A stretch of DNA of 64,000 bases from NCBI RefSeq assembly GCF_964204645.1, contig NC_134032.1, forward strand, positions 14,868,275-14,932,274, written 5' to 3'. The position numbers and the translations under genes are program-made. The notes below the pieces were generated by a model. The model did no database searches, was not told where the DNA came from, and saw nothing but the letters and a program-made list of their open reading frames with translations. Source of the stretch: Tubulanus polymorphus (taxonomy: Eukaryota > Animalia > Nemertea). Shown in pieces: positions 1 through 64,000 of this stretch (its first letter is position 1; each line of letters begins with the position of its first letter).

Positions 1-19
1 CAGCATTCTCGAAAAACAC

Positions 20-1300
20 ATGACATCGCAACATCCCGACGAGACTCAGACAAAACAGGAGCACTCCGAGATGGAGCAGACCGAGTTGGAGCATATCGAA
101 AATGAGCACGTTGAAATGGAGCAAACCGAATTAGAGACCGACGAATCATCAACAATGAAAACAGTTTCGGAGCGGATAGAATCAACTGTTTCCGATGGCA
201 ACGTGTCCGAACTTACAAACACGCGCGCAACAATGAAACCGACGGTTACCGCGGTGACCGCAACTAAGTCGAATCGACGTAAAATATCGAAATGTCAAAT
301 TTGCGATGAAGAATTCGCGGAATCGAAACAATTGTCGAATCATTTACGAATCGAGCACAAAGACGAATCGTCGCGTTACGAGTGCGAATTCTGCGATCGA
401 CGATTCACGAGAATCGATCATTTCAAGTTGCACGTAATGAATCACACGGGATTCCGACCGTTCATCTGCGAGTTTTGCGCGAAGGGTTTCAAAACGCGAG
501 CCGAACTGAAGAAACACATGTTGAAACACGAAACGTCGGGTGGACCGTTACAATGCGAGTATTGCGAGAAAACGCTGTGGCGCCGCGAGAACATGGATCT
601 ACACATGAGAACGCACACCGGCGATAAACTATTCAAGTGCGGCGTGTGCGATAAACTGTGGACGACTCGTCACGCGTTGAAACAACACGAACTGACGCAC
701 ACCGATCATAAACCGTTCGTCTGCGAACACTGCGGTAAAACCTGCTCGAATAAAGGTAATCTCGGTAAACATATCGCGTCGATGCATCCGCCCGAACTGT
801 TCATAGAGGGCGTTACTAGCGAATCGTCGAGCGGCGATTGTTCGTTCGCGTGCGACGTGTGCGGAAAGTCGTTTTCGTCGTTGGCGTTGGCGACGCGTCA
901 TATGGAACGGCACACGGCGGTTAAAAAGCACCGATGCGACGTGTGCGCGAAATCGTTCTCGTCGAAGCACACGCTCGCGACTCATATGCAGCTACACGAC
1001 GGCACGCAGCCGTTCGTGTGTGCCGTGTGCGGTAAGGGTTTCTCGAGACGGCAGCAGCTCACGGAACACGTTATGTTGCACACCGGTGAACGTCCGTTCC
1101 CGTGTTCCACGTGCGAAAAACGCTTCACAACGGCGGCGAAACTGAAGGTACACGAGCGTGTGCACACCGGCGAAAAACCGTTTAAATGCAGCGTGTGCGG
1201 TAAGGCGTTTAACCGAGCCGATAAACTCACAACTCATTATAAACAAACTCATAAATCTGGTGTTCAGAATGCTGTCGAAATGTATATAGCTTATGAATAA
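20..1300 (+). CDS. C2H2 zinc-finger protein (11 fingers); probably the last or only coding exon, and the frame is open to the window start
   Basis: 426-aa ORF with 11 C-x2-C-x12-H-x3/4-H units and TGEKPF/TGERPF-type linkers; acidic N-terminal region; AATAAA at ~1857 and ~1870. Confidence 0.93.
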   Translation: MTSQHPDETQTKQEHSEMEQTELEHIENEHVEMEQTELETDESSTMKTVSERIESTVSDGNVSELTNTRATMKPTVTAVTATKSNRRKISKCQICDEEFAESKQLSNHLRIEHKDESSRYECEFCDRRFTRIDHFKLHVMNHTGFRPFICEFCAKGFKTRAELKKHMLKHETSGGPLQCEYCEKTLWRRENMDLHMRTHTGDKLFKCGVCDKLWTTRHALKQHELTHTDHKPFVCEHCGKTCSNKGNLGKHIASMHPPELFIEGVTSESSSGDCSFACDVCGKSFSSLALATRHMERHTAVKKHRCDVCAKSFSSKHTLATHMQLHDGTQPFVCAVCGKGFSRRQQLTEHVMLHTGERPFPCSTCEKRFTTAAKLKVHERVHTGEKPFKCSVCGKAFNRADKLTTHYKQTHKSGVQNAVEMYIAYE

Positions 1301-1334
1301 CAGCCTCAAATATTCATATCCGGTACTAGTAACT

Positions 1335-1757
1335 GGTTCTACAGTTCTGGATCCAGTTCTGCTGGTTCCACAGTTCTGAGCCCAGTTCTGCTGTTCTAGT
1401 TCCAGTTCCACAGTTCTGGATCCAGTTCCACAGTTCTGGATCCAGTTCCACAGTTCTGAATCCAGGTTCACAGTTCTGGATCCAGTTCCACAGTTCTGGA
1501 TATAGTTCCATAGTTCCGGATCCAGTTCCACAGTTCTGAATCCAGTTCCACAGTTCTGGATCCAGTTTTTACAGTTCTGAATCCAGGTTCACAGTTCTGG
1601 ATCCAGTTCCACAGTTCTGGATCCAGTTCCACAGTTCTGCACTCAGTTCTACAGTACTGGACTCAGTTCTACAGTGCACGATCCACATCCTCAGTTCTGG
1701 TCTCGGCTTCACTGTTGTGGACTCAGTTCCACAGTTCTGGATCCAGCCCCACAGTTT
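1335..1757. repeat. 20-bp minisatellite (GGATCCAGTTCCACAGTTCT)n in the zinc-finger gene 3' UTR
   Basis: About 20 direct copies, degenerating at the 3' end. Confidence 0.9.
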
Positions 1758-3534
1758 AAGGCCCCTGTACGCAGCTCGAAATGTGTAATTGAAAATGAAC
1801 TTATTCTTACTGTTGAAAACTTGAACTGAATTTCACTGAATTTAAATTTGTAAACTAATAAAATGAATCAATAAAACATCAATGTATTTTTGACTTTAAT
1901 TACTGGTTAATCTATTAATTTAATTTGCTGTAAATTTACTCAGTTTTGATTGGTTAGTCTGTTGAAATACCTTGTATTTGAGGCAATCAAATTGACCCTT
2001 ACATCTCTGATTCAATCTAATTACTGATTAATTCATTCTGATTCAACGAAGATTAATGATATGTTGATTACATGTATGATTAAATGATTTTCAGAATTTA
2101 ATAAAATTGAGACATATTGAAATAGAAAAACGAAATTAATCATCATTAGACTAATTTCAAGTCTAGTAGCTGCTACCGCCGCTGCTGCTGCTGCTGCTGC
2201 TTCCTGTGATTGCTTAGATCGGTTTACCCATACAAGGATAATGATTTGCCCCAATTCCACACAGTGGAACTCATGGATCCAGTTCCACACTCGTCAGTTT
2301 TAACACCCCGTCCCCAGAAGGCCGATTGGTACGAGCTGGACGCTGATCTCAAGTGCCGAGGGTTCTGGAATACCGTCGAGCTTTTAATTTTGGTATCAAG
2401 TTGATTTTGATTTGATTTGAACACTTTATTTTTCGAATATAATTTACAGCATAGTGTACAAAGCATAATACAAAATACAGTAAATTAGACCTGGAGGGGC
2501 CTGTAGAAACTAAGGAATAGTTTGTATAAAACAGGTCCCTCAAAAGAGAAAAGAAAAAAAGAGAAATGCAATAAAGTAAATAATATGCTCACAGTCAACC
2601 CTTAACACACAAAATGCAATCAAAGTAAACTATGATAACAGCTTGATTAAGATATAATCATTTAATAAGCCAGTTATTTTCTGAAATATTCCAAAAACAA
2701 TAATTTTAGTTCGAATAACTGTATGATAAAATCAAGCACAAAGTTGCTTTCTTTAATTTCTTAGGAACAGTTTAGAATTTTCTGAAAGTTCTGAGGTGAT
2801 TTTGATTTTGAATGGTCTTATCATATTAGGATGAACATCTGAAGCGTGGTCGTTTTCTATGTGGAGGATTACAAATTTAGAGATATAGGAAAATTTTTTT
2901 GAATCATTAATTTTATTCATTTTTCGCTTGTTATCATCCAACATTATTGAACGGATTACGGTAATTAAAAACCGAAAGATGATGAATATGGAACGCTTAA
3001 TGTCCGACAGCTTCGGAGTTCATCTAACTCCATCATCTGATGGTTGAGTTTAGATAAACCCCGAAAATATCAGCTGGTGGTTTTAGGGTAGCCTAAGACG
3101 GATAGGGCAGGGGTGGCCGGAGCTTATTTATTTCAGTCCGTCCATAGGAAATCTCACTGGTCCTAGTCGTAAAGATATTCGGTTTTATGCCGTCGCGAAT
3201 AGATTTTCGCTATAAGCTATGAACGAAGCCATAAACGCATCTTATCAAGGACGGACGTGGATAAAACTAAAATGATCAAATAAAGTTGTTTTGGTCGAAA
3301 AATGTGCGGAACTATTGGTAAAATATTGGTCCGGCCAATAACGCCCCAAACGGCCGGTTCCGCATGGAGGGGTGGAGTAGGAATTGATGGAGTAGGGAAG
3401 GGTAAGGTCTATCAGTATGGGATAAGGTTATCTGGTGTAGTTGGAGAGAGTCCGTACGCCGAAGGTTCAATACACTGCGGTTAATCAGCTCTAGTACTGA
3501 AAATGACCATTCGTCCTATTTACTCGTGTTCTAG

Positions 3535-3660
3535 TCAGTAACCTGTTTGTGGTTTAGTTTCACGATCGGATATTTTCACAAACCACAATTTAAATAATTG
3601 GTATAAGCCCATTTGATTATAAAAAGCTTACCACCAACGATTAGGTAACTAACTACTCGT
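3535..3660. repeat. Dispersed repeat, second copy at ~22942-23060
   Basis: Shared AGTCAGTAACCTGTYTGTGGTTTAGTTTCACGATCGGATA...GATTAGGTAACTAACTA. Confidence 0.75.
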
Positions 3661-4407
3661 GTTCCGATGCTTGTCTTGTGAAATAAAGTTCTGTTCCAGC
3701 ATATAAGCGTCAGATAAGAAACACGTCTTGTCTCTCTCCTTTCTCTCCTCACATCATCTTGAACTATCACCTTATCGCACAGTGTGCACAGCCCAGGGGT
3801 GGATCAAGGGATCACTGTCGAGGGTTGTTGCGCAACTTAAAGGGCATTTTGAAAAATAGGGCATTCTGAAATTTTCGAAATCTGCCTTTTGCTGCAATTT
3901 CTAAGCGATTCAAGTCCTGACGCATAGTGCTTTCTAGCAAACTAACTGCATTGAGATGTGTAGTCTCCAGGTAATAAAGACAAAATCTTGAAGAATGTGC
4001 TTTTTGTTTGCTTTCTTTAAAATAATGGATTAAATGTGCCCTTATCTACTTAGGGCATAGAAAAAAAATGAAATCCGGCGTCGAACCCCCATCCAGGTGG
4101 CATCGAGACTCGCCACGGTACGAAAAGCTGCTGCCCCAAAACGGGTGTCGAGGGGGTCACCGGAATAAGAACCTTTAAAGAGCCGACCTCGACAGCCGTC
4201 ATGAACTATCGCTAATTTTAGTGATATTTCGATCCGATAGATGGCGAACTAGTCGACGAGTGATGCGTGTCCGTTCTTGTTTCAGTCTCAGTTGAGTTAA
4301 TGTGAACACTGACTCCGAATGGCGACTGTCAATGATTGTCATGACCAGTGTCCAGCAAGAAGAGATAGATTTTCCTTAGCCAGTGCCCAGTACGTCAAAC
4401 ACCAGAG

Positions 4408-4601
4408 GTCAGTTCCAAACGTGCCCTTAAATCTTAAGACTGGTCTTAAGTTGTTAGATTGGCTATAGAATCCAGTTGGTCTTAGACTGGTCATATAAGT
4501 CTTAGACAAAGACCAAGTCAGTTCTATAGAAAATCTAACAACTTAAGATCGGTCTTAAAATTTAAAACAACGGACTTAAGTCACGAAAGTACAACTGGCC
4601 C
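4408..4601. mobile_element. Harbinger-like MITE, degenerate copy (TTAAGACCAGTCT family)
   Basis: Internal sequence matches the copies at 14537, 22083, 59618 and 63814; ends AACTGGCCC-CAG. Confidence 0.65.
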
Positions 4602-5102
4602 CAGTGACCAATTGCCCAAACATTGATTAAACAACGGATTAGTGGCAATTGAAATATCATAGTTACTATGTTAATATTGTCGACCCGTTAATTCTAAAAC
4701 AATGTTTGAACAACTGGCTCCAAAACGACAAAAATATATATCGAACAAAACGACTGTTATTGTTGTATTCAAATTCTGTAGTCAAGTAAATATGATTCTT
4801 TTTCATAGTCTTTGTTTATACAATATACAAATGAATATAGAAATGTATATAGAAAATGTCAGAATTCAATCTTTACTTTCGTTTATATTAGAGTTCCTGA
4901 ATTTCATTACATTTACGAAATCTGTATTCTGTAGGTTTCCTGGCATCTACTCTACACAGCAGCCACTGCAACGTTGAGTTCCTGACCTCTACGACAAAGA
5001 AGCCATCTTCTAGAGTGTCTGATATCTGTGACAAAGTCGTCATCTTCTAGCGAGTTTCTGTGGCAATTCAGTCATCTTCTTTAGCGTTCCTGACATCTGA
5101 GT

Positions 5103-8100
5103 TCAGTCCACTGTTCCAAAATCGTCTATATCATAAAGAAAAGATAAGAAATAAATTCGAGCGTTAAGTTCATAAGGCTCAACTCCAGAACAGGTAAAAG
5201 TAGTTCTGCGGGTTGGTTCCAACATTTTCACTGAGAAAAGTATTAATACGCGCAGATCTATAGAAAGAGGCACATGAAGTAATTTTCAGAAGTCGACAAT
5301 CGGCAATCGACAATCAGAAACCTGATAGTCGACCATTTCTCGGGTCGGCAATCGGCAATCAGAAACTTGATAGTCGACCATAAGCGCATAAATCCAGGGA
5401 AAGATTGCTTTATTGCTGATAGTTTAGGCCAGGGTCCACACGAGCTGTTAAGAGTTAACTCATTGAACATGAAAAAAACGTCAACTCATGAGTTAACTAA
5501 CTATAACTCACAACTGTGGAAGTGTGCAGCATTCGCCTCACATATAAACCCAACTTAATTTTGTCCTATGATAAAATCTTTAGCAAGATCGGGTCCCACC
5601 CAGCGTAGGCATGCCAGGATATTGAAGGGATTCCCCAAAAACATTATAGGGAATCCCTATATCACTTTCTTACAACGTTTACATGTACCTCACTTTCTCT
5701 TTATGTACTACATTATTTTTGTGTCGTGCCCTACGCATCTTGAACCACTAACCTAAGTGTGGTCTTATGCCATCTGCGACAACATAGGTATCTTCTGGAG
5801 GGTTCCTGGCACCTGCGACAACGATGTAATCATCTTCTGTAGAGTTCCTGACATCTGCGACAACGTAGGTATCTTCTGGAAGGTTCGTGACATCTGGAAC
5901 AATGTAGGTATCTTCTGGAGTGTTCCTGACACCTGTGACAACGACGTAGTCATCTTCTGAAGGGTTCGTGACGTCTGGGAAAATGTAGGTATCTTCTGGA
6001 GTGTTCCTGACACCTGTGACAACGACATAGTCATCTTCTGTAGAGGTCCTAACATCTGGGACAAGGACATCTACAATATCTACATCATCGTAGATTTCGT
6101 CCTGTCTAGTGTAGATCCTATCATCAGCTAAAGTAGGTATTGGCTAAAAATAAATCCGTGAACAATTAACAAAGTATTCGCGAATACAGAATTGAAAACA
6201 ATGAGAACGTATTTATTTTTACAAACCTGAAGTGCGACAACGTAGGTATCTTCAGGAGGGCTTCGGACACCTGCGACAATGTAGGTATCTTCAGGAGGGT
6301 TCTTGATATCTGCAACAGCGACGTAGTCATCTTCTGTAGTGTTCCGGACACCTGCGACTATGTAGGTGTCTTCAGGAGGGTTCTTGATATCTGCAACAGT
6401 GACGTAGTCATCTTCTGTAGTGTTCCGGACACCTGCGACTATGTAGGTATCTTCTGGAGTGTTCCTGACACATGCAACAACGTAGGTATCTTCTGTAGGG
6501 TTCCGGACACCTGCGACAACGTAGGTATCTTCTGGAGGGCTCTGGACACCTGCGACAATGTAGGTATCTTCTGGAGGGTTCCTGATATCTGGAAAAATGT
6601 CGGTATCTTCAGGAGGGTTCTTGATATCTGCGACAACGTAGGTATCTTCTGGAGGGTTCCTGACACCTGGGACAACGACATAGTCACCTTCTGTAGAGGT
6701 CCTAACATCTGGGACAAGGACATCTACAATATCTACATCATCGTATATTTCGTCCTGTGTAGTGTAGATCCTATCATCAGCTAAAGTAGGTATTGGCTGA
6801 AAATAAATCGGTAAACAATAAACAAAATATTCGCGAATACAGAATTGAAAACAATGAGAATGTATTTATTTTTACAAACCTGAAGTGCGACAATGTAGGT
6901 ATCTTCAGGAGGGTTCTTGATATCTGCAACAGTGACGTAGTCATCTTCTGTAGTGTTCCGGACACCTGCGACTATGTAGGTATCTTCTGGAGTGTTCCTG
7001 ACACCTGCGACAACGTAGGTATCTTCTGGAGGGCTCTGGACACCTGCGACAATGTAGGTATCTTCTGGAGGGCTCCTGACACCTGCGACAACGACGTAGT
7101 CATCTTCTGTAGGGTTCAGGACACCTGCGACAACGTAGGTATCTTCTGTAGGGTTCCGGACACCTGCGACAACGTAGGTATCTTCTGGAGGGCTCTGGAC
7201 ACCTGCGACAATGTAGGTATCTTCTGGAGGGTTGCTGACATCTGGGCCAACGTAGTCATCTTCTGGAGGGTTCCGGACACCTGCGACAATGTAGGTATCT
7301 TCTGGAGGGTTCCTGACACCTGCTACAACGTAGGTATCTTCTGGAGGGTTCATGACATCTGGGCCAACGTACTCATCTTCTGGAGGGTTTCTGACATCTG
7401 CGACAAGGTTTTCATCTACGTCATCATCTGTAGAGTTCCATACATCTACGTCATCATCTGTAGAGTTCCATGCATCTACGTCATCATCTGTAGCGTTCCT
7501 TACATCAACGTCATCATCTGTAACGTTCCTGACACCTGCGACAACGACATCCACAATATCTACATCATCGTAGATTTCACCGTCATCTATGTCTTCGTAG
7601 ATACCGTCCTGTGTTGTGTAGATCCTGTCACCAACTCCAGAAGGCGGCGGCTAAAAATAAATCGGTTAAACAATTTACAAAATATTCACAAATAAGAAAA
7701 TTGAAAACAATGTATTTATATTTACAAACCTGATAGCACATTGCCCCTGGATCGGTCGTGTTGTTACCTATAAAAAATAATAGACTAGACATGAGATAAA
7801 ATATTACGTGTATTTATTCTAATTCAAAGAACTCCCTGTCTCTAAAATCAACAGTCAAAGTTTATTCTGGAGGACTCAGTTCCATTGTTATCGAATCTAA
7901 TTTGACTCAAATACCACAAACACCCCCCTTTCACTATAGCTTGTTTAAAGTAAAACAAACCAGTATTTTTGTTTCTCACGTTCCTCCGCTGTCTGCTCAA
8001 CACTGCAATGGCTATAACAGCCACTATTACTATTATCAGAAAACCGATCCCGAAAACAACTGTCAAATAACTACTTGTATCTGTATCTGTATCTGAAATA

Positions 8101-11100
8101 CAGGGTATGAAACCAATCTATATCAAACTGTTTAAAATAATAGTCTTTAGTTTATATATTTTATGTTCAACCATTTATCATTAAGCTACCTCTAACTTGT
8201 ATGACCCGCCATAGAAGTTTAAACCCAGCACCGCTTCCTGAGTTGTCTGATGTGAACTGTATTGTAATATTTCCAGCGTGGAATCCTTTACCAGGAGCAG
8301 TCGACCCGCAATACTGATAACTCCCTGATGAAGAAATAAATCTGATAAAACTTTATGAATCATAAAAATCATTCATGTTGTGAAGAGTGTTTAGATTTTT
8401 ACCGGCTCCACTCTGTATCGTCAACGCATCAGCGCAACCACCGTTACTTCTGGGTTGTATATCAAAATACGAGGAAAATGATATTTCAACAATCTGCAAA
8501 AAACATATGAATTTTAGAATTTAGTTTTAATTCAAAAAGTGAACAAACGTCTTCAGAATGCAGGGCCCGTTTATATAGATCAGATTTAACTTTAACCCGG
8601 AGTTATCAGTTTAGAACTAAACCCCAGAGCCCGGTTTCCCGAATGGGGATTTAATTTTAATTCGAATTAGGTGATAATTTGATTTAAAAATGTTTAATTC
8701 GAATTAGTTAATTGGATGATTAAATCTGTTTCACAATCGTGAATTAGCGAAAGATTAACTAACTAATTATTTCTATAACGTAGTTTCATTCATAAAATTC
8801 CTCTGTCGTTAAATAAGATGTTTTGGTTGTATGGTGAAATTGGTTTGCTCGTTTTCAGGTTAAAGTTAAAACTGAATTTAGCCCCCGCTGAGATCCTACT
8901 AGTGCAGAAAACCTGATAACATCATTTTTTCATGGACTTTATATTTACCGTGTTTTCATGAGTTTTAATCGCCCAGCTACAATTCAGTCTGCGGTAATAG
9001 TAGCTCGGATAGCGAGGACTCGTGATGAAACCTGATCTACCATTCTGTATTATAGGTGTTTTACTACATGAATCAACTACAAATAAATATTGAATTGAAT
9101 TGTTTTATATGTGATTTACTGATTCCATGATAAACTTCTCATTATGAGCTACCTTTCACAAATCGCCACAACAGTTTAAACCCTTTGTAGTTGCTATTAG
9201 AGTCGTCTGATGTAAACTCGATATGTACATCTCCGGAATAGTAACGTGTAGGTGGCGCTGTATTGCCACAATATACATTTGCTGTAAAGATAAACACACA
9301 AATCAATGATATATTTTTTAGCAGGATTTGAAAACAAAAATCTATCAGTAGCAGCCACACCGCAATATTCAAATACTCCCTGATGAAAAAGTAAATCTGA
9401 TAAAACTTTATCTATCATATAAATCATTCACGTTGTGAAGAGTGTTTAGATTTTTACCGTTACCACTTTTTATCGTCAACGCATCCCAGCAATCAACGAT
9501 ACCTTTGGATTCTATATCAAAAGACGAGTTAAATGATAATTCAACAATCTGCAAAAATATAAGAATTTAGATTATAATTTAGATTATATTTATTAATTGT
9601 AATTCAAAAAGCAAACAATCGTATTGTTTACAGAGTGTAGGACCCGTATATATATAGATCAGTTTTGTTCAAAACTAAACCCCAGATTAAAGTTAAAACG
9701 GATTTTAGTGCCCGTTGGGCTCCTGCTAGTGCAGAAACCTGATAACATCATTTTTCTCATAGACCAAATATTTACCGTGTTCTCAGGAGCTACAATCAAC
9801 CATCTACAGTCCAGATGGTCACCATAGTTGTTCGGGTAGTTAGGGCTGGCTATGACGCCTGGTCTACCATTCTGTATTATAGGTGTTTTACTACATGAAT
9901 CAACTACAAATAAATACCAGATTTATTGTTTTATATGTAATTTACTGATTCCATGATCAACTTCTCATTATGAGCTACCTTTCCAACTACGCCACAACAG
10001 TTTAAACCCTTTGTAGCCACCGCCATAGTCGTCTGATGTAAACTCGATATGTACATCTCCGGAATAGTAACGTGTAGGTGGCGCTGTATTGCCACAATAT
10101 ACATCACCATTATTTACTGTAAATATAAACACACAAATCAATGATATATTTTCTAGCAGGATTTGAAACCACAAATCTATCAGAAGCAGCCACACCGCAA
10201 TATCCAATACTCCTTGATGAAAAAATAAATCTGATAAAACTTTATCTATCATATAAATCATTCACGTTGTGAAGAGTGTTTAGATTTTTACCGTTACCAC
10301 TTTTTATCATCAACGCGTCATAGCACCGACCGCTACTACTTCTGGGTTGTATATCAAAAGACGAGTCAAATGATATTTCAACAATCTGCAAAAATATAAG
10401 AATTTCGATTATAATTTAGATTATAATTATTAATCATAATTCAAAAAGTGAACAATCGTATTGTTTACAGAGTGTAGGACCCGTTTATATAGATAAGTTT
10501 TAACTTTAACCCGGAGTTGCCAGTTCAAAAATAAACCCCAGATTAAAGTTAAAACGGATTTTAGAGCCCGTTGAGCTCCTACTAGTGCAGAAACCTGATA
10601 ACATCATTTTTCTCATAGACCAAATATTTACCGTGTTTTCATCAAGAGTTACAATCAACCAGCTACGGCACAGGGAGTTGTGATAGTTGTCCGGGTAGTT
10701 AGGACTAATTATGACGCCTGATCCCAGTAATCTATCTGTCCACCAGCAAGTCGACTCTACCAAAACTGTTCAGAAAAATACCTGTATCTATGATTTTAAT
10801 AGAGGCCGTGAATAAAGTACGTATATGCACGTAGGGGGAGGGGGTTTCAGAAATCCGTACAGGGAGGGGAGGTGTAAGCTCAAAGCGTTCATACTTCTCC
10901 AAGGGGGGGGGGGGGGTTAATGTTTATAGAACGTACTTTGTGCACGAAACACAATGTGATTTTACAAATATCCCCTTTATTTGTTGGGATTTCTTGGGAA
11001 TTCCCCATTCTCGGTCTTTCACTTCGTCAATGCGGACATTGTCATCAAAGCTCTGATGAATGCTGGTGAATTTTTCCCTCTTTAAACCATGAATCCTGAA

Positions 11101-12286
11101 AAATCCCCTTTCACATGGAGGGGGTCAATCATGAGAGTATGTACGCAAGGGGGGGGAGTTATAAACAAAAAACGTACAAAGAGCGTACATGGGCCGGGTG
11201 ATGGGGGAGGGGGTTAAAATACTGGAAGTCAAGCGCACATACTTTGTGCACGGCAGTTTTAAGACTCGTAGTATAGACCCAGTGGCTAACTCAATAGATA
11301 ATGAATTTAGTTAGCCTTCGGGTCAAGTTGATACCAGTCTATAAAAGCGGACTAGTCATCAGTCACCACACCACACTGATCACCAGGTCACCATAGCTGA
11401 CTGGTCACCAGTCATCACACCTTCACCACAGCAAAATGGTCACGACACTGACCAGACAAACTTACAAAAGCTATCAATCAGTTGTGAGTTAGAGTAAACC
11501 CTAGAGTTGAAATGAGTTCATTTTCACTGAGTTAACTCTGAGTCAAGTCTGAACTTACAACTGTGGAACTGAGTCTAGTATATTAGTAGTGGTTAGTGTG
11601 AACGACTGCCACGCGAGTTCAGTAAACTTGTCATATTTTTCAGTCATTTTCATTTCTACTATCAAATAAAAGTATAAAACCTAAATGAATACAGATTCAG
11701 ATTATATTTCTTACAATAATACTTAAGGTAGGCCTACGTAAATTATACTATTACAAACTAGATCTCTTTATAGAAATTTTCAAAAACTACGATAATATGA
11801 TATAATATATGTATGTTACTTGCTAAAAGTCACAGAATAATGTCATTTTTATGCACGCAGTTTGGACGGTAAAATTCATTGATTATCCAAGCTGAATATT
11901 TTTAAAGACACCACGGAGATTTGAAATATTTGAAAACTACTTCAGTTTTTCAACATAAGAAAATTGAAGTATTTTATCGTAAGCCCTACAATATGGACTC
12001 AAACAGGGTTTCACGACACGACAGATTTGGGGGGACTTTTGCCTAGGGGGGAGGGTTGAGCGGCCTTTTACCTGTTACCGTTCCTTCACCCCAGAGTGTT
12101 ACCGGGCTACGTAAGGCACCTGCGTCACTGATCTCAATAATTTTCCTCTCAAATTCATCTACATCAACAATCAATACAATTTAATCAGTATTAAGTGATA
12201 TTGATATTATTTATTCGCTTACCTTGAGAATTCTCGACGAATAAAATTACAGCGACCACAAACAAACTCTTCATCATCAACTCCAT
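5103..12286 (-). CDS. Type I membrane protein: signal peptide, 3 CUB domains, TM helix, ~600-aa tyrosine-repeat cytoplasmic tail
   Basis: Phase-consistent exons 12286-12223 (MELMMKSLFVVAVILFVENSQ), 10765-10632, 10385-10292, 10116-9979, 9903-9776, 9548-9458, 9281-9153, 9076-8949, 8493-8403, 8324-8190, 8092-7961 (TM VVFGIGFLIIVIVAVIAIAVL followed by SRQRR), 7767-7730, 7650-6880, 6796-6227, 6143-5753, 5125-5103 (stop). CUB hallmarks occur three times: G.I.SPNYP..Y, C.W.I, YCG, FTSD, GFKL.W. The last exon is less certain. Confidence 0.85.
5753..7650 (-). repeat. Coding 39/42-bp tandem repeat (VAGVRNPPEDTY) inside a triplicated exon+intron cassette
   Basis: Repeat units are directly visible; introns 7729-7651, 6879-6797 and 6226-6144 are homologous to each other. 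Confidence 0.9.
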
Positions 12287-13932
12287 ATTCAAACAGACAC
12301 CCGCGATAAATACTAAACAACTGAACTGTGAACCACAACCAAAAAACTGCGCCTTTTCACACAGACCGATACGATCAGCTTTACAAATCAGAAAACTGAG
12401 TTGGTTTTTATATAATGATTTCATTTCCTTGTTTCAATCTTGAAAACGATAAGGATAATTGTCACTCATTATTTATAATCATTCTTTGGCTATGTAAATA
12501 TCACTATTTAGAGAACTATTAAGGATTATTGTCTCTCCATCATCACACTCAGTGTAACACAAATAGATAAAGCCAAAATACCACATAAACAGGATCTTCC
12601 TTATATACCTTTGATAAAACCAATAGTCGATAAATTATCAACACATTGAACTAAAGAAAACTTCATTTTTGATGATGGATTAATTTCCTTAATTACCTCT
12701 CTGATTTATTGATAATTATCCGCCCATCAAGAAACACTGACACTGGTGCTGCGGGATATTGATTTATAAACTGATAAAATTAATAGACGACGAATATTCA
12801 AATATTTGAACTATACAAAACTGCATTTTAGATAATAGTTTAATTTTCTTAATTATCTCTCTGATTTATAGTATAATAGGGATCTGCCCATCGGGAAACC
12901 CTGACAATGCTGATGCGGGATATTGATATAAACTGATAAATCAAACTATGAATAAAACCATTTTTTGTAAAAAGTAATAATTTTACGAATTCGCAATCAT
13001 CACTTGTCAATCTCACAATATAAAACAAGGTTACAATAATCAAAACACCGAACATTCGGTTTTCGACTCTTAATCTGGCGGGGCTTCAATAAACTCAGGG
13101 ACCCACCTATAAAAGAAAAAAAAACATATTTTTTATGAACGAATCTTTGTTGATGGATTCCTGCTATTGTAATAAGCCATTGTGGAGCTTTGCTACAGGC
13201 GGTGGGGTTAACCTACGTCGGTTTTGTTATTGAGACAGCAATCACTGGAATACAGTTCATTTCAATTGATTAATTCATTAATTTTATCTATTTATTTAAT
13301 TAATCAATTAACTTATGTTTATTGTGTTTGAATTAATATTACATAATTGTGACAAGGATAACAAAATGAGAAAGAGAACAGATATACATAACTGTTATAA
13401 CAAGACTTCGAGTAGCAACTAACATTTACTGATTTCACATGTACAAAAGGTGAAAGGTTATGATCGATAGGATTATACGGGTCCGGCGAACAGGGATGTT
13501 ACCACACTATACCGTAAGGTGCTGCCGCTATGTTCAACTATAGCGGAAATTTCAAACACTAACTTGCATTAACTTAGGCAATCGAGTGTTCTGCATCACT
13601 ATACCGTACGGTGCTGCCTCTCTACTCCTCGTTAGCGGAAATTTCAAACACTACGTGAATCGACTCTGGCACGTGTTCATAGATAAACTCGATCTACGCC
13701 TCGAGTTGAGGCTACGTTTGACATTTTCATACATCGATTACTCATAAATCATCTTCCAAATCAAACTGATTCTAAAATGTATAACCACAGATAACGGAAT
13801 CTTCTAACTCACATGCCGGGGCTGAATTCATGTCAATAAATAAGAATTGAATTGAATATTCGGTAAACAATGACGCAGGCATTTGTTATTTGAAGGTCGT
13901 CGCGCGAGTGGGAAATTTGGACAACAAATAAA

Positions 13933-19402
<5,470 letters not shown>

Positions 19403-20050
19403 CACCCCCTCCTCCCCTCCTCCCCCACTCTGCTTACCTTAACTGTGATCTAATGTGTTATAAATGACAAATTTTCTACATTTGTAACTACGAAAAATAA
19501 TCCAAAATAAATAAAAATAAATTATCTCCATAAATTAAAACTGAAACTGAATTTAGTTTAATTCGTTATTTATTAATCGACTTATTTCATGATGAGGACG
19601 ATACAAGAATTTTTTACATTCGAAAAATTCGACGAAGATTTTTACAAAGATGCCCGTAATTATAAATGATATTATTGGTGACCGATTTTCGGGGGGAGGA
19701 GGGCGGCGAGTTTCTTTTACAATAATGTGTTTTTCGCGATAAGGATTTATGTACAAGAGTGATATATATCAACAGCATAGGATACGTATTAGATACAACA
19801 GTAGACATCGGCGCTCGAGTTGGATCAGTTCAACAATTTTCGTGGTTTCAAAAAGGTCTGATTTGTGCAGATTGTTGCGTTATTGGAGAAGGATAGTTGA
19901 CTATTTTGTTTATGTGGGTCTGAGAATCTCTTTGACGAGCAGAGTCCACTAGTATACCCGTATAATCCTAGCCTTTCGTTTGAAGCTACCCATCCAAACC
20001 TGGATTATGCAAAATTATGCAAAAGTCAGGACTGCTAATTAAGGCATATA

Positions 20051-20272
20051 AGGCCAAAAAAAATTGATACCTTGTTTCTCCGCTCTGCTGAGCTTAAATG
20101 TTGACCCGGCCGGCCGCCTATCTACCCTATACATTACTTTTTTAAAAATCGTGATCAATTTCACCATAACAGACCCTACCGCTATAGAAATGAACTGTTT
20201 ATAAATTTTATCATATTTTACAAAAATGACCCGACCGCTGCGGAGAAACAAGGTATCATTTTTGTTTAGCCT
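20051..20272. mobile_element. MITE
   Basis: TIR AGGCCAAAAAAAATTGATACCTTGTTTCTCCGC / GCGGAGAAACAAGGTATCATTTTTGTTTAGCCT. Confidence 0.75.
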
Positions 20273-20273
20273 A

Positions 20274-20438
20274 AGGGATCATTCATTAATTACGTACGCA
20301 TAAAATTTGAATTTTTCAACCCCCCTCCCCCTCTGTACGCAAAATCGGCCATTTTTCATATACATTAAGCATTACAGTACGCAATTTCACTGACTCCTCC
20401 CCCTCCCCTAATGCGTACGTAATAAATGAATGACCCCT
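20274..20438. mobile_element. Harbinger-like MITE flanked by TAA (second copy ~41449-41601)
   Basis: TIR AGGGATCATTCATTAATTACGTACGCA / TGCGTACGTAATAAATGAATGACCCCT. Confidence 0.8.
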
Positions 20439-20681
20439 AAGCAATTTTTGGAAAATTCAAATTTTACAATTCCTCCGAATTACTTTCTACCAAAGATGTT
20501 TTCATTCGCCTCTAAATTTATATCAATCTAATTACGTTGAATAACTTTCGTAAACTTTATAAACACAAACAGACAATTAAAACTTTAAACTTTGTATTCT
20601 ATTAATAGCATCATTCTAACAGAAATAGCTAATGTTTCGCATCATTAAATAACGCAACCTTTCATGAACTTATCATTAAGA

Positions 20682-20885
20682 CAAAAACCCACTATCTACG
20701 GATTAAAAGAATTTAAAAACAAGAATTTATTTATTCAATCTAAAATATATATAAGATACGACGTTGACACCTGACGATGATCTCTAGGGTGAGATCGAAA
20801 CGTCGTGTCTTTTAAATATTTTAGATTTAATAAATAAATTCTGGTTTTTAAATTCTTTTAATCTGTAGATAGTGGGTTTTTATCT
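20682..20885. mobile_element. Inverted-repeat remnant of a putative Penelope-like element enclosing the hammerhead
   Basis: About 65-bp inverted arms AAAAACCCACTATCTAC...AAAATAT / ATATTTT...GTAGATAGTGGGTTTTT. Confidence 0.6.
20766..20809 (+). ncRNA. Minimal type-I hammerhead ribozyme (Penelope-like-element type)
   Basis: GACAC-CTGACGA-t-GATCTC(tagggt)GAGATC-GAAA-CGTC^-GTGTC: perfect stems I and II, intact core, GUC cleavage triplet, ACGT palindrome in place of stem III. Confidence 0.85.
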
Positions 20886-21409
20886 TATTATCCGTTCACC
20901 ACGTTTGAGTGAACAGGATATCGTTCTATAACTTATCATTGTTAATCAGTCATTAACACATTCAGAATCTTACTAAGCGAGAAACAAAATCTATATGTCT
21001 GAGTCACAGGCATATTTAACATGTCACAGGTGGTCAGTTGACCTAGGGGTGAACTGTGATTGGCTGCAAGGTTTGCATTTGCATGTCACAGGTGGTCAGC
21101 TGACCTAAGGTTCAGGGTTATGATTGGCTGGCTAGAGTTGAATTGGTTTTGATGTTGCTGACCTAGGGTTGAGTTGATTGGCTGGCTAGGGTTACATGTG
21201 TAAGGCCACATGTATGTGACAGGTGATTTGTGATCATGAATACTACTCACACAGTTACCTGTCCCATTAATGTAGTGTATATTTAGTGTAAAAGCTGAGC
21301 TGAGTTCACTGGTGTTTTCTTTTCCAGTAAATAAAACAAAATTTTAAAATGAAGTAGAATCCACTGCTTGAAGTAGAACTTTCTAAACTGAAGAAAATAC
21401 TCCAGATTT

Positions 21410-21830
21410 TGTCAGTATTTGACACCAACTTTGGATAGAATTTTACCAGTCTCAACTTTAAGAGACAGAGTTAACTGTATTTCACAAACTCTTACTCAGT
21501 ATTTAACACCAACTCGGGGTAGAATTTCACCAGTCTCAACTTTACCGCAGTAAGAGACAGAGTCTACTGTATATCACAAACTCTTACTCAGTATCTGACA
21601 CCAACTCGGTGTAGAATTTTACCGGTCTCAACTTTACCGCAGTAAGAGACAGAGTCTACTGTATTTCACAAACTCATACTCAGTATTTGACACCAAATCG
21701 GGGTAGAATTTTACCAGTCTCAACTTTACCGCAGTAAGAGACAGAGTCTACTGTATTTCACAAACTCTTCCTCAGTATTTAACACCAACTCGGGGTAGAA
21801 TTTTACCAACTTTACCGCAGTAGGAGACTG
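21410..21830. repeat. 92-bp tandem repeat (same family as 42540-43070)
   Basis: CAGTATTT recurs at 92-bp spacing. Confidence 0.9.
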
Positions 21831-22082
21831 CTATAGTCCATCCACTATCTCACATTTTGGTATAGGGGTTATCTATTTTACACATAGTATGACATACATA
21901 GGAATGTTATATTGCTTGGAATAATTTGAGAAGAAGTTTTGTACACACAATTCTGACAATGGAATTGAAGCTAACAGTTTTATTTGAAAGGCACTCACTT
22001 TATTGAGCCATGAATAGTTATATATATATATAAAATGCCATCAATTCAAGTATTAATCTGCAGCCTCAGGTCCTGGGACTCT

Positions 22083-22221
22083 GGTTCCAGTTCCATAGTT
22101 CTGAGTTAAGTCCAAAAGTGGTCTTAAATGTTGAGACTGGTCTTAGATTTTTAGATTGGCTATAGAACAAAGTTAGTCTTCGACTGGTCTTAAGTCTAAG
22201 CCATGACTATGCAACCGGCCC
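22083..22221. mobile_element. Harbinger-like MITE
   Basis: Reverse-orientation copy of the 63814-63951 element, flanked by CTG. Confidence 0.75.
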
Positions 22222-22648
22222 CTGGACACTAAAGCCCTGGGGCACATTGCTCATTGATAGTCACAATGAACTTTAAGTTGTCGCTACTATCCACTGGTTA
22301 TCTTGAACCAACTGGTTAACTCTAAACAACTTTTGAGCAACTGCATCTCCTACTGTTGAATATTTTACCAGTACTTTTTGTCTAAGGGAGGGAGTGGGTT
22401 GCGGGTGAAGGATGGGTGGTGGTGTCAGTAGCTGAAGGCTGCAGTTTAATACCTGCGTGAGGTCAGACTCCCTCCTCACACTCTCTACACTCCGTTCTCA
22501 GTTCATAAATTCGTAATTTGATTTTAAGCACAATTTTTTTTTCGTTAATACATCTCAACGATAATACACGGTGGCGCCCTCGCGCACAGCACATTTCAAC
22601 TCTCGGACTAGTAGTAGTATTCCACATCACCAGTAGGTGGCGTCGTTG

Positions 22649-25600
22649 TTATTTCGTGGCGCTCAGCGGATCGTCGAATATACTCGGAGCGTCGAAGATC
22701 GATGTTTCCGGGGTCGACGATGAATCGGACGCCGCCGCCGGTGATTTCTTTGATGATTTTTTCGTCGTCGCCGCGGTGGCGCCCCCAGTTTTTTTCGTTT
22801 TCGACTTTGTCGTCGACGGCGATGAGAAAATATCATCTGAAAATAATAACAATTGAACATAATCTAATAGGGGCGGCACTTCTTTCCACTTGACTTGCTT
22901 TTTCCCCCAACTATTGTCTGACATGTATCCGTTGCTTCCCAAGTCAGTAACCTGTCTGTGGTTTAGTTTCACGATCGGATATTTCACAAACAACGTATCT
23001 ATTGGTATAAGCCCATCCGATTATAAAAAGCTTACCACTAATGATTAGGTAACTAACTATTGCTTTCCCCCATTTGATACGCTTAGAATCCAATCAATTC
23101 ACACAGTCGTTAGACATGATAGACATGATTGTAGTTAAAAAATATGAGATAACTTATTTAGATAACTAATTACTAATTACATCGATACACTTCTTCTAGC
23201 AAAGTCCATCAATTTAACCCTTTCAGTGCTGGCTAATTAATACCCTATAGTGCTGAAGATAATTTGAAAATTTTGAAAAATTCCACCCTAGTGTGTTGAA
23301 TAACGGGAATACCACTATAGTGCGTCTACACCGCGGTGCAGTGTATCGTTAGTTACTAATATTTCACTATGTTTGACAGGTGCTGCCATCTTTCAAGAGA
23401 GATATTTCGTAATTACTAATTACATCAATACACCGCATTGCGGCGTACTAGCAAAATCAATCACCGATTTATACACCGCACTGCGGTGTAGACGCACTGA
23501 AAGGGTTAAAAGGCGGCCACTTTTATTTGACTTGCTTCTATGCTGACAATTCCCTGACAATGTATCTTATTGTTTTCCCTGATTTGATCTGCTAAGCAAT
23601 CAACGCAGTCAAATACGTTTAAACAAAAACCGTTTGATTTTTTAGCACAATCTCGACAAAATTCCCCGACTTTTTTTTAAAGAATAGAAATTTCCCTGAT
23701 TTCCAGGTGAGTAGTGGCCACCTCATCTGCTCGTTACCACGGTAACGACCGGTACTAACCGATATCGTCGTCTTTGAATATTGATTTAGTGGCAGACGTC
23801 GCCGTTTTCTTTTTCGGTTTTTTGTCGACGTTCGATATTTTCGGAACGTCGGCGAAAATGTCGGTGTCGTCCGCGAACAACGAATCGTCCGTCACTTTCT
23901 TCTGTCGCTTCGATTTAGATTTAGTCGTCGTCGTGGCAACGGCCTTGAAATGATCTTCGTCCTGAAAATGATTAGTCGAATATTTTTGTTGAAATCGAAA
24001 AGAAACCGACGGCTCAATCTGGGCGAAATAACGCGGCCACATTTAGTAAAAGCTAAACCGTAAGTAAACTTACCCCAAATATGTCAGGTTCTACAGATGT
24101 AGCTGCTGGTTGTACAGATGCGGCTGCAGGTTGTACAGATGCGGCTGCAGGTGCTACTGATGGTAAAACAGGTGCTGTTTGTTTATTGTTAGATTCTGGT
24201 GATTCAGCTGTAAATTGAATACGATATAAGTTATAGCCAATCACAGGTTTTGACCGCTACTGCTGACATACTATTTTTTGTACACAGTTCCTCCAGGAGA
24301 TTTACGTAAACTCAAGGAGGAGTTTTACTGTAAACTCAGGGAGGAGTTTTACCGCAAACTCAAGGAGTTTTACTGTAAACTCAAGGAGGAGTTTTACTGT
24401 AGGAGATTTACCGTCAACTTGAGAAGGAATTTACCATTAACTTGAAGAAATTTACTGTAAACCCAAGGAGATTTACTGTTGGCCTAAGGAGATTACCGCA
24501 AACCCAAGGAGGAAATTTACCGTTAACTCAAAGAGGAGTTTACCATTAACTGGAGGAGTTTACCATTAACTGGAGGAGTTTAGCATTAACTGGAGGAGTT
24601 TAGCATTAACTGGAGGAGTTTACCATTAACTGGAGGAGTTTACCAAGGAGGAGTTTATTACTTACTCTTCGATATTAAACTCGGTAAATCTTTTTCAACT
24701 TTTGCTTTTCTTTCTTCTCGTTCTTTCACGAATTCGGGAGCGAATAAATCCTCGCTCTCCGGCGACATGATTCGATCCGATTCGTCGCTGAAAATTCCCG
24801 GAGATTCAGCGTCGAGGAAACGACTCTTTTTAGACGACGACGAACTACTGGCGCCCCCTGTCCCGAAAATATCGCTATCGTCGTCGTCGAATATCGAAGA
24901 CGACGTTGATTTCGTTTTAGCCGGAGTCCCGAATAAATCCGTCGGTTTTTTAACCTCCGTCGATATCTTAACAATCGGAGGAGCTGCCGCGGTATCCAAC
25001 GGCGACGCGTCGGATTTAATAGCAGTCTTACTCGTCGTCGTCGTCGTGGAAACAACGTCGCCGAAAATATCGTTTGAAATTTTATTTTCGGAAGAATTTG
25101 AATTCGGTGTTCGCTCCTCGACGGAGGAACCGTTCAATAAATCCGAATTTGAATTAGTTGTTTTATCCGTATTCCAAATATCGGCGTCGTTGCCGAGGCC
25201 GAGGTCGTCGTTTCCGAACATATCGTGACTCGGCGTCGGAACGTGTCTCGTGGTGGCACCACCATCGGTAGTTTGATTGTTCGTCGTTCGATCACTAGGT
25301 GGCGTACTGCTGGATGGAATGGAATCGGTAACGTCGGAGTTCTGGTTACGTCTGCTCGTCGCCCTTGACGGTAGACGACGTTTATTCTGTACTTTCGCTC
25401 GACCCTGAAACCAAATTCATAAAATAAAATCAGCTTCAAGTTAGATTCAAGTCCAAAGATTTCCTTTCACTTCCAATGACACAAAACAAGGTGGCGCCAA
25501 TTTTGTTTGATTTGACTTTTACCCGACTATTTCCTGAAATGCACATTGTTTTTTTCCCCTGATTTGATCTACACAGTCAAATATATAAAACATAGACGGA

Positions 25601-28600
25601 AACTGTTTGAAATTGATTGTAGTTAAAGAATATGAGATAACTAATTGAGATAACTAATTGAGATAACTAATTTAGATAACTTATTATTACTAATTTTTAA
25701 CTACAAGAAATTACTAATTACATCGATACACTACATCTAGCAAATTCCATCATCAATTTACAAGGTCGCCACTTTTATTTGACTAACTTTTCCCCCCGAC
25801 TATTCCCCTGACATACACGTTTTCCCTGACTTGATCAGCTAAGAATCCAATCAATAAACACAGTAAATGTAAGACATTGACGGAAACTGTTTTTAACTGA
25901 TTTTCACATTGTTTTCCCTGACTTGATCTGCTAAGAATCCAATCGATTACCCAAACACAGTCAAATACGTAAGACAAAGACGGAGACTGTTTGATTTTAC
26001 GCATGATCTACCAATCTCAACAAATCTCCCTGACTTTTAGCTTTTTGTTACAAAATTTCCTGACTTTTTTTAGAAAAGAAAATTCCCTGACTTTTCCGTG
26101 ATTTCCAGGTAAGTGGCGCCCCCTGTTAAACTGTAGGGTCCAACAGAGAACTGTTGAACTCAGTTTGTGGCGGTCGTTACCTTGTTAGCACTACTGAGCG
26201 GTTTAACGTTCGCTGGTTGCTCAAACGATATCCCGTCCTCCGTGGGCGTTCTCATAGGTGGCGCTGCACCCGGTAGTAGAGCAGACGGATTTATACTCAA
26301 ACCGGACTGCGCACAAAAAACAAAACAAAATTGTTTAAGGTTTAATTTCCGAAAAACTATTTATAATGTAATCGAAATTCTTAACAACGCTAACCTGCAA
26401 CTGTTTGATAGGTGAAGTGCCGTTGAGTTGTTTCTCTTGTTTGCCAGTAGGAGGCGTTGGTGTGAACAGTTCCCCGCCATCGTCACCTGTAGATTCGTTG
26501 AGTAACGAACGACCACCAGTAGGGGGCGCCGTCGGTTTAGGAGCAGACGCGAATAAATCATTCTCGTCGTCTGCCGGAGTCGATTCTCCGAATAAAGGAT
26601 CGTATTTCGGTTTGGAAATCTCCGGTAGCGGAGGATCGCTCGGAGGTCTCGGTTTCTCCGGACTGGGAGTGGACTTCAGACCGGATCTCACGGCGAACGG
26701 ATCGATTCCTCCGAACATCGAGACTCCTCCAATCGGTTTCTTCGATCTCGTCGTTGTCATCGTTTCTACTGGCGACTACAATGAAATAATTTCAAAATTC
26801 CGTAAGTTATTACCACGGTTACCGCAGATCGAGTGAGGATTCAACGATTGAATTTTCATCGGATTCGTAGCGAATCTGTAAACTTTGTCAGTTATTACCA
26901 CGGTTACCATAATTTGAATTCAACTGTTGAAATCTTTACCTCATCCTTTTTAGAATCGGTCGTAGATGATGAACTAGTAACTCCCTCTATATTAACGTCG
27001 GTCGTCGCGAGAAAATTCGGTCGAATTGCCGCGGCTGGTTTCCGCTCTGAAGCGAAGAGGCCGTCATCCTCATCTTTATCATCATCACCACCGAAAAGAT
27101 CGGTACTACTCGATTTAACAGTTACCCCGGCAACAGTAGCAGACGTATTATTAACGACGACCGAAGACTTAGGTTGCGCCAGAGATGGTGGAGGCTTCTC
27201 CTTAAAAATAGATTCATTAATAGAGTATGAAAATCCACTTGTGGCAAGTGAAGATCCACCAGATGTCACTAATGTGCAGTAGGACATCAACTACTGCAGT
27301 AATTGAGGATTCCACTTGTGGCAAGTGAGGATCCACTTGGTGGTCACTAGTTGTCTGTAAACACTGACTGTGACACCACCTGGTGTTGAATTACGACACT
27401 AACCGTAGTCGGTGAATTCAGCGGACTCGACGCTCCGAACAGATCGACAGACGGATTGTCGTCGACTGCCGGCTTCGAGAATAAAATATCGTCATCGGCA
27501 TCGTCGAAAAGACTTTTACTTCCTGTTCGCTTCTTTTCCGTCGACTGAAAGAAAAGTTAAAACGATTTCGAAAAATTCACATGAAAATAAATCTATTCCG
27601 GCGATCACCGCCAGAAACCAGCGAGGCGATCACCGGGGGGACACTGACCTGATTTTTCGCTTCTGGTTTTTTCGCCGGTTTCGTCGATGGGGCAACCGTC
27701 GCCGTGGAACCGAACAAATCGTCGTCGTCATCGTCGTCGAACAGCGATAATGTCGTTTTCCTACTAGGTGGCGCCGCTGCTGCTTTACTGGAAGCATTCG
27801 GCGTTGTTGATTTTTTTTCGTCCTTGACGGACGTCGATGAAAATAAATCAACGCTATCCTCGAATAAACTTGATTTACCAGCAGACGCAGGAGCAGCAGA
27901 TGGACTCGATATTGTCCGCTCGTTGTTAGGCGCTTGTTTTTTAGCGGCCGTCGTCGAGAAGAAATCATCGTCGTCGGCGAATAAAATGCTGCTGCCGCGT
28001 GATTTACCAACGTCTTTAGCGGCGGATGGTTTTGTAGTCACGGCGCCGAACAGGTCGTCACCGGCGATGTCGTCTTCTTCGTCGAATAAACCACCTCCGA
28101 ATTTCGGTTTCGGTTTCCTGCAAATTTTTCATCAGTTAAAAATATTTAAATTTGAATGAATCTGAATGGTTTTAGATGTAGGGATGGTTTGGTTGACGAA
28201 ATTAAACCTGGTGGTGGTTGATGGAATTAAACCTGGTGGTGGTTGATGGAATTAAACCTGGTGGTGGTTGACCGAATTAAACCTGGTTTACCTGTCTATT
28301 TTTTGTTCCTCCGGTTCCTCGGAGAATAAACTGTTGCTCGATTGCGACGAACTGCGTTCAACCTTCGAAGAGCCACGAGCAGACGAACTTTTCGATTCGC
28401 TCCGATCATCGTCGTCGGATACATCGTCATCGTCGGATCGCGGCGGCGGTGGATGATGCTTCGCCAAGATGGCCGCCGTAAGAGGGTTGCCAGCGTTACC
28501 GAATATAGACACCCCGCCGATCGGAGCCTAAAACAAACGACAAAAAACGAAATGAAAACAAAATTCAGTGAGAAAAATTTCCATTTTTCTAAGCAATGAA

Positions 28601-31600
28601 AAAATACAGACTTTTCCTTTTTTAGATTCGGCCTTCTTCGTTTCCTCCTTTCTATTCAAAGCAGACGCAGCGAACATGTCCTCCTCATCGTCATCAAGGA
28701 AACTTCCACTAGAGGGCGCTGGTTTACCTAAGATGACATTCCGTTACTTCATATGCATAATTCATCAAAAACCTCGAATTCAAATTTTCTCTCACTTACC
28801 GCTAGTTTTATTCGGTTTTGCTGTTGCCATGGCAGCGAACAGACCGTTGTCATCTTCATCATCGTCGTCGAACAACCCGCCACCGCGAGAGGGCGCCACC
28901 GGTTTCTTTGTCGTCTGCTGCTGTGGTTTATCATCTGGAGGTGAGTTTTTAAATAGTTCACTATCGCCCCCTATAAAACATTGAAAAAGGAATTCTAGGT
29001 CATGGATTTATCTTTCTCTTCTCAGGGTGGCCGAGGAGGGGGTATTTATTTTCGGGGGGTTTAATGCTAAGCGGAGGATGTTCTAGAAGAGAGTGTTATC
29101 TATTTATTTTACCTGCGAAGATTGACACGCCACCTGTTGGCACTTTTTTCCCGCTGTACGTTCGGTCTCTGTTGGTCTCTGTAATACGGAGCAACGATTG
29201 CACTTTTTACGACGAAGAAACTTCGACACAAATTACGATTTCATGATTTCCGAATCGAGATTTTCTCGTTACCTTTTTCGCCATGATTTTCATCTTCGGA
29301 TGAATTGTGATCGTCGTTATCGGCGACGGACGTCGTCATCGGTTTTTTAGATTTAATCGCCGCGGATTCATCATCATCGTAGACATCATCGAACAGACCT
29401 CCCTAAAAACAAAACACGTACATTATGAATCGTATTTGCCCTCACTGTAACACTGTCGGCGACGAATCCCATTTTCTTTTTTATTGTAAACTGCAGGATA
29501 ACTTAAGAACTAAATATGATATTGTAAATCTAAACCTAGACACTTTTACTTTTCTTTCGGCCTTTACTAATCCCAATAAACCAATCTTCTTAAATATCGC
29601 GAAATCTATATGTTAGACATTGTATTACTTCTCTCTCTCCTTTTATTATTTTTCTTTTAGTGCACATGTTTTTTTTGTTTTTTTGTCTGTTTGTTGTTGT
29701 TATTGTTGTTTTTCTTCATTTACAATCTTATACTTTGGATTTATGATGAATAAATTAAAATTGAAATTGAATTATGATTGTCGGAGAATGTGAAACGCAG
29801 CAGACGCTCTCCAGGGGGAGACACTACCTTAGGGTCGTCGAAGAGACCACCGCCTCCCGAAAACAATCCCATCTGATCTTCAGGTTCCTCGGCCGGCGCT
29901 CCAAATAAATCTGTCATAAACAAATCAATATTGATTATAGAAATGACCACTAGGTGTCACTGAAGCGACCACTAGGTGTCACTGTCATACCTTCGTCTTC
30001 CTGCTGCTGTTGTTTCTGCTGTTTCTTGCTGCCTTTGTTACCATGGTGATGATGATGATGGTGTCGATGTTTTTTACTGCCGTGACTCGTTCCCGATTCG
30101 GTACGTTTACGCGGTGGCGCCCTCTTTTGTTCGGTTCCTTCATCGTCTGCTTCCTCTTCCTCTTCTTCGTCATTCGCTGCTGCTGATGGTGGCGCCACCG
30201 CGGCTCCGAGTCTTCTTGCTAATTCGTCCTGGAAGCCGCCCGTAGGTGGCACTTTCTGCAAGAAGTGGATTCGAGGCGAAATTATAAAAACGTTTTGGTA
30301 GAATTTCTTAATTTTTCGAGACGATTTTTTGAAAATTTACTTTTTTCTCCTCATTTTCGATGAATAATTCAGATTCTGATTCTTCTTCATTCGATTCTTT
30401 GCCGAACAAATCTTCTTTATCGCTCTATAGAATAACAAGCGCCATCTATTGAGCACTGTATTCAACGGATGAATTTCTCTCGTATGGAAGTTTTTTTTTT
30501 TTAAACGTTACCTGATTATTATCGTCGCTGCCAGATTTTGCGTCACTCGATGAACTCGAATACGACTGCAACAAAAATTTTTATCAGAATTTTTTCAGGA
30601 ATTTCTGTATTCGTTTAGATTTAGGTTTGGTATAGATCAGGGACCTTTCACCAAGAATATCCTGATTAAATCATCACCAGCAAGAACAACGAGACATCAA
30701 AAATTCAAATTCCCTGATTAAATGATAAGATATCCTCAGTGAGGGCTGTTTCTTATCAAGAGGTTCCTTGTGACACTCGTCACCAGCAAGAACAACGAGA
30801 CACCAAAAATTCAAATTCCCTGATTGATTATAAGATATTCTCAGTGAGGGCTGTTTCTTATCAAGTGGTTCTTTGTGCCACTGGTCACCAGCAAGAATTC
30901 AAATTCCCTGATAAAGTTACGAGATATCCTCAGTGAGGGACGTTTCTTATCAAGAGGTTCCTTGTGACACTCATCACCAACAAGAACAACTAGACACCAA
31001 AAATCCAAATTCCCTTATTTTCTCTGGATTAACCTGATCAGCATGAACCCTGCTTTCCACAGCTCAGTCGGAGCCTTTAATTTTAAAGTCTAAGATCATT
31101 TCTTATTGTTCCCTCGCTCAACCAGGTAGTCGTCGTACAGATTGTTCTCGGTTTACCTCAGTTTCTGATCCCGATTCAGATCCCGATTCATCGCTGAATT
31201 TTACTTCATCTTCGGATTCGACGCTTCCAGCTTCTGATTCAGTTTCTTCTTCATCTTCTGATAATGGAAAATCAGATATAATTGAAATATCGATCGAGTT
31301 TCCAGGAGAAACTTGTGAAATATATATTCTTACCGGAATACTCCTTAAGTCCGACCGTGTCGTCCTGGTGAAAAGCTGGGGTTCCTATTATATGCGGCAG
31401 AGCTCTGCTTGAATACGGGTCCTAAAAATAACCCCCCCAAAAAAATTTACTTTCATAAAAATCTTTTTTTCAAACATTCAATTTCGAAAATATGTTTCGA
31501 TCTAAAAATTGGGGAAAACATTTTTCGGAAATGAAAAGAAAAATTATTTCGACGAAAAATTAGCTGACCTTGACTCTCATAATCGGCTCGACTCGTTCCC

Positions 31601-33610
31601 GGTCGTCATCGTCCTCCGAGTCGGAGCCACCCACGTTCATGTCGAGTTCCTCGAAAGCGTTATCGATGACGTTTAATCCGAATTGAATCGCTTCGGTCAT
31701 ACGCGGAATTAATTCGGCTTCTTTTTCCTCTCGTGTTTTCTCTCTTTCATCCTTCTTCTTCTCGTCGTTCGTCGCATCGGTCGTAACGTCCTCGTCGTAA
31801 ACCCTCTATAAATACAAACGTAAACCCTCTATAAATACAAATGTAAACCCTCTATAAATACAAATGTCAACCCTCTATAAATACAGACATCAATCTTTGC
31901 TAAGATTTTAAAAAGAGACGACTAAAAATAAAGACTTCTGCGCTGATGATACAAATGAAATCTAAACCTTCTAAAAATAGAAACAAACCATCTAACGTAT
32001 GTATAAGGACCTTAAGGACAATGTCTCAAATTACAAATAGTTAACCTTTTAAAATACAAAGATCTCTAGTATCCTAACTCCTACTTCTACATGTACCAGA
32101 TCTTTTTTTTAAATATAAAAAAAAAATTGGAAGTAGATATTTTGCCAATTATGGCATCTTTCTCAGGCGCTCTTTGGCAAATACATATAATTCAGAAATT
32201 CGATTTTTACAAGTTAGTATACCTATCATGATTGATAGAACACTATATTCGTGTTGACGCGATGTAGAGAGAATCCCACAATTATAACGAAAAAGTCCGA
32301 AAATGAAACTTCGAGATAGAAGTTTATTTATTATTTAAATAAACTACTATCTCGAAGTTTCATTTTCGGACTTTTTCGATATAATTGTGGGATTCTCTCT
32401 ACTTAGTATATCTACTTTTCGAAACGTAAACTTACGTTTTCTACGAATTGCGTATTGGCGAGCATCATAAAATCATTGAATACGTTGTGAGTTCGGACGT
32501 TCGACATTTTAACCTCGTGCGACAATTCGTCCATTTGTCGATCGATTTCGTGAGTTCTCGAAACCATCTTCTGCGAGAAATCCTGAAGATGCAACAGCAA
32601 CTGAAAAAATAATCAAAATTATTAAAACAAACAAATTTTCATCACTGATTTATTTTTCTTATATCGGTGTATTCTAATGATTGTCTTTTAGTTCCTGTCA
32701 TTGACCTTCCTTTATAACATCTATATTTCTAAGTTATTATGTTATTTTCATCTCTCCGATGATTAAGTCGAAACTGTCAGAATTAACTGTTGAATCATCA
32801 ACTACAGGTTTAACTCATTAACTCTCTGAATACCGAGATTAACATCGGTCTTTTTCGTAAAACTGTTAAATAATCGAACAATATCGAGCCAATAATGAAA
32901 ATAAAATCATTGTCGTCATGGCTGCAACGTGTATCGTGTACCGGTCAACAATGCAATTAAAATCAATATCTAGGGTATAATTGTAGTCCCGGCAATAGTA
33001 TTGCGTAAAGGCCAATAATGGAATTGAAATCAATATTTTTCTGACCCCTGCGTCACCGGCGAGAGACCAGTTTCCGGCATTTTTACGAATCTCGTCTATC
33101 GTCCATTTTCGTTCCCAGATTTTTTCTCCGTCTTCGCCGGTTGTCGCCGTTGGTCCATTCTGCTGCTGAAATAAAGAACAAATTAATCAGCTGAAAAAAG
33201 GAACAACGAGGAGAAGATTTTTTTTAATGTACTGTGGCAACTGAATGTTGATTGGGACTTTGTAAGAGTTAAGGACAAGAAAAGGTAACCCTTCCCATGA
33301 ATATTTGCGATTGAAAACGTTATGAATCGATTGCCAACCAATTTCGAACCAGTTATTCGAAATTTCAATTTCGCAACTGTCAAATTTCTGAACCCGGAAG
33401 TAAACAAAAATCGATCGATATCTGCGCGTATCGGCTGTTTTGAATCGTTTAAAAATCCGTTAAACCGTTAAAATCGATATTTTCAAATAACTGTCGATCG
33501 GGTCTAATCGAATAACTTACAATAACGGCTGGATTTTCGTCTGCTCCCGATAAATGGTCGGGTAAAGGTTCGTCAGAAACGGGCGCAGGAGGAGTTGGTC
33601 CAGGCGCCAT
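22649..33610 (-). CDS. WASHC2: WASH complex subunit 2 (FAM21)
   Basis: 24 phase-consistent exons: 33610-33521, 33165-33046, 32600-32436, 31805-31569, 31421-31334, 31257-31157, 30565-30512, 30424-30341, 30255-29991, 29910-29828, 29402-29273, 29178-29113, 28970-28800, 28727-28612, 28527-28292, 28117-27649, 27544-27404, 27200-26940, 26775-26395, 26306-26181, 25404-24666, 24207-24074, 23961-23760, 22836-22649. Head region [52 protein letters not shown]; many LF-(D/E)n-LF motifs; capping-protein-interaction motif [20 protein letters not shown]; C-terminal IFDDPL. Confidence 0.95.
23218..23505. mobile_element. piggyBac-like MITE
   Basis: TTAA target duplication on both sides; TIR CCCTTTCAGTGC / GCACTGAAAGGG. 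Confidence 0.85.
24295..24657. repeat. About 20-bp intronic minisatellite (GGAGGAGTTTACCATTAACT)n
   Basis: Direct inspection. Confidence 0.85.
30660..31012. repeat. About 106-bp tandem repeat (reverse copy array at ~61083-61600)
   Basis: Unit CACCAGCAAGAACAAC...GATATCCTCAGTGAGGGCTGTTTCTTATCAAGAGGTTCCTTGTGACAC. Confidence 0.85.
32225..32400. mobile_element. Palindromic remnant of the putative Penelope-like family at 40661-41075 (hammerhead part absent)
   Basis: Arms AGAGAATCCCACAAT...AAACTTCGAGATAG and their reverse complement; shared tail GATTGATAGAACACTATA..CGTGTTGACGCGATG. Confidence 0.7.
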
Positions 33611-33800
33611 TTTGAATATAAATGTCATGTGATCTGTTTTCTCGGGTCGGCGCACTAGCCGCGGCGGGTTTACTAACGTCTCGAGCAGCGTTCTCGAGTA
33701 GCTAGTAGTTGCCCGCCGGATGAATCGAGCGCGTTTCGGGCCAGGTAGTTATCGATATTTTGACATTTGATCGATTTTAATCGTTTTTAGGTTTGATAAT
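33604..33800. promoter_or_regulatory. Putative bidirectional promoter of WASHC2 and CCDC127
   Basis: CpG-rich stretch; YY1-like CGCCATTTT overlaps the WASHC2 ATG; possible CCDC127 5'-UTR donor CAG|GTAGTT at ~33745. Confidence 0.5.
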
Positions 33801-34209
33801 TATGATGTCAACGCTTAATATAACTATGACGAGTTTTAAACTTAGAAAGTGAAAGTAAATATTTGTATTTTAAACGATGAAACTTCTTATAAATCTACTG
33901 AAATACCTTTTTTAGAGGTCACCGACTGTGTGTCACTTTACAGGGCTAGTCTGAGTACCAGTCGTTGTTACGGTTCTGTACAACGTCTGGCGCTAAACTA
34001 TCTTATAGAGGTTAACTCCTGTTAATAATACGGGTTATATTTTAAGATTCAAGAATAGGGGACTAGTGGTTAGGATTAGGGTTAGGTTTAGGGTTAGGGT
34101 TAGGTTTAGTTCCCTAATCATCATTAATTACTATATACATCTCTAGAAATGTCATTTAGAAAATAGGGAAGGAAAATGAGCTTGAAATGTTTCGTTGATC
34201 TAATTGATC

Positions 34210-34503
34210 TAAAGCCGGGCGTAGGTCGGCCTTGCGACGGCTTGCAACTCACTGCGACGCGACTCACTGCGACCGCCAACCGACCTACGCTACCTTGCGA
34301 CTGCCAGCGACGGGTTACGACTGCCAGCGACATGTTCTACTTTCTGCGACGCGACCGTCGCAACCGATCTACGCGCTTTAACGACTGGGAGCAACTAGTC
34401 ACACACAGTCGCTGACAATCGCGTCGCAACCGACTTATGCCCCCACTTGTGACGCAACGCGACGATCGCGTCACGTCGCAAGGCCGACCTACGCCCGCCT
34501 TAA
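34210..34503. mobile_element. MITE
   Basis: TIR GGGCGTAGGTCGGCCTTGCGACG / CGTCGCAAGGCCGACCTACGCCC. Confidence 0.85.
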
Positions 34504-34819
34504 GGCATCTACATGGATACAATCCAGAGACTATGTGATACAAAGCTAAAACAACATTATAGGACATGCATGTTATGGAACTAATGTCTATTTCAACCTG
34601 ACTTGAGAGCATTCCGGGTGGCCTAGCTCACTCAGTGTTAGTAGTACATACCTGATAAAAGTCTTAGTAGGATCAGAAAGGACTGGCAGTCGACCTAAAT
34701 CATCATTTTTTAATCCATTTACTGTATTGAAGGATTTCAAAAAAGTCTTCATGTTAAATTGACATTAGCCTTAATATGTTTAGCGTTTTGATTGTAGGTC
34801 GTGTTATTGTAAGAAGACA

Positions 34820-37059
34820 ATGGGTAATGTACTGGGTACTGCAGGAGGAGCTGGCAGGGAGCCAGGAGATCGCGGCGGCGGCGCTGCGATACCGTGGAAT
34901 ATCAGTGAAGCCGGACCGATTAATGATTTAAACTATCCTCATTCGAGTCAAATGTTTTATTTTGTTTTGCATGGAATGATTCCATTGATAGGAGTTTGTT
35001 TGTTCGGTAAGTTGTGGTTGGAATTTGCTTGAGAGCACTTTATCATCTCTCCCTCCTCTCTCTACCCTCTCAGCTCCTATCCTCTCACTTTCTATCCCTC
35101 TCCTCTGTCACCACTTTCCGTCAATCTCCTCCCTCTCCCTCTCTCTCTTATCTCTTCACTCTTACAGGTTGGTCATTCCCTCTCCCTCCTCTTTCTCACT
35201 CTATCCCTATGGACCTTAAATTTCATCTCTCTCCTTTGTCAGTTCTCTCCTTACTCCCTTTCCCCCTTTCTCTCATCTCTCTCCTCTGTCACTTCTCTCC
35301 CTCTCTTATCTCTTCACTCTTTTACTGGTACACTATTCCCTCTCCCTCCTCTCCTCACCCTTATTCTCTCCCTATCCCCTTCCCTCTTACTTTCTTTCTC
35401 CTCAGTCACTGCTCTCCCTCTCTTATCTCTCCTTCTCTTACTGGTATGTCAATCCCTGTCCCTCCACTCTCTCCTCACTCTTAATCTCTCCCTATCCCCT
35501 TCCCTCTCATCTCTCCTGTCACTGCTCCCCCTCTCTATTATTGATACCTATTTTCTGTACCTCCTGTCCCTCCTCTCCTCACTCTTATTCTTTCCCTCTC
35601 ATCTATCCTGTCACTGCTCCCCCTCTCTATTATTGATACCTATTTTCTGTACCTCCTGTCCCTCCTCTCCTCACTCTTATTCTTTCCCTCTCATCTATCC
35701 TGTCACTGCTCCCCCTCTCTATTATTGGTACCTATTTTCTGTACCTCCTGTCCTTCTTCTCTCTACTCACTCTTATTCTTTCCCTCTCATCTCTCCTGTC
35801 ACTGCTCCCCCTCTCTATTATTGGTACCTATTTTCTGTACCTCCTGTCCCTCCTCTCTCTCCTGTCCCTCCTCTCTCTCTCATCACTCTTATTCTTTCCC
35901 TCTCATCTCTCCTGTCACTGCTCCCCCTCTCTATTATTGGTACCTATTTTCTGTACCTCCTGTCCCTCCTCTCTCTCCTGTCCCTCCTCTCTCTCTCATC
36001 ACTCTTATTCTTTCCCTCTCATCTATCCTGTCACTGCTCCCCCTCTCTATTATTGGTACCTATTTTCTGTACCTCCTGTCCCTCCTCTCTCTCTCCTGTC
36101 CCTCCTCTCTCTCTCCTCACTCTTATTCTTTCCCTCTCATCTATCCTGTCACTGCTCCCCCTCTCTATTATTGGTACCTATTTTCTGTACCTCCTGTCCC
36201 TCCTCTCCTCACTCTTATTCTCTCCCTCTCATCTATCCTGTCACTGCTCCCTCTTTCTCTTACTGGTACATCATTCCCTGTCCCTCCTCTCTCTCCTCAC
36301 TCTTATTCTTTCCCTCTCATCTCCTGTCCCTGCTCCCCCTTTCTATTATTGGTACCTCTTTTCCAGTCCCTCCTCTCTCTCCTCTCCCTACTCACTCTCT
36401 CCCTCTTTCTTATTGATACCTCTTTCCTTCCTCTCTCTCTCTGTTTGTCTCTCTCTCCCTCTTTCTCATCTCTACGTTCTATTCCATAGCCCAATCACGG
36501 AATCAATTGTCGTGAATGATTTCTATTTTTAGCTTACACAGCAAAACGTTACGAGAAAGATCGTCGTCAAATGGAGAACACGTGCGTGAATTTAAATCAG
36601 TTCATGTCGTCTGCTCGCCGACAGACGGACGCGAATTCGTCGACTAAAACTCCGCTCGGCTCGACGATGAGTAAAAACGATACGTTACAACTTCTAGAAA
36701 AACTAGAATCGGACGAAAATCGAAAAATGTCGCGTAAAATGTCCAAACTTCAAACGTACGATCAGGAACTGGAGAAAATTCTCGATATTCGGTGTTCGTT
36801 GTTTAAACGTCATCGCGATCGAGACATTCTTCAACGGAAACTCGTCGCCGATTTAACCCGACCCGACAACCCACTTCACGATTTAGACGTCTATAACGGG
36901 CTAACCGATATTTTCCGATACGATTATCTGTTTTGCGGACAAGCGAAAAAGGATAACGGCAAGTTCCGACAGTTGTACGTGCGTAACTGGAAATTAGAAA
37001 CAGAATTGAACAAACATAAAGCGATCATCGAGAGGTTGAAAATGCAGTTAAAAAGTTAA
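34820..37059 (+). CDS. CCDC127: Coiled-coil domain-containing protein 127-like (237 aa, single TM)
   Basis: Exons 34820-35006 and 36533-37059 (phase 1). PWNI, TM with MIPLIGVCLF, CSLF, GLTDIF..D and NGK...LY...W.L..EL.K match CCDC127 as recalled. Confidence 0.82.
35040..36475. repeat. CT-rich low-complexity region with ~86-105-bp tandem units in the CCDC127 intron
   Basis: Direct inspection. Confidence 0.9.
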
Positions 37060-37410
37060 CTATTAAAATCTAGAGGTGATCGAATGCAATTGTAGCAAAT
37101 AGAGAACTACCTTAAATTAGGGGCGGATTTAAGGGGTGGGCACGGGTGTCCTTTCTAACAAGATGGAGATCATCATTGAAATTTGATACTCATCCTCTCG
37201 GAATTTGCATCTTTTAGGAGGTATTTCTTCGAAAATATCTTAATACCCCCAGTGTGGAACCGATTTTATAAATCAAAATGTAAATAAATTAAGAATTTAA
37301 AATTCTAGGGAATAATTTTTCTGCTTTTTATTAGTGTTTTAAATCACTGTGGATTTCAAAGTAGCGACTGCAAAGGTTGGTATTTGTCAGCAGGTGCGAA
37401 CCGCATATTA

Positions 37411-37686
37411 CGGAAGCCCCTAGGTGACATATGAGATAGTTTTTTTCATAATTTCGACTTATTAAGTCGAATTTCGACATAATAAGTCGAAGTTCGACTT
37501 TTTATTTTCATGTCGAATTTCGACTTATTAAGTCGAAATTCGACTTAATTAACACGAAATTCGACTTATTAAGTCGAAATTCGACATGAAAATAAAAAGT
37601 CGAACTTCGACTTATTATGTCGAAATTCGACTTAATAAGTCGAAATTATGAAAAAAATTATCTCGTATGTCACCTAGGGGCTTCCG
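37411..37686. mobile_element. Palindromic MITE flanked by TA
   Basis: TA-CGGAAGCCCCTAGGTGACATA ... TATGTCACCTAGGGGCTTCCG-TA; almost fully self-complementary. Confidence 0.85.
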
Positions 37687-37777
37687 TACGAAAGTTTGGA
37701 AGTATTAGGAATCTATTTTTGGGGGAATAAATTGGGACTCGAACCCGATTCCTCGACGTGAGACGGGATCCTCGAAT

Positions 37778-37812
37778 GTGACGTCACGTCCGGTCTTTCC
37801 CAGCCATCTTGG
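37778..37812 (+). promoter_or_regulatory. RPLP1 core promoter: CRE (TGACGTCA), TCT/5'TOP tract (TCTTTCCC), YY1-like GCCATCTT
   Basis: Motifs lie ~100-135 nt upstream of the ATG in an arrangement typical of ribosomal protein genes. Confidence 0.65.
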
Positions 37813-37912
37813 TCGTGTAAAGTGTACTGTTCTCTGCTCGAGCTAAGGCCCTAATCGGCGACATACACTGTCTAAATTACACCATCCGCTGAAATCAACT
37901 CCACAAATTGAA

Positions 37913-40900
37913 ATGGCATCCACCGATGAATTAGCCTGCACCTATAGTGCGCTGATCCTCGCAGACGATGACGTGGCAATCACCGTAAGTCTCATCGCAT
38001 TTTTTTCCGACCGACGACACGTTTTCTGATAAATTTCTCGCATCTCGAGTGATTTGATTCGCGATCTATTTTCGATTTGTTCCAGGCTGACAAATTGGCG
38101 ACGATCCTGAAAGCTGCCAACGTGAAAACCGAGCCGTACTGGCCAGGTAAGAATATAAACGTTAATTTTGAGAATTAATTTGTGGATTGTTGAGCATTGA
38201 TTGATGAGGAGAAATTGAATATTTATGTGAAATGTATAATGATGACACTCTTTCGGGTCTGAATCATCTGTAGACAAAACTGCCAACGTGTACTGAATAC
38301 ATTTCATTTCTTCAAAAACATCCTTGATGCCCTTATGGGTCCTCCTTATAAAGCCTACCGAGATCAACCGAGATGACATATAACATGTTTATTTATTCCT
38401 TCATCTCGGTAAATTATGTCATAAGGAGGACTGGCGCGTATGGCTGAATAGTAATATGTTGCGAGATTGGTGTAGCAAATTTGTCCGGGCCAACCGGCCG
38501 CTCCACCCACCTGCCAATTTCTGCAAAGCCTTATTTTCGAAGAAATTGGCAAATCTACTAATGTCTATTTCAACCTGACTTGAGAGCATTCCGGGTGGCC
38601 TAGCTCGCTAATTTTTGGTAGTACATACCTGATAAAGGTCTTAATAAGGGCCAGAAAGGAAGGGCAGTCGACCTAAATCATGATTAATCCATTTGAAATT
38701 GTATCCAAAAAATCTTCACTGAAAGGGGTTAATTGAAGAGAAGTGACTCCATGATTTGAATGTTTGACAATATGTTTCCATGCCTACGTACCAAACTTCA
38801 GTTGGTAGGCATGGAGACATATTGTTAAACTTTCAAATCATGTAGTCTCTTTTCTCTAATGAACCCCTCTCAATGCAGACTTTTTGGATATCCTTCAATA
38901 CAGTCTAAAGTGGATTAAAAAACAATATTTTAGGTCAGCTGCCAGTCCTTTCTGGTCCTAATAAGACTTCTATCAGGTATGTACTACCAAAAATGAGCGA
39001 GCTAGGCCACCAGGAATGCCCTCAAGTCAGGTTGAAATAGACATTAAGGAGTGCTTCGATCAGTAGAAAATCCTCTGACCTAATAGTTCCTGAATTTGAT
39101 GTCTTTATTTCTTAGTTAATGAGATCATTCAACTTGAAAGCACGTTCTCCGCTGCGTGTTTTACTGTAATAAATGATGACACACTTTCGGGTCTGAACTA
39201 CGTTCAAAATACGAGGAATGTAGACAAACTTATCCCAACGTGTTCTGATAATACCGTTCATTATGTACCTCGGAAACTGGACCCAGTTCCTATAGATGTG
39301 AGAATGAGTCATGAGTTAAAATCTGATGGGTCAATTTGTGTATGAGTTAAAGCAAGAGTCAAATCTCAATCTGGATTCCACTCAAGTCCACGGTTCCACT
39401 CTTGACTTAGAATCGGGCCATTGAGACAAATCAGATTCAACTCTAGATTCAAATCTTAACCAAGAACTCTCTTATTGTTTAATTAATTAGTTGCATGGTC
39501 GCAAAAAAAGTCATCTTCTATATTGATGAAAAAATGTTTTTATTTTCAGGTCTTTTCGCTAAGGCTCTTTCCGGAATCGATATCAAGAGTTTAGTATCGA
39601 ACATCGGAACCGCAGCGCCGTCTGCTGGAGGAGCTGCCCCGGCTGCCGCAGCTGGTGGCGCCGCCCCGGCTGCTGAGGAGAAGAAGGAAGAAAAGAAGGA
39701 GGAGTCTGAGGAAGAATCTGATGATGATATGGGATTCGGTAAGTCTCGAGGATATAAATGTGGCCGCGCCCTATAACACCCCAGCCCTCACAGACTGACA
39801 CTGAGTTATTGAGCCTTGTGGCCTCTAAACTTTTGGTTTATTAAAACCCTGTGAGAAATCAAATAAAACCATTGCTAGCTATACTAACAGTTCATACATA
39901 TACTGGCTGCTGGTACGTCGCGTTGGTACATATCGATTCTTAATGCATTATTAGTGTAGGATTAAGTGGGCTCCTAGATTCCTTATTCCTTGATTGACAC
40001 TAGTACTTTTCTAATGTTAAGAAAAGTACTAGTTAGTGTCACTACCACTTTCAATTAACCTTGAATTTTGATATCGTCATGAAACTGCCCCCTGTCTGTC
40101 TGTCATGGAACTATGTACAGAGATCAGGATTTTCGGGGGGGTCACTATTTTGTACTGTTAAAATTTGTTCGCATATGAAAGTGATACCTTATGGGAGGAA
40201 AGGAGTTCATGAACGTCAACTGTCTCCTCTCCCATCTCCCCTTCCTCTCTCTGTCTCCTCTCCCGTCTCCCCTTCCTCTCTCTGTCTACTCTCTCCTCCC
40301 ATCTCCCCTTCCTCTCTCTGTCTCCTCTCCCATCTCCCCTTCCTCTCTGTCTACTCTCTCCTCCCATCTCCCCTTCCTCTCTCTGTCTCCTCTCCCGTCT
40401 CCCCTTCCTCTCTCTGTCTACTCTCTCCTGCCATCTCCCCTTCCTCTCTCTCCTTCCATCTCCTCACAGTCACTCTGCTTGTTAAATCCTATGGTATTTT
40501 CCAAGCTTTTTAAATCTGTGATAGATCAATGTTTCTATACTTGCTATGCCGTAACGTTAAACTTATGGTACGTTGTATAGGTACAAATCAGTCCGAACGA
40601 TCCCTTTGGGTTAACTATTATTTGCAGGACACCAAACTGAGTCGTTATGATTGGACCTGAGGAGAGAATCCCACAATGATAATAAAAAGTCCGAAAATGA
40701 AACTTCGAGATAGTAGTTTATTTCAACGTTTCGACTTTATCCTAATAGTCATCTTCAGGAATACTGTATTCCTTGAGCTAGTGTAGTTTATTCAACGTTT
40801 CGACTATATCCTAATAGTCATCTTCAGGAATACTGTATTCCTTGAGCTAGTGTAGTTTATTCAACGTTTCGACTATATCCTAATAATCATCTTCAGGAAT

Positions 40901-41154
40901 AATGAAGATGACTTATTCCTGATGAATTATTCCTGAAGATGACTATTAGGATATAGTCGAAACGTTGAAATAAACTACTATCTCGAAGTTTCATTTTCGG
41001 ACTTTTTATTATCATTGTGGGATTCTCTCCTCATCGCGTCAACACGGATATAGTGTTCTACCAATCGTGATGATTGGACAATCTTTTAAAGAAACTAAGA
41101 AATATTGAGTTAATGGTTGTTTTTGTTTTTCTAATTTCAGGTCTCTTTGATTAA
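37913..41154 (+). CDS. RPLP1: 60S acidic ribosomal protein P1
   Basis: Exons 37913-37984, 38086-38146, 39550-39738, 41141-41154: [51 protein letters not shown]...[13 protein letters not shown]. Confidence 0.98.
38228..38306 (+). ncRNA. Intronic box C/D snoRNA, SNORD2/snR39B-like (copy 1)
   Basis: Perfect 10-bp terminal stem TGAAATGTAT/ATACATTTCA; box C ATGATGA 38239; D' CTGA 38259 preceded by TCTTTCGGGT (complement of 28S ACCCGAAAGA); box D CTGA 38293. Confidence 0.9.
38559..39046. mobile_element. Foldback MITE (one-ended copy at ~34582-34735)
   Basis: Long inverted arms TAATGTCTATTTCAACCTGACTTGAG / CTCAAGTCAGGTTGAAATAGACATTA. Confidence 0.85.
39165..39255 (+). ncRNA. Intronic box C/D snoRNA, SNORD2/snR39B-like (copy 2)
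   Basis: Box C ATGATGA 39173; CTTTCGGGT-CTGA (D' 39193); shared TGTAGA; TCCCAACGTGTT-CTGA (D 39245); weaker terminal stem. Confidence 0.82.
39787..39933 (+). ncRNA. Candidate box H/ACA snoRNA in RPLP1 intron 3
   Basis: Hairpin closed by CTCACAG/CTGTGAG, H box AAATCA (39856), second hairpin ACCATTGC/GCGTTGGT with an internal loop, then ACA + 3 nt; about 147 nt. Confidence 0.55.
40661..41075. mobile_element. Palindromic putative Penelope-like remnant with 4 hammerhead motifs (3 on -, 1 on +)
   Basis: About 100-bp inverted arms; CAACGTTTCGAC at 40724, 40793, 40862 (69-bp period); plus-strand copy at 40928-40972. Confidence 0.75.
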
Positions 41155-42539
41155 AGAACTCATTGTTTGACTCTTTTCTACTGTCATTTGGTTTGTGAAA
41201 CTGCAGGGGAAAATGATTGAATAATAAAAAAAAAAACATCGTAAAATCTACATGAAAATGTTGTTGTCTTTTGAAATTGTTTTCTTATTCGATGGATTCA
41301 TTGTATTTCAACAGAGGATAGTTAATCCCCCTTCCCCTGCAACAGCCTTGTTGGTCATTTCAGAGGACTTCCACTGCTCTTCCCAATTGTGTTTATATCT
41401 GGTATGAAATTGCAGGATTCCAACACAGCCGCCTTGATAGTGATCAATAGGGATCATTCATTTATTACATGCGCACAAAATTTGAATTTTTCAATCCCCC
41501 TCTGTACGCAAAATCAGCAGTTTTCTCATATACATTAAGTATTACAGTACTCAATTGCACTGATGGCTCCCCTAATGCGGACGTCACAAATGAATGACCC
41601 CCATACTAAAATTGCAGGATTCAATCACAGCCTCTATGAAAGTTATAAAATGGTAATGATTCAATTCGAGGCTTTGAGTATCATCAAAAATACAATTTTA
41701 GTATTATGGAATGGGCTTATTGCATCACCATGTCTCATATTTATTCATTAACGAATTCAATTAAATTGGTAACTAATTACATGTAGAACAAAATCCTTCT
41801 TGTGCTTTGCTAACTTCTAATCGCACAAACATACACGATCGCCATCTATTAGAATTCCCCGGAACTAACTATTTTAATGACACATTTGCCCGCGAATTCG
41901 TGTGTCGTGGTGTGCACACGTGCGCCATCTACCAGGTAACAGAAATATCGCGTAATTAATAAGAACGCAAAAATTAGACTGGTTACCGGTCTCTATCTTC
42001 AATTGGATATTGAATGGGACAGGCAACCAGTCTATACAAGAACGTAATAATTAAGAATTTCAAGATCTTATCCACATCTTTCCTAAAATCCTCGTTTTGC
42101 CTCGAAGCTACCATTTTCTGCGGAGATCAGACGATCACAAAACTACTCTTAAAATCGCTTGCATTTTCGATCAGTGTAAATATCATATCTTTATTTCAAT
42201 TAAATATACGGTGACCATTTATATCTCATTGTATTATTATATCACAGATAAAAACCGAAGAATAAAAATAGTATTTTTAAAAATAGTTATAATTAATTGC
42301 GTTATCTGGAAAATCAATTCGAGTAGATGGATAAAATCCATGTGCGGTCAGAATTAGTACTACATGTATAAAGTTTCTTTTTAGGTTCATAAGTAAAAAC
42401 AATCTTAATGAAATTAAGTAATATAGAATTAGAAAATGACGGATTCCACTACAACATCATCATACATTTATCATAAATTTTACTGTTTACCCATCCCAAA
42501 CTGTTAGGACAGACTTGTAAAGTTCCCTGCTGAAGTAAG

Positions 42540-43070
42540 AGTCAGTATCTACTGTATTTCACTAACTCTTACTCAGTATTTAACACCAACTCGGGGTAGA
42601 ATTTTACCGGTCTCAACTTTATCGCAGTAAGAGACAGAGTCTACTGTATTTCACAAACTCTTACTCAGTATTTAACACCGACTCGGGGTAGAATTTTACC
42701 GGTCTCAACTTTACCGCAGTAAGAGACAGATTCTACTGTATTTCACAAACTCTTACTCAGTATTTGACACCAACTCGGGGTAGAATTTTACCAGTCTCAA
42801 CTTTACCGCAGTAAGAGACACAGTCTACTGTATTTCACAAACTCTTACTCAGTATTTGACACCAACTCGGGGTAGAATTTTACCGGTCTCAACTTTACCG
42901 CAGTAAGAGACAGAGTCTACGGTATTTCACAAACTCTTACTCAGTATTTGACACCAACTCGGGGTAGAATTTTACCGGTCTCAACTTTACCGCAGTAAGA
43001 GACAGAGTTTACTGTATTTCACAAACACTTCAGTATTAAACACCAACTCGGTGTAGAATTTTACCAGTCT
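42540..43070. repeat. 92-bp tandem repeat, about 5.7 copies
   Basis: Same unit as 21410-21830. Confidence 0.9.
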
Positions 43071-44191
43071 TGTCAACTCCTCTTTTGAGTAGACTTTTTC
43101 TCACAATTTTACTAAGTAAACACAATGCTGACTAATTTGAACACAAAACTGAACTACCTACGTTCAAAACAGAATTATCTACTAGTTCAATTTATCCCCA
43201 TTATATTGTAAAAGGGGTTGATGATCGTTTCATTTCAAAAAGATTTTTGATTAATTTCTTTTTTTCTGTCGTTTAATTGATTGTCTTGATGTAGGTAATA
43301 AATAGACAATAGTAGTTAGTCCTATAGTACACAACACTCAGAGTGAAACTAACTTTAACCCTTCACGCGCTCCAAACACTATCGACGACACGACCATCAC
43401 GTGCCGCCCTCTATCCACGAAGGGTCAAACTAGAGTCTATTTTTTGGTCCCAATCAATAGCTGCTGAATTCATGTAGAAATTCATTATACACTCCAATGC
43501 ACAGACACATATAATAATATACAATGTATTTCTCCTTACATTGCATTACATTCATATATGTATTAATGTATATATACAATGTATGTACATTATTCATCGA
43601 TTTTCGCATTCAAGCGGCCATCTTGGATTTTGCGATCAATTCGATTGAAATCATGCGTAATGCAAGATCGTCGCCTCAATGCAAAAACAGGTCGTTTCAA
43701 AGTGACTTTCACGAGGTTTTTATCTCAAACTGATAATTAAGGCTAGCGAGTATTGCTGTAATAAACCCAATGAAAATTTCTCAGGGTCAGACACAACCCT
43801 AGACCCCCAGAAACTATATCCTATAGATTTAGTGACCTCCAATAACATTATTTGACACCACACACAAAATCTTACAATTTACAACATCATTCGATAATCT
43901 CAAATTTAAATATATTGCACATATACAATTTTCAAAAACTTAAAAAAAACAAAAATCACGATTCGCTAGGATAAAGAAGGTACGTCATCAATGCAGATAG
44001 TAATGCCCTCTAGTGGTAAGATTTACACACGATTGACGTCCATGACAACTCTCTCCCCGGAGTATCGAGTACAGATTGTAACGCCCCCTGGTGGTGAGAA
44101 TCAGGCATGAATAACATCCATGATGACCCTTGTAGCGAAGGCTAATCCCAGAGCGATGAACACCGATAGTTACGCCCCCTTGTGGTGAGAA

Positions 44192-47100
44192 TCAGGCATG
44201 AATGACGTCCATGATGACTCGTGTTGCGAAGGCTAATCCCAGAGCGACGAATACCGATAGAATAGCAGCATAATTCAATGCAAAACCAAATACCTGAAAT
44301 ACATAATACATGATTAGAAATACCCCATTGACGAAATATCAGCTGTGTGTTTATATCCAGTGGTTACAATATGTGCCACCAAGAGCTAACAGAAAGTTAC
44401 TCTCAGAACCGCATTCTATAAGGATCAACCGAATTGAGAAATACATAACCTCATAAGAAATTTAATTATTCGAAGGCAAATTTAGAGGTAACTTACTGTA
44501 AGTTGTAATGGCTGCTGGTTGAAGAATCTTAACATCTGAAGTCGATTTTCCAACGGGCAAATAAACTATAAACGGTAAAATGTGAGCAACTAATTAATAT
44601 ACTGGGTCAAGGTACTCCAAGGGGTCAGGGTACTCCAGGGGCCAGGGTACTCCAGGGGTCAAGTTACTCCAAACTTGGTTCGAGCTAACAAGTTGATAGT
44701 TGACATAGTGATAACTAAAACTGAATTGTTACTATGGTATTTATCCACCGGTTATCGAACTTTTCTATAACTGGCCCCTGAATGGTAAGGCTAGCAAGGA
44801 GGAGAGGGGAGTCTGACTCTTTTATGGACCTTATTTGTCCAATTTAAAGAAGTATCTTTTGTTTCTGGATTCCTCAGTAAAAATCTGGGCCCGGTTTCAT
44901 AGACCGAGTATCAAAGTTATCCCTAGGGGTAAATCCTCAATCTGGGTGACAACCACCATAGTAACAACGAGAAACCATGGTTATAACAGACAAATTTCAA
45001 AACATTCCCAGGGAATATTTTTCTTCTACATCTATGAAACCCAGCCCTGATGGGCCCCGTTTCATAGACTGAGTATCAAAGTTATCCCTAGGGGTAAATC
45101 GTCAATCTGGTTGACAACCACCATAGTTACAACGAGAAACCATGGTTATAACAGACAAATTTCAAAACGTTCCCAGGGAAGATTTTTCTTCCACATCTAT
45201 GAAACCCAGCCCTGATCTATTTTTTTCGCGGTAAATTTTCTCACCATAATCATCCTGTTCGCCTCGAAGTTCACCTCGGCGTAAGCAGAACAGATTAACG
45301 GTAACATTAGCAACGGTATTATAAACTCGGCTATATCGTAGAACGACGGACGATTCTTCAGCCACCAGATAATATAGAGGGCGCTCCATAACGTGACGAA
45401 CGCGATCCAACTAGCGAGCCATCGCTGTAGACAACTGGACGTCACCCGCAGACGACTCTACAAATATAGAAACAACGCCATCTGCTGGAATAAATTGACA
45501 TCAGGTATAAACCTGCATAATAACTGAAATGCCACCTGGTGGTATAAACATGAACTTCAACACGATTCCCGGTAGGTAAAACCTGCATTGTAACTAGTAC
45601 GCCACCTGGTGGTATAAATCAGCATTGTAACGGACACGCCACCTATAGCTATAAACTTACATTAATTTGCCAGTAACTGAGTAAAATGTCCTCACAAGTG
45701 AAAACGCGTGGATCCAAGTCGTCATCTAATGAAAACTGTTCCTGTGTGTCTGGACTCGGTACCTGTCATCGAAAAACAAATCAATCACTTATTAATGACA
45801 AACTTCCATTTTGGGTAAAATGAGATGAAGTATAGCAGCTAGGGATGGGGATCCAGGGTTACTGGGGCTACCGACCTGTCTGGGGCTACCGACCTGTCTG
45901 GGGCTACTGACCTGTCTGGGGCTACCGACCTGTCTGGGGCTACTGACCTGTCTGGGGCTACCAACATGTTTGGGGCTACCGACCTGTTTGGGGCTACCGA
46001 CTTGTCTGGGGCTACCGACTTGTCTGGGGCTACCGACATGTTTGGGGCTACCGACCTGTCTGGGGCTACCGACATGTTTGGGGCTACTGACCTGTTTGGG
46101 GCTACTGACCTGTCTGGGGCTACCGAGTTCCACTTTAGTTGAGTTGATTCTCGAATCGATAGATGAACCTTGAGATATCTGAGACGGAGGATCGGGAACT
46201 ACGAGATTTATCAACGAGTTATTCGTATCGCTCAGTCGGTCCGAACCTGGTCGAGTATCCGTTTCACTCACTATCGTGATAACAGGTGGCGCTACTGTTG
46301 TCGCTGCCGCTCCAACCGCTGATTCTACTGTAAATAAACATTCAAATTCTCCCAATGAGATCATCTTAAAATTCCCCCTATGACACAATCTAAAAATTCC
46401 ACCTATGACAATCCTTTAATTCCCCCTATTTCATCTCATAATTCCCCCTATGACATCATATTCATATATTCCTCTACAGACCATTTCAGATAACATGGCA
46501 GCCTCCATAAACATCACTATGATGTCAAGTATCATTACAGGGTATCTTAGGGTATCAGGGTATCAAATACGTTTAATGATGTCATAGGGGGATTTATGGT
46601 AGAAGTCGTCTTCACTAGAAGTCTATTATAGATCAAATCACTAAAAGACAATTTGATGATGTCATAGGGGGATTAATGGAGGTAGCCATCTTTCTTGCTT
46701 GTAAGGGGAAAATACATCAAATAAGTATCAGTTAGTAATTTGGATGATGTCATAAGGGGATTTTGCGGAGGTAGCCATTGTTTCTGAGAGGAATCCACTG
46801 ACCTTCGGTTTGTGATAAAATCGGCGATGATTGGGTTGACAGTGGATCGTGTGGAGTCGGACTCTGAGGAGTCGGACTCCCGGTCATCTGGTGACTCGGT
46901 GATGTAGTCGTTGAGGAATTCTGCGAAGTCGGGACTCCTTGAGTCGACTGCTCGAAATAGTGCATTTCATCCCAATTACCCTGATTGGAGTCATCTGTAA
47001 AATATCAATCCTATAATGTGAATACTGACTGACTGACTGACTAGCTGATCTACTGACTGACTGACTAACTGACTGACTGACTGACTGACTGACTGACTGA

Positions 47101-50100
47101 CTGACTGACTGACTGATTGACTGATTGATTGACTGATTGACTAGCTGTTTTACTGGCTGACTGACTGATTTAGTTGATCTATACTGGCTGACTGACTTAC
47201 CAGTAGACTGATTGACTGACTAGCTAATCGACTGACTGACCCCTCCCTCAGCATGTGGGGTTAGTCAATGACCGACCCCTCTCTCAGCCTGTTGGGGTGA
47301 GTCGATGACCGACCCGTCTCTCAGCCTGTTGGGGTGAGTCGATGACCGACCCGTCTCTCAGCCTGTTGGGGTGAGTCGATGACCGACCCGTCCCTCAGCC
47401 TGTTGGGGTGAATCGATGACCGACCCCTCCCTCAGTCTGTTGGGGTGAGTCGATGACCGACCCCTCCCTCAGTCTGTTGGGGTGAGTCGATGACCGACCC
47501 CTCCCTCAGTCTGTTGGGGTGAGTCGATGACCGACCCCTCCCTCAGTCTGTTGGGGTGAGTCGATGACCGACCCCTCCCTCAGTCTGTTGGGGTGAGTCG
47601 ATGACCGACCCCTCCCTCAGCCTGTTGGGGTGAGTCGATGACCGACCCGTCTCTCAGCCTGTTGGGGTGAGTCGATGACCAACCCCTCCCTCAGCATGTG
47701 GGGTTAGTCGATGACCAACCCATCCCTCAGTCTGTTGGGGTGAGTAGATGACCGACCCCTCCCTCAGTCTGTTGGGGTGAGTCGATGACCGACCCGTCTC
47801 TCAGCCTGTTGGAGTTGTTGTTGTTGTTGGAATAATTACCTATTGATTCAAAGTTATGCATGATATCGTCGACCCTGCTGTGTCCATTGTGTATTATACG
47901 TCTCGAGTATTCACAGTAATGTCGGCCATCTTCTTCTAGTTCTTTTATAAATCTGCGAATACCTGTAAAAAGTGAGGTATGAGAGTATAAACAAGAGGAG
48001 AGGTGTGGAGTGAGTGGAGAGAGGTAGAAAGAGGCGAGGGGAGGTGGAGGAGAGATGGAGGGGAAAGGTGAGAGGGTGAGAGGGGAGGGTAAGAGAAGTA
48101 AGGGAGAGGGGAAGAGTGAAGAGGTAAAGGAGAGGGGAGGAGAGAGTGAGGGGAGAGGAGGGAGTGAGAGAAGGGAGGGGAAGGGGTGAGAGAAGGGAGA
48201 GGGGAGAGAAGGGAGGGGAGAGAGGGTAGAGAAGGGAGGGGAGAGAGAAGGGAGAGGAGAGAGGGGAGAGGAGGGGAGAGAGAAGGGGGGAGAGAAGGGA
48301 GGGGAGAGAGAAGGGAGGGGAGAGAGAAGGGAGGGGAGAGAAGGGAGGGGAGAGAGAAGGGAGGGGGATAGGAGTGAGGGAAGGGAGAGGAGAAAGAAAG
48401 AAGGGGGAGAGAAGGGAGGGGAGAGAGAAGGGGAAGAGAAGGGAGGGGGATGGGAGTGAGAGAAGGGAGAGGGGAAAGAAAGAAGGGGGAGAGAAGGGGA
48501 AAATGTTAGATGGAGGCAGGAGTGATTCACTTACCAATAGTATGAGTGCGGCAAACTGATAAAATAACAATAGCGACCAGTAAATTCCAGAATAAAGCCG
48601 CGCACGAATACGCGGCTCGCGACGTGTATCTCAGGTGACAAATCCATCGATTCAGATTGACTTGTTCACACGTCTGCGCCGAGAACTCGTAACGATTGTG
48701 TACGAGATTCACCGCGATAAAAACCACGCCCAAAACCGCCACCAAATACGACGAGTTGATTTTGAATATCGTTTTCGCGTGCAATCGTACGCTTTGCAAC
48801 ATCATCTTATTGGTGAACAAACGAAACGCGAGGTGATTCGCGTAGACGCCCAACGCGCAATACGAACAAACGATACAGACCTGAACGCCACCTGTGATCA
48901 CGGTCGTCGACGTCCACTCCGTAATGATGTCGTAAACGTAGTACCAAGTCATCGTAACGGCGTGTAGGATCGAAAACGTCAACGTCGACATGAACAACAC
49001 GGTTCCGAACCACGGTCGATCGCCGGCGTGCAGACGGATTCCGAGACATTTCGCGATGATAAACCACGCCCAGTACGGCAGACGTTTCGATTGTTTTACG
49101 TTCGTTTTGTCGACGATCTCCGGCGTGATCGTGTCGCCGAGTTGATCGGTGATTTTGTAACTGTTCTCTCCGAAGTATAAAGCGGAGTCGGCTCGGTTCC
49201 GGCGACTGGAAAAAAATTAACAATATTTTTAAATATAGCAGCAAAGCAGCGATTACGGGTTTTCTGCTTTGCGCGAGTCTTCACATTCAAGCTTGAATAA
49301 ATCACAGAAAATGAATATAGCAGCTTGCTTCTGTCGTCCCAGTTTTTGTGAATATATCCTAAAAGTCATCTTCATACTGAATATGAGCTCAGCTCATATA
49401 AGATGACTATTATATGACTATTATTATTATTATAGAATATAGTTGTAACATTGAAATAAACTACACAAGCTCAGAGAAACAATTCTGGCTCATTTTTTTC
49501 ACTAGCTCAAGGAATACAGTATTCCTAAAGATGACTATTAGGATATAGTTGAAACGTTGAATAAACTACACTAGCTCAAGGAATACAGTATTCCTGAAGA
49601 TGACTATTAGGATTAAGTCGAAACGTTGAATAAACTACACTAGCTCAAGGAATACAGTATTCCTGAAGATGACTATTAGGATAAAGTCGAAACGTTGAAT
49701 AAACTACACTAGCTCAAGGAATACAGTATTCCTGAAGATGACTATTAGGATATAGTCGAAACGTTGAATAAACTACACTAGCTCAAGGAATACAGTATTC
49801 CTGAAGATGACTATTAGGATAAAGTCGAAACGTTGAATAAACTACACTAGCTCAAGGAATACAGTATTCCTGAAGATGACTATTAGGATATAGTCGAAAC
49901 GTTGAATAAACTACACTAGCTCAAGGAATACAGTATTCCCGAAGATGACTGAATAGTACACTAGCCCAAGGAAACATATCAGAACCTTTTTATTCTCAGT
50001 GTGGTATTTTATATATAATCTTTACAACACAACTCAAGAGTGCTTCATCAATGTTCAAAATAAAACAGGTTTGAGTAAACTGATACCTATATGACGTCGT

Positions 50101-52384
50101 GGTTAGACTGTGAAGATGGCTCGATGCCAATGAAGAGCCAAATGAGAACCCTCCATGAAAATTATTCACATTTTTCAATCTGATATGCTGCTGCTGGTGC
50201 TGCTGCTGCTGCTGCTGCTGATTCAATGACGACTTAGGAGACAAATAGTTCCGGAAATCGCCACTAGATGTCCGATGATTGAACTGATCCGGGAATGAAG
50301 AGCGTCGTTGACGAGCGGTACACGATGACGACCGCGGCAGCGGTTGTTCTTCGATTTCGTCGCCCCCGGTTTCCATCCTCTCGAAAAAAAAACAATGTCA
50401 CTCTTTTCAACCGCCTCAAACTTTCGTGCAAACAAAAACCTGATATAATATCCGATCATACAAGTTTGAATTCAACTGTAGATACAAAGTATTATTCACT
50501 TATGCAATCCGTAATTTGGGTCAAGTCGAACTCGTTATATCGCCTCTCTCATAAATTGACTGAATTCCTTTCTGTATTCAATTGTTCTCTTCTTGTTGAT
50601 TCTATGTCGAGGGTTACGTTTCATAAATATCATTATTGTCTCCATTGACGGCGAAGAATGTAAATCAACCTAAACGACTTGAAATAAACAATCCAACTCG
50701 TGAACATGTCCCGATTTATTTTTTGTATAATTCTCAAATGTTTAGATAGATCTGACATTCAGAAGTCCAGGGACTAAGACAGAGATTAATTAATCTAGAA
50801 CTCCAACCCAGGCAGCAGAGTTAAGAGATTTATTCCTCTCTCTCTTTTTGCATTCCTATTCGCCTGTATTGCTTGGAATTCCTGTATTATTCTTATGTGT
50901 CTCTGTATTCCTGTATTAATCCTGTGATGCTCTGTATTCCTGTATTAATCCTGTGATGCTCTGTATTCCTGTATTAATCCTGTGATGCTCTGTATTCCTG
51001 TATTATTCCTGTATTGCTTAGAATTCCTGGATTATTCTTATATTTCTCTGTATTCCTGTATTAATCCTGTGATGCTCTGTATTCCTGTATTAATCCTGTA
51101 TTGCTCTGTATTCCTGTATTATTCCTGTATTGCTTAGAATTCCTGGATTATTCTTATATTTCTCTGTATTCCTGTATTAATCCTGTGATGCTCTGTATTC
51201 CTGTATTAATCCTGTATTGCTCTGTATTCCTGTATTAATCCTGTGATGCTCTGTATTCCTGTATTAATCCTGTGATGCTCTGTGTTCCTGTATTAATCCT
51301 GTGATGCTCTGTATTCCTGTATTAATCCTGTGATGCTCTGTACTCCTGTATTAATCCTGTGATGCTCTGTATTCCTGTATTAATCCTGTATTCCTGTATT
51401 ATTCCTGTGATGCTCTGTATTCCTGTACTATTCTTATATTTCTCATATTCCTGTATTATTCCTCTGATATCTGTATTCCTCCTGTATTTTTGCTGTATTA
51501 CTCTGTATTTTTGCTGTATTACTGCTGAATCTATTTTGGACTCCTAAGAGCGTCCACTAAACCCATGCTGTAAGCGATGTGTACAGGGGTCACCATTCAA
51601 CATTAAACCTTATTTACAAATACTTATCCTTATCAGGTTCAATGGAGAGGTGTCTTTCTAGGTTCGATTCTTATCAGTCTACAGCTGATAAACTACATTC
51701 GAGATTGAGATCGCTTATCAACTTTCAATTACTTTCAAATTAACCGATTCAAAATAGGTCTTAAAAGACTAATTATCTTATGTAAATTGACTATGTTCAT
51801 TAGTAGTTTAATCAATTCTGATTAGCCTAATTATAGGCTGTTTTATATTGCCTTTAAAGTTATAAGGTTAAATCCTCAACCTGGATGACATCCGACATCA
51901 GCCTAATAACAATGAGAAACCATGGTAACAACTGATAAATTTCAAAATGTTCCCAGGGATTATTTTGTGCCCGCGTACATCAAATCGGTCACGGATTTCT
52001 CGTCGGCGTTAAATGATAAAATGTAGTTACTCACCGGAATGTAGTCCGACATGCGTAGGGGGCGTCTTCCATCCACGCGTTTCGTGCGACGTACGACGAG
52101 TTCACGTTACATCCACTAGGGGGCGCTACCACCGCCGCCGCCAGATTCGTCGTCATAGCAACCGGTGATTTACGTAGTAACACCGGAGTACCGGCTCCGG
52201 AACTCGGAGTCGACGACACCGGAGCCGGATTCAAAAACGGATGCGTTTGTCGCCGTAGTAACGATGGGGACGAGCCCGCTGTCGCTGATGATGTTTGTTG
52301 TAGTTGCGATGACGACGGCGGGGAACTGTTCACGATTATTGTTGCCGGTTGGGTCGGCAACAATGCAGCAGATGTTGTTGCCAT
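44192..52384 (-). CDS. Seven-TM protein with gustatory-receptor-like (GRL/7TMIC) topology
   Basis: Exons 52384-52035, 50377-50087, 49205-48535, 47962-47840, 46994-46803, 46327-46110 (donor ambiguous), 45762-45661, 45457-45245, 44565-44497, 44293-44192. Seven hydrophobic segments, a long loop between TM4 and TM5, and C-terminal QQPLQLTVFGFALNYAAILSVFVAL. The gene itself is well supported; the family call and the first exon are inferred. Confidence 0.75.
44887..45212. mobile_element. Two tandem Harbinger-like MITE copies
   Basis: GGGCCCGGTTTCATAGA ... TCTATGAAACCCAGCCC twice, with CTG flanks. Confidence 0.8.
45862..46124. repeat. 18-bp minisatellite (14 units) spanning a splice donor
   Basis: (CTGGGGCTACCGACCTGT)n. 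Confidence 0.95.
47024..47810. repeat. (ACTG)n microsatellite followed by a 37-bp minisatellite (about 15 units), intronic
   Basis: Unit CCCTCCCTCAGTCTGTTGGGGTGAGTCGATGACCGAC. Confidence 0.95.
47992..48502. repeat. Polypurine (GA-rich) intronic tract
   Basis: Direct inspection. Confidence 0.95.
49500..49972 (+). ncRNA. Tandem array of minimal type-I hammerhead ribozymes, 69-nt unit (6 full copies, 5 with an intact core)
   Basis: Example 49727-49770: TATTC-CTGAAGA-t-GACTAT(taggat)ATAGTC-GAAA-CGTT^-GAATA. GAAACGTT occurs at 49551, 49620, 49689, 49758, 49827, 49896. Confidence 0.82.
50870..51520. repeat. About 29-bp minisatellite (CTCTGTATTCCTGTATTAATCCTGTGATG)n
   Basis: Direct inspection. 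Confidence 0.9.
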
Positions 52385-52599
52385 GGCGTAAGAATTTTTC
52401 ACCCCCTTTAGTGAAGGTTTTCATCAGTCAATGCGGAAGGGGGTGAAGCTTGGATTTGAGAGGGGGTTGAAAAATTGAAGAGGGAGGGGTTGGTCTAACT
52501 CTGAAACACCACCGATTTTTTTTCGGATGTCTTTTAAAGTTTTTAAGGGTCTCGTCTGCATTATTCGGTTGTTCGAACTCTTTTCGAATCGTTCGATCG

Positions 52600-53160
52600 T
52601 CGAAATAAAGCGCCAAAATTAGCGGAATCTGTCAAACTCATATTCAACTTTCGACGTTTTTTGTCGATAATTAGCGCGACTATGAGTGAAGACTCGTTGG
52701 TAATCAGCAGCGACCGGTTGCACTATGTATCGCCCTATACCGATATTTATTATTTTATAACTAACTAAGTTGTACAATATCTAAAGCAGATAAAACAGCC
52801 TTTGGTTACATGGAAATAAGAATATTTATGGCATTTATCCTCGAGAAATATTTTCAATCCATACACTTTATAGATACGAAATTTGCAGAATAAAATAAAC
52901 TTGAATTGAAATAAATTCAAATCAAATGTATTATTAGCTTCAAAGTCAAATTCAAGTTAACTTTATTGCTAAACCCGGAAGTGATGTAAGCGACTATAGG
53001 TAGCGCCACGTATCTTGTAAATTCGTGATGGTATATGCACGGAAATTTCCACAAACTTTGCCAACGAATATTTACTAATAATTGACCCTGTAAAATGATG
53101 ACATTGCGTTTAATCGTCAGAGGATTATCTGAATGAGGATTAACGGATTAAAGAGGTGAA
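52600..53160. promoter_or_regulatory. Putative bidirectional promoter of the GRL-like and DIDO1-like genes
   Basis: Divergent genes; ETS/GABP-type CCGGAAGTG at ~52975; probable 5'-UTR donor GAG|GTGAAT at ~53156. Confidence 0.5.
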
Positions 53161-53660
53161 TATTTTTTAGCTCGATATTCATAATTTCGGGGCTTCGCAG
53201 CACGGTCCGTCATCATCCGCCATTCCCCTCCTCTCAGTCTCAGACTCCAGTCATGTCATTCTTCATTTCTCCCTCTCTTCTTAACCTGAAAATAAACATG
53301 AATTAATGTAGGTTCAGATAACAGCAATGCAACCATTATCATTGTGTGGGCTTTTTGAGGGGAGGGGTCCTGAATGAGAAGAGGAGGAACCATTGTAGAG
53401 AGAGGGTTGAAGAATGCTTGTCAGCCGAGGTGTCAGTAGATAGAAGTGTTGGTTCGGTAAGGGGGTAAGGGGCTATTGGGTTTTGGTAGGGAGGGGGTTC
53501 CTGGGTCCTGTCTTGAAAAACATATACAGGCTCTATTTACATTTTTCACGAACTTGTTCAACAAAGATCCATTTTTTCCCCTTGGGCCTTGAAAAAATTC
53601 AAAGTGAAACGTTTCAATTTTATTTGCCTTAAATTCAAACGCGTTTCGATTTCAGATAAA

Positions 53661-56600
53661 ATGTCTTCTTCGGACGATTGTTGTAATCTGGTTTCCTCGA
53701 CGACGCAGCCGTCTCCCCCGGCGACGGTTATCGATACGGTGACGACGTCCGTAGCGACAATGGATATTGCGTGTCCGGGAATGAGTCTTACGCCGGAGAC
53801 CGGTGAATTAGGAATACCTCTCGCGACGGAAGATGCCGGTATTTTAGGAGTGGATTTAGAGAATAAATTATCGGGTGATTTATTCGGTGAAACAAGTCAG
53901 AGCGCTCCGTCTGCTTTGCCGGACTGGAATCTGGACAGTATCGACGTTGATGTAAGTTTGATGATTTACTTATTTTCTCCAGGGAGAGGGGGGGTTAGGG
54001 AACTCAGGGGTTGGAATGGTTCAAGTGATACCAGTCCACTGGTAATCTTACCCAGAAATTTAATCCATTTCACCAACTTCCTCAATTAAACGACTAGATG
54101 AATAGACAACAATTTTCAGTGATTATTTTTCGAATTAACACTCTAAATTTAGTGGCAGCTTAGGTAATTTAAATCTCTGCACAAAAGCCCTATCCTTACC
54201 CAAACCACTTGCCCCAGAAAAATCCAACCACTTGCCTCAGCCCACCTGTTCCAGAAAACTCAAAACACTTGGCTCCAAAAATCTCAAAACTCTGCTCCAG
54301 AAAACCCAAAACCACTCCAAAAACCTCGGACCACTTGCTCCAGAAAACTCCAACCACCTGTTTCACACAATTCAAAGCACTTGGCTCCAGAAAACTCAAA
54401 AATCTGCGCCAGAAAACTCAAAACCATAGCTCCAAAATACTCAAAAGAAATGGCTCCAGAAAACAACAACAACTTGGCTTTAGAAAATATAAAATCAAAA
54501 CACTTCAGAAAAGTCAAGCCACCTGTTCCAGAAAAACTCCACAAAAACTCCTCAAGACCACCCAGCTCCAGAAAACCAAATCCATTTGGTTGCAGTTAGT
54601 GTTCTAGAGAAGCGATATAGACGGAATACGTTTTCTTATATTTCAGATGAAGAATGCATTTGCAGGAATGAGTGAAGATGATTTAAAACATTTAGACACG
54701 TTTCTGTGTTCGGACGAAGCGCGTAAATTATTACAAATCCCGGAACCGGATACATTCGGCGGTAGCGCCGGAACAACGTATCCTCCTGCGGGCGGCCTCT
54801 CTGACGTGCATGAACCGTACCAGGCGGCCGTCGATAAGTCGATAGAATACAGTCTGAACGAACTGTTAGCCGAGCATTCCCTCGATAACGTACCGGAAAC
54901 CGTCGCCATCGGCAACAGCTCGTCGGACGTAAACAGTCTCGATAAGATTCTCGATTCGTCGACGATGCAAAACGCGAGTTTGATTTTAAACGTAAGTCGG
55001 CGATGAATTTCAGCGATTTCTGACGAATGTTGTGGTGTGAAAAATGTGCGAAATTTACGCCAAAAACATATGTGAAATTTTGCTAAGTTTTGTTTGCACA
55101 AGGTGGCGCCACTGACCTGGAATACTTGGGGCGAATCAGAAAATTTCATGGAAAATTATGGGCAATTCGACAAATTTTACTAAAAAAAAACAAAAATCTC
55201 GGGGAATTCAGATAATATGCTGTTGATCGTGTTTTTTTTTTTTTTAATTAGTGATTTGATGAAAAATGAACGACTTGTTAGATTTTAACCCTAGAAATTT
55301 CTCTTGATTCACTCGGGGAATTTAACATTTTATACCATGGGTAAATCAGGGAAAACTCAGGTGACTTGAAGACGGGTGGAAAGTGGCGCCTCTCTCTTTC
55401 GGTTTCAGAAAATTTTGATCTGCTTTTTGTAGAATATTCTTTCTGTTTGAAGCTCGAAAATTAAATTGAAATAATAATCGATTTTCGTTACTTCAGGATT
55501 CGATTCAGGATGAATTCAACGACTTGGCCTCATCGTTCGAGATGAAAGAGGAAGAAAACGAAGTCGAAAAGAAGAACGAGAATGAAAACGATGATGACGC
55601 GCCGAACGATCTCGAGAAGAAATTCAACATTTCGCCGCGAAGGTAAAGATAATTATGCGGCTTATCATCTCATCACTCGGTGTAGAACTGAGTCCCGAGT
55701 ATTCTTGGGGTAATTGTACAACTGAGTCCCGAGTATTCTTGGGGTAATTGTACAACTGAGTCCCGAGTATTCTTGGGGTAATTGTAGAACTGAGTCCTGC
55801 GTATTCTTGGGGTAATTGTAGAACTGAGTCGCGAGTATTCTTGGGTTAATTGTAGAACTGAGTCCCAAGTATTCTTGGGTTAATTGTAGAACTGAGTCGC
55901 GAGTATTCTTGGGTTAATTGTAGAACTGAGTCGCGAGTATTCTTGGGTTAATTGTAGAACTGTGTCCTGAGTATTCTTGGGGTAATTGTAGAACTGAGTC
56001 GCGAGTATTCTTGGGGTAATTGTAGAACTGAGTCGCGAGTATTCTTGGGGTAATTGTAGAACTGTGTCCCGAGTATTCTTGGGGTAATTGTAGAACTGAG
56101 TCCCGAGTGTTCTTGGGGTAATTGTAGAACTGAGTCCCGAGTATTCTTGGGGTAATTGTAGAACTGAGTCCCGAGTATTCTTGGGGTAATTGTAGAACTG
56201 AGTCCCGAGTATTCTTGGGGTAATTGTAGAACTGAGTCCCGAGTATTCTTGGGGTAATTGTAGAACTGAGTCGCGAGTATTCTTGGAGTAATTGTAGAAC
56301 TGAGTCGCGAGTATTCTTGGGGTAACTCTGGAGTTAAGATGATTTTTTTTAAAATAGAAGCAGACTTTAAAATAATTGTAAAATATTTTCTTGCTCAGGC
56401 GATCGACTCGTGTAATCGAGCAGCAACAACGCGACCTGGCGGAGAAAATCCGTCAGGAAAATCTTCGCGAAGAACGTGAGGCTTTGGAGGCGATGAGACA
56501 AAAAGAGGAGGAAGAAGTAGCGGGAGAAGGAGGAAATACAGAAGGAGAAGGAGGGGTGAAAATAGAAGCGAAATTATCTCCTCGTAAATTAACACCTTCG

Positions 56601-59600
56601 TCGTCGTCGCCGGTTAAAACGCTTCCGTCTGCCGTTAATCGACCGAGCGGAAAATCAGCCGCGAAAAAAGGAAAAGGTTCCGGGAAAAAGGTAATTATTT
56701 CGATCCACGATTTTTCTTGAATGGAAATTCCGGATATTCCAGATTCATTACCAACGCGCCGGGTATATATTACTCAGGACCCGGTTCCACAATTGTGAGT
56801 TAGAATTAACTCTGAGTTAAATTAGTTCATTTTCAATTAGTTAACTCCGAGTTAAATCTTAACTCAGAACTGTGGAACTGGGTCCTGGGCGCCTCGTGCA
56901 CTTTTTCCCTCACTTCAAATTACAAGCGATATTCTTCAAATTTGGTATTCGTTCTATAATGGGGTCGGTTCAATTAGGTTTATGGTTCTGAATCATGCGT
57001 TTCTTATCTGTTTCTAGGAAAAAGGCGACGAACCGCGAAAAGGACGAAAAATAATGCCGTCCAGTGGTAACCGCGACGACGTCGACCGCGACCAACAGAG
57101 ACGCCACCACAGCGGGCCGGGACACGGCAATAAAAAACTGCCGGAAAAAGGCGAGAAAAAACCGTTGCAGCCTCACGAGAAAAAACCGCAACACGCTCGC
57201 AAGAAAATAGCTGAATTCGAACAACGGAAAAAAGAGAAAAAACATCCGTCGCCGTCGGATACGAAAAATATATTCAACGAGTTACAACAATCGAAAACGG
57301 AAATTCCTCACGAGGACAAAAATTTGGATAACGCGATCGAAAGTTCGAAAAAAATAATTACGGATTCCTCCGTCAATAGTGATATTAAAAAAACTGCTGA
57401 CGTCGTCACGGCGACGAGCGGAGGACGCGATCACGTGTCGGAGATCATCGTCAAAAACGAATCGGGAAAACAGAACTTCGTCGTACGCGACATGACCGTC
57501 GCCGATAGTAACGGCGGCCCGCCGAAACTTGTTAAACTCATTCAGTTAAAACACGTTAAAGTCTGTTTGAAAAAACTGGACGAACAATCGACCCGGGGTC
57601 GCTACAAAATCACATCATCGGATTACGAGAAACCGTCCGACGGCGAGGGTCGCTGCAAAATCAGATCGTCGGATTATGAGAAACCGTCTGATAGTGAGGG
57701 TCGCTGCAAAATCAGACCGTCGGATTACGAGAAACCGTCTGTTGTCGAAGGCGGTAAAAAGGCGTCTGCTCCCGGTGACATTAGTCCGTCTGCTAGTGTC
57801 GTTCTCGCTTCAAAAGATTCCAAATCTTCGGATAGTTTAAAATGTACAATTAAATTGAACAATTCGACACCAGGGGGAGCTAGTCGTAGTAGCTATAAAA
57901 GTAGTTCGTCGTTGAGTAAACGCGATAAAGACAGAGGAAGTTCGTCGAGGTCGTCGTCGTCGACGACGAAATCGAAATCGGATAATTCGTCGCGTCGTAA
58001 AGACTCGTCGAGTCATAGTCGTCATGGCGATGAACGCGATAAAAAACATTCCTCGGCAACGACGAAAAATCGGAAATCGTCGAACGACACGTCATCGTCG
58101 TCGTCGTCGAAATCTCGAACAAATAAACATTCGAAAAATACGGATTTAAAAGAGAAAACCTCCTCGCTTCCCTCCTCGTCCTCCTCGTCGCAGACGCTAC
58201 AAAAACCCGACGTTAAACAAGAATCAAGCGAAATCAGTTCCACGTCCGTTCAACCGGTCATAACCGGGGGCAACCATTTCGTCGTTGCCGGCGAGAACAA
58301 TGGCGGCGGCGACGAGGATGAGGTATACGATGAGGCGGATGTAGATGAAACTGAAGATGACGATCCGACGAAATTATGGTGTATCTGTAACCAGCCTCAT
58401 AATAACAAGTACGTCGTACTATCTCAGATATATCTGATATTTTAAAATTGAAAATTATCAATATCGAATGCATAGATATCAGAGTTTAGCGTTCATCTTA
58501 CCTCATCAGGGACTCGAACACCTGATAGCATCATTACACAGCTGAGGTCGAGTCTCACGATGGCATCAAATTCAAATCTCTTCGGAGGGAGGATGTTTCA
58601 GGCTTTGAATATGAAAATATTGCCAAATACCTTTTAAAAGGGGGAATTTCAGTATATCCGATATATCTAGGGTAATTTTGATATATGGTATGTGTGATTT
58701 CGATATATCCGATATATTGGGGGGGGGTAAATTTTGATATATCTGATTCGTGTAAGTTCAATATATCTGATAGGTAATATTGATATATCAGATAGGTGTA
58801 TCTGCTATATTTAGGAGTAATTTTGATATATGACATGTGTAATTTCAATATATCTGATATATCGGGTAATTTTGATATATGACATGTGTAATTTCAATAT
58901 ATCTGATATATTGGCTAATTTTGATATATGACAGGTGTAATTTCAATATATCTGATATATCTGGTAATTTTGATATATGACATGTGTAATTTCAATATAT
59001 CTGATATATCGGGTAATTTTGATATATGACATGTGTAATTTCAATATATCTGATATATCGGGTAATTTTGATATATGACATGTGTAATTTCAATATATCT
59101 GATATATTGGCTAATTTTGATATATGACAGGTGTAATTTCAATATATCTGATATATCTGGTAATTTTGATATATGACATGTGTAATTTCGATATATCTAG
59201 GGTAATGTTGATATATGGTATGTGTAATTTCGATATATCCGATTCATTTAGGTTTATGATCTGTTGCGACCGGTGTGATTTTTGGTACCACGCGAAATGC
59301 GTGAACATCAGCAAAAAACGTGGACAGGCGATGGACGCCAACAACGAAGAGTGGATCTGTCCCGTCTGCGTCGGTGAGCGTAGCAACCATTCTAGGCATT
59401 GTTGTCGTTGTCGATCGGCAACCGGTTTTGATATCGATTTTCCTGTTTCAGACAAAGAACGTAAAAATAACGAAGAACAGAAGCAACGTAAAACGGAGCA
59501 GATGCAGAAATTCACGGAACGCGTAAGAGATTTAATTATCAAACGATTCAGTTCCGGCAGTAACGAAAATTCATCTAAATCCTGCAGATTTAGTCAGATA

Positions 59601-62600
59601 AATCGGGGAAAATTCAGGAGCCGGTTGCATAGTCATGACTTAGATTTAAGACCAGTCTAAGTTCATTTTGGTTCTATAACCAATCTAACAACTTAAGACC
59701 AGTCTAAGCTCATTTTAGTTCTATAACCGATCTAATAACTTAAGACCAGTCTAAACTCATTTTAGTTCTATAACCAATCTAACAACTTTGGACCAGTCTA
59801 AACTCATTTTGGTTCTATAACCAATCTAACAACTTAAGACCAGTCTAAACTCATTTTAGTTCTATAACCAATCTAACAACTTAAGACCAGTCTAAACTCA
59901 TTTTAGTTCTATAACCAATCTAACAACTTTGGACCAGTCTAAACTCATTTTGGTTCTATAACCAATCTAACAACTTAAGACCAGTCTAAGCTCATTTTGG
60001 TTCTATAGCCAATCTAACAACTTAAGACCAGTCTAAGCTCATTTTGGTTCTATAGCCAATCTAACAACTTAAGACCAGTCTAAGCTCATTTTAGTTCTAT
60101 AACCAATCTAACAACTTAAGACCAGTCTAAACTCATTTTAGTTCTATAACCAATCTAACAACTTTGGACCAGTCTAAACTCATTTTGGTTCTATAACCAA
60201 TCTAACAACTTAAGACCAGTCTAAGCTCATTTTGGTTCTATAGCCAATCTAACAACTTAAGACCAGTCTAAGCTCATTTTGGTTCTATAGCCGATCTAAC
60301 AACTTAAGACCAGTCTAAACTCATTCTAGTTCTATAACCAATCTAACAACTTAAGACCAGTCTAAGCTCATTTTAGTTCTATAACCAATCTAACAACTTA
60401 AGACCAGTCTTAAGATTTAAGACCACTTTTGGACTTAAGTCACGATTGTGCAACCAGCCCCAGAGATTAGTAAGGATTAGGATTAGGATTAGGATTTTAT
60501 TTACACTCCAACCATTTCTCTATGGAACATGGAGGGAGACTTATACAAAGTATACAATATTTACAATTAACAGAAAGTATAAACTTGTTTTGATAAAATA
60601 TAACAAAGTTATTAACAATATATACACCATTTACAACATACTAATTATTGGAGGGATCTATATACATCTAAGCCTTTTTTAATGAATTTTGCATATGGGA
60701 TGAAAGTGGCGCGCCCTGGTGGATGGAACTGCGTTCTAAATCGTTGTTGTCGTTGTATTTTCGTAGATAAAATCGTTGAAGTTTTTCAAGTCGGCGACGA
60801 ATCGACAGAATTCGGACAGCGGGGGCGCCGGCTCTCCGTCCGATGAGAGCACCGTCTACGGTGAAATACGAGTTAAAACGGCCGCGTCGAAACCTCGAAG
60901 AAATAAACGCAAACTTCAAGTTTTCAGGGTCAGTAAGAATCAAATACTCGAAACGATTTCGTTTGTTGCGTTTTCTTTAAATTCTAGACAATTTGAAGAA
61001 AGTCGCCAGTCTTCCAAAAACACGCAGGGTTTTTTACATGTCAGGAATATTTGGATTTTCTTGAAAATCAGGGAAAACTTTTGGAATTTGAATTTTTGGT
61101 GCCTAGTTGTTCTAATGAATGACACAAGGAACCTCTTGATAGGAAACAGTCCTCATTGAAGATATCTTATAATTTTTGGGAATTTGAATTTTTGGTGTCT
61201 AGTTGTTCTTGCTGGTGACGAGTGACACAAGGAACCTCTTGATAAGAAACAGTCCTCACTGAGGATATCTTATAATTTGATCAGGGAATTTGAATTTTTG
61301 GTGTCTAGTTGTTCTTGCTGGTGACAAGTGACACCAGGAACCTTTTGATAAGAAACAGTCCTCATTGAAGATATCTCATAATTCAATCAAGGAATTTGAA
61401 TTTTTGGTGTCTTCTTGTTTTTGCTGGTGACGAGTGACACAAGAAACCTCTTGATAAGAAACAGCCCTCACTGAGGATATCTTATAATTTAATCAGGGAA
61501 TTGAATTTTTGGTGTGTTGTTCTTGCTGATGAGATGACACAATGAACCTCTTGATAAGAAACAGCCCTCTCTGAGGATATCTTATAATTTAATCAGGGAA
61601 TCTTTGCTCAAGAGTACTGGGAAATATAAGGTAATTTAGGATTACCCTGATTTTGAGTTTTAACGTAATCGACATGTATTGATATTTCACAGAGTTCACA
61701 GAAAGTTTCCGTTCCTCTCGAGAATAAATGTATCGCGTCTAAATGTCAGAAACCGTTGGATCCTGGTTGTATTTACTGTAATGCTGAGTGTATTAATAAA
61801 CACGCTATTGAATCATTATCGATGCTCGCTAAAGAGAAAGCTAAAGTTACAGGGGTAAGTTTTAACCATCCTTTCTCTATCCCTTCCCTTTTGCTCCCTC
61901 TCCTCTCTTGTCTCTCATCTCTCTTGTTCCCTCTCTACCTAACTCCTTCTCCCTCCCCTCTCCCTAACTCTCTCATCTCTCCCTCTCTGCTTTCTCCCTC
62001 ACCCTCAGTAGTTTCCTCCCTCGCTCTGTCTCCTGCTCTTTCCCTCTCCTTTCCCTATTTCTCTCTCCCTCTCCTCTCCTTTCTCCCTCTCCTTTCTCTC
62101 TCTGTAGTTTCCTCTCTCTCTCTGTAGTTTCCTCCCTATCTCACCTCTCTCCTTGCCTATCTCTCCTCTCTCCTTGCCTCTCTCTCCTCTCTCCTTGCCT
62201 CTCTCTCCTCTCTCCTTTCCTCTCTCTCCTCTCTCCTTAACTCTCTCTCCTCTCTCCTTAACTCTCTCTCCTCTCTCCTTAACTCTCTCTCCTCTCCTCT
62301 CTCCTTTCCTCTCTCTCCTCTCTCCTTAACTCTCTCTCCACTCTTCTTAACTCTCTCCTACCTCTCCTCTCTCTCTGCTCCCTATCTCACCTCTCTCCTT
62401 ACCTCTGTCTCCTCTTTCCTAAACTCTCTCTCCACTCTCTTTACCTCTCTCTTCTCTTCAATAAACAAACTAACAGCTCTCTGATATATGTCTCTCTTAT
62501 ACGTGTAGGTGAAGAGTTTGCCTCATCATATGGAACGAGTTGTAGTAATGGAGCGTAGTACCGGTAAACTATTAACCGGACCGAACGCCCCGACCGTCGG

Positions 62601-62674
62601 AACGCTGAAAATATGGCTCGAAAAACACCCGACTTACGAAGTGTTACGCCCAAAAAAACAGTCCACATCATCCA
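53661..62674 (+). CDS. DIDO1: DIDO1/PHF3/PPS-family protein, 5' part (PHD finger, Cys-rich motif, BRK domain); continues beyond the window
   Basis: Exons 53661-53951, 54647-54991, 55497-55642, 56399-56690, 57018-58408, 59252-59373, 59452-59522, 60767-60928, 61693-61854, 62509-62674. DDPTKLWCICNQPHNNKFMICCDRCDFWYHAKCV..WICPVC; C-x4-C..IYCNAECINKHA; BRK-like ERVVVMERSTGKLLTGPNAPT..LKIWLEKHPTYEV. Confidence 0.88.
55681..56325. repeat. 34-bp minisatellite, about 19 units
   Basis: (TGTAGAACTGAGTCCCGAGTATTCTTGGGGTAAT)n. Confidence 0.95.
56777..56885. mobile_element. Harbinger-like MITE
   Basis: GGACCCGGTTCCACA ... TGTGGAACTGGGTCC. Confidence 0.75.
58650..59240. repeat. 49-bp AT-rich minisatellite
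   Basis: Direct inspection. Confidence 0.9.
59618..60460. mobile_element. Harbinger-like MITE with an internal 47-bp segment amplified about 16 times
   Basis: CAG duplication on both sides; termini GAGCCGGTTGCA / TGCAACCAGCCC; unit AAGACCAGTCTAAGCTCATTTTAGTTCTATAACCAATCTAACAACTT. Confidence 0.85.
61083..61600. repeat. About 106-bp tandem repeat, about 5 units
   Basis: Reverse complement of the 30660-31012 family. Confidence 0.85.
61868..62460. repeat. CT-rich intronic tract
   Basis: Direct inspection. Confidence 0.95.
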
Positions 62675-63446
62675 GTAAGTTACTGTGTATTTTAAAGTAC
62701 AGTTCGAGTCCGTTATAACGCCACGATTGAGACCAATAGAAAACCCGACTTTGAACTGGATGCTGGTTTTCAGATTGATTACAGTGGAAAAGTCCATTGT
62801 AACGCCAGAGTTGGGACGAATGAAAAAACACGGCTTCATGTTACGAATTTTCTGTCATAACGAGTTGAATTTGAATTATCTTGTTTAACAGATTTTCTGT
62901 TATAACGGTTGATATTTCCATTGAATTTGAATTGGATTGAGCATTGAGATTCGTTCTCTGAAAAATGTTGGCGTTTGAAAAGTGGCAGTGGAGGATGGCA
63001 GAGTTATAACGGACTTTGACTTCACTTTAGTTGACACGTATTCGTTAGTGTATATGTGTATTGTGCCGCCAATACTCTGTCTTTGTATTGTAGTGAAACA
63101 AGGTATAAATTTTTTAGCCTTAGTATCGGTCTACTGACTGCTACAATACATTCATAGCGATTGAATTCATCGTTTTGTCATGCTAGTTTAAACATTGTCG
63201 CGCCTTTGCCCAACACTTATGTGAACCTGTAATGGCTGTGTAAGGCCCTATATTAAGTGTTATCCCCTTCTATGACAGTACAGTTGAGTATTTCAATTTA
63301 GACGTGCTGAATTTAATGCTAAATCTCGGTCTTTGTCTTATAACAGTAATGTTATCGTTTTGATTGTATTTCGTAAAGTATTATTATTGGTAGTAGAAAA
63401 TAACCTGTACACTTAAACGTGGAAAACAGATATAAAGTGTCACCTG

Positions 63447-63951
63447 GGCCCAGTTTCACGAAAAAGTGTAAGCTTAAAACAGTTAAGTTTGAATTGTTGT
63501 CCTCATTGAAAACATGAAGTAACCAATGGCAATTAATCAAAAAATTTGAGTTAAACTTTTTCGTGAAACTGGCCCCTGGGGCCGGTTGCTGAAAAGTTGG
63601 TTAACCAGTGGATAGTTGATATGGTGACAATTGAAATTTCATTGTTACTATGGTATTTATCCACCGGTTATCTTTAACCAACTTTTGAGCAACTGACCCC
63701 TGATGATGATCTCTAGTGTGAGATCGAAACATTGTGTATGAACTTTCAACTGTCACTATGCCAACTATCCAACTGGTTAACTTAAACCAATCTTTGAGCA
63801 ACTGCAGCCCCTGGGGCCGGTTGCATAGTCATGGCTTAGACTTAGGACCAGTTTAAGACCAACTTAGTTCTATAGCCAATCTAACAACTTCAGACCGGTC
63901 TTAAGATTTAAGACCACTTTTGGACTTAAGTCTTGATTATGGAACTGGCCC
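63447..63951. mobile_element. Cluster of Harbinger-like MITEs (63447-63575, 63579-63699, 63814-63951) with CTG target duplications
   Basis: Each element has GGGCC(A/G)GTT-type TIRs and is bounded by CTG. Confidence 0.85.
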
Positions 63952-64000
63952 CTGAACACTATTGCGAAGATAACAATAAGGAAATATCTTTGAATATTCA

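What the first reader, a model, noticed from the sequence alone, without database searches (positions are those of the whole stretch)
5103..8092. CUB receptor with about 38 tandem acidic tyrosine motifs in its cytoplasmic tail
Seen: after 3 CUB domains and one TM helix, ~600 aa of low-complexity tail carry ~31 (P/T)E-D-(T/D/E)-Y-(V/I) repeats plus IYEDI, three IYDDV and three IYT motifs, with no catalytic domain. Established: acidic-preceded Tyr suits Src-family kinases, pY-D-D-V fits the Nck SH2 preference, and multivalent pTyr tails (nephrin, LAT, p130Cas) drive clustered signalling, typically with far fewer sites. Inference: an undescribed high-valency signalling or immune-recognition receptor. 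Exons 7650-6880 and 6796-6227 are phase 0-0, so skipping them could tune valency.
Basis: partly seen in the sequence, partly recalled or inferred. Interest (0 to 1): 0.8.

Follow-up and report, generated by a model that had tools for sequence, protein, structure and literature searches.

The report
Ribbon-worm CUB receptor, 39-tyrosine tail
This is an intact ribbon-worm (Tubulanus polymorphus) gene for a membrane receptor with three CUB domains outside the cell and a 609-residue acidic tail carrying 39 tyrosines in near-identical repeats; it is the longest-tailed member found of a family seen so far only in this species, and it probably works as a many-site phosphotyrosine docking platform, which nobody has tested.

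Summary
On the minus strand, 16 GT-AG exons (window 12286-5103) encode a signal peptide, three CUB domains, one transmembrane helix and a 609-aa tail. The tail has 39 Tyr: 31 E-[D/G]-x-Y-[V/I] repeats, 1 IYEDI, 3 IYDDV, 3 RIYT and 1 CYQ.

The tail was built by tandem triplication of an intron-plus-exon unit. No Pfam domain matches it, and AlphaFold2 gives low confidence.

An exhaustive search of 1.84 billion representative proteins found real relatives of the tail only in T. polymorphus:
- five other CUB receptors on the same chromosome;
- three FN3-type receptors on another chromosome;
- two more loci that carry only the juxtamembrane and head part.

The cytoplasmic cassette is conserved (omega 0.19-0.29), while the CUB ectodomains evolve fast (omega 0.5-1.0).

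A multivalent phosphotyrosine scaffold is the best reading, but it is inferred. No annotated isoform skips a tail exon. The motifs are not ITAM, ITIM, ITSM or NPxY.

This scan had already reported two paralogues on other DNA (s1-510426, s1-510405). This gene has the highest valency of the family members found.

The parts
12224..12286 (-). Exon 1: start codon and signal peptide (MELMMKSLFVVAVILFVENSQ)
   Evidence: Exact mapping of RefSeq protein P0046 residues 1-21, with a GT donor.
9980..10766 (-). CUB domain 1, in three exons (10766-10632, 10385-10293, 10117-9980)
   Evidence: Pfam CUB hits on the exon pieces and on the whole protein; exon map.
9154..9904 (-). CUB domain 2, in three exons (9904-9776, 9548-9459, 9282-9154)
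   Evidence: Pfam CUB: the exon a piece scores 28.4 bits, above the 21.4-bit cut-off; whole-protein hit; exon map.
8191..9077 (-). CUB domain 3, in three exons (9077-8949, 8493-8401, 8322-8191)
   Evidence: Pfam CUB: exon a piece 25.2 bits; whole-protein hit; exon map. The nearest solved ectodomain is cubilin CUB5-8, 3kq4.
7959..8093 (-). Transmembrane exon: the helix VVFGIGFLIIVIVAVIAIAVL, followed by the basic stop-transfer stretch SRQRRNVRNKNT
   Evidence: Mean Kyte-Doolittle hydropathy 3.33 over 21 residues. AF2 models a helix at alignment residues 2-35 with pLDDT 67-77. The basic residues follow the helix, so the tail lies in the cytoplasm.
7730..7767 (-). 38-nt mini exon (G)NNTTDPGAMCYQ. 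It converts phase 1 to phase 0. It is conserved in all CUB-type paralogues and recognisable in the FN3-type ones (PGEIYLQ).
   Evidence: DNA reading, exon map and family alignment A1.
6880..7650 (-). Tail exon A (257 codons, phase 0-0). It holds the head (GDRIYTTQDGIYEDIDDGEIYDDVDIVDV), four tyrosine-free DDDVD-x-(R/W)N-x-T 10-aa units, and 13 PEDxY[V/I] units.
   Evidence: TRF periods of 30 and 39 nt.
6227..6796 (-). Tail exon B (190 codons, phase 0-0). It holds a shortened head (DDRIYTTQDEIYDDVDIVDV), 11 tyrosine units and one unit with Tyr changed to Asp.
   Evidence: The intron in front of it is 92% identical to the intron before exon A.
5754..6143 (-). Tail exon C (130 codons). It holds a shortened head and 7 tyrosine units, and ends at the donor AG|GTTAGT.
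   Evidence: Its head is 97% identical in DNA to the head of exon B.
5103..5126 (-). Last coding exon, DDFGTVD plus the stop codon TGA. Paralogues keep the same C-terminus (DDNGTMD).
4930..5102 (-). Decayed, frame-shifted copies of the 13-aa repeat just after the stop codon (DVRNAKEDD*, EDDDFVTDIRHS, EDGFFVVEVRNS). They look like relics of a longer array and now lie after the stop codon.
   Evidence: Three-frame translation and the DNA itself.

Best explanation
The gene is an intact T. polymorphus gene, RefSeq LOC141910083. It encodes a type I, non-catalytic receptor. Three fast-evolving CUB domains face outward and bind an unknown ligand. One helix crosses the membrane. A 609-aa, probably disordered tail with net charge about -100 faces the cytoplasm.

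The tail has three blocks, made by tandem duplication of an intron-plus-exon unit. Each block starts with a 'head' of I-Y motifs: RIYTxQ (a YxxQ motif), IYEDI (in block A only, close to the Src-SH2 ligand pYEEI) and IYDDV (a YDxV motif, Nck-type). After the head come 7-13 copies of a 13/14-aa unit whose conserved core is [P/T]-E-D-x-Y-[V/I].

Proposed mechanism (inferred, not shown). Ligand-driven clustering lets a cytoplasmic tyrosine kinase phosphorylate the head motifs. The kinase or adaptors then dock there through their SH2 domains. The repeat tyrosines are phosphorylated processively, as in the p130Cas substrate domain. The result would be up to about 38 docking sites that recruit SH2 proteins multivalently, possibly with a sharp, condensate-like threshold as shown for nephrin-Nck.

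The same cytoplasmic cassette is attached to other ectodomains in this genome: CUB arrays of 2-8 domains, F5/8C+FN3 receptors, and two unclassified receptors. It therefore behaves as a shared, lineage-specific signalling module whose valency (14 to 39 Tyr) is set by repeat and exon copy number.
For: Shown:
- Gene structure: 16 exons with GT-AG introns and consistent phases, reproducing RefSeq XP_074656898.1 residue for residue.
- Domains and topology: three CUB domains, a strong TM helix followed by basic residues, and no domain in the tail. AF2 pLDDT in the tail is 22-50.
- Conservation of the core: E(-3), D(-2), Y(0) and V/I(+1) are constant or nearly so across the repeats of all eight family proteins, while positions +2 to +6 differ between genes.
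- Selection against the paralogue at 15.10 Mb: omega is 0.19 for the head and 0.29 for TM plus juxtamembrane, against 0.53-0.98 for the CUB domains.
- Selection against the paralogue at 11.92 Mb: in the head pS is 0.61 and pN is 0.195, and all three Tyr are kept.
- The cassette is reused on FN3-type receptors on another chromosome and at two further loci.
- The genome encodes at least 36 SH2-domain hits.

From the literature:
- YDxV motifs bind the Nck SH2 domain, and pTyr valency sets the clustering threshold (PMC4238058; PMC3507883).
- DCBLD1/2 are CUB-containing scaffold receptors with 7-8 YxxP motifs phosphorylated by Fyn and Abl (PMC6029619).
- p130Cas has 15 YxxP motifs that Src phosphorylates processively (PMC12071665).
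- pYEEI is the v-Src SH2 ligand.
Against: - There is no evidence of phosphorylation, kinase specificity or SH2 binding.
- No read-level RNA evidence was obtained. Expression rests on the RefSeq model and on selection signatures.
- Repeat units are almost identical at DNA level (GAA 32/32, TAC 28/32). Tyr conservation within the gene therefore reflects recent amplification, not selection.
- The conserved positions (-3, -2, +1) point more to a kinase determinant than to an SH2 determinant. The +3 residue is Ala, Thr or Pro, which matches no well-known SH2 class.
- From memory, T or D at -1 is not the Src-family optimum.
- The tail has no ITAM, ITIM, ITSM, NPxY, YxN or YxxM.
- Lower dS in the tail (0.14 against 0.31-0.37 in the CUB domains), and 100% identical head DNA in four paralogues, show gene conversion or recent exchange. 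That inflates the apparent conservation.
Confidence: 0.55

Rival explanations
1. Endocytic or scavenger receptor. The CUB ectodomain, which is most like cubilin's ligand-binding CUB5-8, captures cargo. The head motifs YEDI and YDDV act as unphosphorylated YxxPhi and acidic-cluster sorting signals (AP-2) or as LIR-like motifs. The repeat array would be an acidic spacer and not a docking array.
For: - The nearest solved ectodomain is cubilin CUB5-8 (3kq4, E 8.8e-38).
- YEDI and YDDV fit YxxPhi; 12 YxxPhi matches were found.
- The head is the most conserved part of the tail and occurs at two loci with almost no repeats after it.
Against: - The commonest repeat form, Y[V/I]VA (19 units), has Ala at +3 and does not fit YxxPhi. 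Yet its E-D-x-Y-[V/I] core is kept in every paralogue.
- One or two sorting signals suffice for endocytosis, so this reading gives no reason for 31 conserved Tyr units.
- It is not exclusive with pTyr signalling.
Confidence: 0.15
2. Runaway repeat expansion. Only the head cassette is functional. The 13-aa array and the exon triplication are recent, nearly neutral products of slippage and unequal crossing-over in a tolerant disordered tail, so the extreme valency has no adaptive meaning.
For: - Units are near-identical in DNA.
- Introns between the blocks are 91-93% identical.
- Decayed repeat relics lie after the stop codon.
- Repeat number varies widely among paralogues, from 9 to 31.
- Two loci have the head with only 0-2 repeats.
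Against: - Only 1 of 32 units in this gene has lost its Tyr, and 1 of 19 is Y-to-F in a paralogue.
- The E-D-x-Y-[V/I] core is kept in arrays that have diverged at +2 to +6 in genes on different chromosomes.
- No frameshift or stop interrupts 578 repeat-exon codons, while the copies just outside the CDS have decayed.
Confidence: 0.15
3. The tail is not a linear-motif array but a structured or polyanionic element. It could be a beta-rich repeat fold with one Y-V-V-A-G-V strand per unit, or a cation-binding or electrostatic domain (net charge about -100).
For: AF2 draws one short strand per repeat. The composition is 17% Val and 16% Asp with a strict 13-aa period.
Against: - pLDDT is at most 50 over the whole tail and pTM is 0.29.
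- There are 10% prolines and a Pro-Pro pair in most units.
- No Pfam hit and no structural relative was found.
Confidence: 0.05
4. The locus is not expressed as modelled: a pseudogene, or an ab initio annotation artefact produced by open repeat frames.
For: - No read-level RNA evidence was obtainable here.
- Other frames and the opposite strand of the repeat also give long ORFs, for example 300 aa on the plus strand. ORF length alone is therefore weak evidence.
Against: - All 16 exons have canonical splice sites and compatible phases.
- The frame is the one conserved in all paralogues, with pN well below pS.
- RefSeq lists two isoforms.
- Earlier follow-ups of two paralogues reported expression (s1-510426, s1-510405; not re-tested here).
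Confidence: 0.05

Closest known systems
T. polymorphus paralogues: 'cubilin-like' XP_074656264-8 (P0002, P0048), P0074, P0075 and P0076; 'neuropilin-1-like' P0051; and the FN3-type proteins labelled 'LAR/RPTP-delta-like' (P0004, P0005, P0052, P0053)
   Same: - They share the TM-proximal basic stretch, the mini exon, the RIY-YEDI-YDDV head, the DDDVD units and the PEDxY[V/I] repeats; the CUB-type ones also share the DD(F/N)GT(V/M)D C-terminus.
- The CUB-type genes lie on the same chromosome (C8, 11.9-16.3 Mb).
   Different: - This gene has only 3 CUB domains but the longest tail: 609 aa and 39 Tyr, against 204-422 aa and 14-26 Tyr.
- It is the only one in which the later tail exons keep a complete head with two extra Tyr each. 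In the paralogues the second tail exon starts with a truncated head, ADDRISPEDDY.
- Its ectodomain is only 58-74% identical to theirs.
CDCP1 (Trask), a human CUB-domain type I receptor and Src substrate
   Same: - It has CUB domains outside, one TM helix and a non-catalytic tail.
[quoted passage not shown]
   Different: - From memory, the CDCP1 tail is about 150 aa with 5 Tyr and no tandem repeats.
- There is no tail homology: phmmer found no CDCP1.
- The CDCP1-specific CUB models do not hit this protein at E <= 0.001.
DCBLD1 and DCBLD2 (ESDN), scaffolding receptors
   Same: - They are CUB-containing type I receptors with no enzyme domain.
- Their intracellular region carries a repeated Tyr motif (7-8 YxxP) that Fyn and Abl phosphorylate to recruit CRK/CRKL SH2 domains. 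Signalling by ligand-induced clustering has been proposed for them (PMC6029619).
   Different: - This protein has no LCCL or discoidin domain.
- Its motif is E-D-x-Y-[V/I], not YxxP; only 5 incidental YxxP occur.
- It has about 4-5 times more sites, generated by tandem DNA repeats.
- There is no sequence homology in the tail.
Nephrin cytoplasmic tail (the Nck/N-WASP system)
   Same: It has YDxV motifs (three, as in this tail) that bind the Nck SH2 domain. The number of pTyr sites sets the threshold for membrane clustering and phase separation (PMC4238058).
   Different: - Nephrin has an Ig/FN3 ectodomain and three Nck-binding YDxV sites.
- Here YDDV makes up only 3 of 38 motifs.
- Binding to nemertean Nck is untested.
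p130Cas (BCAR1) substrate domain
   Same: It is a disordered region with many repeats of one Tyr motif (15 YxxP). A docked Src kinase phosphorylates it processively (PMC12071665; PMC3983058 abstract). It is the best analogue for the proposed 'head docks the kinase, repeats are the substrate' mechanism.
   Different: - p130Cas is a cytosolic adaptor, not a receptor.
- Its motif differs and it is not a recent tandem DNA repeat.
- It has 15 sites, against 31 repeat units plus 7 head motifs here.
Cubilin (the label RefSeq gives the paralogues)
   Same: It is the closest solved structure by sequence for the CUB array: 3kq4, CUB5-8, E 8.8e-38.
   Different: - From memory, cubilin has 8 EGF and 27 CUB domains, no TM segment and no cytoplasmic tail.
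- Identity to database proteins named cubilin is at most 33%.
- The 'cubilin-like' name reflects domain-level similarity only.

Membership tests
CUB domain proteins (Pfam PF00431) | At least one CUB domain scoring above the Pfam gathering threshold | tested here: met
   Three stretches, E 4.2e-44, 149.8 bits against a 21.4-bit cut-off. The exon pieces also hit.
T. polymorphus tyrosine-repeat tail family (defined here and by earlier scan notes) | A TM helix followed by a basic stretch, the mini exon (..PG..Y.Q), the head RIY[TS]TQ..[IV]YEDI..DDVDIVDV and tandem [P/T]EDxY[V/I] units | tested here: met
   Alignment A1 has invariant R59 I60 T63 Q64 Y68 E69 D70 I71 and the repeat E/D/Y columns. phmmer gives E 1e-250 to 5e-33 to the family proteins only.
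Cubilin | An N-terminal EGF array plus 27 CUB domains, no transmembrane segment, membrane attachment through amnionless (architecture from memory) | tested here: not met
   There are no EGF hits, only three CUB domains, and a TM helix is present. Identity to proteins named cubilin is at most 33%.
CDCP1 | CDCP1-type CUB domains (PF23665, PF23668) and a homologous tail with the Src-binding tyrosines | tested here: not met
   These Pfam models are not among the hits of P0046 at E <= 0.001. The tail search recovered no CDCP1.
DCBLD1/2 | A CUB + LCCL + discoidin ectodomain and a tail with 7-8 conserved YxxP motifs | tested here: not met
   No LCCL or F5/8C hit. Only 5 incidental YxxP occur. Feature list taken from PMC6029619.
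Neuropilin | Two CUB + two F5/8C + MAM domains and a short tail | tested here: not met
   Only CUB hits. The neuropilin-2 CUB domains align at E 1e-20 as a domain-level similarity.
Immunoreceptor tails (ITAM, ITIM, ITSM, hemITAM) | Y..[LI]x6-12Y..[LI]; [SIVL].Y..[IVL]; T.Y..[VI]; an acidic triad plus Y..L | tested here: not met
   A regular-expression scan of the 609-aa tail found 0 matches for each motif. The only near match is YEDIDDGEIYDDV, with a 5-residue spacer and V at the second +3.
Nck-type YDxV docking sites | A Y-D-x-V motif in a cytoplasmic disordered region | tested here: met
   Three YDDV motifs, one in each head, at P0046 residues 461, 709 and 899.
Nck-type YDxV docking sites | Phosphorylation-dependent binding of the Nck SH2 domain | not testable with these tools
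   This needs a biochemical assay.
Non-catalytic tyrosine-phosphorylated receptors or scaffolds (functional class) | The tail tyrosines are phosphorylated in vivo and recruit SH2 or PTB proteins | not testable with these tools
   Only plausibility is shown: the topology, acidic Tyr motifs, purifying selection, and SH2 genes in the genome.
Expressed protein-coding gene | Transcripts spanning the modelled junctions | tested here: inconclusive
   A RefSeq model with two isoforms exists.

The most novel reading that the evidence does not exclude
The cytoplasmic cassette (basic stretch, mini exon, I-Y head, E-D-x-Y-[V/I] array) is a lineage-specific, modular phosphotyrosine signalling platform. Palaeonemerteans would have attached it by exon shuffling to at least three classes of fast-diversifying ectodomain, forming a previously unknown non-self or environment recognition system. 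Its output threshold would be tuned genetically by repeat and exon copy number (14 to 39 tyrosines), possibly through condensate formation. This gene would be the highest-valency receptor tail I know of.
Probability: 0.3. Interest if true: 0.8.

Novelty: new variant of a known kind. Interest (0 to 1): 0.55.

Why it matters
Multivalent phosphotyrosine tails such as those of nephrin, LAT, p130Cas and DCBLD are the standard examples of signalling by clustering and phase separation. They carry 3-15 sites that were fixed long ago.

This family is a natural series. One conserved motif is present in 9 to 31 tandem copies (14 to 39 tyrosines in all), on receptors whose outer domains evolve quickly, and the copy number is generated by visible recent exon and repeat duplication. 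If the tyrosines are phosphorylated, the family gives a ready-made valency ladder for testing how the number of sites sets signalling thresholds. It could also reveal a recognition-receptor system in a phylum whose cell-surface signalling has, to my knowledge, been little studied.

The work also corrects misleading automatic names in this family ('cubilin-like', 'neuropilin-1-like', 'LAR-like').

Tried and rejected
2. The search for homologous proteins with exon A (length window 141-450 aa) found nothing at E <= 1e-5. The junction-spanning piece P0046:340-500 also found nothing. No transcript-derived fragments turned up; this is uninformative for repeats.
3. The look-up of encoding contigs with P0046 gave no record. 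The protein-atlas search on the tail gave no usable hit.
4. Non-Tubulanus hits of the exhaustive phmmer search (P0006-P0045: lungfish, locust, stick insect, metagenomic proteins) were inspected. They are unrelated repeat proteins that share only composition or short words such as NPPEDTYLF, so I rejected them as relatives.
5. My guess that the ectodomain exons at loci L021 and L022 are PLAT/LH2-like was not supported; Pfam gave no hits.
6. ITAM, ITIM, ITSM, hemITAM, NPxY, YxN, YxxM, PxxP and dileucine motifs are all absent from the tail.
7. Tyrosine sulfation (acidic-flanked Tyr) was rejected on topology. The repeats follow the TM helix and a positive-inside stretch, so they are cytoplasmic.
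8. An assembly artefact or collapsed haplotig was rejected as the origin of the three blocks. The blocks differ by 7-17%, and each has its own intact splice sites.
9. The AF2 model of the tail is too low in confidence (mean pLDDT 36) to justify a fold search, so none was run.
Exons were searched by reference. The full-length sequence used afterwards is database protein P0046, which maps back exactly onto the window.
Full report
**1. What is in the sequence**

The feature lies on the minus strand. Three-frame translation of 5000-8200 and the DNA itself show three consecutive exon-like blocks. Each opens with PIPTLADDRIYTxQDEIYDDVDIVDV; the first opens with PPPSGVGDRIYTTQDGIYEDIDDGEIYDDVDIVDV. 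Each block then runs through 13/14-residue units of the type NPPEDTYVVAGVR.

- Tandem Repeats Finder reports periods of 39 nt (30 copies, 6233-7406) and 30 nt (7413-7529).
- A regular-expression scan of all six frames of the 64-kb window finds E-D-x-Y-[V/I] only here: 13 + 10 + 7 = 30 hits. It also finds IYEDI once and IYDDV three times.
- Counting by exon gives 16, 13 and 9 tyrosines in exons A, B and C and one in the mini exon, 39 in all. Of these, 31 sit in [P/T/S]-E-[D/G]-x-Y-[V/I].

**2. Gene model**

I read the splice sites from the DNA.

- The TM exon ends at 7961, in phase 1.
- A 38-nt mini exon (7767-7730) restores phase 0.
- Exon A (7650-6880) is 771 nt and exon B (6796-6227) is 570 nt.
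- Exon C starts at 6143 and ends at the donor AG|GTTAGT (5754/5753).
- A short last exon (5126-5103) supplies DDFGTVD and the stop codon.

Upstream, each of the three CUB domains is split into three exons.

I searched my own model exon by exon, by reference, and did not join exons myself. The exhaustive protein search then returned the RefSeq proteins of this very locus. These are XP_074656898.1 (isoform X1, 1018 aa, P0046) and XP_074656900.1 (X2, 927 aa, alternative start inside CUB1), both named 'uncharacterized protein LOC141910083 [Tubulanus polymorphus]'. P0046 maps back onto the window without a single mismatch, in 16 blocks that all have GT..AG flanks.

- Pfam finds three CUB domains in P0046 (E 4.2e-44) and nothing else.
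- The 634 C-terminal residues give only sub-threshold noise.
- The TM segment VVFGIGFLIIVIVAVIAIAVL has mean hydropathy 3.33 and is followed by SRQRRNVRNK. The tail is therefore cytoplasmic.
- This topology rules out tyrosine sulfation as the meaning of the acidic Tyr motifs.

**3. How the tail was built**

- The introns in front of exons A, B and C (79, 83 and 83 nt) are 91-93% identical to each other.
- The heads of B and C are 97% identical, and exon bodies are 83-89% identical.

The unit of duplication is therefore intron plus exon. The copies have diverged enough to exclude an assembly artefact.

Within the array the units are nearly identical in DNA (GAA 32/32, GAT 30/32, TAC 28/32). Conservation of Tyr inside this one gene is thus a consequence of recent amplification and says nothing about selection.

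Directly after the stop codon (5102-4930) lie frame-shifted, decayed repeat copies. Copies outside the coding sequence decay, whereas 578 repeat-exon codons inside it remain open.

**4. Relatives**

phmmer of exon A against 1.84 billion representative proteins gave 45 hits. The five strong ones (E 1e-250 to 5e-33) are all T. polymorphus RefSeq proteins. I inspected the weaker hits, which come from lungfish, locust, stick insect and metagenomes. They are unrelated repeat proteins.

A six-frame search of the worm's own genome finds the tail at these places:

| Location | Loci |
|---|---|
| Contig C8 | 11.92, 14.87 (this gene), 15.10, 15.565, 15.87 and 16.28 Mb |
| Contig C2 | 4.37, 4.38 and 4.39 Mb |
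| Contig C8, head cassette only | 3.117 and 4.142 Mb |

- The C8 genes are CUB receptors with 2 to 8 CUB domains. RefSeq labels them 'cubilin-like' or 'neuropilin-1-like'.
- The C2 genes have an F5/8C-like domain and FN3 repeats but no phosphatase domain, despite the labels 'LAR-like' and 'RPTP-delta-like'.
- The two extra C8 loci carry the TM exon, the mini exon and the head, with only 0-2 repeats. Their ectodomain exons match no Pfam family.

The ectodomain of this gene is 63-66% identical to the CUB paralogues, and at most 33% identical to anything outside the species, where the matches are generic cubilin, neuropilin or tolloid CUB arrays. The nearest solved structure is cubilin CUB5-8 (3kq4), followed by neuropilin-2 and MASP.

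No nemertean other than T. polymorphus appeared in any hit list. 'Species-restricted' therefore means 'not found in the collections searched'; sampling of related worms looks thin.

**5. Position of this gene in the family**

| Gene type | Tail length | Tyr | E-D-x-Y units |
|---|---|---|---|
| This gene | 609 aa | 39 | 31 |
| Four large CUB paralogues | 392-422 aa | 24-26 | 18-21 |
| 2-CUB gene | 219 aa | 15 | 10-11 |
| FN3-type genes | 204 aa | 14-15 | 9 |

This gene is also the only one whose later tail exons keep a complete head (RIYTxQDEIYDDVDIVDV). In the paralogues the second tail exon begins with a truncated ADDRISPEDDY. It therefore has the fewest CUB domains among the large C8 genes and the highest valency.

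My counts for P0002 (25 Tyr, 19 repeats) and P0076 (20 units by the count, 19 by the stricter pattern) agree with the earlier scan notes s1-510405 and s1-510426. By their coordinates, those notes are the paralogues at 15.87 and 15.565 Mb.

**6. Evidence that the tail matters**

- Across the eight family proteins, the repeat positions E(-3), D(-2), Y(0) and V/I(+1) are constant or nearly so. Positions +2 to +6 differ between genes: VAGVR, FADAR, NTNIR.
- Against the 11.92-Mb paralogue the 40-codon head has pS 0.61 but pN 0.195, and all three tyrosines are retained.
- Against the 15.10-Mb paralogue (P0074, whose CDS I mapped on fetched DNA), Nei-Gojobori estimates are:

| Region | omega | dS |
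|---|---|---|
| CUB1 | 0.98 | 0.31 |
| CUB2 | 0.60 | 0.34 |
| CUB3 | 0.53 | 0.37 |
| TM + juxtamembrane | 0.29 | 0.17 |
| Head + DDDVD units | 0.19 | 0.14 |

The inside is conserved and the outside diverges. That is the pattern expected of a recognition receptor family with a shared signalling module.

There is a caveat. The lower dS of the tail, and the 100% identical head DNA in four paralogues, show that gene conversion or recent exchange also homogenises the tails. Part of the conservation is therefore not selection.

One observation remains unexplained. The core codons GAA-GAT-...-TAC are almost invariant even at synonymous sites in the distant 11.92-Mb and C2 arrays. The cause could be common descent of the amplified unit, a purine-rich splicing-enhancer constraint, or codon bias. 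I could not separate these.

**7. Structure**

AlphaFold2 was run on the TM segment plus the first 336 tail residues, with the eight family tails as the alignment.

- It gives a TM helix at pLDDT 67-77 and a tail at 22-50. Mean pLDDT is 36 and pTM is 0.29.
- It draws one short strand per repeat, but at a confidence that carries no weight.

The composition is 17% V, 16% D, 10% P, 10% T and 6.6% Y, and the net charge is about -100. The best description is an intrinsically disordered acidic tail with beta-prone Y-V-V-A-G-V hexapeptides.

**8. Mechanism**

The tail contains no ITAM, ITIM, ITSM, hemITAM, NPxY, YxN, YxxM, PxxP or dileucine motif. It contains the following:

| Motif | Count | Comment |
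|---|---|---|
| YxxQ (RIYTTQ, RIYTRQ) | 3 | From memory, the STAT3-type docking consensus |
| YEDI | 1 | One residue from pYEEI, the v-Src SH2 ligand (PMC3507883) |
| YDDV | 3 | YDxV, the Nck SH2 motif of nephrin and Tir (PMC4238058, PMC3507883) |
| Y[V/I]VA | 19 | Main repeat form |
| Other Y[V/I]xx | 12 | Variant repeat forms |

The head tyrosines have Ile at -1. From memory (Songyang et al. 1995), that is the preference of cytoplasmic kinases such as Src and Abl. The repeat tyrosines have acidic residues at -3 and -2 (T or D at -1) and an aliphatic residue at +1. Also from memory, that is closer to the receptor-kinase or Syk type of substrate.

I therefore propose the following sequence of events. 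This is inference only.

1. Clustering of the receptor leads to phosphorylation of the head motifs.
2. A kinase or adaptor docks on the phosphorylated head through its SH2 domain.
3. The adjacent repeat array is then phosphorylated processively, as Src does with the 15 YxxP motifs of p130Cas (PMC12071665).
4. The phosphorylated array binds SH2 proteins multivalently.

[quoted passage not shown] A tail with around 38 sites would push such a threshold very low. The worm genome has at least 36 SH2-domain hits, so readers of such sites exist.

DCBLD1/2 are the nearest precedent for a CUB-containing, non-catalytic scaffold receptor with a repeated Tyr motif (7-8 YxxP, Fyn/Abl, CRKL; PMC6029619). 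CDCP1 is the nearest in domain plan. Neither is homologous in the tail.

**9. The exon-skipping idea**

The phases allow it. However, both RefSeq isoforms of this gene contain A, B and C. Every isoform difference I could find in the family lies in the signal peptide or the ectodomain; one example is a 14-aa GKNLNTLHNVNDFY insertion in one CUB domain of the 15.87-Mb gene. None touches the tail. The idea is possible but unsupported.

**10. Limits**

There is no read-level evidence for transcription, splicing or repeat-number polymorphism.
- Searches for transcript-derived protein fragments were blank. So were the exact-product look-up and the ESM Atlas search.
- Expression therefore rests on three things: the RefSeq model with two isoforms, the coherent splice phases, and the selection signatures. 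Earlier follow-ups reported that two paralogues are expressed, which I did not re-test.

**11. Verdict**

The gene is real-looking and intact, and no published description of it turned up. It encodes a non-catalytic CUB receptor with an extraordinary number of conserved acidic tyrosine motifs.
- It is one member, the most extreme found, of a T. polymorphus family defined by a shared cytoplasmic cassette. This scan has met that family twice before.
- Phosphotyrosine scaffolding is the most likely function (about 0.55).
- The rivals are an endocytic role for the head motifs and a largely neutral repeat expansion.
- An immune role and valency tuning by splicing remain speculation.

Noticed in passing
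G000:C8:~3.117 Mb (L021:3960-4630, +) and G000:C8:~4.142 Mb (L022, - strand): Two further loci carry the TM exon, the mini exon (GNNTTDPDPGDIYLQ) and the head (PIYQTQDDVYEDIENDDDDVYDDVDI). Only 0-2 PEDTY-type units follow the head. The upstream ectodomain exons match no Pfam family. These may show the ancestral short-tail state of the cassette.
   Followed up: partly
G000:C2:4.37-4.39 Mb (L011-L013; proteins P0004, P0005, P0052, P0053): Three tandem genes are named 'LAR-like' or 'RPTP-delta-like' by RefSeq. They have an F5/8C-like domain and FN3 repeats but no phosphatase domain. They end in the same tyrosine-repeat tail as the CUB receptors, with a 26-aa double unit (NPTEDDYVNTNIRKATEDTYVVADVM). 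The cassette has therefore moved between ectodomain classes and chromosomes.
   Followed up: partly
window 5754-7389 and paralogue loci L002-L013, L023: The repeat core is conserved at synonymous sites across all family genes, including distant ones (Glu GAA in 149 of 150 units, Asp GAT in 146 of 150, Tyr TAC in 138 of the 148 units that keep Tyr). Head synonymous divergence to the 11.92-Mb gene is nevertheless about 0.6. The cause is unresolved: descent from one amplified unit, a GAAGAT-type splicing-enhancer constraint, or codon bias.
   Followed up: partly
G000:C8 15.10, 15.565, 15.87 and 16.28 Mb (L002, L003, L005, L007): Four CUB paralogues have 100% identical DNA over the 120-nt head, while their membrane-proximal CUB regions are only 70-86% identical in protein. 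This indicates gene conversion or recent exchange of the tail exons.
   Followed up: partly
window 10292-10245, 9458-9411, 8400-8356 (minus strand): The first ~45 nt of the intron after the middle exon of each CUB domain are nearly identical. They stay in frame (GKNLNTLHN[V/M]ND[L/F]YD[R/S], then a stop). The homologous 14 codons are annotated as coding in isoforms X1 and X2 of the 15.87-Mb paralogue (P0048 residues 345-358). This may be an alternative 5' splice site that inserts a loop into a CUB domain.
   Followed up: partly
window 4930-5102 (minus strand): Frame-shifted, decayed copies of the 13-aa repeat lie immediately after the stop codon. They look like relics of a once longer array.
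   Followed up: yes
window 40713-40901 and 49500-49950; 21459-21808 and 42534-43070; 30674-30986 and 61083-61601: There are three pairs of satellite-like arrays that share a unit. The 69-nt unit occurs in opposite orientation at its two sites; its 49.5-kb array was noted by another reader as a hammerhead-ribozyme candidate. The 92-nt unit has the same orientation at both sites. The ~105-nt unit is in opposite orientation.
   Followed up: no
window 6793-7695 (+ strand) and the other minus-strand frames of 5765-7554: The repeat keeps long ORFs open in non-coding frames and on the opposite strand: 300 aa on the plus strand, and 94-101 aa SGTLQKIPTLSQV-type ORFs. These are by-products of the repeat, not genes, and they show why ORF length is weak evidence here.
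   Followed up: yes
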